NCBI RefSeq assembly: GCF_042679305.1
Contig: NZ_JBHTMP010000029.1
Span: 24,267-56,266, forward strand
Direction: 5' to 3'
Length of the DNA stretch: 32,000 nt
Source: Micromonospora sonneratiae
GTDB lineage: Bacteria > Actinomycetota > Actinomycetes > Mycobacteriales > Micromonosporaceae
Shown here: piece by piece, positions 1 through 32,000 of the stretch
Layout: the number at the start of each line of letters is the position of its first letter
Position numbering within the stretch: position 1 is the first letter of the stretch
The notes under the pieces: model-generated
Database searches by the model: none
What the model saw: the letters and a program-made list of their open reading frames with translations, nothing else
What the model was told of the DNA's origin: nothing
Program-made: the position numbers and the translations under genes

Positions 1-385
1 ACGGGAACCGTCTCGACAGATCCCGCATGCGCGCCCGGTTCCGGCGGTGCACGGTGAGGAAGCTGCGTGCGCGTGGAATCGCCCGGCTGCGAGTCGTGGC
101 TCGGGCCAGGTGCCCCGGAAGCTGGCCGAGCGCTGGCAAGTAGTGGCGGCCGTCGAAGTTGTACGCCACCGTCGTCACCTCGTTCGCGGTCAACCCGGCT
201 TCGCCCAGAAGCCAGGCGACGGCGTTGGCGGGGTACGCGTTGCTGTGCTTGACCCCGTCGAGACGTTCCTCCTCAGCGAAGCCGATCAGGTGGCCGTTGA
301 CCAGGAGCGCCGCGGCCGAGTCGTGCGTGTAGGCGCAGAGCCCGAGTACCACCTCGACACCTCGTACGGATCGTTGCGCGATCAT
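1..385 (-). CDS. O-carbamoyltransferase, NodU/CmcH family (5' part only; gene runs off the left edge)
   Basis: Not in the supplied ORF track because it is open at the window edge. My minus-strand translation from ATG 385-383 reads MIAQRSVRGVEVVLGLCAYTHDSAAALLVNGHLIGFAEEERLDGVKHSNAYPANAVAWLLGEAGLTANEVTTVAYNFDG... This matches the conserved NodU/CmcH N-terminus (GL..YHDSAAAL..G.....EEER....KH...P). Its ATG overlaps the TGA of the upstream gene (ATGA, 382-385). Confidence 0.7.
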   Translation of the reverse strand, partial: MIAQRSVRGVEVVLGLCAYTHDSAAALLVNGHLIGFAEEERLDGVKHSNAYPANAVAWLLGEAGLTANEVTTVAYNFDGRHYLPALGQLPGHLARATTRSRAIPRARSFLTVHRRNRARMRDLSRRFP

Positions 386-1329
386 CGCCGGCCTCCCGGC
401 GCCGTTGAGGTGAGGTGGTCGTACCAGCTCGACAGGGCACCACCGAGCGGATCGGGGGTGTCGGCGACGAGCTTGCGTGCCTGTTCGCGCTCACCCGACT
501 TCCAGGCGCGGTAGCTGGCGAGGGTCCGGCCGAACGCGTCCCACGTCGGGCCGTCGTTGGGGCTGCTGTTGCCAGCGATTATGCGCTGGAGGAGGACATC
601 GAGGCCCGGCCAGGGCACGGCGACCGCGTCCAGTTCCGCCGTGCCCGCAGTGCCGTGCAAGGAGGCGGCGGCTGCCTGCGCGTTGTCGGCGTACAAGTGC
701 AGGGAGTCGACGTGGTGGTGGTACTCGCCCAGCTCGACACCGAGCCAGCCGGCCATCAACTCCTGGATCAGCGTGGTGGTGAAGATGTCGTACGGGAAGC
801 CGAGCCACAGATCCTGACTGCGCATGCTGGTGTGCATGATTAACCGGCCGTCCCGGATGAAGAACCGGTAGCCGAGGGTGCAGGGCACGTCCCGGTAACC
901 ACGATGATCCCGAGACGGGTCGTGGAGCTGGATCACCCCTCGCCGCGACTCCGGGTCCTCGTGGAGTTGCCGCCGTACCGCGTCGAGCTGGTCGACCCGG
1001 CCGTCCCACCGGCGCAGCCGTGGCCCGTACGCGCCGCGCAGCACACCGTCATCCGCGTAATTCCGCAGCCTGTCGTTGTAGTCGAAGATCCATGGGGAGT
1101 CAGAGCCGGAGAGGATCCAGAGTGCCTCCGCGACCGCGAAGGCGGGATTGATCACCCGGACGGGCGGTACGTCGACGAGCCGCCGCCGGGGGTTGGTCAG
1201 GCACAGGTGCGCGCCGATCACCTCGGTTGTGGCAAGGTCGCGGGGGCGGGCTATCCGGCCGTTGAGCAGCACAGCCTGGCAGGCGGCGGTGAACAGCTCA
1301 CTCGCTGAGTCGGCGGTCAACACGATCAT
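382..1329 (-). CDS. Thymidylate-synthase-fold pyrimidine-nucleotide C5 transferase, predicted cytosine-specific ((d)CMP hydroxymethylase-like)
   Basis: 315-aa ORF colinear with ThyA motifs: EALWILSGSDS, VDQLDAVRRQLHEDPESRR, catalytic Cys150 in DVPCTLGYRFF, MRSQDLWLGFPYDIFTT and DSLHLYADN. AAAGGAG lies 6 nt upstream of ATG 1329. Asp181 (codon 787-789) sits where ThyA has the uracil-selecting Asn. Confidence 0.85.
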   Translation of the reverse strand: MIVLTADSASELFTAACQAVLLNGRIARPRDLATTEVIGAHLCLTNPRRRLVDVPPVRVINPAFAVAEALWILSGSDSPWIFDYNDRLRNYADDGVLRGAYGPRLRRWDGRVDQLDAVRRQLHEDPESRRGVIQLHDPSRDHRGYRDVPCTLGYRFFIRDGRLIMHTSMRSQDLWLGFPYDIFTTTLIQELMAGWLGVELGEYHHHVDSLHLYADNAQAAAASLHGTAGTAELDAVAVPWPGLDVLLQRIIAGNSSPNDGPTWDAFGRTLASYRAWKSGEREQARKLVADTPDPLGGALSSWYDHLTSTAPGGRR

Positions 1330-1351
1330 GGGCAGGCTCCTTTACAGGGGG

Positions 1352-2323
1352 TCAGGAGGTGAAGGCCGCGAGCCGTTCACTGGGAAGGTCGACTAGCCAG
1401 GCCGCCTGGCGGGCGAGGCCCTCGCGGAGCCCGACAGTGGGCCAGTAGCCGAGCAACCGGCCGGCACGGGTCAGGTCGGCCGCAGTCGCGGGTACGTCGC
1501 CCGGTTGGGCGGTCACGACCTTCACTGGCACCTGGCGGCCGGTGACCCTGGTCACCTCGTCGATCACCGCGAGCATCGAGACACTTGCGCCGCCGCCGAC
1601 GTTGAGCACCGCCGCCTGGGCGTCGAGGTGCGCGGCGGCGAGGGTCGCGGAGACGACGTCGCTGACGTAAGTGAACTCGCGGCGCTGGCTGCCATCGCCG
1701 AACAGGGTGAGCGGAAAGCCGGTGTAGGCGGCGAACAGGATTCGGCCGATCGCCATGTCGGGTCGCTGCCGAGGCCCGTACACAGTGAAGTAGCGCAACG
1801 CGACGACACTGAGCGGGCTGTCGGCCCGCCGGGCGTAGGCGAGACCAAGTTGCTCGGCGGCGAGCTTGCTCACTCCGTACGGGGAGACCGGGCTGGTCGG
1901 ATCGCCTTCGCGGCTTGGCCGGTCGGCCGGGCCGTAGACGCTCGACGAGGAGGCGACGATCAGCCGGCGGACACCCTGGCGGGTGCAGGCATCGAGCAAC
2001 CGGTGGGTGCCCAGCACGTTGGCCTGGGTGTAGTCGAGGAACTCGCGACTCCACGACTGCCGCACACCGGGCCGCGCGGCGAGGTGGAAAACGGTGTCGC
2101 AGCCGGCAACCGCGTCGTCGAGCTGGTCGGTGGCCAGGTCCAGGCAGTACGGCGTGAACAGCGGATTGGCGACGGCCCTTGCCAGGTTCTCGTCCGCGAG
2201 GGCGTGCTCGCCGAGCCGGCGGCGATCCAGGCCGGCGACCCTGATACCTCTGGCCAACAGCGCGTCGACCAGGTGTGAGCCGATGAACCCGGCCGCGCCG
2301 GTAACCAGGACGCGGGACATCAT
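1352..2323 (-). CDS. NAD-dependent NDP-sugar epimerase/dehydratase (extended SDR)
   Basis: 323 aa. Rossmann motif VLVTGAAGFIGSHL, Ser-rich SSSSVYG and catalytic YGVSK (YxxxK). GAAGGAAGGA RBS upstream. Start overlaps the stop of the upstream 60-aa ORF. Confidence 0.9.
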   Translation of the reverse strand: MMSRVLVTGAAGFIGSHLVDALLARGIRVAGLDRRRLGEHALADENLARAVANPLFTPYCLDLATDQLDDAVAGCDTVFHLAARPGVRQSWSREFLDYTQANVLGTHRLLDACTRQGVRRLIVASSSSVYGPADRPSREGDPTSPVSPYGVSKLAAEQLGLAYARRADSPLSVVALRYFTVYGPRQRPDMAIGRILFAAYTGFPLTLFGDGSQRREFTYVSDVVSATLAAAHLDAQAAVLNVGGGASVSMLAVIDEVTRVTGRQVPVKVVTAQPGDVPATAADLTRAGRLLGYWPTVGLREGLARQAAWLVDLPSERLAAFTS

Positions 2324-2502
2324 CGGTGGTCCTTCCTTCGCGGGTTCCGTGCGAAGAGCTGGTGCCAGACGTGGGTGTACAGGGGTGGGTCGATCTGTGG
2401 GAGCACGATCCGATCGGTCACGATCAGCGCGTCCGGTCGAGCCGAGCCGGTGGAACCGTCGACCGCCGACGCCGTGGCGTTGCGGGAGAGGTAGAGCGTC
2501 AT
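2320..2502 (-). CDS. Hypothetical 60-aa protein, first gene of the operon
   Basis: Internal ATG 2502 of the 2320..2631 ORF, preceded by GGAGGTG with 8-nt spacing. The N-terminal extension to 2631 is Arg/Pro-rich and looks non-coding. TGA overlaps the epimerase ATG. No family recognised (MTLYLSRNATASAVDGSTGSARPDALIVTDRIVLPQIDPPLYTHVWHQLFARNPRRKDHR). Confidence 0.4.
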   Translation of the reverse strand: MTLYLSRNATASAVDGSTGSARPDALIVTDRIVLPQIDPPLYTHVWHQLFARNPRRKDHR

Positions 2503-2954
2503 CGCGTTCTCACCTCCGGCCTGCGTAGGCCATAGGCGAGACGACGAGGGCGGACACCGGATTCGCCTGGTCGTCCGCCGGTGTGGCGGGCCCGCCGGAA
2601 GGATGGCGGGGCCGCCACGGAGAGGCGGCACCTGGGAGCACCCCGCCGGTCACCCGCCCGCGCAGCCCCGATGGCGGTACGCGGGCGAGGAAACAACCTC
2701 ACGGAACCGAAGCCGACCGCCACCACGGCGACGGAGCCCAGTGCAGGCGAAATCTGGTCGGTCCTGATAAATATGTCCACCATGAACCCCAGCCGTTGAC
2801 GATCGGGTCGGCGACCACCGGCGCCACCGAGTAACGGCAGCGTTCGATGCTCGGCATCAGTGAACCGTCCACAGCCGTGGACCGGTACCGTCCACTACCC
2901 GTCCAGTCGCAACCAGGTAGTGACGACCCGTAACCCCACTGGCTAGCGTGATCC

Positions 2955-4319
2955 ATGTCGACAGACGAAGCCCGGAGGTACGCGATGGCGGTACGGCGCT
3001 ATCCCCCGAACCGGCGGCTCGCGTGGGAGAGACTCCAACGTGGCTGGTCCTACGAGGAGATCACCGAACGCATCCGTACCGAGATGAGCCGAACCGGCGA
3101 AACCGACACCGGGCTCAACGCCAACACCGTCCGACGCTGGGAGATCGGCGAGCGGTGGCCGGACCCGCGCTACCGCAAGCACCTCGTCGCGATCCTCGGC
3201 AAGCCGGCGAGTGACCTCGGCCTGCTCACCCCCGACGAGCTGGCCGTACGCCCGGACGCGGAAACGCTGCACGAGTTCAGGAGGTTGTGGGACATGCTCA
3301 CCGGAGACGACAACGGCAACGGTTGGGACCGCGCGTCCGTACTACGCGCTCTCGTCGGTGCCAGCATGCTGCCCCTGGTCGCGCCACTGCTGTCCCTCGA
3401 CCCCGAAGCCGCATACGCCGACGGCAAGACCATCGACCCCGACGCGTACCGGCAGATCGTGCGCTGTCAGCGCGAGCTGTACTGGACCAGCCCGGCCCGG
3501 CCGCTTTACGAGGCCGCCTATGCGCATACCCAGCTCGGTATCGGGCTCATGCGCGCCGCTGCCGGTATCAGCCGCGCCAGTCTCGCCAGCGCCCTCGCGG
3601 AATCCGCGCTGCTCACTGCCCGGCTCGCCTTCTTCGACCTCAGCCAACCCGCCATCGCCGAACGCTGCTACGACGTCGCCCTCGCCGCCACCCGCGAAGC
3701 TGGCGACCACGCCTTGGCCGCAGCCGTCCTCGGTCATATGGCGTTCGTCCCCGCCTTCGGCCACGACCCGGCCAGCGCCCGGCCGCTGATCGACGCGGCC
3801 CTCCAGCACACCTGGCATGGCGTCAGCCCCATGGTCCGCTCCTGGCTGCACTGCGTCGCCTCCGAGGTGGAGGTGCGAGCCGGGGCGGCAGCCGCCAGCC
3901 GCCATCACATCGATCTGGCGGCGGGGGCGATCGACGGCGACTCCACTCCGCCGGAGTGGCTCGACTTCTACGACAACGGCCGCCTGCACTCCTTTGCCGG
4001 GTACGCCGCCCTCGCCAGCGGCGACCACCGCGAAGCCGTCGGCCAGCTCGACCGGGCGCTAGCCGGGCTCATCGGCACCAGCGCCAAGCAGCGCAGCGTT
4101 GTCCTCGCTGATCTCGCCACCGCGCACGGCAGTGACGGCGACCGGGCCGCCGACTACCTCAACCAGGCCGTTGACGCCCTCCACACCGACTGGTACGGCA
4201 CCGGCCTCGACCGGGTCCGCGCCGTCCGGCCCGTACTCGGTGACAGTCGGCACGGTGCCCGGCTCGACGAGCGGGTCGCCGCTCTCACCGCCGGCCGGGC
4301 GGCTCTTCCGGGTAGTTAG
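2955..4319 (+). CDS. XRE-family HTH transcriptional regulator with long alpha-helical TPR-like C-terminal domain
   Basis: 454 aa. The N-terminus (RRLAWERLQRGWSYEEITERI...NANTVRRWEIGERWPDPRYRKHLVAILG) is a typical actinobacterial HTH_31/XRE motif. The C-terminal 300 aa are Ala/Leu-rich helical repeats. Divergent from the 1-2502 operon across a 450-bp intergenic region. Confidence 0.8.
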   Translation: MSTDEARRYAMAVRRYPPNRRLAWERLQRGWSYEEITERIRTEMSRTGETDTGLNANTVRRWEIGERWPDPRYRKHLVAILGKPASDLGLLTPDELAVRPDAETLHEFRRLWDMLTGDDNGNGWDRASVLRALVGASMLPLVAPLLSLDPEAAYADGKTIDPDAYRQIVRCQRELYWTSPARPLYEAAYAHTQLGIGLMRAAAGISRASLASALAESALLTARLAFFDLSQPAIAERCYDVALAATREAGDHALAAAVLGHMAFVPAFGHDPASARPLIDAALQHTWHGVSPMVRSWLHCVASEVEVRAGAAAASRHHIDLAAGAIDGDSTPPEWLDFYDNGRLHSFAGYAALASGDHREAVGQLDRALAGLIGTSAKQRSVVLADLATAHGSDGDRAADYLNQAVDALHTDWYGTGLDRVRAVRPVLGDSRHGARLDERVAALTAGRAALPGS

Positions 4320-4972
4320 CCGGCTGACTCGTTGTGCTTGCGCACGAGGTCGGGCAGCTCAGCAAGCGAGTCAAACTGGAACAGGCAGCGGTCGCTGATC
4401 GCCCTGTCGTTGAGGATGTACCCCCACGGGCCGCGACGGACCAGGGCGGTCGCGATACCCGCCTCCTGCGCCGGCCGGATGTCGTTGTCCAACCGGTCGC
4501 CGACGTAGAGCACCTGGCCTGCCGGGCAGCCTGCCTCGGCTACCACCCGGTCGAAGAACGCCGCGGACGGCTTCTCCACACCCCAGCCGTCCGACGTGCC
4601 GATCACGTCGACCGGCAGGTCCAGGGCACGCAGGATCGTCTCCGCCCGCGCAGTCTGGTTACCGGCCAGGCCGACGCGCAGCCCTGACTCGCGCAGCGCG
4701 GCCAGGCACGGTCGGGCATCCGGGTACAGGTCTTCCTCGGTGAACGACTCCGGCTGTCCCGTCGCCGTCCGGCGCTGCCGCTCCACGGCCAGGTCGAACC
4801 CCGGCCGGAACACCTGAAACGTCTCGCGGTAGTCGAGGCCGCGAGCGATCACCGCCCCGAAGACGGCCGAGAAGGTGTGGCGCGGTACGCCGATCCAGTC
4901 CGCCCAGGTCCCGTACTCCCGGGACTCGTCAACGATCGTCTCACCCACATCGAAGAACACGCTCGTGATCAC
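4316..4972 (-). CDS. HAD-superfamily hydrolase (subfamily IA-like)
   Basis: 218 aa. Motif I FFDVGETIV, and motif IV VLYVGDRLDNDIRPAQEAG. The convergent stop overlaps the regulator stop by 4 nt. Confidence 0.85.
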   Translation of the reverse strand: MITSVFFDVGETIVDESREYGTWADWIGVPRHTFSAVFGAVIARGLDYRETFQVFRPGFDLAVERQRRTATGQPESFTEEDLYPDARPCLAALRESGLRVGLAGNQTARAETILRALDLPVDVIGTSDGWGVEKPSAAFFDRVVAEAGCPAGQVLYVGDRLDNDIRPAQEAGIATALVRRGPWGYILNDRAISDRCLFQFDSLAELPDLVRKHNESAG

Positions 4973-5645
4973 CTCTTGATTGTGCCCTCGCGCACGGAGA
5001 GTGATCTACGGGGGTCTGCGTGCCTGGAGAAGGTGGGTGCAGACGAGGCAGGCTCGGCTCGCCAGCGATGACCGCGAGGACGTACGGACGGAGCTTCGCG
5101 GAAAAGTCGGCACAGTTGTGTTGCCCGGACGTTAGGCACCACCGTCGGACCACCACGTACCCGGCCGGGCGGATCGATCCGCGTGGTACCGGATGTATGT
5201 TCCCCGTGCGGCTGTCCTGATCGCCAGGCCCCATAGGTCGATGCGTGGGCGCTCCGTAGGAGCGCTTGCTTTCGTTCTGCGCTCGCTTGAGCGGGCCGGT
5301 CGATCGGGTGCCGAGCGAGCTACAGGAGGCCGAAATGAAGGGTCTTCTTCCGGCGGGATGAGCCGAGGCCCCACCCGACTGCCGCATGTCGAGCGGCCGT
5401 AGGAGTGCCCTGTCACGGGTTGTGCCGGCCCCGGGTGCCGGTGCTGACGTCAGTCGCCTGTCCATTGCCGTCCATCTTTGTTCCCGCGACCGTGTCGCTC
5501 GCCCTGATGGACGTTTCAGAATGACACCACGCCCAGATGATCGGGTGGAACGATTACCACGGGGTGGGCTTTGTGGCATCAAGATCTACGCTGGCAGAGA
5601 AGATGGCGCTATGTAGCAACTAGCCAGGTTAACTTGCGACAGTGG

Positions 5646-6590
5646 CTACTGTCCGTGCCAAAGCGTGGCGCGGTTGCCGCTTAGTAGAAGCCGGAGCCTA
5701 TGCGTGAGTTCGTCTTTGAGTCTGACGTCGTCTGGGGCGAGGCGAATGAGGGCAGTGAGGGTGCTCAACTCACGTATGTCGAGGAGAACATTGTAACCGT
5801 CCCATAGGCGCAGGTCGTAGCCGTATGCGCGGGCGAAGAGGTCCACCGTGGCGGGAGATGTGCCGAAGCGGGGCTCCGCATAGGTGGGAATTAGGTCGAC
5901 CTCGCGCGGCCCGATGGAGACGGAGTCCCAGTCACCTAGCACGACGGAGTTACGATGACCATCGGTGTTCCATAGGAGATTGCCGACATAGAGGTCGGAA
6001 TGGATGAGGCCGCCCCCGAGTGGAAAGTCCAGCTGGTTGAAGGCCGCGCGTAGTTCATCGATGCGGACGGTCAACCACGCGTGCTCTTGATCTGTGACCG
6101 CAAGCCGGGCTGCAGGATCGGCGAGCGTTGCAGCTAATGATCGTAGTGGTTTGTAGTGAGGTAAATCCACTGAGGGGATAGGTAGTTTATGCAGCCGCGA
6201 AGCGATATGGCCGAGCGCCCTTGTGTCCGGCCAGCCGATGCCGGCGGGCTGCGGGTAGTAGCGCCAGAAGGTCACGACCACGGGGTGGCTGCAGGATTGG
6301 AAAATCATGGGCTGGTCAGCGCCGCTGGGGAGATCAGCGGGGGCGACGGTTGGGAATTCCTGCTGGATTAGCCCACGTATCACCTTAATAGAGGTTGTCG
6401 CCTTGGTGGTCGCACCTTCCCCGTATCCAATCCGAGCGACGACGGGAGCGCCGTCCAAGAGGTAAACGGCGTTCGCGAAGTGGCGGAGGAGCTTTGCGCC
6501 TGGCGGATATCCGGCCCGTTGACACGCCTGGTCCAGCAGACCCAATAGATCGGCAGGTGGGCGATTCGGGACGCGTTCATTTGTGGTCAC
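5646..6590 (-). CDS. APH-fold phosphotransferase (aminoglycoside phosphotransferase / kinase-like family)
   Basis: 314 aa. Catalytic loop GLIHSDLYVGNLLW (HxDxxxxN) and metal-binding VLGDWDSVSIGPREVDL. GTG start overlaps the upstream TGA (GTGA at 6587-6590). GC is lower than the flanking DNA. Confidence 0.85.
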   Translation of the reverse strand: MTTNERVPNRPPADLLGLLDQACQRAGYPPGAKLLRHFANAVYLLDGAPVVARIGYGEGATTKATTSIKVIRGLIQQEFPTVAPADLPSGADQPMIFQSCSHPVVVTFWRYYPQPAGIGWPDTRALGHIASRLHKLPIPSVDLPHYKPLRSLAATLADPAARLAVTDQEHAWLTVRIDELRAAFNQLDFPLGGGLIHSDLYVGNLLWNTDGHRNSVVLGDWDSVSIGPREVDLIPTYAEPRFGTSPATVDLFARAYGYDLRLWDGYNVLLDIRELSTLTALIRLAPDDVRLKDELTHRLRLLLSGNRATLWHGQ

Positions 6591-8002
6591 GAGGTGATCT
6601 CGCTACTGCTGCGGAAGCAGTTATCCCGTATATCATTGATCGTCTCGCGCATTGATTTCGCGATTTCGGAGCCGCGATATCTTGGTAACTCTAGTTCACG
6701 TCGGAGTTCGGACAAGGGCTGAAGAAGCGCCGGAATCTGCAACGACGGTGGCAATCTATAGACGACATCGAGCGCCTGGGCAGCACCGTCCAGGTCAACG
6801 CTGGGCTGGCGAACGCGGGCAGTGGAGACGTCAACCCAGGCGAGGGCTTCATCACCGTACGAGCGCTGGGTGGATGGTCCGCTTGCGTAGGCGCTGATTG
6901 TGGCGAGCGCGGTTCGCTCGGCGGCGGCTGGGCTGCCGATCCGCAGGAAGGCGGAACCGTCGTAGAAGTGTTGCTTGGCCAGTGCGAACGTCAAGATCCC
7001 GCCCAACTCGTCGAGCTCGTCCAGTTCGTCAGTGTATCGAGCCTCGATTAGGTCGCGAGCGGCAGAGGCGCGATCCATGGCTTCTATGGCCGCAGCGGTG
7101 TGACCCATCCGGCCATATGCGCGAGCCTCGATGCTGGCCAGCCGCACAAGGACTGTGCCAGGTATTTGCGCCTTCTGTGCATGGGTAAGGGCTTCTGCGG
7201 CGAACCGCAAACCCTCCTCTGGTCTGCCGTACCACTCACTGGTCATCGCCTGGTTGCCCAACACCCACGCTGTAAGTGTCTCGTTGTCGGCTTTCTCTGC
7301 GCACGCCAACGCGGCCTGTGCTTGGACTCTGGCTGCGTGTGGAAAGCCGAGGTCGCCCGAGGCATAGGCAAGCATCGCGCAAGTGGCGCCTGCGAGGAAA
7401 TACATGTCCTGTAGACGAGCAGGATCCGGCCGGTCTCTGATAAGCGAAAATAGGTCGTCACGCAGGTTTACAAGCTCCCGGAAGACCGGCGTTAGAGGGG
7501 AGTTGACGTAGTCGTGAGCCAAAGCAGCGACCCGTGCCCGTAACGATGTCAGAGGCCGCTCACCGATCCGAATCGAGTCAGCCCACATGGCGAACTCCGA
7601 TGACCTGCGAGACGCGGCGTCTACTATGTCCAGCGATTGAGGATCGCGCGGCAGGCTATCATCTGAGCTCGGCGGCTTGGCATCATCGGTTGCTAGTAAG
7701 TGATCAATAGCGTAGCCAAACTCGGCTTCCACGACTCGACATGTACTCGGTCGAGGCTCGGTGCCCACGTCGCCAGCTAGCCACCGGTCGAGTTGCCGAA
7801 GGCTTAGTGCGAAGTCGCGTATCCCAAGTGCTTGCGCCTTCCTGTTAAGGGCTTCCAAGGTCTGCTCACGAGTCAGGCGGCGTTGCCTCATGAGCCGTTG
7901 CATTCGTGTGATGCGCTGCCGGGCGGCCATAGCATCCCTCTCCAAAGCTGAGAAGTAGTTGCTGGCGGGCACACCGTAGCGAAAGCTATGTGGTGCCATC
8001 AT
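6587..8002 (-). CDS. XRE-family HTH regulator with TPR-like C-terminal domain (paralogue type of 2955..4319)
   Basis: 471 aa. N-terminal HTH region LTREQTLEALNRKAQALGIRDFALSLRQLDRWLAGDVGTEPRPSTCRVVEAEFG. Helical-repeat C-terminus (MYFLAGATCAMLAYASGDLG..., AQAALACAEKADNETLTAW...). Confidence 0.8.
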   Translation of the reverse strand: MMAPHSFRYGVPASNYFSALERDAMAARQRITRMQRLMRQRRLTREQTLEALNRKAQALGIRDFALSLRQLDRWLAGDVGTEPRPSTCRVVEAEFGYAIDHLLATDDAKPPSSDDSLPRDPQSLDIVDAASRRSSEFAMWADSIRIGERPLTSLRARVAALAHDYVNSPLTPVFRELVNLRDDLFSLIRDRPDPARLQDMYFLAGATCAMLAYASGDLGFPHAARVQAQAALACAEKADNETLTAWVLGNQAMTSEWYGRPEEGLRFAAEALTHAQKAQIPGTVLVRLASIEARAYGRMGHTAAAIEAMDRASAARDLIEARYTDELDELDELGGILTFALAKQHFYDGSAFLRIGSPAAAERTALATISAYASGPSTQRSYGDEALAWVDVSTARVRQPSVDLDGAAQALDVVYRLPPSLQIPALLQPLSELRRELELPRYRGSEIAKSMRETINDIRDNCFRSSSEITS

Positions 8003-8200
8003 CCTGTATCGCGAGCAAAATATTCGCGACTGGCGATAATTTTAGTGGGTTGTCGGTCTTCTTGTCAGTAGCGGCAGCCTTAGGGCAGCCAAAGGTCAGT
8101 GCGCCGCCGTTTCGACGTCAGCGGCTGGCGGCCAATGATCGAGCCTTCCGCGGTCCTTGCGACGAGGCGCGGTGGTGGGCGGTTTCAGGAAGGGGGATGC

Positions 8201-8830
8201 GTGGAAGCGGCGCTGGCGGATCAGTTCTACCGGTTGGCTTACAGCGATGTGACGGGTCGTCCTCGATTGGCTGGCCGGGCTGCTGGGCTGGGTTTGGCGG
8301 CTGCGTTGTTGGGTGAGCTGGTCTTCAGGGGCAACGTGTGGGTCAAGGGCCGGCGCTTGTCGATTCGGGCCTGTGGTACCCCTGCTGATGCCCTGGCCCA
8401 TGCGGTGTTCGACCAGCTCGTCGCCCGGCCGGAGTTGACCGATCTGCGTACCTGGGTGTTGTTCCTGGCCGGCAGTGCGCCTGAGGACGTGGCGCGGCGG
8501 TTGGCGCGCGGTGGACACCTGCGGCGGGAGCAGAAGCGCCGCCGGCTGCGGAGGGAAACAGTGTGGGTGCCGACGAACATGAATGTCGCCGCTACGCCGT
8601 GGGCGCTGTTGTCGGTGCGGTTGCGTCGCTTGGAGCTGTTGAGTCATGAGGACATGTTTCTGGCTGGCCTGTGTGTCGCGACAGGGTTGGACCGGTTGCT
8701 GTTCGACGGAGCGTCGCCGCAGGCACGTCGTTATCTGACCCAGGTGTCGGCGGGGCTGTGGCCGCCTGCGCTCGAGTTGGTGGACGTCACCTCGGCTTTG
8801 GTCGCTGATGCCATTCTCTCCGCCCGCTGA
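8201..8830 (+). CDS. GPP34/GOLPH3-like family protein (tentative)
   Basis: ORF 8099..8830. I prefer GTG 8201, preceded by GGAAGGGGGA. LADQFYRLAYSDVTGRPRL...GLGLAAALLGELVFRGNVWVKGRRL and DMFLAGLCVATGL resemble actinobacterial GPP34 proteins. The family call rests on motif recall only. Confidence 0.5.
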   Translation: MEAALADQFYRLAYSDVTGRPRLAGRAAGLGLAAALLGELVFRGNVWVKGRRLSIRACGTPADALAHAVFDQLVARPELTDLRTWVLFLAGSAPEDVARRLARGGHLRREQKRRRLRRETVWVPTNMNVAATPWALLSVRLRRLELLSHEDMFLAGLCVATGLDRLLFDGASPQARRYLTQVSAGLWPPALELVDVTSALVADAILSAR

Positions 8831-8883
8831 ATTCCCTACCGCCGAATCATCAAGGTGTGTCGATTATGTTGAGGGGGTTTTTG

Positions 8884-10413
8884 ATGTCTGTGCCCGTGCC
8901 GTCTGATCCGGTGGCGGCCACGCTCGCCGCGGGCCGGCTTGGTGTTCCTGCGGTCGTGTTCTTCGTGATGTCCGCCGCTACGCCGTTGACGGTGGTGGCG
9001 GGGGTGGTGACCACGGGCTACGCCACGACCGGCCTGACGGGTATCCCGGTCGCGTTTCTGCTGATCGGTGTGGTCCTGGCCGTGTTTGCCGTCGGCTACG
9101 TCGCGATGGCGAGGCGGATGGCCAACGCGGGTGCCTTCTACGCCTACATCGCTCGCGGGGTCGGACGCCCGGTCGGTGTCGGCGCGGCGTGGGTCGCTCT
9201 GGTCTCCTACAACGCTTTGCAGGTCGGTTTGTACGGAGCGATCGGGTCAGCGATCGGGCCGCTGATTGAGCAGTGGCTCGACGTCCGGGTGGCGTGGTGG
9301 CTGATCGCCCTCGCCGGGTGGGCGGTGACCGCTGTTCTCGGCCTGCTACGGGTGGACATCAACGGAACCGTGTTGGCAGTGCTGCTGTTGGCCGAGGTCG
9401 CCGTCATCGTCGTCTACAGTGTGGCCGACCTTGCTCATCCCGCCGCAGACGCGATCAGCACGTCGGCCCTGTCACCAGGCAACCTTGTCGGCCCGGGAGT
9501 GGGGGCGATCTTGGCCTTGGCGGTGCTGGGTTTTGTCGGGTTCGAGTCCGCCGTGGTGTTCTCCGAGGAGTCGAAAGATCCGCAGCGGACAGTGCCCACG
9601 GCTACCTACATCGCCGTGGGCGGAACGGCACTGTTGTACGCGTTCGCGTCGTGGGCGATGACCGTGGCCACCGGTCCGGACCAGATCGTCGCCCGCTCCC
9701 AGACTGATGGCCCCGAGCTGATTTTCAATCTCGCCGAGGGGCACCTCGGGCCGACGGTCGTCACCGTTGGGCACACCCTGTTCGCGACCAGCATCGTCGC
9801 GGCGATGATCTCGTTCCATAACACGACCGCCCGATACATGTTCGCTCTGGGCCGGGAACGGGTGCTGCCGGCTGTTATGGCGCGTACCACCCGCCGTGGG
9901 AACGCGCCCCGTAACGCCAGCCTCGTTCAGTCCGGCATCGGCTTCGCGGTGATCGCCGTGTACGCGTTTGGTGGCTGGGACCCCCTGGTGCATCTGTTCT
10001 TCTGGGGTGGCACCTCCGGCGGCCTCGGGGTGCTTCTCCTCATCACCGCCACCGCGGTTGCTGTCCCGGTCTTCTTCACCCGCCACCCCGGTGGTGAGAA
10101 CACCTGGCGACGTGTCACCGCCCCTGCGGTCGCCTTACTGGCCCTGGCCGTCGTGTTGTACCTGGCGGTACGCAACTTCGGCACCCTGCTCGGAGTTCCA
10201 CCCGGCCACTGGCTTGCCTGGGCTGTACCGGCGACGCTTGTCAGCATCGGCGTGGCGGGGACCGGTTGGGGTGTCGTCCTGCGCGCTACTCGGCCGAGTG
10301 TCTATGCCGCCATCGGCCTCGGTGCCAAAGCCACCGGTGTTGGCCCGGCCCCGGCACGTCGGACCCGCGTCTACCGCAGCGTCCCCGCCCGGCAGGAGGA
10401 GACCCTCCGATGA
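8884..10413 (+). CDS. APC-superfamily amino acid permease
   Basis: About 12 hydrophobic segments. The motif NAGAFYAYIARGVGRPVG is typical of APC permeases. ATG 8884 follows GAGGGGG (8871-8877); the ORF is open from 8857. Confidence 0.9.
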   Translation: MSVPVPSDPVAATLAAGRLGVPAVVFFVMSAATPLTVVAGVVTTGYATTGLTGIPVAFLLIGVVLAVFAVGYVAMARRMANAGAFYAYIARGVGRPVGVGAAWVALVSYNALQVGLYGAIGSAIGPLIEQWLDVRVAWWLIALAGWAVTAVLGLLRVDINGTVLAVLLLAEVAVIVVYSVADLAHPAADAISTSALSPGNLVGPGVGAILALAVLGFVGFESAVVFSEESKDPQRTVPTATYIAVGGTALLYAFASWAMTVATGPDQIVARSQTDGPELIFNLAEGHLGPTVVTVGHTLFATSIVAAMISFHNTTARYMFALGRERVLPAVMARTTRRGNAPRNASLVQSGIGFAVIAVYAFGGWDPLVHLFFWGGTSGGLGVLLLITATAVAVPVFFTRHPGGENTWRRVTAPAVALLALAVVLYLAVRNFGTLLGVPPGHWLAWAVPATLVSIGVAGTGWGVVLRATRPSVYAAIGLGAKATGVGPAPARRTRVYRSVPARQEETLR

Positions 10414-11060
10414 CCAGCAGGACTCCGCTACCGCCGATTGTCACCGCCGGCTGGGGCGACATCGACACCACCGCCACCCTGATCGCCGACGCCTTCTACG
10501 ACCTGCCCGCAGCCGCCTGGCTCGTCCCCGAACCCGACCAGCGAAGTAGCGCCCTTCGCGGCCAGTTCAAGGTCCTCATCGAGCACGCCCTCTTCTACGG
10601 CCACGTCGACCTGCTCGATGACCGGTCCGCCGTCGCGGTCTGGTTCCACCACCTTGGCCCCACGATCCCGCCCTACAACTACGACCAGCGTCTCCACGCC
10701 GCCTGCGGCAACCACGTCAACCGATTCCGGCACCTCGACACCCTGTTCGACACCCACCACCCCGCCGAACCGCACCACCACCTTGGCCTGCTCGCCGTTG
10801 CTCCGGCGGCCCAGGGCACCGGACGCGGCACCGCCCTGCTGACCCACCACCACCGGTATCTCGACCAAGTCGACATCCCCGCCTACCTGGAGGCGAGCAG
10901 CCCCCGCAGCCGTGACCTTTACAGCCGCCACGGCTACCACCCACGCAGGGTGTTCACCCTTCCCGACAACACCCCGTTCTGGCCCATGTGGCGGCACCCC
11001 ACCACCCCGTCAACCCACATTCCCCAACCGCCAGGACCCCGATCCCGGCGAGTTCCCTAG
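10410..11060 (+). CDS. GNAT-family N-acetyltransferase
   Basis: ATG 10410 overlaps the permease TGA (ATGA), with GGAGGAG 8 nt upstream. Acetyl-CoA motif LGLLAVAPAAQGTGRGTALL, then PAYLEASSPRSRDLYSRHGY. Confidence 0.8.
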   Translation: MTSRTPLPPIVTAGWGDIDTTATLIADAFYDLPAAAWLVPEPDQRSSALRGQFKVLIEHALFYGHVDLLDDRSAVAVWFHHLGPTIPPYNYDQRLHAACGNHVNRFRHLDTLFDTHHPAEPHHHLGLLAVAPAAQGTGRGTALLTHHHRYLDQVDIPAYLEASSPRSRDLYSRHGYHPRRVFTLPDNTPFWPMWRHPTTPSTHIPQPPGPRSRRVP

Positions 11061-11062
11061 CC

Positions 11063-11113
11063 GGCGCCGGTGCCCGGGAACCGATCCCCCCATCCCACCC
11101 GGGCACCGGCGCC
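11063..11113 (+). terminator. Perfect 16-bp inverted repeat (stem-loop) immediately after the GNAT stop
   Basis: GGCGCCGGTGCCCGGG (11063-11078) and CCCGGGCACCGGCGCC (11098-11113) are exact reverse complements with a 19-nt loop. No T-tract follows, as is common for actinobacterial terminators. Confidence 0.45.
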
Positions 11114-11230
11114 CCTTCCCGATGTTGACCCAGCCGTTGTCGCCCAGCCGTAGCCATCACATCCGGCCAACAGCGACCCAGCAGGCCCAAACTCACAGTC
11201 AGCAACTACCAACCCGTGTAAGGAAACAGT

Positions 11231-11623
11231 GTGACGTCGACTCTGGACACCACCACGGTGCCCGACAGCGGTGCGATTCGGGTGATCCTCTCCGAGGTAG
11301 ACGTGGCGCGAATCTGCCACGAGGCGATCCGCGCACTGCAAACCGCGACCGGAGACAACGCCGTGCCCGGATGGGATGACGCCTCGGCCTCGCACCGCGA
11401 ATCGACGATTCGCACCGTCCGGGCGGTCCGCCAAGGAATGACCTGCGAGCAGATACACCAGGACTGGTGCAGGCGGATGCGCGCAGACAAGTGGACCTAC
11501 GGACCGGAGAAGAGCTACGAGTCGAGGACACACCCCTGCCTGGTCGGATACCAGGACCTGCCGAAACACGAGAAGGCCAAAGATGAACTGTTCCGGGTTA
11601 TCGTCCTCACGCTGGATCGATAG
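11231..11623 (+). CDS. RyR (ryanodine-receptor repeat) domain protein
   Basis: 130 aa with a GTG start after AAGGAAA. IHQDWCRRMRADKWTYGPEKSYESRTHPCLVGYQDLPKHEKAKDELFRVIV matches the RyR-domain signature W....GW.YG......K.HP.LV.Y..LP..EK.KD. Confidence 0.8.
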   Translation: MTSTLDTTTVPDSGAIRVILSEVDVARICHEAIRALQTATGDNAVPGWDDASASHRESTIRTVRAVRQGMTCEQIHQDWCRRMRADKWTYGPEKSYESRTHPCLVGYQDLPKHEKAKDELFRVIVLTLDR

Positions 11624-11977
11624 CCACAGGCGAGTCCTTGGCAGAGGTGCGACGCCCCGAAAAGCCTCCACCGAACCCGGAGTGGGCTAACAGTTGTACC
11701 CAACTGCCCGGGTGAACATGCGGGACGAGCCTACAAACCTCTGCGGCGGCAGCCGGAACTGGTGTGTTCACCTGACAGCGTCGCCTCCGCCGTTCGCCGT
11801 CCATGCAGCACGTCTGCCACATGTGGGCGACCCGGCAGCTACAAGCCGCTGAGGCCCACTCTGCACACAACCACCACGTCAGCCCCACCGCTTACCGGGG
11901 CCGCGCCTATCCCCGCGGTCCTGTCCCCAACCGCACCAGCCCATCGAAGACACTGACATGAAAGGCCGAAGACACAC

Positions 11978-14131
11978 ATGGACGTCCCCGATACGGCCGG
12001 CCCGCCGATCGTGGTGTGCCCCGACTGTCAGGGGCTCACCTTCGTAGTGAGGTCGTGCCACTGCCGCCACGGCGGTGACCAGTTCCTCATCGACGGGTCC
12101 CAGCCCTTCGGCGTCGACCGGGGCCCCTACCGTGACTGCGAGGTCTGCGACGGCGTCGGCAGCGTCAGCGAAGGTTGCCACCGCTGCGGCGGCAGCGGTG
12201 TATGCCGAGCGCAACTCGTCCTCACCGTAGCCAACATCGACTCGGGCCAGGTGGCCTCGGTCGACATCCTGCCCGGCATGCTCGCTCCTCGGCCGCTACC
12301 CAACGGCAGGTACGCCGCCGACCTGATGCCCGTGGTCCGTGGACTTGCCGGCAAAGTCGCCGCAGCCGAGGTCTTCGAGTCGATGATGCCGCAGACCCCC
12401 GTCACCGCGGACAGTGAACTGTTGGTCTTCATGCCACCGCAGTGGCACCCAGACCTACCCGAAACCGTTCGAGCGCTGCTCGGAGCCGTCGCGGTCGCCG
12501 ACGCCGCCCAGTACCGGCCCTGGCAGATCTACCTCGGACGCACCGGACCCGCATCACCAAACCTCAACCAACTGCTCACCGGTTTGTGCGCGGTAGCCGA
12601 CCAGGTCTGCCTAGACCTCGTCGTCGACCACCGGCGTGACACCTACGGAGATCCCGACAATCCGCTGCTGTGGTGGGGAATACGCTACGAGGCCCCAGAA
12701 TCAGCGGTGCCAGCCGACAGCCCGACCCACTGCAGCCTCCAGGAAGCGCTCACACATACCAACCCCGCTGAAGCCATCAGATCAGGCATCGGCATCGGTC
12801 GCAGACAGTCACCGGGATCCCGTCGCCATACCGCACCAGCGCACTGGGTCAACCCACCCCTGGCCGCCGCAGACCCGCCGCAGACCGTCGACTGGACCGA
12901 GGTTGCCCGACAGGTCACACAGGCCTGCGGAACCGGGCCCGGCGCGGTCGCCATCTGGCGTAACCGCCGCTGGCACTACAGCCCACTAGCCGAAACCGGC
13001 GTGACCGAAATCCTCAACCCGCAGGCCACCGGCCAGGTCACCGTACACACCGTGCCGATCCTGACACGAGCCCTGGAACCACCGCCGCCGACCTACTGGG
13101 GCCAGCCAATCCCGTCCCGCCGCTGTCCAGACTGCGCCAGCGGCACAGCGTGGAACCGATGCGGATGCGCCATCAACCTGCACGACGACCGCCCCGACCC
13201 AGACTGCGAGCTATGCAGCGGCACCGGCATACACGCACACCACTCCTGCATGACCTGCAGGGACATCACCCACATCCGCGCCGGAGTAGTTGTCACCCTC
13301 ACCGACCTGAACCAGCAGACCCTGCACATCAACTGGCGACCCGACGACAAGCCGACCACCCACCTGGTGGCGACCACCCCAGCAGGCACACCCGTTCTAC
13401 AACTCTCAGACGACTACCAGATCGCGAAGTGGACCCAACTGCTCGACACACCCAACACATCACTGATCGACCTGGCCACCGGCCTGGAACTCGACTCCAC
13501 GCTACGCGACGCACTGGTGATCACATCCGACCCGGCAGCCGACCCCGCCATCCAACACCTCCACCAAGCCAGTCGCGGCCGACCAGGAGCACGCCTGCTC
13601 GTACACACCAGCCAACCACCAAACCCCTCCACCGACCTACTCCAACTCCTCCGGCTCATCCTCGGCCTCGGCCTCACCGCCGAAATCACCGCAGAAAGCC
13701 ACCGGCACCGCGCCGGCGAGCCACTGTCCGTCCAAGGCGAACGCTGGCTCCTCAACGCCGTCCCACCCGGCACCCCCGTCAACGAGGTACAAACACCGAT
13801 CCACACCACGCTGCATCAAGCCACCAGCAACCTGAACAAGTACCTACCCACACTCCTTCACCAACTCGCGTCCGCCATGCCGCACCAGCCGCTGGCCGTC
13901 CCACAACAACCCACACCAGCAAACGTCGAAGTCGACAACCCAGAGACACTTATGCGCCGCCTCGCCGACCACTACCAAAACCACGCCGTCATGGCCCGCA
14001 TCGAGCACCACCGCTGCCGCATCTACGCCGGTGGCTTCGAGTACGCACAACTGGTCGCCACCGCACCCACCCTGCCCACAGCAGTCCGCGCGCTACTCGG
14101 CACCACCACCACAGGTGGCGAAAGCCCATAA
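11978..14131 (+). CDS. Large hypothetical protein with two DnaJ-CR-like zinc-finger clusters
   Basis: 717 aa with consistent high-GC3 codon usage. Cluster 1 (aa 14-76, nt 12017-12205): CPDCQG, CHC, CEVCDGVG, CHRCGGSG. Cluster 2 (aa 383-427, nt 13124-13258): CPDCASG, CGC, CELCSGTG, CMTC. No enzymatic motif recognised. Confidence 0.8.
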   Translation: MDVPDTAGPPIVVCPDCQGLTFVVRSCHCRHGGDQFLIDGSQPFGVDRGPYRDCEVCDGVGSVSEGCHRCGGSGVCRAQLVLTVANIDSGQVASVDILPGMLAPRPLPNGRYAADLMPVVRGLAGKVAAAEVFESMMPQTPVTADSELLVFMPPQWHPDLPETVRALLGAVAVADAAQYRPWQIYLGRTGPASPNLNQLLTGLCAVADQVCLDLVVDHRRDTYGDPDNPLLWWGIRYEAPESAVPADSPTHCSLQEALTHTNPAEAIRSGIGIGRRQSPGSRRHTAPAHWVNPPLAAADPPQTVDWTEVARQVTQACGTGPGAVAIWRNRRWHYSPLAETGVTEILNPQATGQVTVHTVPILTRALEPPPPTYWGQPIPSRRCPDCASGTAWNRCGCAINLHDDRPDPDCELCSGTGIHAHHSCMTCRDITHIRAGVVVTLTDLNQQTLHINWRPDDKPTTHLVATTPAGTPVLQLSDDYQIAKWTQLLDTPNTSLIDLATGLELDSTLRDALVITSDPAADPAIQHLHQASRGRPGARLLVHTSQPPNPSTDLLQLLRLILGLGLTAEITAESHRHRAGEPLSVQGERWLLNAVPPGTPVNEVQTPIHTTLHQATSNLNKYLPTLLHQLASAMPHQPLAVPQQPTPANVEVDNPETLMRRLADHYQNHAVMARIEHHRCRIYAGGFEYAQLVATAPTLPTAVRALLGTTTTGGESP

Positions 14132-14165
14132 CTGCACACCCGCTGGCCGGCCGCCAAGGAAAACA

Positions 14166-14187
14166 GAGGACATAACCCTGTGTCCTC
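14166..14187 (+). terminator. 7-bp hairpin 35 nt after the 717-aa gene
   Basis: GAGGACA (14166-14172), 8-nt loop, TGTCCTC (14181-14187). No T-tract. Confidence 0.3.
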
Positions 14188-14370
14188 ACGAAACACTCGA
14201 TCCGCCGCCGAAGTGTTGATACCGGCAGCGCCGTACGGGTTGGTCGTTGACAGAACAGGATGCGAACCGGGCGGAATGCAGACGTCAGTAAAAACAGGCC
14301 TAGCGAGATAAGCGTGCTCGAGATGTGAAGGGCTTCTTGCTTCCCGTACTGCGCATAGCACGCGGACTGA

Positions 14371-14391
14371 CGCCCGCAGGGGCGGCTTTTT
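14371..14391 (+). terminator. Intrinsic-terminator-like hairpin with T-run
   Basis: CGCCC-GCAG-GGGCG followed by GCTTTTT (T-run 14387-14391). Plus-strand polarity only. The stem is short at 5 bp. Confidence 0.35.
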
Positions 14392-14500
14392 CAACATTCG
14401 TCCACTGTTGTCTACGTCTAGCCGGGAGATCGCCCTTCGAAGACATCGGACGCATCGGGCGCATATCCCTGGTCGGAACTTTCATCCGAGGAAGTTGGAG

Positions 14501-14683
14501 ATGGCAGAAGCTCTCACCGTTGCTGTCGGCACACTGTTCCTGGTCGCAGCGCTGATAAAGGCCGGAGCATCCGCAGAAACGTGGTTCCTGATCCGACTCC
14601 GCCTGAGTCGGTTGCTCACCGCCGCCGTGGTGCTGCTTGTGATGGGATTCGTGTTTATCCACCTATTGAGAAGCGAAAAATGA
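14501..14683 (+). CDS. Small two-helix membrane protein (60 aa), hypothetical
   Basis: Internal ATG 14501 of ORF 14408..14683, preceded by GAGGAAG with 6-nt spacing. MAEALTVAVGTLFLVAALIKAGASAETWFLIRLRLSRLLTAAVVLLVMGFVFIHLLRSEK has two hydrophobic spans separated by an Arg-rich loop. Lies in low-GC DNA. Confidence 0.4.
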   Translation: MAEALTVAVGTLFLVAALIKAGASAETWFLIRLRLSRLLTAAVVLLVMGFVFIHLLRSEK

Positions 14684-14997
14684 TGGAGAACATAATAGGG
14701 TCGCGTTTGTCCGAACAGAGCTACCAGCCGGCCCCCTTCCGGTTTAGCTGACACGAGTTGGCTAGCGTTCGCAACAAGCACACGGGACGGATAGCAGCGG
14801 TATGTGCCCCAGGTGCAACACGCCGCGACTTACTCACCTAACGCCAAGGTACATTGCAGTGCGAGTCGTGCGGTAATCGCAGCAGCCACCACCTGGGACG
14901 CTGCGTAGTAGCTCCAGGCCGCTACCACCTCAGTCAGGAACGCGGTCGAGAGCCTCCGAACCGCGCCCCGCCCGATAGAGGCTGCCATTGAGGCTGA

Positions 14998-15591
14998 GTG
15001 TTTGAGAAAGGAACAACAGCGGCAGAAATGACCATGCTTCCCGACATCAAAACTCCAAAAGATTTGGAAGAGCTGCAGCGACTCGCCAGGGGCGAGCGTG
15101 ACCGTACACCCGTGCCGATAGGAATCCGCACGATTTCAAATCCGCAACCGCCCAAAGGCAGCGCTACCGTCATTAAAAGCGTTGACCATCTACTCCTCCG
15201 CGCAATGCGGTCGGAGAACGGTCAGACACGAAGGGTCGCCGAGCGAATACAAAACCTCGCCACCGAACTGAACCGACGAGTTCAGGCCGAAGAGAATACG
15301 CGGCGGCAGCGATTGGAGGACGAAGTCGCCGAACTAGAAATGCAGCTAGCCATGGCCCGCGCCAAACTGCGTTCGCTGGACCGAGCCGCGACCACCTCGA
15401 TATCCGTCCCACTCCGTTCAGACGGCACGAAAAGCGCTGTCGACGCAGCCGCCGTACGGCTCTGGGCCGCCAACAACGGCTACGTAGTGAAACCCACCGG
15501 ACGTGTCCCGACAGTAGTCATCGACGCCTGGCGTGCAGCGAACATTCAAGTCGAAACCACGGAAGACGATCGAATGACGCGATCCCAGTAG
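14998..15591 (+). CDS. Lsr2-like nucleoid-associated protein (Lsr2-type C-terminal DNA-binding domain, divergent coiled-coil N-terminus)
   Basis: The C-terminus AAAVRLWAANNGYVVKPTGRVPTVVIDAWRAAN parallels the Lsr2 DNA-binding domain ([29 protein letters not shown]). The central region is heptad-like (RRQRLEDEVAELEMQLAMARAKLRSL). Start uncertain: GTG 14998 after GAGG, or ATG 15028 after AAAGGA. Confidence 0.7.
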   Translation: MFEKGTTAAEMTMLPDIKTPKDLEELQRLARGERDRTPVPIGIRTISNPQPPKGSATVIKSVDHLLLRAMRSENGQTRRVAERIQNLATELNRRVQAEENTRRQRLEDEVAELEMQLAMARAKLRSLDRAATTSISVPLRSDGTKSAVDAAAVRLWAANNGYVVKPTGRVPTVVIDAWRAANIQVETTEDDRMTRSQ

Positions 15592-15979
15592 GGAATGGCG
15601 GCAAAACTGACAAAGCTGGAGACCAAACAAGGCGGTAACTGATCACTCTGCCCGTCGCAACGCGTCCATCGGTGCTGCCCGAACCGAAAGGTCCGCATGA
15701 CAGCCTAGAAAACTCCTGGAGGCCCCGTGATTCCCCGATGCTGCTGCTGCGCGACTTCCACGGTGACGCCTGCGAGTTGACCGACCCAGGGCGGGCCGGA
15801 AGCTGCCTCGACACACAGATCGAGACGATCATGCTGCACGGTTGACCGCGGGCAAACGATCGCGATCGACTCTGATAGCCACGCCGTGCTATTGATCGAC
15901 GTGGACGCCCATGTCGACCACGCGTTGGTGCGGCCGCTTCCGGCACTGCCGCTGGCACGTACGCCAGCACGGGCTCTAA

Positions 15980-16333
15980 CTACTGACTCCGGCTACCGTT
16001 GCTCGAGGTTGCCGGCTTTTGGTCGGTGCGGTAGGACTCGCTCCAGCGCTGCAGGTCCGCGAGGAAGGCCATGAGGAGCGGTAGCAGGTGCATGCCGGCT
16101 GGCGTGAGTTGATACAGCGCGCCGTCGGGTCCGCCCGGTCGGCAGATGAGTCCTTGGTCGTGTAGCCGGCGTAGGGCTTCGACCAGTGACTTCGAACTGG
16201 GTGTTGGTTGGATGGCTCGGAGTAGATCGGTAAAGCGCATTGGCTGCTGTTGCTGCAGCGCCGTCATGATCTCCAGGGTCCAGCGGCGCCCGCAGAGATT
16301 GATCGCATCGTAGTAGGTCTGGAAGATGTTCAC
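15980..16333 (-). CDS. HxlR-family winged-helix transcriptional regulator
   Basis: 117 aa. LCGRRWTLEIMTALQQQQPMRFTDLLRAI...SSKSLVEALRRLHDQGLICR...YQLTPAG is the HxlR signature. Confidence 0.85.
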   Translation of the reverse strand: MNIFQTYYDAINLCGRRWTLEIMTALQQQQPMRFTDLLRAIQPTPSSKSLVEALRRLHDQGLICRPGGPDGALYQLTPAGMHLLPLLMAFLADLQRWSESYRTDQKPATSSNGSRSQ

Positions 16334-16432
16334 CCTGCCTTCCCCCCAAGGTCGGCTACTTCGGAGAGTGTAGGGGGCGAGCGCACTACGTGAATACCCA
16401 CTTCACGCATCGTCCGGGATGATCGCCCGAAT

Positions 16433-16783
16433 CTAGTGGGGTGCCTGTATTTGTGGGGAAGAATGTGACTTTGTGGCGGCGTATCCCTTGGCGAGGGCGG
16501 TGAGCGAGTTCGCCAGGGCGTATCCGAGAGACGAGAGTTGGTAGGTCGCCGAGGGGTTGGCTGTGTCCCAACTGCCGGAAGAGTCGCGTTGGAGGAGTCC
16601 GACTGCCGCCAACCAGTTCAGATCTTCGTCCAGGATGCCGCCATCATGTGCGCCTTTGGTTAGCTGGCTCAGGGTTGCCCGGTCGATGTTACGTAGCGTT
16701 ACAAGAGCCGCGACCGCGCCCGACCTCCTGCCGAGTTCCCTAGCAAGGTCATGTGGTTGAGGAACCTTGGAATCGGCGCTCAT
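16433..16783 (-). CDS. Winged-helix DNA-binding protein, HxlR/MarR-like (tentative)
   Basis: I prefer ATG 16783 (M9 of the track ORF), preceded by AAGGAG with 9-nt spacing. ATLSQLTK...ILDEDLNWLAAVGLLQR...ATYQLSSLGYALANSL has a helix-turn-helix plus wing layout resembling the neighbouring HxlR protein. Confidence 0.45.
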   Translation of the reverse strand: MSADSKVPQPHDLARELGRRSGAVAALVTLRNIDRATLSQLTKGAHDGGILDEDLNWLAAVGLLQRDSSGSWDTANPSATYQLSSLGYALANSLTALAKGYAATKSHSSPQIQAPH

Positions 16784-16961
16784 GTGTGGCGACTCCTTAA
16801 TGGCCATTGCACAAAATTTTAGGTGTCTAGTGCTGGCGGGCGTAGTGTCGCAAACCCGACAGTGCGTGTCGTGTATGTCTCATTTATTCGCAAATTTAGT
16901 TCCCCTTTGGTGCTTACGGCTGGGTAGTTACCTCTTGGTACTCACGTTGCGGTAATCGCGG
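16784..16961. promoter_or_regulatory. AT-rich divergent control region between the winged-helix pair and the lipoprotein/tad operon
   Basis: Hand count of 16801-16920 gives 59/120 G+C (49%), against more than 70% in the flanking operon. Contains GCACAAAATTTTAG and CGCAAATTTAG boxes. Function is inferred from position only. Confidence 0.35.
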
Positions 16962-17681
16962 GTGTTGGGTGTAGAGGTGATTGCAGACCTTGAGATGTGG
17001 AACTTCCACGGGGGTGTCGTGGTGCTGTCGGCCGAGCGTGAGCAGACTGGTGTTGCACTCAGTGAAGTAACTACCAGTGAGCATCGCCGGAAAGCGCGCT
17101 TTCGCGGCTTCCAGTTCCTGAGCGGCTCGCCTTGGCCTCGTACCAGGCCGGTTCTTGTTGCTTTGACTCTTGCCCTTGCCCTGACCGGATGTAACAGCGG
17201 GGACGCGGGCAACCGCTCCACGCCGACTACTCCGACCTTATCGGCACCTCAAGGGGATTCCCGTTCCATAGCCGAAGCTGCAGCACTGGAGGCGTATCGC
17301 GGAATGTGGCAGGCGTACGCCAAGGCCGGGTTGACCGCGAACCCTGACGAGCCGGATCTCGCAAAGTACGCGAGCGAACGGGCGCTGTCGACGCTCCGAG
17401 AAGGGCTCGCGGGTACTAAACGCGACGGACACGTCATCAAGGGCGAGCTTGGCTCAGCTCCGCAGGTGGAGCGAGCTAGCCCAGCAGCCCAGCCGATGAC
17501 CGTAAGCATCATCGATTGCCTCAACACCGAGAAGTTTCTTACCTACACGACCTCCGGCGATCCGGTCGACGACGAGCCCGGTGGGCGTCGACTAACCAGA
17601 GCGACGGTCACGAACATCAGTACGGGCGAAGGCTGGAAAGTAACCGGCCTCGGCATACAGGCGGTAGGAACATGCAGCTAA
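16962..17681 (+). CDS. Putative lipoprotein (start uncertain)
   Basis: Lipobox LALALTGC, preceded by a basic/hydrophobic segment RTRPVLVALTLA. The mature part is soluble (EAYRGMWQAYAKAGL...). Several upstream in-frame starts are possible. The end overlaps the next gene by 10 nt. Confidence 0.6.
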   Translation: MLGVEVIADLEMWNFHGGVVVLSAEREQTGVALSEVTTSEHRRKARFRGFQFLSGSPWPRTRPVLVALTLALALTGCNSGDAGNRSTPTTPTLSAPQGDSRSIAEAAALEAYRGMWQAYAKAGLTANPDEPDLAKYASERALSTLREGLAGTKRDGHVIKGELGSAPQVERASPAAQPMTVSIIDCLNTEKFLTYTTSGDPVDDEPGGRRLTRATVTNISTGEGWKVTGLGIQAVGTCS

Positions 17682-18535
17682 AGCACTGGGCGAGCAAACT
17701 GCAAATACTGGCGGCGGCCAGTCTTTGCACCGCGGTTCTCCTCAGCGCACCAGCACACGCAGGCGATGGAGTCGGCGGGGTTGACTGCTCAGAGTTTCCC
17801 AGCGCGCAAGAGTGCGACGTAGTAGCCGGCACACCAGGTAACGGTGGGAGCACCGGTGATGGCAGTGCCGGGAACGGCGAAGGTTCGGGCAGTGGTGGGG
17901 GTAGTACGCCTTGCCGTTATGTGCGTTTGCCGCAGCAGGATCCGCCTCCGGCTGGTGCGGGTGCGGGGGGCTGGTATGTGCAGGTGTGCCGTGTGGACGG
18001 CAGTGTGTCGACGAGCCCGCCGTTGTGGCTGGCGGCGGGGCAGGTGGCTGATCCGCAGGCGTTGGCGCAGGTGGCTGTGTCGCGGCTGCGGCTTCCGGCG
18101 CCGGCGATCCGGCGGAATCCCGCTTCGGCTGCGGGGGTGATGGTCCAGGTGCCGGTGTGGCTGTGGGTGGACGGGTCGACGTGGGGGGCGCGTTCGGCGA
18201 CGGCGTCGGTGCCGGGCATGAGCGTGACCGCGACCGCGACGCCGGTCCGGGTGGTGTGGACCCCGGGCGATGGGACCGCTGATGTGGTGTGCCACGGGCC
18301 GGGTACCCCATGGCGTGCGGGTACCGATCCGCGAGCGGTGTCACCGTGCGGTCACACGTATCGGACCAGTTCTGCGGGCGTGCCGGGTAACAAGTTCACG
18401 CTCCGGGCGACGGTGACGTGGTCGGTGTCGTGGGCTGGTGGTGGGCGAAGCGGCACGGTGCCGTCGTTGATGACGTCGTCGTCGGTGGGGTTGCCGGTGG
18501 CGCAGTCGCAGTCGGTCGTGACGGGGCAACGATGA
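17672..18535 (+). CDS. Secreted protein of unknown function (signal peptide, Gly/Ser-rich linker, Cys pairs)
   Basis: ATG 17672 (M53 of track ORF 17516..18535). MQLKHWASKLQILAAASLCTAVLLSAPAHA is a signal peptide. High GC3. Confidence 0.7.
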   Translation: MQLKHWASKLQILAAASLCTAVLLSAPAHAGDGVGGVDCSEFPSAQECDVVAGTPGNGGSTGDGSAGNGEGSGSGGGSTPCRYVRLPQQDPPPAGAGAGGWYVQVCRVDGSVSTSPPLWLAAGQVADPQALAQVAVSRLRLPAPAIRRNPASAAGVMVQVPVWLWVDGSTWGARSATASVPGMSVTATATPVRVVWTPGDGTADVVCHGPGTPWRAGTDPRAVSPCGHTYRTSSAGVPGNKFTLRATVTWSVSWAGGGRSGTVPSLMTSSSVGLPVAQSQSVVTGQR

Positions 18536-19215
18536 GCGTCACGGTCGACCGTGCTCGGATCCCGGTTCCGGTGGCACAGCCGTCGAAGGATGCCGCGCGG
18601 CGGTCTGGTCAGCGCAGCGGTCGGCGGGTCGTGCTCGGGGCGTTGTTGGTGCTGCTGAGCGTGGTCGTGTTTTGGCAGGTGGATCTGCGGGCGAACGAGG
18701 GGCGGTCGTTCCTGGCTGCTGCGCGGTCGGTGGCCGCCGGTCAGGTGATTGCTGATGTCGATGTGCAGGTGGTGCGGGTGTCGAACGTGTCTGGGCTGGT
18801 GTTGCTGCCGGCTGACCAGCGTAGTCAGGTCGTGGGCCGTACTGCGGTGGTGCCGCTGGCGGTAGGCAGTTTGCTGACGGCGGCGCAGGTGGGTCCGGTG
18901 GCGTGGCCGCCGGCTGGTCAGGCGGTGATCGCGTTGCCGGTCAAACCTGGTCGTGCTCCGGCGGGGTTGGCGGCGGGAGCACGGGTTGTGGTTCTTGTGG
19001 TGCCTCCGGCGACGGTGGGGCAGGCGGCGGGCCCGGTGGGTAGTAGCGGGTCTGATGGGGTGCGGCGGGGTGTGGCCACGGTGGTGTCGGTCGAGGCCGG
19101 CGCGGATCAGGTGGGGAGCCTGTTGGTGACTCTGCTGCTGGCCGCCGACGCGGCGGAGGCGGTCGCTTCGGCTCCGGGGGATGTGTCGCTGGTGCAGCTC
19201 GGACCGGAAGGGTAG
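18532..19215 (+). CDS. CpaB/RcpC-like Flp pilus assembly protein (N-terminal TM + SAF-like domain)
   Basis: ATG 18532 overlaps the upstream TGA (ATGA). TM segment VVLGALLVLLSVVVFW followed by AARSVAAGQVIADVDVQVVRV...VVGRTAVVPLAVGSLLTAAQV, typical of the SAF/CpaB family. Confidence 0.7.
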   Translation: MSVTVDRARIPVPVAQPSKDAARRSGQRSGRRVVLGALLVLLSVVVFWQVDLRANEGRSFLAAARSVAAGQVIADVDVQVVRVSNVSGLVLLPADQRSQVVGRTAVVPLAVGSLLTAAQVGPVAWPPAGQAVIALPVKPGRAPAGLAAGARVVVLVVPPATVGQAAGPVGSSGSDGVRRGVATVVSVEAGADQVGSLLVTLLLAADAAEAVASAPGDVSLVQLGPEG

Positions 19216-19219
19216 TGCC

Positions 19220-19957
19220 GTGTTGGTCGTGTGCGCGTCGGTGTCCGGGGCTCCGGGGGTGTCAACGGCGGCGGTGGGGCTGGCAGCGGGATGGCCACAG
19301 GCCGGGGGTCTGCTGTTGGAGGCCGATCCGTCCGGGGGAGTGGCCGCTGCCCGGTTCGGCCTGGCACAGCAGCCGGGGTTGGCGTCGCTGGCAGCGGCGG
19401 CGCGCCATGGCGGCGTGGGCGGCGTCCTTTCTGCGCATGTGCAGCGGTTGCCGCTCGGTGTTGGTGTGGTGGTGGCACCGGGGTCGGCGGATGTGGCTGC
19501 CGGATCGGTCGGTGTGTTGGCCGGCTCCGCGGATGCGTTGCGGGATGTGGCGCCGGTGGTGGTCGCTGACGTGGGACGGCTCTACCCGGAAAGCCCGGCG
19601 AGGGCGTTGGTGGCTGCTGCGGACGCGGTGGTTCTGGTGACCACGCCTACGACCGAATATCTGGACCATCTCGATGCTCGCCTTGGGTGGCTGCGGAACC
19701 TGGTAGACAGGGGCTGGATCGGGTTGGCGGTCTCCGGCAGAGGGCTGTACCCGGCGGCGGAGATCGGGGCGCGGCTGGCTCTGCCGGTGTGGGCGCAGTT
19801 GCCCCGTGACCAGCGTGGAGCTGCCGTGTTGGGCGGGAGACTGGCTGGTCGGACGTGGCACCGGACTCCGCTGGCACGCGCCTTGCGTGATCTGGCCGGC
19901 ACCTTGCACTGGTTCGCGACGCGCCGTGACACCGCTCAACTTGGGGCGTTGCGGTGA
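19220..19957 (+). CDS. TadZ/CpaE-like ParA/MinD-fold protein with degenerate Walker A
   Basis: GTG 19220, 4 nt after the cpaB-like stop. VLVVCASVSGAPGVSTAAVGLA replaces the deviant Walker A KGGVGKTT and has no Lys. LLLEADPSGG and AVVLVTTPT are MinD-like strands. Confidence 0.65.
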   Translation: MLVVCASVSGAPGVSTAAVGLAAGWPQAGGLLLEADPSGGVAAARFGLAQQPGLASLAAAARHGGVGGVLSAHVQRLPLGVGVVVAPGSADVAAGSVGVLAGSADALRDVAPVVVADVGRLYPESPARALVAAADAVVLVTTPTTEYLDHLDARLGWLRNLVDRGWIGLAVSGRGLYPAAEIGARLALPVWAQLPRDQRGAAVLGGRLAGRTWHRTPLARALRDLAGTLHWFATRRDTAQLGALR

Positions 19958-21261
19958 CCGCCCCGACCGGGGTGGGTGGGGTCGCGGCTGTGCCGGAGGT
20001 CGTCGCCCGGCTGCGGACACGGGTCAGTGACCGGCTGGCAGTTCAGGGTGCGGGCCTGCCGCAGCCGGAACGGGACGCGCTCATCGCCCGATTCATTGCC
20101 GAAGAGCTCGTCCTGCACGCGCAGACGGACATCGCCGCCGGGCGGACACCACTGTCCCCGCAGATGGAGGCGGCGGTCGCCCGTGCGCTGCGGGACAGCT
20201 TCACCGGCCTCGGTGGGTTGCAGATGCTGATTGACGATCCCGAGATCGAGGATGTCTTCGTCAACGGCTGTGACAACGTGTGGATCCGTACGACCGGCGG
20301 CCGGGTACAACGGGTGGCGCCGGTGGCTGCCTCGGACGAGGATCTGGTCGAGCTGGTGCGGGTCGCCGCCGCAAGGAGCGGGCAGGAGGAGCGGCGTTTC
20401 GACCGGGGCTCGCCGGGGCTGTCACTTCGGCTGCCTGGTGGGCAGCGACTCTTCGCGGTCATGGCGGTCAGCAAACGGCCCAGTTTGTCGATCCGTCGCA
20501 ATGTGCTGCGGAAGGTCACCCTCGATGACCTGGTGCACCGGGGCGAGATGACCCTCGGCTTGCGGGAGCTTATCGCTGCGATGGTCCGCGCCAGAAAGAA
20601 CCTGGTCATCAGCGGTGGTACCGGTGCGGGCAAGACAACCCTGTTGCGGGCCGCTGCCGGGGCGATGAGCCCGCTAGAGCGCATCGTCACAGTTGAGGAC
20701 GCCTACGAACTGGGGTTGGACGAGGATACCGACCAGCACCCCAACTGCACGGCGCTGCAGCAGCGCGAGCCCAACCTCGAAGGTGTCGGCGGAATAGACA
20801 TGGCCACGATGGTGCGGTGGGGGCTGCGAATGCGTCCTGACCGGGTCATCGTCGGCGAGTCCCGGGGCGCCGAGGCTGTTCCAATGCTGATGGCGATGAG
20901 CCAGGGCAACGACGGCAGCATGTGCACCCTGCACGCCAGCTCATCGAAACAGGCACTGACCCGGCTGGCGACCTACGTCATGCAAGCCCCGGAGCGGTAT
21001 CCATTCGACGCGGCGAACATGCTCATCGGCCAGGCCGTCGACTTCGTCATCCATTTGTCGACCGCGACCGACGGCACCCGGGTGGTGTCCTCGATCAGGC
21101 AGGTCCTCGAAACGGACGGCACGCAGGTACCCAGCAACGAGATCTACCGGCCGGCTCGAGACGGCCGCGCAGTGCCAGCAGCGCCGATGCGCGCGGACAC
21201 CCTCGAAGACCTGGTGGCCGCCGGCCTGGACCCGGACCTCCTCAGTAAGGACCGGTGGTAG
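19954..21261 (+). CDS. tadA: TadA/CpaF type IV pilus (Tad) secretion ATPase
   Basis: 435 aa. Walker A ISGGTGAGKTTLLRA, Asp box RIVTVEDAYEL, Walker B RPDRVIVGESRG, His box GSMCTLHASS. GTGA overlap with the upstream gene. Confidence 0.95.
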   Translation: MTAPTGVGGVAAVPEVVARLRTRVSDRLAVQGAGLPQPERDALIARFIAEELVLHAQTDIAAGRTPLSPQMEAAVARALRDSFTGLGGLQMLIDDPEIEDVFVNGCDNVWIRTTGGRVQRVAPVAASDEDLVELVRVAAARSGQEERRFDRGSPGLSLRLPGGQRLFAVMAVSKRPSLSIRRNVLRKVTLDDLVHRGEMTLGLRELIAAMVRARKNLVISGGTGAGKTTLLRAAAGAMSPLERIVTVEDAYELGLDEDTDQHPNCTALQQREPNLEGVGGIDMATMVRWGLRMRPDRVIVGESRGAEAVPMLMAMSQGNDGSMCTLHASSSKQALTRLATYVMQAPERYPFDAANMLIGQAVDFVIHLSTATDGTRVVSSIRQVLETDGTQVPSNEIYRPARDGRAVPAAPMRADTLEDLVAAGLDPDLLSKDRW

Positions 21262-22112
21262 CCATGCGGGCAATCCTGCTCGGTCTCGCCTGCGCCGCCG
21301 GCCTGATCCTGATCCTCGACGGGCTGCGTCGCCGTCCTCCCGGCCCCGCACCGTCCGGCCGAACCCGCTGGGCCTGGACGTCGGCCGACCGAACCCGTCT
21401 CTTGGCCGCCGTCACGGGCGGGCTGGCCGCCGCTGTGCTGACCCGCTGGCCGGTAGCGGCCCTGCTCACCGCCGCCGGAGTCTGGACCCTGCCCCGTGTA
21501 CTCGGGCCCGATCGGGACCACCGGCGGTCCCTCGCGCGGATCGAGGCTATCGCCACGTGGGCCGAACTGCTGCGCGACACCCTGTCCTCGGCGGCTGGGC
21601 TGGAGCAGGCGATCACCGTGACCGCACCGGTCACCCCGTTGCCGATCCGCGCCCAAGTGCAGCGTTTGGCCGACGCCGTCCGTACCGGGGCGCGGCTGTC
21701 CGACGCCCTGCGCGCCTTTGCCGACGAGTTGGCCGATCCGACCGCGGACCTGGTAGTGCGCGCTTTGCAGCAGGCCGCCGGCTACCACGGCGGTCAGCTC
21801 ACCGAGAGTCTGACGAGCCTGGCCGCCACCGCCCGGGAACAGGCCCAGATCCGGATGCGGGTCGCCACGACCCGAGCCACGACCCGGACAGCGGCGCGGG
21901 TCATCACCGGCACCTGCGTGGTCATGGTCGCCGGCCTGATCCTGCTCAACCGAGGCTTTCTCGCCCCATACAGCACAGTCACCGGGCAGATGGTCCTGCT
22001 GCTGGTCGGCGGCATATTCGCCGGTGGCTTCTGGTGGCTGGCCCGTGCCTCGCGGATCCCCCAACCACCCCGCATCCTCAGCGGCGCCAGCCCTGACAGG
22101 ACGTCGACATGA
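21255..22112 (+). CDS. tadB: TadB-like type II secretion system F-family membrane protein
   Basis: 285 aa. N-terminal TM, a cytoplasmic helical T2SSF domain (LSDALRAFADELADPTADLVVRALQQAAGYHGGQL) and C-terminal TMs. Start is GTG 21255 or ATG 21264. Confidence 0.8.
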   Translation: MVAMRAILLGLACAAGLILILDGLRRRPPGPAPSGRTRWAWTSADRTRLLAAVTGGLAAAVLTRWPVAALLTAAGVWTLPRVLGPDRDHRRSLARIEAIATWAELLRDTLSSAAGLEQAITVTAPVTPLPIRAQVQRLADAVRTGARLSDALRAFADELADPTADLVVRALQQAAGYHGGQLTESLTSLAATAREQAQIRMRVATTRATTRTAARVITGTCVVMVAGLILLNRGFLAPYSTVTGQMVLLLVGGIFAGGFWWLARASRIPQPPRILSGASPDRTST

Positions 22113-22981
22113 GCGGTAGCGTCCTGCTCGCGGGAGCCGCAGCCGGTCTCGGGCTACTGCTCATCGTAACCGGCATGGTCCCCACGCGGCCGTCCCTCGC
22201 GCAGGCACTCGACGCCCTACGCCGCCCGCCCGCCCCGGCCACCGCCCCGCTGCCGTGGCGTACCCAGGTCCTGTCCATCCCGTGGAAGGCGCTCGGGATG
22301 CCGTTTGCCCGCACCCGGGCGGACCTCGCCGTGCTGGAACGGCCCGCCGCCACGCACCTGGCCGACCAAACCCTCGCCGTCCTGGCCGGACTCCTGCTCC
22401 CGCCGGTCGTGATTGCGCTGCTCGCGGCAGGTGGTACGGCCTTCGGCAGCGGCATCCCACTGTGGGCGTCGCTGGCCGGTGGTGTCGGTGGATGGTGGCT
22501 GGCCGAGACCACCGTGCACGCCGAAGCCGAGCGGCGCCGCGACGAGCTCCGCCACGCCTTGTCGGCCGTGCTCGACCTGGTCGTCATCTCCCTGGCCGGC
22601 GGCGCCGGACTGGAACAGGCCCTCGACGATGCCTGCTCGGACACCAGCGGCTGGGCCGCCGCCTGCCTGAATCGCGCGGTGGCGACCTCCCGGCTGCTGC
22701 GGGTACCGCCCTGGCAGTCCCTCGGCCAACTCGGCGAGGAGACCGGAGTCATCGAGCTGCAGGAGTTGGCCGCGACCATGAGCCTCGCCGGAGCCGAGGG
22801 CGCCCGGATCCGCACTTCACTGAGCATCCGCGCCGCCACCATGCGCGCCCACCAGGCCAACGCCCTGGAAGCCAAGGCCAACAGCGCGACGGAACGCATG
22901 AGCATGCCGGTGATGCTCCTGGCGGTCGGCTACATGCTGTTCCTCCTCTATCCGGCGGTCGCCGCCATCGACACGTTCTAA
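22109..22981 (+). CDS. tadC: TadC-like type II secretion system F-family membrane protein
   Basis: 290 aa. ATGA overlap with tadB, and the same TM / helical domain / TM layout. Confidence 0.8.
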   Translation: MSGSVLLAGAAAGLGLLLIVTGMVPTRPSLAQALDALRRPPAPATAPLPWRTQVLSIPWKALGMPFARTRADLAVLERPAATHLADQTLAVLAGLLLPPVVIALLAAGGTAFGSGIPLWASLAGGVGGWWLAETTVHAEAERRRDELRHALSAVLDLVVISLAGGAGLEQALDDACSDTSGWAAACLNRAVATSRLLRVPPWQSLGQLGEETGVIELQELAATMSLAGAEGARIRTSLSIRAATMRAHQANALEAKANSATERMSMPVMLLAVGYMLFLLYPAVAAIDTF

Positions 22982-23015
22982 ACCTGACCGAATCCATACA
23001 GAAGGAGTACCCGTC

Positions 23016-23216
23016 GTGCCCAGAGCACTCGCCCTACTGACCCTGGTCCGCCTCACCCTGACCGACCGGATCCGCCGCCTACGTGACAGCGGCGACCGCG
23101 GCTCCGAAACCACCGAGAAAGTGCTGTGGATCGCGTTCCTGGTCATACTCGTCGTCGGCGTGTACGCGATCTTCCAATCCAAGATCATCACGAAGATCAC
23201 CGGCATCAACCTGTAA
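23016..23216 (+). CDS. Flp-type prepilin-like small protein
   Basis: 66 aa. GTG start 8 nt after GAAGGAG. Basic leader, then DRG|SETTEKVLWIAFLVILVVGVYAIF (Gly, Glu at +5, hydrophobic helix). Confidence 0.6.
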   Translation: MPRALALLTLVRLTLTDRIRRLRDSGDRGSETTEKVLWIAFLVILVVGVYAIFQSKIITKITGINL

Positions 23217-23219
23217 ACG

Positions 23220-23666
23220 ATGACCGACGTACGCCCACGCCGACGTCGACACCGCCTCGCCGGTGACCGCGGCTCGGTTACCACCGAAATGGTGCTCTAC
23301 ACCCCGCTGCTCATGCTGCTCGTACTGCTCGGTGTGCAGTTCGCGACCTGGGGCGTGGCCCAACTCGCCGTCCAGCACGCCGCCAACCACGCGCTGCAGA
23401 CGACCCGGGTCGAAGGCGGCACCGTCGCAGCCGGACAGGCAGACGCCAACGCCATCCTCAGCCAAATCGCCGGCAGCCTCGTCAGCAACCGGCAGATCAA
23501 CGTGACCCGCACGGCCGACACCGCCACCGTCCACATCAGGGCCACCGCACCGCGGGTCGTACCGTTTCTGTCTCTCCGCGTGTCAACGACGGTGACCGCA
23601 CCGGTCGAACGGTTCCGCCCCGACACACAGGGACTCGCCGCACCAGGGAAGGCCGCCGATGAGTAG
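23220..23666 (+). CDS. TadE-like pseudopilin
   Basis: 148 aa. DRG|SVTTEMVLYTPLLMLLVLLGVQF followed by a beta-rich domain, typical of the TadE family. Confidence 0.75.
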   Translation: MTDVRPRRRRHRLAGDRGSVTTEMVLYTPLLMLLVLLGVQFATWGVAQLAVQHAANHALQTTRVEGGTVAAGQADANAILSQIAGSLVSNRQINVTRTADTATVHIRATAPRVVPFLSLRVSTTVTAPVERFRPDTQGLAAPGKAADE

Positions 23667-24129
23667 GGCCACGCCATCCAACCCTAAACGCCGGCTCGCC
23701 CGCCATTTGGCCAGGCTGCGAGACGACGAGGGCTCGGTGAGCACCGAGATCGCGCTGACCTACGTGCCGCTGATGGTCCTCGCCGCGCTGGCCATCATCG
23801 CCTGCCTGCGACTGGCCTCGGCCAACAGCGACGTGCACGCCGCCGCAGCAGCCGCCGCCCGCCAGGCATCGCTCGCCCGCACCCCAGCCGGAGCCGTCGC
23901 CGGCGGGAAGGAGACCGCCGCCGCGACCCTGCAGAGCCGGAACATGACCTGCCAACCCCACACCACCACCGTGAACACCGGCGGCATGGCCCCGGGCGGT
24001 CAGGTCTCCGTCACCGTGGTCTGCACCGTGCACCTGGAAGACCTGTTCGGGCTGGGCCTACCCGGTGCCGTGACGTTATCGGGCACCGCATCGCAGCCCA
24101 TTGACCGCTACATCGGGTCGATGCCATGA
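23659..24129 (+). CDS. TadE-like pseudopilin (second copy)
   Basis: 156 aa. DEG|SVSTEIALTYVPLMVLAALAIIACL. 8-nt overlap with the previous gene. Confidence 0.7.
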   Translation: MSRATPSNPKRRLARHLARLRDDEGSVSTEIALTYVPLMVLAALAIIACLRLASANSDVHAAAAAAARQASLARTPAGAVAGGKETAAATLQSRNMTCQPHTTTVNTGGMAPGGQVSVTVVCTVHLEDLFGLGLPGAVTLSGTASQPIDRYIGSMP

Positions 24130-24572
24130 GGCGACTACGCACCCGCCTACAGCAGATTCAGCGGGACGACCGTGGCCAGATCACCCCGTGGACGACCGTC
24201 GGCGTCCTCATCGTTCTGATCCTCGCCGGCCTCGTCCTCGACCTCGGCCTCGGCATGTCCGACAAGGTCCGGCTGCTCGACCTCGCCCAGGCCGCCGCCC
24301 GCGCAGGCGCCCGCGAAATCGACCTCGACATATACCGGACCACCGGCGCCATCCAACTCCAGCCCGCCCAGGCCGCCGCAGCAGCAAAGGCCTTCGCCCA
24401 GCAAGCCGGTGTCGAAGGGCAGGTCACCGCGTCCGCCTCCACCACCACCGTCACCGTCACCATCACCAGCACCCGACAAACCCAACTACTCACGCTCGTC
24501 GGCATCACCAGCCTGCCGGTGTCCGCGACCGCGACCGCCACCCCCCTGACCGGCGTCACTGCACCCATTTGA
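24126..24572 (+). CDS. TadG/TadE-related pilus assembly protein
   Basis: 148 aa. ATGA overlap. DDRGQITPWTTVGVLIVLILAGLVLDLGL then LAQAAARAGAREID, as in TadG-like (Rv3654c-type) proteins. Confidence 0.6.
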   Translation: MRRLRTRLQQIQRDDRGQITPWTTVGVLIVLILAGLVLDLGLGMSDKVRLLDLAQAAARAGAREIDLDIYRTTGAIQLQPAQAAAAAKAFAQQAGVEGQVTASASTTTVTVTITSTRQTQLLTLVGITSLPVSATATATPLTGVTAPI

Positions 24573-24600
24573 CCCCACCTATCTCCGACCGGGAGTCCCA

Positions 24601-27600
24601 GTGATCGCATTCCTCGCCGCCACGGCCCGACGGCTGGCCGGACTCACGCTCCTGGTCATACTCACCGCCGGAGTGCCGTACGCGCTCGTCCACTACATCG
24701 GCTGGCCGCTGCCCCGCCATGTCCCCACCTGGCAGGACATCGGCACCGCCCTGACGTCACCACTGACCGACATCATGCTCGGCAACATTGTGGTGTGCCT
24801 GCTCTGGGTGGCCTGGGCGGCATTCATCTGGTCACTGATCGTGGAGATCTTCGAGGCGGTGGCGGGCATCCGCCTACCGCAGCCCAAAGCCATCGCACCA
24901 GCACGAGGACTCGCCGCACTCCTGGTAGCCGCCATCACCGGCGGTGTCCTCGCCACCGCAGCCCAGGCCGCACCGACCCTGACCCGGGCCGCCGAAGCGA
25001 CCGGTCACAGCACAAGCACCACTGTCGCTGCCGCGACCGCAGCGACCACCGTTTCAACCACCACTACCGCCCGGTCGGCGGCCACGGGCATTCACGAAGC
25101 ACCAGGCCAGCAGACAACAGCACTGACGCCGAAGCGGACGGGCACGGGAGATCCGGTGCCAGTCCGGCTGGTGGCTGGCGATCTGACCCTCGTCGCATCC
25201 GGGCAGACCTACACCTGCCAGGTGAAGCGCGGAGACACCCTGTCGGAAATCGCCAAGGAATGGCTCGGCGACCCCAACCGCTGGCCAGAAATCTTCGCCC
25301 TGAACCGAGGCACCCACTTCCACGATGTCGGCGGAACACTCACCAACCCGAACCTGATCTACCCAGGCTGGACCCTGGAACTGCCCGACGACGCCACACC
25401 ACCCGCCGGCACACCACCACGGCCCGCCGCCCCCGACACAATGGGGCCCGAAAAGCCAGCGCCGAACACCCCCGCGCCAGCACCCACCCCGCCACCATCA
25501 GAGAAACCCAAAAGTCCGTCGCCCAACTCCAGCACGCCGTCGCCCCACCATGTCGACGACGGCGTGGCGGAGCCCGCCCCGTCGCCGACCGCCTCTGCCG
25601 GGCCGGCGGCCAGCCCGGACACACCTGCCGAAGAACAGCAGACTCCCACGCCGCGACCCGAACCGTCGCCCGGTGTCTCACTCGGAACCGGCAGCTGGCT
25701 CGACCTCGGGCTCGTCGCCGCGATCCTCGCAGCCGTCGCTCTCGTCTGGGCGCACCGCCGTCGCCGCTACACCCCCAGGCAACCCACACCGCAGCTACGC
25801 CTAGATGATCCGACCGTCGAGCCGATGCCGGACGTGGTCACCCGGATCCGTCGCGGCCTGCCCAAGCCAGTGAGGACACCGACCCCAGAGACGATTCCCG
25901 ACACCCCGCTCGACAAACTCATTGCGGATCCCGACACGAACGAGACAGACACAGCCGACGACGAACCCGACAACGTCCTGACAGACGTTCCGCAACCGGT
26001 TACGCCCGCGCTCACCAGCCCGGTGATCGAGGTGTGGCCACCCGCCGGACTGGGGCTGACCGGCCCCGGCGCCGAAGCCGCTGCCCGGGGCTTCCTGGTG
26101 TCCGCCCTCGCCGCCGGTGGGCTGGACGAACCCAACGGCCGCAGCTACGTCGTCATCCCCTCCGGCACCCTCGCGACGCTGTTGGGGGCCGCCGCAGTCA
26201 CCGTGCCGGACACCCCACGCCTGACCGTCACCGGCGGGCTCACCGACGCCCTGACACTGCTGGAGGAACAGACCCTGCACCGCACCCGGGTGTGCTTCGA
26301 CTACGAGGTCGACACCATCGCCGGCCTGCGGAACCTGGACCCCATGGCCGAGCCCCTACCGCCGATGGTGCTCATCGCCGATACCACCGCAGCCCATGAG
26401 CGCGCCCGCATCGCCGCGCTGCTCACCCAAGGGCAACGGCTCGACATCCACGGCGTCCTGCTCGGCTCCTGGCCCGACGGCGACACCGTCGTCGTCGCCC
26501 AGGACGGATCCACCAGCCCCGCCGAAGGCGACGCGAATCGGCACGGCCGCCATCCCGCCGACGTCCGACGCCTCACCGTCATCGACCCGGCCGAGGCCAC
26601 CGACCTACTTCGGGTCCTCGCCGAGTCCCACACCGGCGAGCCCCAGCCACCGGCTCCCGCGGAGCGCGCACCACTGCCCACAGCCGACCCCCAGCCCGAC
26701 GCTGAGACAGCCGCAAGCAGCAGCGAAACGCCCCACAGCGACGAAGAGACGGTCCCGCCGTCCGATCCGACCGAGCCGAACCGCGAACTGTCCACCGCCG
26801 CTACCGCCGTGGACGAACCCGCCACCGAATCGGCGACAGTCGAACCGCCAACCCAGGACGACCAAGTCGAAGCCGGCGAGGACGACGCCGCGCGACAAGA
26901 CGACGGCGAAGACGCCGGGACCGGGCGGGTCGACGTCCAGGTGCTCGGGGACGCCCGCGTCGTAGACATCGACACGACACAGCCATTGCGCGGCAAGGCG
27001 CTCGAACTGCTGGTCTACCTGACAGCTCGGGGAGGTGTCGCGAGCCAAGAGGCGATCCTGGAAGACCTGCTACCCGAAGCCACGACCAGCAAGGCACCCC
27101 ACCGGCTGCACACCTACGTCTACAACCTGCGCCGAGTCCTCAAGCGCACCGGCGGCTCCGCCACCTACCTGTCCCACCCCGACCGGCGCTACATCCTGCA
27201 CCGGGAGGCAGTCGACGTGGACCTGTGGCGGATGAGCGACGCCCTTGACGAGGCGAACCGCGCCACGAGCCCCACCGACCGTATCGCCGCCCTGCGCCGC
27301 GCCGTCAACACCTACCGAGGACCCCTCGCCAACGGCAAGGGCTACGAGTGGATCGAACCGTACCGAGAGGCCGTGCAACGGCAGGCCGTCGACGCCACCC
27401 TCGCCCTGGCCGAAGCGCTCGACGACCAACCCGGCGAGGCGCTCGCCGCCCTCACCACCGCGATCAGCCACAGCCCCTACGCCGAGACGCTGTACCAGGC
27501 AGCCATGCGTGCCCACGCGAAGCTCGACGACCCTGCGGCGATCCGCGACCTGCAACGCCAGCTCGCCCGTTCCCTCGACGACATCGACACCGAGGTCAGC

Positions 27601-27687
27601 GACGAGACGACCGCTCTGGCACGCGCGCTGGTGAACCGGCTGCAACGAGGCCGGCGCGTAGGCGGGGATGGCAAGAACTCCTTATGA
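24601..27687 (+). CDS. Membrane-anchored LysM domain protein fused to an OmpR-type wHTH + BTAD (SARP-like) regulator module
   Basis: 1028 aa. Three N-terminal TM helices, then LysM (aa 204-262, nt 25210-25386: YTCQVKRGDTLSEIAKEWLGDPNRWPEIFALN...IYPGWTLELP). A Pro/Ser/Thr-rich linker leads to TM4 (WLDLGLVAAILAAVALVWA). The C-terminus from aa 775 (nt 26923) reads VDVQVLGDARVV...KALELLVYLTARGG...LHTYVYNLRRVL...VDLWRM...YRGPL...YEWIEPYRE...YQAAMRAHAKLDDPAAI. Confidence 0.85.
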   Translation: MIAFLAATARRLAGLTLLVILTAGVPYALVHYIGWPLPRHVPTWQDIGTALTSPLTDIMLGNIVVCLLWVAWAAFIWSLIVEIFEAVAGIRLPQPKAIAPARGLAALLVAAITGGVLATAAQAAPTLTRAAEATGHSTSTTVAAATAATTVSTTTTARSAATGIHEAPGQQTTALTPKRTGTGDPVPVRLVAGDLTLVASGQTYTCQVKRGDTLSEIAKEWLGDPNRWPEIFALNRGTHFHDVGGTLTNPNLIYPGWTLELPDDATPPAGTPPRPAAPDTMGPEKPAPNTPAPAPTPPPSEKPKSPSPNSSTPSPHHVDDGVAEPAPSPTASAGPAASPDTPAEEQQTPTPRPEPSPGVSLGTGSWLDLGLVAAILAAVALVWAHRRRRYTPRQPTPQLRLDDPTVEPMPDVVTRIRRGLPKPVRTPTPETIPDTPLDKLIADPDTNETDTADDEPDNVLTDVPQPVTPALTSPVIEVWPPAGLGLTGPGAEAAARGFLVSALAAGGLDEPNGRSYVVIPSGTLATLLGAAAVTVPDTPRLTVTGGLTDALTLLEEQTLHRTRVCFDYEVDTIAGLRNLDPMAEPLPPMVLIADTTAAHERARIAALLTQGQRLDIHGVLLGSWPDGDTVVVAQDGSTSPAEGDANRHGRHPADVRRLTVIDPAEATDLLRVLAESHTGEPQPPAPAERAPLPTADPQPDAETAASSSETPHSDEETVPPSDPTEPNRELSTAATAVDEPATESATVEPPTQDDQVEAGEDDAARQDDGEDAGTGRVDVQVLGDARVVDIDTTQPLRGKALELLVYLTARGGVASQEAILEDLLPEATTSKAPHRLHTYVYNLRRVLKRTGGSATYLSHPDRRYILHREAVDVDLWRMSDALDEANRATSPTDRIAALRRAVNTYRGPLANGKGYEWIEPYREAVQRQAVDATLALAEALDDQPGEALAALTTAISHSPYAETLYQAAMRAHAKLDDPAAIRDLQRQLARSLDDIDTEVSDETTALARALVNRLQRGRRVGGDGKNSL

Positions 27688-27941
27688 TCGACACATACCC
27701 GGGGTCGAGCCGAGCCAACGGAAACCATCTGGCACCGGACAACTCGCCTAGAAACCTTTCAACGGAGGCTCGCCCCATCCGAGCCGTACAGCCGGTCGAA
27801 GAGCAGACCGACACGCAGCTGGAGCATGCTGTCCGCCGAGCCACGCAGATGCGGATGATCTTCGACGTCGTCGTGCTCTCCGTGACACTCACAGGGCAGG
27901 TCACCGGCGAGACACAGAAGCTCGATATGCCTCACGTGTGA
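27684..27941 (+). CDS. Hypothetical 85-aa ORF coupled to the LysM-BTAD gene
   Basis: ATG 27684 overlaps the TGA at 27685-27687. The C-terminal part (RMIFDVVVLSVTLTGQVTG) is hydrophobic. The 3' end overlaps the convergent FAH gene by 10 nt. Support is weak. Confidence 0.3.
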   Translation: MIDTYPGSSRANGNHLAPDNSPRNLSTEARPIRAVQPVEEQTDTQLEHAVRRATQMRMIFDVVVLSVTLTGQVTGETQKLDMPHV

Positions 27942-28843
27942 GGCGTGGCGCTCGACATCAGGTCCCTTACCGTGTTGGTGAGTCGTCCCAGATGGGTGAC
28001 CTCAACCTCTACGACTGCGCCATCTTGAAGAAATACCGGAGGTTCACACGCGCCGAGATCAGACGGCGTGCCAGTCAGCACAACATCCCCCACCTCCAAG
28101 TCGACAAGGAACGATAGCGCAGCAATCAGTTCATCCGCCGAAAAGAACATGTCTGTGGTGCGTCCGCGCTGGATCTCGACGCCGTTTAGGTAGGTAGAGA
28201 CATCAAGACCGGCGTCGAGATCGACCTCGTCCGGCGTCACTGCGAATGGACCGAGTGGGCACGATGTCGGCAGCATCTTGCCCGCTGTCCACTGGCTGGT
28301 GCGGAATTCGAGGTCTCTTGCGCTGATGTCGTTGGCGCAGCTTAGTGCGCCGATACTGTCCCATGCTTCTAGGGCACTGACTCGCCGCGTTCGCCGGCCG
28401 ATGATGATCGCGAGTTCGCCCTCGGGTACGAGCTCCCGAACATGAAGCGGCCGTTCGACAGCCCGCTGGTGTGCGTTCAACGCCGATGAGGTCTTGTGGA
28501 ACACCGAAAGGTGTTGCGGGTCGGGTTCACCAAGCTGGCGTGCAAACGAGCGGTAATTCATTCCGACGCCGATAACCTTGGTCGGCCGGAGCACAGGGGC
28601 GAGCAGCTGGAGGTCCACCAGCTGTGCGGTAGGTGATGTCCGCGGCAACCCGGTCACCGTGACGGCACGCATCATCTCGGCGTCGGCCAGTAGATCGGCG
28701 ACATCGTTAAGCCAGTCGGCCCCGTCGGTACGGCGGCCCGCCCACTGATTGAGGTCAACGACATCACTGTCGAACACGGCCCCGACGCTGGAGGTGCCTT
28801 GGTGTTCGTAGGTCACGAATCGCACGCGAGCCTCCTCAGTCAA
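27932..28843 (-). CDS. Fumarylacetoacetate hydrolase (FAH) family protein
   Basis: 303 aa. VIGVGMNYRSFA, EGELAIIIGRR, CANDISARDLEF..QWTAGK and GDVVLTGTPS are FAH-family motifs. Confidence 0.9.
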   Translation of the reverse strand: MTEEARVRFVTYEHQGTSSVGAVFDSDVVDLNQWAGRRTDGADWLNDVADLLADAEMMRAVTVTGLPRTSPTAQLVDLQLLAPVLRPTKVIGVGMNYRSFARQLGEPDPQHLSVFHKTSSALNAHQRAVERPLHVRELVPEGELAIIIGRRTRRVSALEAWDSIGALSCANDISARDLEFRTSQWTAGKMLPTSCPLGPFAVTPDEVDLDAGLDVSTYLNGVEIQRGRTTDMFFSADELIAALSFLVDLEVGDVVLTGTPSDLGACEPPVFLQDGAVVEVEVTHLGRLTNTVRDLMSSATPHT

Positions 28844-29113
28844 CTGCCCGAATGTCTTTGCCGGCTTTGGCCTATGACTACGAACGCGACCCGTCCGTCT
28901 CGGAAGCGTCCGACCTGCTGGGCTGTGGTTAGCACTATGATCCGCTGCTTGGACTGCGGCGGCCCGGCTAACGCCAGACGCGACGCCTGCTGAACGTGCC
29001 CGAAAAAAGGCCTCTCAATCGCCACTCAGAAAGTCCGGCCACGACGTCGTGCTCACTCATGCGCAGTTCTTCGAGCGGGACGCGGCCGCGAGATCCATCC
29101 AGTGGTTGTATGG

Positions 29114-30322
29114 CTACGCCCTGAGCTCGGTCCAGACGTCCCGCAACTGAGTCATGGCACGGGCGACCTCGTCGGGATTACGGGCTAGGGCAACTCTGAG
29201 AGTGTCGACGGGCTTTTGCGGCTGCGCCCAATGGAAGGGTCCGCACGGCAGTACGTGGATGCCGCGCTCAAGCAATCCGGCGTGCACGCGGTCAGCCGCG
29301 ACTGCGCTCGGGAACTGGATGCGCGTTACCGACACCCGCGCGTCGGTGTCTGGGCAGACGACTCCGGGCATCTCCGCGACCGCGTTGGCGACTGTCGTCC
29401 GATTGACAATCATCAGCTCCTGCAATCGTTGAAGCCCTCCGTTCGCGGCGTCTTCGGCAAGCTTTTCGACCAGGGACAGCACCAGAGGAGAGACGCTTAG
29501 CAAGATGTCGGAGAGCACCTGCTCGAACTCGGTTTGCCAGTGTTTGCTCACCGCGATGAAACCCAACTTGAGCTCGAGGACGGGCCAGAGCTTCCCAGTA
29601 TCCTCGATCACGACGTAACGGACGCCGGAACCTTCGAGGTGCTCGTAGTGATCGAACTGCGCGCGGGGGTCGAACCCGCGGAAGGACGTGTCGAGGCACA
29701 GTGTCAGATCGTGTTTCAGGCACCCGGTGATCAGGTCCTGTAGCTGACTCTCGTCCAGGTAACTGCCCGTCGGGTTGTTCGGGGTGGTGAGGAAAATCGC
29801 CGTGGCGCCCTGCGCTGCGACTGCGGCGGGCGCGGCGGCGGCGTCGTACGGTTCCTCAAGCGGCACTACGTGCAAGTGCCGACTAAGCAGATCGTGGAGG
29901 TTGTCGAACGTCGGATGGAGGAGGGCGATCGTTCCTCCGCAGCGTGCCATCGCGTACCCGACTGCGGTGGTCGCCACGCTGCTGGCGTAAATGCTGTGCA
30001 CCCGCCCAGACTCGACCGGAGCGCACGCTTGCCCGACGGCGTCCATGAAGGCGCGCTGGCTACGCCGCTCCAGCTCGTTGAAGTCCTGCGAGCCGGCCTG
30101 GTCGAACAGTTGAGGCAGTCGCTCCACGATTTTGCGCTGGCTCGGAGTCAGGTCTTGCCGAGGGTGCCCGTCCGTGAGGTTGATTCCTGCGCTGAGTGCT
30201 TGGATCTCGAAGGCAGTCAGACTTGGCTTGCGTTGCTGCTCTACCTCTGAGTGCATCTTGGCGTTCAGGGAGTTGGTAGTGGAGCAGGATGCGACCGTCG
30301 AGCCTGCGCGTGCTGCGTTCAT
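29114..30322 (-). CDS. PLP-dependent aminotransferase, class I/II fold
   Basis: I use ATG 30322 (M48 of the track ORF), which overlaps the TGA of the upstream dioxygenase (ATGA). IFLTTPNNPTGSYL, LCLDTSFRGF and the candidate PLP lysine in IEDTGKLW. Confidence 0.85.
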   Translation of the reverse strand: MNAARAGSTVASCSTTNSLNAKMHSEVEQQRKPSLTAFEIQALSAGINLTDGHPRQDLTPSQRKIVERLPQLFDQAGSQDFNELERRSQRAFMDAVGQACAPVESGRVHSIYASSVATTAVGYAMARCGGTIALLHPTFDNLHDLLSRHLHVVPLEEPYDAAAAPAAVAAQGATAIFLTTPNNPTGSYLDESQLQDLITGCLKHDLTLCLDTSFRGFDPRAQFDHYEHLEGSGVRYVVIEDTGKLWPVLELKLGFIAVSKHWQTEFEQVLSDILLSVSPLVLSLVEKLAEDAANGGLQRLQELMIVNRTTVANAVAEMPGVVCPDTDARVSVTRIQFPSAVAADRVHAGLLERGIHVLPCGPFHWAQPQKPVDTLRVALARNPDEVARAMTQLRDVWTELRA

Positions 30323-31113
30323 GTCGCGGGTGTGGGCTGTGCAGCCTTGACCGTGACCCTCCAGCCCGAGCGCGTGTCCGGGTGATAGTCCCAACTTGCG
30401 TGATGCTGGACGGCTTGGTTGTCCCATACAGCGACAGTCCCTTCCTGCCATGCGGCGCGACACTGGAAGTCGACGCCGAGGGCAACGGTCATACGTAGAT
30501 GCGCAAGGAGCGCATCACTTTCGGAGGCACGCAAGCCGTTGATTGAGGTCGTGTAACCGCTGTTGGCGTAGAGACAAGGCAGGCCGCTGATTGGGTGTCG
30601 CACCACCATGGGGTGGGCGGCCGCGAGGATTTCGCCATTCCAGGTGCGTTGGTGGACGGCATTGAGTCTACCGATGAAATCGCGGAACGTAGGGGACATC
30701 GACTGTAACAAGGCATGATTGGAGACAAAGGCGGTGTCCCCGCCGATTGACGGCAGTGTGTCGAGCATGAGCACTGAGTACAGTGGCGGGGCCTTCATCC
30801 AGGTCAGGTCAGAGTGCCAGGTGTCCCCGTCGGCGTATGTGGAGTCGCCGTCGTTGTGCAGACGGAACGCTTGGGGGTGGAAATCGTGCGGTTTCATGGG
30901 ATGGGCGACGACGTCGCCCAGGAGAGCAGCGAACTTGATCAAGGAGTTGGTGTCGAGGTTTTGCGAACGCAGCACGATTACACCGCGCGCGGTTACGAGC
31001 TGCTGTAGCGCCGCAGAGTCGCATTGGCCCAGGTCCTGTACTCGCAGGCCGGTCAGTTCTGTTCCCACCCACCGGTTCCAGTCTCGACGGATCGCGTTGT
31101 CAAGTGCCCCCAT
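30319..31113 (-). CDS. TauD/TfdA-family Fe(II)/2-oxoglutarate dioxygenase
   Basis: WHSDLTW (HxD), LPSIGGDTAFVS and VAVWDNQAVQHHA. Start uncertain: ATG 31113 (GGGAGG 13 nt upstream) best fits TauD N-terminal length. ATG 31140 and starts up to 31389 are also open in frame. Confidence 0.85.
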   Translation of the reverse strand: MGALDNAIRRDWNRWVGTELTGLRVQDLGQCDSAALQQLVTARGVIVLRSQNLDTNSLIKFAALLGDVVAHPMKPHDFHPQAFRLHNDGDSTYADGDTWHSDLTWMKAPPLYSVLMLDTLPSIGGDTAFVSNHALLQSMSPTFRDFIGRLNAVHQRTWNGEILAAAHPMVVRHPISGLPCLYANSGYTTSINGLRASESDALLAHLRMTVALGVDFQCRAAWQEGTVAVWDNQAVQHHASWDYHPDTRSGWRVTVKAAQPTPAT

Positions 31114-31407
31114 GGTGTCCGCTTCGCCTCCCTGCCTCATCCGTTCACAGTCAACCCATCCAAAAGGGACCGGCGCGCAAAACTGATTGGCGGTGACACT
31201 GTAGCGGTCGCCCAGACTCCATGGTAGGTCAAAATGTATCGGGCCGGCGCCTACGCGTCTGGCCTTGTCCTGCTCCCGCTCTTGACAGGTCAGATAGGAG
31301 CCCATGTGTTGGACGATGAGGAACATCGGAGGTACCAAGACCAGGGCTTTCTCGGTCCCTATCGGGCGATGGGAGCAGACGAGGCGCAACAGCTCGCCGC
31401 GACCGTC

Positions 31408-31701
31408 TCACACGATGTCGTGGGGCCCGATCAACTCGCGGTCGGCCCTCGCGTGCATTGTCGGCATCTGGACAGTCGACTCGTCTTCGAGCTGTGCACG
31501 ATTCCGTCGGTCCTGGACCGTGTCGCGGCGCTCCTGGGGCCAGATCTTGTCCTCTGGAGATCCAACGTCTGGCACAAGGCTCCCGGCGCCGCCGCCGTGG
31601 CTTGGCATCAAGACTTCAACCACTGGCCTCTCGAACCAATGGTCAACGTCTCGGTCTGGCTCGCCCTTACGGAGGCGACGGTGAAGAACGGTTGTGTCCA
31701 T
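31408..31701 (-). CDS. Hypothetical ORF (97 aa), weak support
   Basis: Same strand as the dioxygenase cluster, with moderate GC3. No recognisable motif and no good RBS. Confidence 0.3.
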   Translation of the reverse strand: MDTTVLHRRLRKGEPDRDVDHWFERPVVEVLMPSHGGGAGSLVPDVGSPEDKIWPQERRDTVQDRRNRAQLEDESTVQMPTMHARADRELIGPHDIV

Positions 31702-32000
31702 GTCGTGCCTGGTTCACACCACGAGGTACGCTCCCTCGAAGTGGCCGGCCAGGGCGATCCGTTCCAGGAAAGCGTCGTGACTGGCCCCTCAGACGAGGCG
31801 GAAGCAGTGCCGATGGTGCTGGAGCCGGGCGAATATTTCATCTTTTCCGAGAAGCTGGTCCACCGGTCCGGCATCAATACGAGTGCGGCGCCGCGCACCG
31901 GAGTAGTCAGCCGTCTGACGACACCGGCGGTCAGGGTCAACCACGACGAGCTCCTCAACGGGCGCCACCGCAACATCGTCGTGCGGGGTGAGGACCACCA

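What the first reader, a model, noticed from the sequence alone, without database searches (positions are those of the whole stretch)
1..2502. Thymidylate-synthase homologue with the Asn-to-Asp cytosine switch, coupled to a carbamoyltransferase and a sugar epimerase
The 315-aa protein aligns motif by motif with ThyA and keeps the catalytic Cys (Cys150 in DVPCTLGY, codon 880-882). At the position matching E. coli ThyA Asn177 (GLPFNIASY) it has Asp181 (GFPYDIFTT, codon 787-789). In this superfamily Asn selects uracil and Asp selects cytosine, as in T4 dCMP hydroxymethylase Asp179 and CMP hydroxymethylases of nucleoside-antibiotic pathways such as MilA.

Four genes are joined by ATGA-type overlaps or a strong RBS: the 60-aa ORF, the SDR epimerase, this enzyme and a NodU/CmcH carbamoyltransferase. 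This suggests a pathway that builds a 5-hydroxymethyl-cytosine nucleotide and then decorates it by O-carbamoylation and/or sugar chemistry. It could be a nucleoside natural product or a nucleotide/DNA hypermodification route. The cluster is cut by the window edge.
Basis: partly seen in the sequence, partly recalled or inferred. Interest (0 to 1): 0.65.

Follow-up and report, generated by a model that had tools for sequence, protein, structure and literature searches.

The report
Phage-like hydroxymethylcytosine sugar pathway in actinomycetes
The thymidylate-synthase look-alike is real and has the residue pattern of the phage T4 enzyme that makes 5-hydroxymethyl-dCMP. It starts a ten-gene operon, conserved across actinomycetes but uncharacterised, that also holds a relative of a phage DNA glucosyltransferase, a sugar epimerase and a carbamoyltransferase.

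Summary
This covers the ORFs, the ATGA overlaps, the RBS, Cys150 and Asp181 (= E. coli ThyA Asn177 = MilA Asp186 = T4 gp42 Asp179).

New findings:
1. The enzyme carries the full T4 gp42 signature. Asp147 sits at the ThyA Leu143 position, Arg129 and Ser171 are the deoxyribose-type residues, and Asp173 is retained. This predicts dCMP to 5-hm-dCMP. It argues against MilA-type CMP use (Lys/Ala) and against 5-hydroxy-dCMP synthesis.
2. The source contig (Micromonospora sonneratiae) shows a 10-gene operon: peptide, MoeE5-like UDP-glucuronate 4-epimerase, hydroxymethylase, GdmN/NovN/TobZ-like O-carbamoyltransferase, a GT-B glycosyltransferase, an NMP-kinase-like P-loop protein, a SAM methyltransferase, an APH kinase, a His-phosphatase and a second APH kinase.
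3. T4 DNA beta-glucosyltransferase is the glycosyltransferase's best PDB match. Clear homologues lie next to hydroxymethylase genes in phage replication modules.
4. The cassette recurs in at least 30 actinomycete genomes from about 9 genera.
5. The 60-aa ORF is what RefSeq calls "AmcA cyclophane RiPP". It occurs only in Micromonosporaceae, and no maturase lies nearby.

Most likely this is an orphan pathway to a glycosylated, carbamoylated 5-hydroxymethyl-deoxycytidine nucleotide or nucleoside. Modification of the cell's own DNA is the main rival.

The parts
1..385 (-). N-terminal 128 codons of a 578-aa NodU/CmcH/TobZ-type O-carbamoyltransferase. It is cut by the window edge; the full gene is at L001 10945-12681.
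   Evidence: ATGA overlap with the upstream stop. Pfam gives Carbam_trans_N for the fragment. The full protein gives Carbam_trans_N 9.9e-35 and Carbam_trans_C 1.5e-60. Best PDB matches are GdmN 2.3e-81, NovN 7e-80 and TobZ 1.6e-66.
382..1329 (-). ThyA-superfamily pyrimidine C5 hydroxymethylase, 315 aa. Predicted reaction: dCMP to 5-hydroxymethyl-dCMP. Key residues: Glu68, Arg129, Asp147, Cys150, Arg170, Ser171, Asp173, Asp181, His211, Tyr213.
   Evidence: Pfam PF00303 1.6e-24. All NCBIfam thymidylate-synthase equivalogs score far below cut-off. Best PDB match is MilA at 1.8e-35, against 9.8e-20 for the best true TS. The residue signature is identical to T4 gp42 and to 21 phage homologues.
1330..1351 (-). 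22-nt spacer holding the AAGGAG ribosome-binding site for the hydroxymethylase.
   Evidence: Read directly in the sequence.
1352..2323 (-). Extended-SDR nucleotide-sugar epimerase, 323 aa. Most similar to UDP-glucuronate 4-epimerases.
   Evidence: Pfam Epimerase 1.9e-57. Best PDB matches are MoeE5 at 2e-78 and 6zl6 at 1.2e-62, against about 1e-36 or weaker for chains deposited as UDP-glucose 4-epimerase.
2320..2502 (-). 60-aa peptide gene. It has a conserved N-terminus (MT[LV]Y[LVI]SR[NH]A), a conserved core ([DE]PPL[LYF]T[HF]VW[QRH][RQ]) and a basic tail.
   Evidence: NCBIfam NF041725 'multiple cyclophane-containing RiPP AmcA' scores 60.9 bits against a cut-off of 40. Orthologues score 60-81 bits and carry that name in RefSeq. 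It is present in 20 of 22 Micromonosporaceae loci, always abutting the SDR, and absent elsewhere. Only 6 representatives exist in 1.84 billion proteins.
2503..2954 (.). Divergent intergenic region between the operon and the NsdA-family regulator. Presumed promoter region.
   Evidence: No Rfam match. No sigma-70 consensus site, as expected for a high-GC actinomycete.
2955..4319 (+). NsdA-family TPR-like regulator, 454 aa, transcribed divergently from the operon.
   Evidence: NCBIfam NF053720 5.5e-54. It keeps this position in most Micromonospora and Plantactinospora loci at 80-93% identity.
4316..4972 (-). HAD-IA phosphatase, 218 aa, with weak similarity to non-canonical pyrimidine 5'-nucleotidases (YjjG). 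A conserved neighbour of the cassette.
   Evidence: NCBIfam hits. Conserved next to the regulator in Micromonosporaceae. A HAD gene also lies just upstream of the cassette in Streptomyces L031.
5646..6590 (-). APH-family kinase, 314 aa, in a lower-GC stretch. Possibly associated with the cluster.
   Evidence: Pfam APH in the contig gene table. Homologues at 30-40% identity lie about 5 kb from the cassette in Streptomyces and Streptacidiphilus loci L031, L034, L037 and L041. It is not conserved in other Micromonospora loci.
6587..8002 (-). Second NsdA-family TPR regulator (471-aa ORF; called as 381 aa on the contig). Possibly associated with the cluster.
   Evidence: NF053720 3.7e-29. It is paired with the APH gene here and in Streptomyces L031 and L034.

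Best explanation
The finding is the head of a ten-gene, 8.5-kb operon in Micromonospora sonneratiae. I propose that it makes a hypermodified 5-hydroxymethyl-deoxycytidine nucleotide or nucleoside as a specialised metabolite.

Step 1 is strongly supported by sequence. The ThyA homologue attacks C6 of a cytosine nucleotide with Cys150. Asp181 selects cytosine, and the one-carbon unit comes from methylene-tetrahydrofolate. Water then enters, because Asp147 replaces the water-excluding Leu143 of ThyA, and a 5-hydroxymethyl group results.

Arg129 and Ser171 are the residues that exclude a 2'-OH in ThyA and in T4 gp42. The predicted substrate is therefore dCMP.

Step 2 is inferred. The MoeE5-like epimerase converts UDP-glucuronate to UDP-galacturonate. 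The T4-BGT-like GT-B glycosyltransferase puts that sugar on the new hydroxymethyl group.

Step 3 is inferred. The GdmN/NovN/TobZ-like enzyme O-carbamoylates a hydroxyl, either on the sugar or the CH2OH itself. The class-I SAM methyltransferase adds a methyl group.

Step 4 is inferred. The NMP-kinase-like P-loop protein, two or three APH kinases, the His-phosphatase and the HAD phosphatase set the phosphorylation state. This may be cryptic phosphorylation or self-protection.

Two NsdA-family regulators control the locus. The 60-aa peptide is a Micromonosporaceae-only add-on of unknown role.
For: **Enzyme identity.**
- PMC5175136 states that Asp186 accompanies cytosine substrates and that Lys133'/Ala176 (ribose) contrast with Arg/Ser (deoxyribose). 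It also reports that the MilA A176S/K133R double mutant loses CMP activity.
- PMC13326640 states that L143D/E correlates with hydroxymethyl products and that D169N marks 5-hydroxy-dCMP synthases. The window protein keeps Asp173.

**Operon.** The contig gene table is. Genes overlap or lie within 51 nt of each other, and family assignments are.

**Glycosyltransferase.**
- The AF2 model has pLDDT 90.7.
- The top four Foldseek PDB hits are T4 BGT.
- T4 BGT is the best of only six weak sequence-profile hits in the PDB, at E=0.067.
- hhalign against phage GTs that sit directly upstream of phage hydroxymethylase genes gives probability 99.9% and E=8e-36.
- The phage module in L102 reads NTP-PPase, thymidylate-kinase-like protein, BGT-like GT, TS-like enzyme, DNA polymerase.

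**Epimerase and carbamoyltransferase.** (MoeE5, 2e-78).

**Conservation.** The cassette recurs in at least 30 loci from about 9 genera.

**Small-molecule context.**
- Enzymes 61-62% identical sit in a mildiomycin/blasticidin-like cluster. That cluster has a CGA synthase fused to a MilB-like domain, a BlsE-like radical SAM enzyme and two DegT aminotransferases. In a rough neighbour-joining tree they nest inside the type-A clade.
- The carbamoyltransferase's closest solved relatives all act in antibiotic pathways.
- NsdA-type regulators flank the locus.
- The cluster has no dCTPase and no DNA polymerase, and no PADLOC defence-system match apart from a generic methyltransferase-domain hit (mad2).
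Against: - No transporter, resistance gene or N-glycosidase lies in the operon, which is unusual for an exported nucleoside antibiotic.
- Both the hydroxymethylase and the glycosyltransferase have their nearest non-actinobacterial relatives in phage DNA-replication modules. There the paradigm is modification of DNA, not of free nucleotides.
- The margin of T4 BGT over other GT-B enzymes in Foldseek is small (1.8e-10 against 7e-10). The acceptor of the GT, of the carbamoyltransferase and of the methyltransferase is therefore pure inference.
- The cassette is unusually conserved for a secondary-metabolite cluster, at 50-65% identity across families.
- The Arg/Ser 'deoxy' rule rests on one mutagenesis study. 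One Streptomyces orthologue has Gly at position 171.
- No product is known, and no paper on the cluster was found.
Confidence: 0.5

Rival explanations
1. Self-DNA hypermodification. The cassette would be a cellular counterpart of the T4 pathway. In that case dCMP becomes hm-dCMP, the P-loop kinase and host NDK make hm-dCTP, and hmC is incorporated during replication. The BGT-like enzyme then glycosylates hmC in DNA. Carbamoylation and methylation of the DNA-bound sugar follow, possibly under developmental control by the NsdA regulators.
For: - The residue signature is identical to T4 gp42 and to all 21 phage homologues checked.
- The GT's best PDB match is a DNA glucosyltransferase.
- GT homologues sit between a dNMP-kinase-like gene and the hydroxymethylase gene, next to a DNA polymerase, in phage contigs.
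- The cassette has an NMP-kinase-like P-loop protein with pI 10.3.
- No N-glycosidase and no exporter is present.
- Phage hypermodification pathways are known to decorate DNA after replication (PMC13326640).
Against: - No dCTPase, MazG or polymerase is present to bias incorporation, unlike phage L102.
- Two phosphatases are present, one of them YjjG-like. They would work against dNTP formation.
- The same enzyme family serves an evident small-molecule nucleoside cluster.
- The carbamoyltransferase's nearest solved relatives act on small molecules.
- No de novo hmC is known in bacterial chromosomes (my own knowledge).
- GT net charge does not help: both bacterial and phage versions are near neutral.
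Confidence: 0.25
2. RiPP tailoring cluster. The 60-aa AmcA-labelled peptide would be the substrate, and the downstream enzymes (GT, carbamoyltransferase, methyltransferase, APH kinases) would modify it. It might even be joined to the modified nucleotide as a peptide-nucleotide conjugate.
For: - The curated NCBIfam RiPP-precursor model scores above cut-off, and RefSeq uses that name for the orthologues.
- The peptide is translationally coupled to the SDR.
- Its ends are conserved and its middle is variable.
- Carbamoyltransferases occur in some RiPP clusters (abstract of PMC13174530).
- On a Geobacillus plasmid, TS-like genes sit beside two PqqD/RRE genes, an APH gene and an ABC transporter.
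Against: - The peptide is absent from every cassette outside Micromonosporaceae and from 2 of 22 loci inside the family. The enzymes therefore do not need it.
- No radical SAM enzyme, P450, RRE or protease lies within 10 kb.
- No ThyA-family enzyme is known to act on peptides (my own knowledge).
- No paper describing AmcA or AmcB could be found.
Confidence: 0.07
3. Housekeeping or alternative thymidylate synthase, or a dCMP C5-methyltransferase. This is what the RefSeq name 'thymidylate synthase' implies.
For: It belongs to PF00303, and RefSeq names most family members 'thymidylate synthase'.
Against: - All seven NCBIfam TS equivalog models score far below their cut-offs, for example 78.6 against 174.55 bits.
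- Asn177 is replaced by Asp and Leu143 by Asp.
- The gene is embedded in an accessory cassette flanked by transposases.
- Its distribution among genomes is patchy.
Confidence: 0.03

Closest known systems
Phage T4 hydroxymethylcytosine pathway: gp42 dCMP hydroxymethylase, gp1 dNMP kinase and beta-glucosyltransferase
   Same: The active-site signature is the same: Glu, Arg, Asp at the L143 position, Cys, Arg-Ser-x-Asp, Asp at the N177 position, His and Tyr. T4 BGT is the best PDB match of the GT-B glycosyltransferase. A P-loop NMP-kinase-like gene lies in the same operon. Uncultured-phage versions of the hydroxymethylase-GT pair are true homologues of both bacterial proteins.
   Different: The cassette is chromosomal and cellular, in high-GC actinomycetes. 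The hydroxymethylase is only about 26% identical to gp42 and carries a 90-aa C-terminal extension. There is no dCTPase or polymerase. It adds a uronate epimerase, a carbamoyltransferase, a methyltransferase, APH kinases and phosphatases. A DNA substrate is unproven.
MilA / BcmA CMP hydroxymethylases (mildiomycin and bacimethrin pathways)
   Same: MilA is the best solved-structure match (1.8e-35). Both have Asp at the base-recognition site and at the Leu143 position. Both act in actinomycete specialised metabolism. A sister cluster (type B) has MilB-like, CGA-synthase and BlsE-like genes.
   Different: MilA Lys133' and Ala176, which give the CMP preference, are Arg129 and Ser171 here. The window's cassette has no MilB-type N-glycosidase or CGA synthase. 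In the rough tree the family forms its own clade and MilA groups elsewhere, with other phage sequences.
Moenomycin F-ring tailoring: MoeE5 UDP-GlcA 4-epimerase with MoeM5 carbamoyltransferase
   Same: The SDR's closest solved relative is MoeE5 (2e-78). It is paired with a NodU-family O-carbamoyltransferase, a glycosyltransferase and a methyltransferase. From my own knowledge of moenomycin, that combination makes a carbamoylated, methylated galacturonic acid unit.
   Different: The acceptor scaffold is different: a nucleotide here, a phosphoglycerate lipid there. The methyltransferase here is a class-I SAM enzyme, not a radical SAM enzyme. No amidotransferase is present. The analogy is functional only.
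5-hydroxy-dCMP synthases of RB69, DLP3 and RL38JI phages (flavin-dependent ThyA homologues)
   Same: They belong to the ThyA superfamily with N177D and an acidic residue at L143. They are followed by glycosylation of the new oxygen, using phage-made NDP-sugars (PMC13326640).
   Different: Their diagnostic D169N substitution is absent: Asp173 is kept in the window protein and in all relatives examined.
NCBIfam NF041725 'multiple cyclophane-containing RiPP AmcA' (the 60-aa ORF only)
   Same: It scores above the curated cut-off. The orthologues in this same genomic position are the proteins RefSeq names AmcA.
   Different: No cyclophane-forming maturase (radical SAM/SPASM or P450) lies within 10 kb. 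The other AmcA models do not match. I found no literature to verify the label.

Membership tests
ThyA superfamily (Pfam PF00303) | Profile match above the gathering score, with the catalytic Cys and the phosphate-binding Arg residues | tested here: met
   86.9 bits against a gathering score of 24.3. Cys150, Arg129, Arg170, His211 and Tyr213 are invariant in the alignment with E. coli ThyA and T4 gp42.
Canonical thymidylate synthase (dUMP methylase) | Asn at ThyA position 177, a bulky hydrophobic residue at position 143, and an equivalog-level HMM score | tested here: not met
   Asp181 and Asp147 occupy those positions. All seven NCBIfam TS equivalogs score below their cut-offs.
Cytosine-specific C5 hydroxymethylases (T4 gp42 / MilA kind) | Asp at the N177 position (cytosine selection) | tested here: met
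   Asp181 aligns with MilA Asp186 and with gp42 Asp179. The rule is stated in PMC5175136.
Cytosine-specific C5 hydroxymethylases (T4 gp42 / MilA kind) | Acidic residue at the L143 position, which lets water reach the exocyclic methylene | tested here: met
   Asp147 lies three residues before Cys150, as in MilA and gp42. The rule is stated in PMC13326640.
Cytosine-specific C5 hydroxymethylases (T4 gp42 / MilA kind) | Formation of a 5-hydroxymethyl product from methylene-THF | not testable with these tools
   Needs an enzyme assay with LC-MS.
MilA/BcmA-type CMP (ribo) hydroxymethylase | Lys at MilA position 133' and Ala at position 176, which make room for and bind the ribose | tested here: not met
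   Arg129 and Ser171 occupy those positions in the window protein. The same holds in 7 of the 8 actinobacterial proteins and all 21 phage proteins tabulated; Streptomyces L031 has Gly171.
5-hydroxy-dCMP synthase | Asn at ThyA position 169 | tested here: not met
   Asp173 is retained.
T4 beta-glucosyltransferase-like glycosyltransferase (the 348-aa protein at L001 12663-13709) | GT-B fold with BGT as the nearest solved structure | tested here: met
   The model has pLDDT 90.7. Foldseek ranks 1-4 are BGT, with E about 2e-10 and TM 0.64-0.66. The margin over other GT-B enzymes is small. The profile-to-sequence hit is only E=0.067.
T4 beta-glucosyltransferase-like glycosyltransferase | Acts on 5-hydroxymethylcytosine, in DNA for T4 | not testable with these tools
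   Only contextual support exists. Homologues abut hydroxymethylase genes in 5 phage contigs.
NodU/CmcH/TobZ O-carbamoyltransferases | Both the Carbam_trans_N (kinase-like) and Carbam_trans_C (YrdC-like) domains | tested here: met
   9.9e-35 and 1.5e-60 on the full protein from the contig. PDB matches are GdmN, NovN and TobZ. Only the first 128 residues lie in the window.
UDP-glucuronate 4-epimerase (MoeE5-like) | Closest relatives are characterised UDP-GlcA 4-epimerases rather than GalE or dehydratases | tested here: inconclusive
   MoeE5 scores 2e-78 and 6zl6 scores 1.2e-62, against about 1e-36 or weaker for chains deposited as UDP-glucose 4-epimerase. No curated equivalog model was passed, and the identity of 6zl6 as a UDP-GlcA epimerase is from my memory.
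AmcA cyclophane RiPP precursor (NF041725) | HMM score above the curated cut-off | tested here: met
   60.9 bits against 40. Orthologues score 60-81 bits.
AmcA cyclophane RiPP precursor (NF041725) | A cyclophane-forming maturase encoded nearby | tested here: not met
   No radical SAM enzyme, P450 or RRE lies in L001 within 10 kb on either side, or in the rest of the window.

The most novel reading that the evidence does not exclude
Filamentous actinomycetes may carry a chromosomal, regulated counterpart of the phage T4 pathway that hypermodifies their own DNA. In this reading hmC is incorporated through the nucleotide pool. It is then glycosylated with a uronic acid by a BGT-like enzyme and further carbamoylated and methylated. 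That would be the first cell-encoded de novo hmC hypermodification of a bacterial chromosome, and a new DNA base.
Probability: 0.2. Interest if true: 0.92.

Novelty: new variant of a known kind. Interest (0 to 1): 0.7.

Why it matters
ThyA-family cytosine hydroxymethylases are known in two settings: phage DNA hypermodification and a few nucleoside antibiotics. This cassette joins the two. It combines a phage-type dCMP hydroxymethylase and a BGT-like glycosyltransferase with antibiotic-type sugar tailoring (uronate epimerase, O-carbamoyltransferase, methyltransferase). It sits in the chromosomes of many filamentous actinomycetes.

- **If the product is a free nucleotide or nucleoside:** it is a widespread, unmined class of deoxycytidine-based metabolite.
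- **If the product is in DNA:** it is a new bacterial DNA base.

Either way the enzymes would be new tools for installing and decorating 5-hmC. The RefSeq names for these genes, 'thymidylate synthase' and 'hypothetical protein', also appear to be wrong or uninformative.

Tried and rejected
- **Peptide homologue search.** Searching the 5.8-billion-protein set with the 60-aa peptide returned only itself and used one capped search. The exhaustive representative search found only 5 other proteins, two of them very long and probably spurious.
- **AmcA/AmcB literature.** Three searches found nothing relevant. The RiPP label could not be traced to an experiment.
- **Literature on the cassette.** Searches for the cassette or for a hydroxymethylcytosine-carbamoyl product found nothing.
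- **Charge of the glycosyltransferase.** I tried net charge and pI as a proxy for DNA binding. Bacterial and phage versions are both near neutral, so it is uninformative.
- **Defence systems.** PADLOC gave only a generic methyltransferase-domain hit.
- **RNA elements.** Rfam found no riboswitch or leader upstream of the operon. The promoter and terminator scans were empty.
- **Cultured phages.** tblastn of the phage GT against cultured-phage genomes found no match. No phage with chemically known DNA could be linked to the pair.
- **Bacimethrin-like route.** I considered hydroxymethylase plus 'glycosyltransferase' plus methyltransferase plus kinase and set it aside. The GT is BGT-like rather than an N-glycosidase, and the Lys/Ala CMP signature is missing.
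- **Streptomyces 623-aa protein.** This protein lies upstream of the Streptomyces cassette and has no Pfam or PDB match.

Full report
**1. The observation**

- A 60-aa ORF lies at 2502-2320, with GGAGGTG 8 nt before its ATG.
- A 323-aa SDR lies at 2323-1352. Its ATG overlaps the peptide's TGA as ATGA.
- A 315-aa ThyA-like ORF lies at 1329-382, after a 22-nt spacer holding AAGGAG.
- A carbamoyltransferase starts at 385, again with an ATGA overlap, and runs off the window.

The codon positions given for Cys150 (882-880) and Asp181 (789-787) are right. Third-position GC is 0.86-0.87, typical of real genes in this 68-70% GC DNA. Pfam gives Thymidylat_synt 1.6e-24, Epimerase 1.9e-57 and Carbam_trans_N 1.1e-6. 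No terminator-like site and no Rfam element lies in or before the operon.

**2. What the ThyA homologue is**

All seven NCBIfam thymidylate-synthase equivalog models score far below their cut-offs. Among solved structures the best match is the CMP hydroxymethylase MilA (1.8e-35). The best true thymidylate synthase reaches only 9.8e-20.

I mapped residues using the HMMER alignments, a MAFFT alignment of 16 family members with E. coli ThyA and T4 gp42, and a wider alignment. The numbering agrees with the literature I read. The mapping is:

| Window protein | E. coli ThyA | MilA | T4 gp42 |
|---|---|---|---|
| Glu68 | – | Glu68 | – |
| Arg129 | Arg126' | Lys133' | Arg123' |
| Asp147 | Leu143 | – | – |
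| Cys150 | Cys146 | Cys155 | – |
| Arg170-Ser171 | Arg166-Ser167 | Ala176 (for Ser) | Ser169 |
| Asp173 | Asp169 | – | – |
| Asp181 | Asn177 | Asp186 | Asp179 |
| His211, Tyr213 | His207, Tyr209 | – | – |

The MilA structure paper (PMC5175136) makes three relevant statements.
- The Asp goes with cytosine substrates and the Asn with uracil substrates.
- Lys133' and Ala176 are shared by the ribonucleotide users MilA and BcmA, while deoxyribonucleotide users have Arg and Ser.
- The A176S/K133R double mutant of MilA loses CMP activity and keeps dCMP activity.

A 2026 paper on phage cytosine modification (PMC13326640) adds two more rules.
- An acidic residue at the Leu143 position goes with hydroxymethyl rather than methyl products.
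- Asn at position 169 marks the flavin-dependent 5-hydroxy-dCMP synthases.

By these rules the window enzyme is cytosine-specific, hydroxymethylating, deoxyribose-type and not a 5-hydroxylase. This is the T4 gp42 signature, not the MilA one.

The same ten residues are found in all 21 phage homologues tabulated and in seven of the eight actinobacterial proteins in that table. The eighth, Streptomyces L031, has Gly at position 171.

**3. The rest of the cluster**

The protein's exact sequence is on a 307-kb contig of Micromonospora sonneratiae, GCA_054780955.1. I read the part beyond the window edge as locus L001. The operon has ten genes in 8.5 kb, all overlapping or at most 51 nt apart:

1. 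The 60-aa peptide.
2. The SDR.
3. The hydroxymethylase.
4. A 578-aa carbamoyltransferase. It gives Carbam_trans_N 9.9e-35 and Carbam_trans_C 1.5e-60, and its PDB matches are GdmN 2.3e-81, NovN 7e-80 and TobZ 1.6e-66.
5. A 348-aa protein with only a weak CgeB/YkvP glycosyltransferase hit.
6. A 173-aa P-loop protein. It resembles the adenylate-kinase-like 'DNA topology modulation' family (2.8e-47, below cut-off) and, weakly, cytidylate kinase.
7. A class-I SAM methyltransferase.
8. An APH-family kinase.
9. A histidine phosphatase.
10. A second APH kinase.

Transposase genes follow. The SDR is far closer to the moenomycin UDP-glucuronate 4-epimerase MoeE5 (2e-78) than to chains deposited as UDP-glucose 4-epimerase (about 1e-36 or weaker).

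Upstream and divergent lies an NsdA-family TPR regulator at window 2955-4319. A HAD phosphatase with weak similarity to pyrimidine 5'-nucleotidases follows at 4316-4972. Then, in a lower-GC stretch, come an APH kinase and a second NsdA-family regulator at 5646-8002.

**4. The 348-aa protein is a relative of phage hmC glycosyltransferases**

- It has 957 homologues and is 62-66% identical across many actinomycete genera.
- A profile of 28 of them matches only six PDB sequences, all weakly. T4 DNA beta-glucosyltransferase is the best, at E=0.067.
- An AlphaFold model (pLDDT 90.7) is a GT-B fold. Its four best Foldseek matches in the PDB are all T4 BGT, with E about 2e-10 and TM 0.64-0.66. Other GT-B enzymes follow closely.
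- I scanned viral contigs with the hydroxymethylase alignment and found 76 loci at 30-45% identity.
- In five of these, a full-length homologue of the 348-aa protein lies immediately upstream of the hydroxymethylase gene.
- A profile-profile comparison of the bacterial and phage glycosyltransferases gives 99.9% probability, E=8e-36 and 30% identity over 301 columns. The shared motifs are GYSFWGFLG, TPDG, EWRW..GRN and VYVGN.Y.RD.
- In one such contig (L102) the gene order is primase, SSB, NTP pyrophosphohydrolase, thymidylate-kinase-like protein, BGT-like GT, hydroxymethylase, DNA polymerase. This is the classic layout of a phage that replaces C with glycosylated hmC.

These phage contigs have 30-53% GC, so they are not recent donors.

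**5. Distribution**

A scan of one genome per species found 41 loci. The same cassette (type A) is present in Micromonospora, Plantactinospora, Pseudonocardia, Amycolatopsis, Nocardia, Nocardiopsis, Streptomyces, Nonomuraea and Streptacidiphilus.
- The core order is hydroxymethylase, carbamoyltransferase, GT, P-loop protein, then usually the methyltransferase, an APH kinase, the His-phosphatase and a second APH kinase.
- The SDR sits either first or last.
- The methyltransferase, the phosphatase and the second APH are sometimes missing.

Proteins 61-62% identical to the window enzyme also occur in a second context, type B. Its genes are:
- a cytosylglucuronate synthase (266 bits) fused to a MilB-like nucleoside deoxyribosyltransferase domain;
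- a BlsE-like radical SAM enzyme;
- two DegT aminotransferases;
- a methyltransferase;
- a His-phosphatase;
- an APH kinase.

This is evidently a mildiomycin/blasticidin-type nucleoside cluster. In a rough neighbour-joining tree the type-B enzymes nest inside the type-A clade. The actinobacterial clade sits among uncultured-phage sequences, and MilA groups elsewhere.

**6. The 60-aa ORF**

It passes the curated NCBIfam model NF041725, 'multiple cyclophane-containing RiPP AmcA', with 60.9 bits against a cut-off of 40. Its orthologues score 60-81 bits and carry that name in RefSeq.

An HMM built from 13 orthologues finds the ORF in 20 of 22 Micromonospora and Plantactinospora loci. It always abuts the SDR. 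It is absent from every other locus. Only six representatives exist among 1.84 billion proteins.

The N-terminus (MTVYVSRHA) and a Trp-containing core (DPPLLT[HF]VWQR) are conserved, and the middle is variable. No radical SAM enzyme, P450 or RRE lies within 10 kb. I found no paper on AmcA or AmcB.

I conclude that it is a real, translated, lineage-specific gene whose RiPP label is unverified. The cassette does not depend on it.

**7. Mechanism proposed, and how sure each step is**

- **Cytosine-nucleotide C5 hydroxymethylation by the ThyA homologue:** about 0.85.
- **dCMP rather than CMP as substrate:** about 0.6. This rests on one mutagenesis study and the identity with gp42.
- **Glycosylation of the new hydroxymethyl group by the BGT-like GT, using a uronic acid supplied by the epimerase:** about 0.45. 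The support is homology, phage synteny and the MoeE5 match. The acceptor is inferred.
- **O-carbamoylation and methylation of that sugar or of the CH2OH:** inferred from family membership only.
- **Kinases and phosphatases managing the phosphate state:** inferred.

Two outcomes are possible for the product: a free nucleotide or nucleoside, or modified DNA. I favour the small molecule at 0.5, for these reasons.
- The same enzyme family serves an obvious small-molecule cluster.
- The tailoring enzymes' nearest solved relatives are from antibiotic pathways.
- NsdA-type regulators flank the locus.
- Two phosphatases are present.
- No dCTPase or polymerase is present.

The DNA reading keeps 0.25, for these reasons.
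- Both core enzymes are homologous to a phage DNA-modification pair.
- The signature is the deoxy type.
- There is no N-glycosidase and no exporter.
- A basic NMP-kinase-like protein is present.

A peptide-centred (RiPP) reading gets 0.07 and a housekeeping or methylase reading gets 0.03.

**8. Comparison with what is known, and novelty**

It works like T4 gp42 plus BGT, and like MilA in its setting. It is not a member of the MilA/BcmA CMP-specific group, because the Lys/Ala test fails. It is not a 5-hydroxy-dCMP synthase, because the D169N test fails. It is not a true thymidylate synthase.

The epimerase-carbamoyltransferase-methyltransferase trio recalls moenomycin F-ring tailoring. I found no publication on this cassette in the searchable library, and PADLOC assigns it to no known defence system.

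I rate it a new variant of a known kind: a cellular cassette that merges phage-type hmC chemistry with antibiotic-type sugar tailoring. Interest is 0.7. It would rise to about 0.9 if the product proves to be in DNA.

Noticed in passing
L122 (Geobacillus thermodenitrificans plasmid pGeo12a, NZ_CP020031.1 27309-39922): Two ThyA-like genes flank an APH kinase gene. One of them is 36% identical to the window enzyme. They lie in a run with QueA, NUDIX, an AAA ATPase, two PqqD-family (RiPP recognition element) genes, a CPBP protease, a CYTH protein and an ABC transporter. It looks like a peptide-linked nucleotide pathway in a Firmicute.
   Followed up: no
L043 2214-14096 (Streptomyces sp. NBC_01538, CP109391.1) and L025 (Pseudonocardiaceae MAG): An orphan mildiomycin/blasticidin-like cluster. 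It has a CGA synthase fused to a MilB-like domain, two DegT aminotransferases, a methyltransferase, a BlsE-like radical SAM enzyme and a hydroxymethylase with the deoxy-type Arg/Ser signature. DUF6271, His-phosphatase and APH genes are also present. In L025 the P-loop kinase and the His-phosphatase are fused.
   Followed up: partly
L102 3391-11319 and L082, L093, L097, L100 (IMG/VR contigs): Uncultured phages (30-53% GC) carry a new BGT-related glycosyltransferase family with a GYSFWGFLG motif. It sits directly upstream of a gp42-signature hydroxymethylase and next to the DNA polymerase. No cultured phage in the GenBank set has this GT.
   Followed up: partly
window 5000-8000: This stretch has lower GC (0.60-0.63 against about 0.70 around it). 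It holds an APH kinase and a second NsdA-family regulator. The pair is absent from the other Micromonospora loci, but homologues (30-40% identity) lie near the cassette in Streptomyces loci.
   Followed up: partly
L031, residue equivalent to Ser171: One Streptomyces type-A orthologue has Gly instead of Ser at the position that decides ribose versus deoxyribose in MilA. This hints that sugar specificity may vary within the family.
   Followed up: no
L031 8133-10004 and equivalent ORFs in L030, L034, L037, L040, L041: In the Streptomyces-type cassettes a 623-aa protein with no Pfam or PDB match ends exactly at the hydroxymethylase start codon. It takes the place that the SDR and the peptide occupy in Micromonospora.
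   Followed up: partly
window 11978-14131 (+): A 717-aa ORF has several DnaJ-like CxxCxGxG zinc-finger motifs and no Pfam match. It lies in a region of strong strand composition skew (GC skew -0.35 and AT skew +0.36 at 13-14 kb).
   Followed up: no
window 18418-27687 (+): A Tad/Flp-type pilus locus: a SAF-domain CpaB-like protein, a CpaF-like T2SSE ATPase, two TadB/C-like T2SSF proteins and several small ORFs. A 1028-aa BTAD-domain regulator follows. It is unrelated to the finding.
   Followed up: no
L001 17609-20235 (beyond the window's left edge): Transposase genes (Transposase_mut and DDE_Tnp_ISAZ013) lie directly after the last operon gene in this strain. This fits an accessory, mobile history for the cassette.
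   Followed up: no

Follow-up and report, generated by a model that had tools for sequence, protein, structure and literature searches.

A tandemly duplicated, predicted zinc-hairpin protein of Micromonospora sonneratiae and the operon family to which it belongs

The window analysed here, a 32,000-nucleotide stretch of a Micromonospora sonneratiae contig, includes a gene for a 717-aa protein with two cysteine-rich modules which, according to the initial annotation, was a candidate for a novel system with the RyR-domain gene upstream of it. The locus raises the questions of what this protein is, and whether the adjacent gene is its partner. We favour, at a probability of about 0.4, a non-enzymatic protein that is stabilised by zinc, acts in binding or as an adaptor, and would belong to a regulated conflict or stress module.

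Architecture of the 717-aa protein

The coordinates and length given for the open reading frame in the initial annotation are exact, and its ATG start is confirmed (Table 1). It is a genuine gene under purifying selection, with a dN/dS of ~0.31 relative to its nearest relative, and the 77 kDa product (pI 5.9, zero transmembrane segments) is predicted to be a mildly acidic cytoplasmic protein; it is 100% identical to 'hypothetical protein GCM10027290_29600 [Micromonospora sonneratiae]'. Searches with the protein against Pfam, NCBIfam and PADLOC matched 0 families, and P-loop, HExxH, GxSxG and HKD motifs were sought in it and not found, which agrees with the original view that there is no known catalytic domain; neither a signal nor a WXG/LXG-type N-terminus was found. 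No PDB sequence significantly matches the family profile, to which the window protein aligns over its full length.

Table 1. Positions in the window of the zinc-hairpin gene, the segments of its product and the gap that precedes it
Feature	Positions	Strand	Remarks
Non-coding gap between the RyR gene and the zinc-hairpin gene	11624..11977	+	354 bp
Zinc-hairpin family gene, complete	11978..14131	+	ATG start, 717 aa
Zinc module 1 (aa 11-77)	12008..12208	+	CxxCxG, CxC, CxxCxGxG, CxxCxGxG; predicted to bind two Zn
Domain A1 (aa 78-272), alpha/beta	12209..12793	+	Conservation and AlphaFold model
Domain B1 (aa 305-366)	12890..13075	+	One helix and three long strands; conserved AIWRxxRW
Zinc module 2 (aa 374-434)	13097..13279	+	CxxC, CxC, CxxCxGxG, CxxC; duplicate of module 1
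Domain A2 (aa 435-631)	13280..13870	+	Duplicate of A1
Domain B2 (aa 654-708)	13937..14101	+	Helix, three strands, helix

A unit of ~350 aa, composed of a predicted two-zinc hairpin, an alpha/beta domain and a small helix-three-strand domain, has been duplicated in tandem to give this protein, because profiles built from its two halves match each other: with 77 sequences the comparison gives E=4.4e-15 (98.4% probability over 280 columns), and the reversed-profile null gives E=0.58. An internal repeat had been expected from self-comparison, and it is detectable by BLASTP of the N-terminal against the C-terminal half (E=4e-4, over the Zn modules) as well as by profile-profile comparison with six sequences (E=4.2e-9). 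The Zn modules alone match with E=1.3e-8, the halves still match after removal of the Zn modules (E=3e-5; null 0.49), and domain A1 matches A2 with E=2e-5 (reversed null 0.68). The ~300 aa behind each module had been described as unassignable, which is correct, but the two stretches are also duplicates of each other. The order of secondary-structure elements is identical in both halves of a confident AlphaFold model, and from this order domain B2 appears to be the counterpart of B1, with a non-significant sequence match (E=0.055).

The model has a pLDDT of 89.8 (84-97 over aa 11-80, the region of zinc module 1); an earlier model from six sequences had a pLDDT of 57. Foldseek searches of the better model against PDB and BFVD gave no match at E<=0.001, and a 'sliding clamp' that came up as the top Foldseek match was rejected with a TM of about 0.1. 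Domain A1 opens with RAQLVLTVANxDxG.VAS, the best-conserved motif in the family, and includes D213, E/D217, R219, W233 and R236; it has 43 strictly conserved positions, whereas A2 has 28. The near-invariant polar residues of the N-terminal half (R77, Q79, N86, D88, S94, D213, E217, R219, R236 and R328) could, judging from their conservation, make up an unrecognised active site, which weakens the case against an enzyme.

The cysteine motifs follow the same order in both modules and are at all of the residues listed for them in the initial annotation. Those of module 1 are CPDC14-17, CHC27-29, CEVC54-57 and CHRC67-70, followed by LVLTVANIDSGQ, and those of module 2 are CPDC383-386, CGC395-397, CELC410-413 and CMTC424-427, followed by VVVTLTDLNQQ. 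All 16 motif cysteines are conserved across the family and intact in the window protein. In module 1 the outer cysteines are kept in 75-76 of 77 sequences and the inner ones in 69-70 of 77, with loss only as a block, and in module 2 the outer cysteines are kept in 77 of 77 and the inner ones in 70 of 77, again with block loss. Since the inner pairs are lost as a block and the outer pairs are kept, a nested hairpin of the DnaJ cysteine-rich (CR) type fits, with motif 1 paired with 4 and motif 2 with 3, and each unit is predicted from its sequence to carry such a two-zinc hairpin.

Matches to CR-type families are weak and scattered among the relatives. Sub-threshold matches to PF00684 are found in 14 of 38 relatives (best E=3.4e-4, below the gathering score), matches to Anti-TRAP (PF15777) in four of the 38 (best 6.5e-4), and a match to BSD2_CRD (PF25436) in one relative; the window protein itself matches none of the three. 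Searches of PDB sequences with the family profile gave sub-threshold matches to Ydj1 and DNAJA2, and the structure search gave weak matches to giant-virus DnaJ/CR proteins. The DnaJ-CR likeness that had been proposed for the modules is supported by the PF00684 matches together with the block loss of inner cysteines, and the reported lack of a J-domain also stands, as PF00226 has no match in the window protein at E<=1. An HPD tripeptide at aa 157-159 sits in the A1 family motif WxPDLP, in which only W156 and P158 are conserved there. No DnaJ_C domain was found in the window protein by Pfam, and Foldseek gave no significant match to DnaJ structures.

The modules share with the DnaJ CR domain (PF00684; E. 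coli DnaJ, Ydj1, PDB 1NLT) four cysteine motifs, mostly CxxCxGxG, and a spacing compatible with two zinc sites, but the window protein is below every Pfam threshold and its second motif is CxC instead of CxxCxGxG. It also differs from DnaJ in having no J-domain, G/F region or DnaJ C-terminal domain, and in having the module twice, each copy fused to about 290 aa of unassigned domains. Anti-TRAP of Bacillus and BSD2 of plants are likewise instances of a CR-type zinc hairpin outside of DnaJ, in partner-specific protein binders; however, these are small proteins that are essentially one CR domain, whereas the window protein has 717 aa, with two modules and about 580 aa of other domains, and homology to either is undetectable beyond the zinc motifs.

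Operon partners and neighbours in the family

The family consists of 163 clusters at 50% identity and is confined to Micromonosporaceae and Glycomycetales, with up to six copies per genome; paralogues are 30-40% identical, and the copy number is high and variable. The genome scan for relatives was run with the six-sequence alignment, and 87 other loci with a family member, representing 83 distinct places, were fetched; no relatives were found on viral contigs. The window protein shows the hallmarks of the family: two units, 8+8 motif cysteines, RAQLVLTVAN and AIWR. No description of the family was found in the literature, and term searches of a 2026 BREX survey (PMC12839542; XRE, DUF397, DivIVA and Micromonospora absent) and a 2020 eLife paper on conflict systems were empty. 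The family has no characterised relatives and represents an entirely unannotated multi-copy operon.

In the usual operon order a DivIVA-motif protein, which matches DivIVA in Pfam, is followed by an ~86-aa protein with a C..C..H..C pattern (p86) and the zinc-hairpin protein is last; the DivIVA-motif gene is present in 57 and the p86 gene in 53 of the 83 loci. In relatives with public gene calls, the gene directly upstream overlaps the zinc-hairpin start by 4 nt. The p86 partner forms 704 clusters, and a great many Micromonospora species have it. Upstream of the operon, in the opposite orientation, there is usually either a WhiJ/BldB-like pair, with XRE-DUF5753 in 41 of 83 loci and DUF397 in 36, or a GntR regulator, present in 36 of 83. 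Many loci have arrays of ~86-aa helical-hairpin paralogues (c9, c6 and c7, the last weakly related to DUF6244), and neighbours of the conflict type include CdiA_C/SitI3, SitI3, VapBC and Imm1/YezG-like genes. A mobile element of the AICE/pSAM2 type, to which GntR and Nudix neighbours might point, was rejected, as the conserved neighbours include no integrase, Rep or FtsK-like Tra genes.

The operon's own DivIVA-motif protein recalls the MksBEFG plasmid defence of Corynebacterium (PMC10123090), which is likewise positioned by a DivIVA scaffold. However, there is no component homology between the two, and the family partner is small and dedicated, unlike the essential polar DivIVA; the window is without a DivIVA-motif partner.

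BREX-cluster genes are present in nine of the 83 loci (~11%), distributed over at least six paralogue clades. In most of the nine a type-2 BREX/Pgl system has the module in its pglX-pglY interval, and in six the zinc-hairpin gene immediately precedes pglY in the same orientation. The full set of type-2 components (pglW, pglX, pglY, pglZ, brxD and brxHI) is confirmed in two loci, L018 and L058; neither the window protein nor the BREX-embedded relative of L018 matches any BREX or other PADLOC model. In S. coelicolor the pglWX and pglYZ operons are 6 kb apart (PMC4365076). Although the module is embedded among BREX genes in these relatives, most family members, the window copy included, are away from BREX: there are no BREX genes among the main ORFs of the 32-kb window by Pfam, and no member of the relatives' BREX gene clusters. 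The low proportion of BREX-linked loci was counted against the adaptor proposal.

The regulators suggest a developmental alternative, in which WhiJ/BldB-type developmental switches have the family as their cargo, as they do abaA or iosA, and the zinc-hairpin protein is a cytoplasmic factor with no defence role that modulates hyphal growth, septation or sporulation in Micromonosporaceae together with its DivIVA-like partner. We consider this unlikely. In Streptomyces, WhiJ9 activates its neighbour iosA, a sporulation inhibitor likewise without a known fold, via repeats in the common intergenic region, and the iosA-whiJ9-bldB9 and abaA-type loci are similar to those here in having an operon head-to-head with XRE-DUF5753 and then DUF397, in forming paralogous multi-copy clusters, and in having a cargo without a known fold (PMC10294661). 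In contrast, the cargo here is a three-gene operon unrelated to IosA/AbaA, about equally many family loci use GntR, and the window copy has no adjoining regulator. Also counted against the adaptor proposal was that the established roles of WhiJ/BldB clusters are in development and in the regulation of antibiotics, not in defence.

Several further observations suit a developmental role. The whiJ-like genes are confined to morphologically complex actinomycetes, DivIVA-type proteins organise polar growth, and the breadth of p86 in Micromonospora fits a lineage-typical cellular function. The BREX position would then merely reflect a WhiJ-like pair that is also in the pglX-pglY gap of Streptomyces, where SCO6629/30 are an XRE/DUF397 pair that, by gene numbering, presumably adjoins pglX. 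Against this, the module recurs in type-2 BREX in so many paralogue clades and mostly in one position and orientation relative to pglY, toxin, immunity and toxin-antitoxin neighbours are frequent, and the high and variable copy number of such divergent paralogues is more typical of conflict genes.

The same neighbours might indicate that the protein is a carrier, presentation part or accessory of a polymorphic-toxin or secretion-linked system, which we regard as improbable. One relative, P0033, has a C-terminal extension with a DddA-like deaminase toxin domain and Imm1, among Imm1 and YezG-like genes; DUF6244, CdiA_C and SitI3 genes follow the nearest relative of the window protein, and the helical-hairpin arrays with their DUF6244-related c7 recur in many loci. 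However, P0033 is the only fusion among the 163 clusters, and its immunity domain is read in one frame with the rest, which points to a fusion created by gene calling or assembly; domain fusions in other members of atypical length were uninformative. The last domain of the window protein is B2, the protein lacks a toxin domain as well as the N-terminal signals, and no homologues of CdiA_C, SitI3 or DUF6244, nor any other toxin or immunity homologue, were found downstream of it in the window.

A housekeeping-type chaperone seems equally hard to defend, whether as a J-domain-less DnaJ-like holdase or as a thiol-disulfide oxidoreductase using its CR modules as in DnaJ, BSD2 and LQY1. Substrate binding is known for the CR domains of DnaJ, as is disulfide-isomerase activity for some CR proteins, and the CxxCxGxG motifs and the sub-threshold matches to PF00684, Anti-TRAP and BSD2_CRD are consistent with such a role. 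Yet the J-domain and the DnaJ C-terminal domain are absent, the narrow lineage, multiple copies and variable contexts are unlike those of housekeeping chaperones, and the family comes with operon partners and local regulators of its own.

The window copy and its surroundings

The closest relative of the window protein is 65% identical to it, and the two form a diverged clade that has lost all operon partners and lies in unrelated surroundings. Searches of the window and of the locus of its nearest relative (L001) with tblastn and profile HMMs gave no match to the DivIVA-like protein or p86, and XRE-DUF5753 (WhiJ-like), DUF397 (BldB-like) and GntR genes are absent beside the window gene. That the window copy has none of these, and no BREX genes, nearby was counted against the adaptor proposal. 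The 354-bp gap upstream has no convincing ORF, no remnant of the DivIVA-like or p86 genes and no sigma-70-like promoter match; the best Rfam match around the gene (E=0.53) is not significant and falls well short of the gathering score, and a search of the 32-kb window for tRNAs found none. The gene end adjoins a lower-GC stretch, as had been noted (GC 0.59-0.60, compared with 0.65-0.70), and repeats that might mark island boundaries are at chance level only, the 19-nt pair at 11043/16726 matching at 17 of 19 positions where about one such pair is expected per 8 kb.

With all partners missing, the window copy could be a functionless relic, a decaying orphan paralogue without an operon. It is on a long branch, differs from the other members at 19 of the 120 positions that are highly conserved in the family, and has a GC3 of 0.78 compared with 0.88-0.93 in the four other family members measured. 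However, eight of the 19 departures are identical in the nearest relative, where four further positions deviate too, and the shared changes are thus clade-specific and not random; the 717-codon frame and all of its motif cysteines are intact, and the dN/dS value also argues against decay. We give the relic interpretation little credence.

The RyR gene is an accidental neighbour. A novel two-gene system with it is extremely improbable, for although the genes are adjacent on the same strand and the RyR domain is real (PF02026, E=1.4e-10), the RyR protein has 0 tblastn matches in the 87 other family loci (83 distinct places), in the nearest relative a TPR gene takes its place upstream, the DNA of the two closest relatives is similar only as far as the edges of the zinc-hairpin gene, and the 354-bp gap differs from the 4-nt overlap with the upstream gene in canonical loci. 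The C-rich codon style said to be common to both genes is non-specific: third-position C is 0.57 in the zinc-hairpin gene and 0.41 in the RyR gene, and it is 0.53-0.60 in three other plus-strand genes of the window (GNAT, a 454-aa ORF and a 1028-aa ORF).

A proposed adaptor role and its implications

The adaptor reading that we favour pictures the protein as pseudo-dimeric and zinc-stabilised, with two CR-type hairpins that would hold a ligand as CR domains do in DnaJ, Anti-TRAP and BSD2; the ligand would be a protein or, with lower probability, a nucleic acid. Members encoded in the canonical operon would be brought to curved membrane, such as hyphal tips or septa, by their DivIVA-like partner, and would be turned on by the WhiJ-like or GntR regulator next to the operon. 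They may then contribute to a conflict or stress response as accessory sensors or regulators, and do so together with Pgl/BREX when they are encoded within such a cluster. The window copy would stand alone, either working with no partners at all or relying on ones encoded elsewhere in the genome.

A more specific possibility, which we hold to be rather unlikely, is that the DivIVA-like/p86/zinc-hairpin operon and its WhiJ/BldB-like switch belong to actinomycete immunity as a so far unrecognised accessory or sensing module, the window gene being its stand-alone version. If so, it would be a conserved insert of type-2 BREX/Pgl systems that helps to detect infection or to gate toxic Pgl activities, and immune sensors or adaptors would gain a new fold class in the zinc-hairpin protein.

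As an orphan paralogue the window gene adds little directly, and it is the family that is of more interest and a worthwhile lead. Micromonospora and its relatives are major antibiotic producers, and the operon is widespread, multi-copy and unannotated in them; it would be controlled by WhiJ/BldB switches of the kind that governs development in Streptomyces. Should the family prove to be developmental, it would provide a new cargo class of WhiJ-type switches outside of Streptomyces. Where it is embedded among BREX genes, the module, probably regulated and accompanied by a putative DivIVA-type localisation partner, offers a concrete and testable candidate for a part in Pgl/BREX phage sensing or regulation.

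Zinc modules and tandem duplication

The 717-aa product of the zinc-hairpin protein gene is predicted to be cytoplasmic with a pI of 5.9, and is 100% identical to a 'hypothetical protein' of Micromonospora sonneratiae. The ORF and all of its Cys motifs lie where the initial annotation had placed them, and a similar hydrophobic strand directly follows each zinc module. The tandem duplication that it had proposed is borne out by self-comparison. BLASTP of the N-terminal against the C-terminal half gives E=4e-4 across the zinc modules, and half-versus-half family profiles align with E=4.2e-9 when built from six sequences and E=4.4e-15 (98.4% probability, 280 columns) when built from 77, against E=0.58 for a reversed-profile control. 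Profile comparison still finds the halves alike when the zinc modules are removed (E=3e-5; control 0.49), and the order of secondary-structure elements is identical between them in a confident structure model. Because the halves match above chance and have the same secondary-structure order, we conclude that a whole ~350-aa unit is duplicated in tandem, each copy comprising a zinc module, then domain A (alpha/beta) and the small domain B (one helix, three strands); domains B1 and B2 compared by sequence alone are not significantly similar (E=0.055).

The protein has no match in Pfam, NCBIfam or PADLOC, and a sequence search of solved structures with the family profile found none; in that search the zinc modules matched only Ydj1 and DNAJA2, below threshold and within their cysteine-rich regions. 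When 38 full-length relatives were scanned one by one there were recurrent weak matches, all under the curated cut-offs: the DnaJ central cysteine-rich domain (PF00684) in 14 relatives (best E=3.4e-4), zf-AtTam37 in six, and Anti-TRAP in four. In DnaJ and Ydj1 structures motifs 1 and 4 hold one zinc, and motifs 2 and 3 the other. Of 77 genomic family members, 75–77 keep the outer pair (motifs 1 and 4) in each module, whereas the inner pair (motifs 2 and 3) is missing from 6–7 and only ever as a block, which fits a nested hairpin of this type. The sub-threshold PF00684 matches and the block loss both agree with the earlier reading of the modules as putative DnaJ-CR-like zinc hairpins.

AlphaFold gave a poor model from a six-sequence alignment (pLDDT 57) and a confident one from 38 sequences (mean pLDDT 89.8, pTM 0.86). 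A Foldseek search of the latter against PDB and BFVD returned nothing at E≤0.001, with the top matches having TM-scores near 0.1, and giant-virus DnaJ/CR-type proteins as the only domain-relevant sub-threshold matches. Among the libraries searched (for structures, PDB and BFVD) the protein has no relative of known catalytic function or known structure. The CR-type zinc hairpin is the sole known element, with the remaining protein and its operon undescribed; we file the protein as a member of no family, its nearest known kind being a CR-type zinc protein lacking a J-domain.

Features of the window and of one related locus (L029)
Feature	Position	Strand	Remarks
454-aa ORF	2955-4319	+	no Pfam family; GC3 0.86, typical coding
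Second lower-GC segment	5000-8500		GC 0.60-0.63
APH-type phosphotransferase	5646-6590	-	GC3 0.68
471-aa ORF	6587-8002	-	no Pfam family; GC3 0.65
GNAT gene	10266-11060		
Terminator-like hairpin	11063-11113		perfect 16-bp inverted repeat, 19-nt loop, GGCGCCGGTGCCCGGG ... CCCGGGCACCGGCGCC
Stand-alone 130-aa RyR-domain protein	11231-11623	+	PF02026, E=1.4e-10
Zinc-hairpin protein gene	11978-14131	+	ATG start
Zinc module 1 (residues)	C14xxC17, C27xC29, C54xxC57xGxG, C67xxC70xGxG		from sequence
Zinc module 2 (residues)	C383xxC386, C395xC397, C410xxC413xGxG, C424xxC427		from sequence
Lower-GC stretch	14132-17500		GC 0.59-0.60
Possible 91-aa protein	14408-14683		hydrophobic stretches, two membrane helices by eye
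197-aa protein	14998-15591		coiled-coil N-terminus and Lsr2 DNA-binding domain; GC3 0.62
HxlR regulator	15980-16333	-	
124-aa ORF	16433-16807	-	no family; GC3 0.66
Tad/Flp-type pilus locus	18418-27687		SAF, T2SSE, T2SSF, TadE-like and TadG-like proteins
L029 array	6119-7779 of L029	-	opposite strand to zinc-hairpin operon; equivalents in about 17-37 other loci

The family and its operon

A word-indexed search yielded six relatives only. The exhaustive profile search extended the family to 163 clusters when grouped at 50% identity, and about 50 of these are full length. Scanning one genome per species identified 108 relatives, of which 80 loci were kept. These are in Micromonospora, Plantactinospora, Solwaraspora and other Micromonosporaceae, the only exceptions being metagenome bins, of which one carries the label Chloroflexi and another is assigned no further than Actinomycetota. 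Phytomonospora and Glycomyces have more distant members, and no relative was found in the viral contigs searched. There are up to six copies per genome (strain B7E4), and the family is lineage-restricted and multi-copy. We note that the member in the 'uncultured Chloroflexi' bin (L072, contig CALGSZ010000152.1) has both of the operon partners described below; as the family is otherwise strictly actinomycete, the label is probably a binning error.

Across the 83 distinct loci examined, a gene for a DivIVA-motif protein (about 105–200 aa, very basic; Pfam DivIVA matches of E 4e-4 to 2e-7) lies just upstream of the zinc-hairpin gene in 57, and in 53 a gene for an ~86-aa protein (p86) with invariant C60, C70, H76 and C80 is between the DivIVA-motif and zinc-hairpin genes. 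Public gene calls exist for four loci (L002, L003, L005 and L008), and in each of them the immediate upstream gene overlaps the start of the zinc-hairpin gene by 4 nt. The p86 family comprises 704 clusters at 90% identity, and among its best 120 matches every one with a named source is a 'hypothetical' protein of Micromonospora or Plantactinospora. Upstream and on the opposite strand there is an XRE-HTH plus DUF5753 gene (41/83 loci) followed by a DUF397 gene (36/83), a pair of the WhiJ/BldB type, or a GntR-type regulator (36/83), such that one or other type is present in 73 of the loci. In Streptomyces venezuelae, WhiJ9 binds repeats in a shared intergenic region and activates its neighbour iosA, whose product likewise has no known fold (PMC10294661); purely as an analogy, this precedent favours a model in which the neighbouring regulator controls the operon locally.

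Many loci have a further array upstream, containing ~86-aa helical-hairpin paralogues (clusters c9 and c6, and the N-terminus of c7). The array in L029 has two such paralogues of ~86–105 aa (c9, c6), together with c7, a ~220-aa protein with the same hairpin domain and a C-terminal hydrophobic segment. An acidic ~145-aa protein (c2) accompanies the array; c7 is weakly related to DUF6244, none of the four belongs to a Pfam family, and PADLOC gives no match for c7 or c2. Together these genes may form an uncharacterised set related to secretion or toxins.

Position within type-2 BREX clusters

BREX-cluster genes are present in nine of the 83 loci, mostly with the module placed between pglX and pglY (L018, L047, L051, L053, L056, L058, L083 and L087). 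PADLOC identifies the BREX set of L018 and L058 as PglW (E=1.5e-152), PglX (E=0), BrxC/PglY (E=0), PglZ (E=2.5e-284), BrxD (E=1e-203) and BrxHI (E=0); it has no match for the proteins of the module itself. Six of the nine have the zinc-hairpin gene co-directional with pglY and 42–260 bp upstream of it, and the BREX-linked copies are spread over at least six different paralogue clades. By our own estimate, 20 kb taken at random from an 8-Mb genome would cover a given single locus well below 1% of the time, and linkage in 9/83 loci, mostly at one internal position, is therefore far from chance. Seven of the eight listed loci have the XRE-DUF5753 and DUF397 pair inside the type-2 BREX/Pgl cluster of these Micromonosporaceae, the exception being L087, with only the DivIVA-like and zinc-hairpin genes and no WhiJ/BldB-like pair. 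Overall, the family has a conserved three-gene operon, regulators of its own alongside it, and a placement within type-2 BREX that recurs.

From the gene numbering, we take the SCO6629/SCO6630 pair to lie within the gap between the S. coelicolor pglWX and pglYZ operons. These operons are 6 kb apart (PMC4365076), and SCO6629/SCO6630 is an XRE/DUF397 pair (PMC10364602). The text of a 2026 BREX survey (PMC12839542) never mentions XRE, DUF397, DivIVA or Micromonospora. Conflict-type neighbours in other loci are SitI3 immunity genes and VapBC. One metagenomic member (P0033; L089 1893-5015) has C-terminal DddA-like/SCP1.201-type deaminase and Imm1 domains in the same ORF, with Imm1 and YezG-like genes ahead of it; the fusion may be genuine, or else an artefact of gene calling or assembly.

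The window copy and the role of the family

The window protein and its nearest relative, L001 (65% identity), form a separate long branch in a neighbour-joining tree and are the only clade without any operon partner; profile HMMs found no DivIVA-like or p86 remnants in the window or the L001 locus. The GC3 of the two genes (0.78 and 0.77) is lower than the 0.88–0.93 of four other measured family members. At 120 positions that are ≥90% conserved the window protein deviates at 19, of which eight deviations are identical in L001, and L001 is deviant at four more. With dN/dS between the two genes at about 0.31 (dS 0.73) and these shared deviations, the window copy is a diverged but constrained sub-family, and a decaying pseudogene is rejected on the same evidence. 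It is a real gene without the family's operon, regulator and BREX context.

The novel system that had been proposed with the upstream RyR gene is refuted by the co-occurrence criterion that the initial annotation itself had set. The RyR domain is confirmed, but tblastn of this protein against the 87 other fetched loci gave no match, nor did the window's GNAT, Lsr2-like and HxlR genes. L001 instead has a 928-aa TPR gene upstream, with DUF6244, CdiA_C and SitI3 genes downstream, and its nucleotide similarity to the window is restricted to the zinc-hairpin gene (window 11945-14100, 74% identity). The 'C-rich codon style' said to unite the RyR and zinc-hairpin genes is not specific. The terminator-like hairpin begins 3 nt past the GNAT stop codon, which suggests that the RyR gene opens a new transcription unit.

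The surroundings of the gene are ordinary, with permease, GNAT and RyR genes upstream. Downstream is the lower-GC stretch with the Lsr2-like and HxlR genes, which looks horizontally acquired; boundary repeats and a tRNA were not found for it, and no tRNA, RNA family or convincing island-boundary repeats were found around the window copy. The Tad pilus operon follows, with a SAF-domain protein (CpaB-like in our own reading), a T2SSE ATPase, two T2SSF, two TadE-like and one TadG-like protein; after it comes a protein of 1028 aa that has a BTAD domain at its C-terminus.

We infer a role in binding, or as an adaptor, for the zinc-hairpin protein, which would be pseudo-dimeric and stabilised by zinc. 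Within the canonical operon it would act alongside the DivIVA-type localisation partner, a WhiJ-like or GntR switch would control the module, and its role would be in conflict or stress response; the Corynebacterium MksBEFG system is a precedent for defence positioned by DivIVA (PMC10123090). A purely developmental role of the family is a serious rival. The N-terminal half, the better conserved of the two, may also conceal an enzyme, as R77, Q79, N86, D88, S94, D213, E217, R219, R236 and R328 are near-invariant; the earlier statement that there is no known catalytic domain holds, the database searches being empty and the protein having no J-domain, P-loop, HExxH, GxSxG or HKD motif. The main interest is in the BREX and WhiJ context of the family, and not in the orphan copy of the window.

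Follow-up and report, generated by a model that had tools for sequence, protein, structure and literature searches.

SARPs such as AfsR, DnrI, ActII-ORF4, and EmbR of M. tuberculosis have in common with the protein described here a module of about 250 amino acids, composed of a winged helix and a BTAD, which in this protein lies at the C-terminus. Whether small, medium, or large, every characterized SARP is known as a soluble protein with this module at the N-terminus. The present protein (the target) is encoded in a 32,000-nucleotide stretch of DNA from Micromonospora sonneratiae, referred to as the window. Its SARP module is predicted instead at residues 776 to 1020 of 1028, tethered to a membrane protein behind four transmembrane (TM) helices. 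The partner domains also differ, since the target has a LysM domain and an FtsK-fold pseudo-ATPase domain where SARPs have NB-ARC/TPR or FHA domains, and its gene lies in a pilus operon rather than in an antibiotic cluster.

ToxR, TcpP, and CadC likewise combine a membrane-attached OmpR-class winged helix and an extracytoplasmic sensor in one polypeptide, and the same logic, in which an outside signal leads to DNA binding at the membrane, is predicted for the target. The description of the protein as ToxR-like in an earlier note on this DNA holds only at the level of function, whereas the architecture departs from it: the order is reversed, with the sensor N-terminal and the DNA-binding module C-terminal, and there are four TM helices rather than one. 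The target also adds a pseudo-ATPase domain and a BTAD, and no sequence relation to the ToxR-type proteins is detectable beyond the winged-helix class. An extramembrane LysM domain in a pilus-associated protein is shared with FimV, HubP, and TsaP. In FimV and HubP, LysM likewise occurs together with a TM helix and with TPR-like repeats in the cytoplasm. Beyond LysM, no homology between these proteins and the target was found; they are without the winged helix and the FtsK-like domain, and they serve secretin-containing machines, which monoderm actinobacteria do not have. The FtsK/HerA ATPases (FtsK, SpoIIIE, Streptomyces TraB, EssC/EccC, and TcpA) share the predicted fold of the target's central domain. 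FtsK and TraB also resemble it in layout (TM segment, long linker, P-loop domain, and C-terminal winged helix), and EccC and EssC too have degenerate domains of the FtsK fold. The target differs from these ATPases in having one such domain rather than three and in its degenerate Walker A and B motifs, and ATP-driven translocation is not expected.

The target open reading frame encodes 1028 amino acids from a GTG start, and the source assembly calls the identical gene (Table 1). A gap of 28 nt separates the stop codon of the upstream TadG-like gene (positions 24570 to 24572) from this GTG and contains the GGGAG ribosome-binding site; the frame, the spacing, and the ribosome-binding site were all as the earlier note had read them. 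That note had also raised the concern that sequencing errors might hide two separate genes; in this view, an error of sequencing or assembly would have joined a gene for a LysM membrane protein to one for a small SARP. One M. luteus plasmid does carry both parts as separate overlapping frames of 903 and 256 aa, the SARP module being the stand-alone 256-aa frame. In the window, the frame is uninterrupted. Homologues number 462 at E ≤ 1e-5, more than 400 homologues are full length, and the family comprises 2245 clusters (50% identity) at E ≤ 1e-30. Among the 120 matches listed, nearly all are ~900 to 1170 aa long, and the assemblies behind them are independent and represent many genera. Since hundreds of homologues retain the full length, the target did not arise as a fusion by sequencing error; the joined frame that they share effectively rules out this explanation, to which we assign next to no probability.

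Table 1. Features of the target gene and its surroundings (positions are those of the window; residues are those of the target protein)
Feature	Position	Strand	Basis
Conserved tad-promoter blocks GGCGTAGTGTCGCAAACCCGACAG and GGTACTCACGTTGCGGTAATCG	16839..16958	+	Alignment
Upstream tad operon	16962..24572	+	Pfam, gene calls, Salinispora order
Ribosome-binding site GGGAG	24591..24595	+	Direct reading; GTG start 5 nt downstream
Target gene: predicted LysM / FtsK-like pseudo-ATPase / SARP membrane protein	24601..27687	+	ORF list, assembly call, full-length homologues
N-terminal membrane module, residues 1-120	24601..24960	+	Hydropathy, AlphaFold helices, positive-inside analysis, family conservation
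LysM domain, predicted extracytoplasmic, residues 201-263	25201..25389	+	Pfam, NCBIfam, profile matches, AlphaFold
Stalk, Pro/Ser/Thr/Ala-rich, disordered, residues 264-362	25390..25686	+	Composition, AlphaFold
TM4 (residues 363-386) followed by RRRR stop-transfer signal	25687..25770	+	Hydropathy, AlphaFold, family K+R count
Predicted FtsK/EssC/EccC-fold P-loop domain, cytoplasmic, residues ~471-688	26011..26664	+	AlphaFold, Foldseek, conservation
Degenerate Walker-A-like loop G483-LGLTGPGAE-492	26047..26076	+	Sequence and β1-loop-α1 position in model
Acidic disordered linker, residues 689-775	26665..26925	+	Composition (~29% Asp+Glu), pLDDT < 50
Predicted OmpR/SARP-type winged helix, residues 776-870	26926..27210	+	Fold match to AfsR/EmbR, EmbR profile alignment, conservation
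BTAD (TPR-like), residues ~871-1020	27211..27660	+	PF03704, pLDDT > 90, Foldseek
N-terminal remnant (85 codons) of conserved gene Z490	27684..27941	+	Identity to relative, synteny, gene call

Hydropathy and the AlphaFold model placed four TM helices at residues ~12 to 33, ~59 to 86, ~98 to 120, and ~363 to 386. Within the N-terminal membrane module, W69, W72, and P100 are invariant across the family. When the positive-inside rule was applied to 24 homologues, the N-terminus, loop 2, and the RRRR that follows TM4 were assigned to the inside and LysM to the outside; the 15 residues after TM4 contain on average 6 lysines and arginines across the family. The topology proposed earlier (TM1-3, an external LysM domain, a Pro-rich stalk, and TM4) is thus borne out by hydropathy, the model, and the distribution of charge. 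The stalk is 28% proline, and its pLDDT is < 50. The LysM domain scored 18.2 bits with Pfam (PF01476), below the cut-off of 20.9, yet the assignment made in the earlier note is supported by a match to NCBIfam PRK11198 (E = 6e-8), by profile matches to solved LysM domains (best E = 6e-9), TsaP among them, and by a modeled βααβ (E-H-H-E) fold with a pLDDT of ~90. These data indicate a LysM fold that has the family signature and is predicted to lie outside the membrane, where it would bind peptidoglycan.

Between TM4 and the SARP module, the earlier note had placed some 380 aa of cytoplasmic sequence of unknown fold. The cytoplasmic position stands, but the fold could be assigned: a disordered linker of ~85 aa precedes a domain of ~215 aa with a predicted FtsK/EssC fold, which is the part of the family with the highest conservation. 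Using a dedicated AlphaFold model of this domain (pLDDT 87.5; pTM 0.85), Foldseek matched EssC (4lya; E = 1.6e-6), the FtsK motor (2ius; E = 3e-5), EccC (4nh0 and 4n1a), and TcpA (6o1w). Query-normalized TM-scores were 0.53 to 0.58 for EssC, FtsK, and 4n1a and ~0.4 for 4nh0 and TcpA. The model thus assigns the domain an FtsK-type P-loop NTPase fold. The fold search alone worked; a profile search of the PDB gave 0 matches at E ≤ 10, with no detectable sequence-level similarity to FtsK/HerA proteins, and single-sequence phmmer with the C-terminus gave no match that identified the domain. From its place in the sequence and model, the loop at residues 483 to 492 appears to occupy the Walker A position. 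It reads GLTGPGAE rather than the catalytic GxxGxGK[ST], with Ala in place of Lys and Glu in place of Ser/Thr, and the Walker-B-like strand (MVLIAD-T, residues 589 to 595) departs from hhhhDE. The Walker A lysine is missing in 27 of 28 aligned central domains; the glycines are invariant. With neither this lysine nor the acidic pair of Walker B, the domain is not expected to be a motor. A central domain common to the Streptomyces tad-linked family was not detected, and a degenerate FtsK motif considered in the middle of the Streptomyces proteins was withdrawn when hhalign failed to support it (probability of 0.3%).

At the C-terminus, the BTAD scored 45 bits with PF03704 against a cut-off of 22.1 (residues 873 to 1010), and many TPR matches in the fold search show it to be TPR-like. 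The winged helix, which the earlier note had proposed along with the BTAD, scored 18.7 bits with Trans_reg_C (PF00486), below the cut-off of 26.2, and is supported by fold and profile comparisons. The family profile aligned with EmbR over the winged helix and BTAD (~230 residues; E = 5e-9) with the recognition-helix motif kept, and the AlphaFold model of the module matched AfsR (8hvr and 8k60) and EmbR (2fez) in Foldseek (E = 5e-8; target-normalized TM-score, 0.69). The recognition helix comprises residues 832 to 851 (KAPHRLHTYVYNLRRVLKRT). Its R835, T838, and R844 are invariant in the family, and its signature, which aligns with that of EmbR, is kept in every lineage compared in an alignment that spans orders. 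Sequence and model together assign the winged helix to the OmpR type, with the BTAD directly C-terminal to it. These predictions bear out an architecture in which a protein tethered to the membrane exposes LysM on the outside and keeps its SARP module in the cytoplasm.

Pfam confirmed the tad genes that the earlier note had placed upstream. The operon begins with two unknown genes, an SAF/RcpC-like gene, a 245-aa unknown gene, a T2SSE ATPase gene, and two T2SSF genes, and ends with a Flp-like gene of 66 aa (23016 to 23216), two TadE genes, and the TadG-like gene; the gene order of the Salinispora tad operon is identical. The target was described as the last large gene of the tad operon, which is true here, but only because the next conserved gene, Z490, is truncated to an 85-codon remnant. 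The ATG of the remnant overlaps the TGA stop of the target (ATGA), and its product is 60% identical over 80 aa (E = 2e-26) to that of the full-length gene in the closest relative. DNA synteny stops at 27928, and the assembly calls the remnant as an 85-aa gene. Z490 is a membrane protein whose C-terminal part bears an HTH-like motif. Conserved blocks in the tad promoter are specific to tad-type loci, and TGCGGTAA is present in all 16 of the intergenic regions compared. SARP-like direct repeats were rejected as an account of these blocks, which instead carry short palindromic elements and adjoin a divergent HxlR-type regulator gene; no consistent 11- or 22-nt direct repeat was found in the window or in 15 orthologous intergenic regions.

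The earlier note had called for a survey of the linkage between such proteins and tad loci. LysM…SARP proteins were found after minor-pilin genes in 32 of 80 Micromonosporaceae loci, in 3 of 3 Streptomyces loci, and on Rhodococcus pREL1, Curtobacterium pCFF113, and the M. luteus plasmid. In Micrococcales, the gene has the minor-pilin genes on one side and the prepilin peptidase gene on the other, and on pREL1 its start overlaps the upstream gene by 4 nt. Linkage to tadA-tadB-tadC-flp-tadE/G thus recurs in unrelated genomes. Among the actinobacteria examined, it extends to at least four orders (Micromonosporales, Kitasatosporales, Mycobacteriales, and Micrococcales), and the literature adds C. 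acnes, whose tad locus carries the homologue PAGK_2369 (PMC3666418). The label TadB given to that homologue in 2013 is not supported by the domains listed for it (PMC3666418), and the target had no Tad-family match in Pfam or NCBIfam and no homology to a canonical Tad protein (TadZ/A/B/C/D/E/F/G or RcpA/B/C). The tad subtype with this gene was present in 229 PLSDB records of actinobacterial plasmids when a Streptomyces homologue served as a stepping stone; direct tblastn with the window protein gave LysM matches only. About half of the closest relatives lie in HSP70-type clusters rather than in tad loci, tad-type and HSP70-type copies interleave in clustering, and a LysM-less paralogue type, Y637, exists. 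The target protein is not tad-specific. NCBIfam and PADLOC gave 0 matches that would name the HSP70-type cluster when searched with the target, Y637, and Z490.

HSP70-type paralogues are preceded by four TGTnAG direct repeats in a 10-bp phase, whose distance to a −10-like hexamer is constant. The array reads cTGAcCTGcgg, three copies of nTGTGAGGnn, cTGTcAGcc, a variable spacer of 29 nt, and TA(G/C)(C/G)GT. It occurs in 35 of 37 HSP70-type loci, once per locus and always on the strand of the gene, at about −46 to −83; in 32 loci it aligns without gaps, and none of the four repeats departs from the TGT.AG core. OmpR-type winged helices recognize direct repeats arranged in tandem every ~10 to 11 bp. 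Classical SARP boxes, built of heptamers repeated every 11 bp, overlap the −35 region. The array is a candidate operator of OmpR/SARP style. Its 10-bp period and its position upstream of −35 set it apart from SARP boxes and count against the activator reading given below. An RNA element was rejected as a reading of the array, since there was no Rfam match and no RNA-structure covariation or conserved structure. The same variants of the recognition helix and wing, including that of the window, occur in tad-linked and array-linked proteins. In a comparison of recognition helix and repeat sequence for covariation, both sides were almost invariant. The protein that binds the array could also be the LysM-less paralogue Y637, the HTH of Z490, or an unrelated factor. 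Even with loose scoring, no TGTGAGG array, and thus no target site, was found in the window, and none was found in 31 tad-type loci (±10 kb). The DNA binding proposed in the earlier note is supported indirectly by operator-like arrays beside paralogues with the same recognition helix. Regulation of the tad operon by the target is not supported, since the window is without an array and the tad promoter has a different motif and an HxlR-type gene as its neighbor.

We put at about even the chance that the target is a membrane-tethered SARP-type transcription activator, as its sequence and models suggest. LysM would fix the protein to peptidoglycan, or report the state of the wall, beside the pilus machine. 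EccC and EssC, with their degenerate ATPase domains, suggest by analogy that the pseudo-ATPase domain may be an oligomerization or signal-receiving platform that gathers several SARP heads on flexible linkers; these heads would bind head-to-tail to the 10-bp-phased TGTnAG repeats and activate promoters that have no −35 element. The gene appears to have no promoter of its own in the window and would be made when pili are made because it is co-transcribed with the pilus genes. Its predicted DNA targets would be at other genomic sites, such as an HSP70-type paralogue cluster. The separate SARP frame of the M. luteus plasmid favors this reading. Against it stands the fixed slot of the gene among structural genes in different orders, as is usual for parts of a machine. 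Since relatives sit in the tad operons of many actinobacteria, the target may tie gene control to the cell surface.

The protein may alternatively be a wall-anchoring scaffold of the monoderm Tad machine, with LysM holding the apparatus in thick peptidoglycan, an anchor that the earlier note had also considered. Cytoplasmic partners, for instance the TadA/CpaF hexamer or the TadB/C platform, would dock on the TPR-like BTAD and on a ring of FtsK-like domains, in the manner of FimV, HubP, and TsaP in the type IV pili of diderms, and the winged helix would be used for protein contacts or be vestigial. FtsK-fold domains usually form membrane-proximal rings, in keeping with this role. It is also favored by the invariant slot after TadE/TadG-like genes in four orders and C. 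acnes, the close or overlapping gene starts, the LysM profile match to the pilus protein TsaP, the many TPR matches of the BTAD, and the absence of an operator from the tad loci. Against it, about half of the close relatives lie outside pilus loci and interleave with tad-linked copies, a LysM-less paralogue exists, few segments are as conserved as the DNA-recognition helix, operator-like arrays accompany paralogues, and the published description of the chromosomal M. luteus tad clusters includes no such gene (PMC4322843). A literature search for genetic data on a pilus requirement for the gene found none. We regard the scaffold as possible but rather unlikely; a family that extends beyond pilus operons and includes a LysM-less paralogue fits a plug-in regulator more easily than an obligate pilus part.

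A role in DNA handling, in which a wall-anchored membrane component tethers DNA, either of a plasmid or incoming, at the Tad machine to serve conjugation or uptake, is improbable in our judgment. The layout of TM segment, linker, FtsK-like domain, and winged helix parallels that of FtsK, SpoIIIE, and Streptomyces TraB, with the winged helix C-terminal to the FtsK-like domain, and the central domain is closest in fold to FtsK, EssC/EccC, and TcpA, which comprise translocases of DNA or substrate along with a conjugation coupling protein. The tad subtype with this gene is common on actinobacterial plasmids, the coupled downstream Z490 is also a membrane protein with an HTH-like motif, conjugation genes adjoin the tad locus of the C. 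acnes plasmid (PMC5696575), and transformation of M. luteus depends on tad genes (PMC4322843). This role is difficult to reconcile with the family-wide loss of the Walker A lysine and Walker B acidic pair, with a winged helix that is of the OmpR/SARP type with BTAD rather than of the FtsK-gamma or TraB type, with the failure to find relaxase or conjugation genes in the window, and with a central domain not detectably common to the Streptomyces tad-linked family. Slightly more doubtful still is the proposal that a ring-forming, peptidoglycan-anchored DNA-docking hub acts with Z490 to turn the plasmid or island Tad subtype into a DNA-transfer organelle.

If the activator reading is correct, a membrane-integrated, wall-binding SARP with an FtsK-fold pseudo-ATPase domain would be a new wiring of the SARP family and would place surface-to-promoter signaling inside one polypeptide. 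The predicted TGTnAG operator makes this transcription-factor model directly testable. Conserved yet unstudied, the gene also belongs to the Tad pilus operons that many actinobacteria carry on plasmids and islands, and it bears on how monoderm Tad machines cross and sense a thick wall. Its hosts include Streptomyces, Rhodococcus, the plant pathogen Curtobacterium, and those C. acnes plasmids that have been linked to isolates from disease.

The LysM-SARP gene of the window, here called the target, is a GTG-initiated ORF of 1028 aa in the window's ORF list, and NCBI record GCA_054780955.1 (contig BAAGVI010000008.1) contains an identical call. The stop codon of the TadG-like gene lies at 24570-24572, leaving a 28-nt gap that carries a GGGAG motif. 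Pfam matched the genes upstream of the target to SAF, T2SSE, two T2SSF, two TadE, and one Tad/TadG-like family. The ORF list, the sequence, Pfam, and the assembly gene call bear out the ORF, spacing, ribosome-binding site, and upstream tad genes proposed in the earlier note.

Coordinates of features in the window and in compared genomic loci (L numbers)
Feature	Position	Strand	Details
717-codon predicted ORF	11978-14131	+	Upstream of the Lsr2-like gene
Lsr2-type DNA-binding-domain gene	14998-15591	+	Just upstream of the tad region
HxlR-type regulator gene	15980-16333	-	Divergent, beside the first tad-operon gene
Conserved noncoding block	16839-16862		GGCGTAGTGTCGCAAACCCGACAG; contains TGTCG…CGACA inverted repeat
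Conserved noncoding blocks	16924-16958		GGTAGTTACC…GGTACTCACGTTGCGGTAATCG; GGTACTCACGTTGCGGTAATCG at 16937-16958
Flp-like ORF	23016-23216		66 codons, within the upstream tad genes
GGGAG	24591-24595	+	5 nt upstream of the target GTG; read from the sequence
Target ORF	24601-27687	+	LysM-SARP gene
Z490 remnant	27684-27941	+	First 85 codons; 60% identity to closest relative, E=2e-26
Four-gene HSP70-type cluster (Micromonosporaceae)	L003:5842-14541; also L084		HSP70-like ATPase gene divergent
Array element	L003:9877-9935; L030:11577-11630; 30 other loci		CTGACCTGCGG, four 10-bp-phased TGTnAG repeats, 29-nt spacer, TA(G/C)(C/G)GT
Tn7-like element, M. zamorensis	L084:4822-9594		Between Y637 and the LysM-SARP paralogue
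Split homologue, M. luteus plasmid pSGAir0127	L089:8314-11025 and 11022-11792		903-aa LysM membrane protein and 256-aa wHTH+BTAD protein

When the target was scored against Pfam, BTAD passed (45 bits against a cutoff of 22.1), whereas Trans_reg_C (18.7 against 26.2) and LysM (18.2 against 20.9) fell just short. Both subthreshold assignments were rescued by independent evidence. A family profile built from 24 sequences aligned with Mycobacterium tuberculosis EmbR over about 230 residues (E=5e-9), with the recognition helix reading hRlhTyVsaLRkvL in the family and IHSYVSNLRKLL in EmbR, and the same profile matched the solved LysM domains of a phage tail protein (E=6e-9), Kbp, and TsaP. The NCBIfam LysM model also matched the target (E=6e-8). 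In the full-length AlphaFold model, pLDDT was about 90 for LysM and above 90 for wHTH+BTAD, and the top PDB matches were the SARP modules of AfsR (8hvr, 8k60) and EmbR (2fez), at an E value of about 1e-7 and a TM score of 0.69 normalized to the matched PDB structure.

Hydropathy and the AlphaFold model place transmembrane helices at residues ~12-33, 59-86, 98-120, and 363-386. Across 24 homologues, lysine and arginine were concentrated in the N terminus (2.0 in 9 residues), loop 2 (3.5 in 12 residues), and the 15 residues after TM4 (6.0), segments from which acidic residues were almost absent; loop 1 and the LysM/stalk region were acidic or neutral. This distribution supports a predicted topology with the N terminus inside, LysM outside, and the C terminus inside, in agreement with the three helices, external LysM, fourth helix, and cytoplasmic C terminus described previously.

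The region after TM4 had been described as about 380 cytoplasmic residues of unknown fold. The cytoplasmic side holds, but the region resolves into a disordered linker (residues ~387-470) and an FtsK-superfamily fold (residues ~471-688), where conservation within the family is highest. A model of this central domain built with a 74-sequence alignment (pLDDT 87.5, pTM 0.85) resembled P-loop domains in a fold search, namely, EssC ATPases 2-3 (E=1.6e-6), the FtsK motor (E=3e-5), EccC, and the conjugation coupling protein TcpA. Query-normalized TM scores were 0.53 to 0.58 for EssC, FtsK, and 4n1a and about 0.4 for 4nh0 and TcpA; a PDB sequence-profile search with the domain found nothing. The loop assigned to the Walker A position has the sequence GLTGPGAE, in which Ala takes the place of Lys and Glu that of Ser/Thr; the sequence of the Walker B strand is MVLIAD-T. 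Throughout the family, the glycines of the Walker A-like loop are invariant and the catalytic residues are missing. EccC and EssC contain degenerate ATPase domains, and by analogy with these we infer that the central domain may be a pseudo-ATPase serving oligomerization or regulation.

At E <= 1e-5, 462 proteins matched the target. Among the 120 matches listed, nearly all were ~900 to 1170 aa long, and their genera included Micromonospora, Salinispora, Plantactinospora, Actinoplanes, Dactylosporangium, and Virgisporangium; homologues carry the automatic names "BTAD domain-containing putative transcriptional regulator" or "LysM peptidoglycan-binding domain-containing protein." An exhaustive profile search returned 2245 clusters (50% identity) at E <= 1e-30. 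With full-length homologues in many genera, an artifactual fusion of two separate genes by sequencing error was ruled out.

Linkage of the fusion to tad loci, which the earlier note had proposed to survey in Actinomycetota, proved recurrent. Among the best 80 genomic loci, all from Micromonosporaceae, a complete tad operon in the gene order of the window lay directly upstream in 32, as in Salinispora arenicola. In Streptomyces, LysM proteins of ~1100 aa form a large family of their own; their C terminus shows homology to the wHTH+BTAD module (hhalign probability 99.9%, E=3e-36, 226 columns), and the tad operon ended in the LysM gene at each of the three Streptomyces loci examined (one plasmid, two chromosomal). 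With the Streptomyces protein as the query, 229 PLSDB plasmids matched (Streptomyces, 155; Rhodococcus, 25; Curtobacterium, 8; Micrococcus, 6; Microbacterium, 5; others). TadE/TadG-like genes precede the homologue on R. erythropolis pREL1, C. flaccumfaciens pCFF113, and one M. luteus plasmid, and a prepilin peptidase gene follows it on the two Micrococcales plasmids. The wHTH+BTAD module could be aligned across Micromonosporaceae, Streptomyces, Rhodococcus, and Micrococcales homologues and EmbR. The Streptomyces middle region had no detectable homology to the FtsK-like domain in a profile comparison; what can be demonstrated as common across orders is limited to LysM, the SARP module, and the layout leading from one to the other. 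These data establish the LysM-SARP architecture and its tad linkage as real and widespread. A literature search found no published characterization of a LysM-SARP protein. A C. acnes plasmid tad locus includes PAGK_2369, which is listed with "LysM, BTAD" domains and named TadB (PMC3666418, Table 2); that name is a mislabel, inconsistent with the domains listed. On pSGAir0127, the two ORFs of the split homologue overlap by 4 nt, and a prepilin peptidase gene comes next; the separation is either natural or the product of a frameshift.

The target was also described as the last large gene of the tad operon. This is correct in the window but is a local accident and not a general trait. In many relatives, the LysM-SARP gene is followed by Z490, a gene of ~430 to 490 aa whose product has a multi-TM region at the N terminus, then an acidic linker, and an HTH-like motif at the C-terminal end. 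In the window, the ATG of the Z490 remnant overlaps the TGA stop of the target. DNA synteny with the closest relative ends at 27928, at the end of a convergent FAA-hydrolase gene, and therefore a deletion or rearrangement truncated Z490 here.

The family is not tad specific. Thirty-seven loci without tad genes have the order HSP70-like ATPase, Y637, LysM-SARP paralogue, and often Z490. Y637 (~640 to 700 aa) is a LysM-less paralogue with the same TM module, RRRR signal, GVGLVGPGALDAARG loop, and wHTH+BTAD. PADLOC and NCBIfam had no match for the four-gene cluster, which often lies near transposon, IS, or integrase genes. When cytoplasmic halves were clustered by distance, tad-type and HSP70-type copies interleaved, and the target's own cluster held both types at 74 to 85% identity. 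This interleaving suggests exchange or conversion between paralogues of the two contexts. Two complete tad loci occur in Salinispora pacifica CNR114 (L004, L015), both with a LysM-SARP gene of their own, and the four copies in Micromonospora sp. DT4 comprise three of the HSP70 type and one of the tad type (L035, L043, L065, L072).

Directly upstream of the non-tad paralogues, ~75 to 130 nt before the start codon, lies an array composed of cTGAcCTGcgg, three copies of nTGTGAGGnn, cTGTcAGcc, 29 variable nt, and C.TA(G/C)(C/G)GTC. It could be aligned without gaps across 32 loci, with the TGT.AG core invariant in all four repeats. Each locus has a single copy of the array, invariably on the same strand as the gene. 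The array was present in 35/37 HSP70-type loci and 9/15 unclassified loci, in 0/31 tad-type loci, and was not found in the window. Checks for an RNA element, by Rfam match and by structure signal, were negative. In M. zamorensis, the array is still attached to the paralogue despite the Tn7-like insertion upstream, an element with TnsA-like, Mu-type transposase, and TniB genes. The hexamer is compatible with the actinobacterial -10 consensus TANNNT; read as such, it would put the repeats at about -49, -59, -69, and -79, without a conserved -35.

Classical sites of OmpR/PhoB/SARP winged helices are tandem direct repeats one helical turn apart, and the array is a candidate operator for the LysM-SARP family. 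The recognition helix and wing show the same variants, including that of the target, in tad-linked and array-linked proteins, and from these variants the target is predicted to recognize the same sites at other locations in the genome. The best-supported mechanism, with about an even chance of being correct, is that the target is a membrane-tethered, wall-binding SARP-type activator with its heads on phased TGTnAG repeats. A structural role, with the LysM protein as a wall anchor or scaffold, is rather unlikely, and a role in DNA docking is improbable. As an activator, the target would be a variant of two known kinds, belonging to the SARP family and following ToxR-like logic. The LysM-SARP protein has so far been known from automatic annotation, and the activator model gives directly testable predictions. 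Under this model, a small regulon would be expected, with HSP70-type clusters among its members in genomes that hold a tad-type copy as well.

The tad promoter region of the window gave no sign that the target autoregulates the tad operon. Its conserved blocks lie between the first gene of the operon and the divergently oriented HxlR-type gene; they are specific to tad loci, contain no SARP-like repeats, and may be the operator of the HxlR-type regulator; TGCGGTAA was present in 16/16 orthologous tad-promoter regions. The 717-codon ORF of this flank had no Pfam match. GC content (profile, 14-17 kb and 5-8 kb) is 0.59 to 0.63 in a low-GC stretch near the Lsr2-type gene, versus 0.68 to 0.72 in the tad genes, and Salinispora locus L001 is also flanked by an Lsr2 gene. 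The low GC and the Lsr2 gene may be signs of an island gained by horizontal transfer and subject to xenogeneic silencing.
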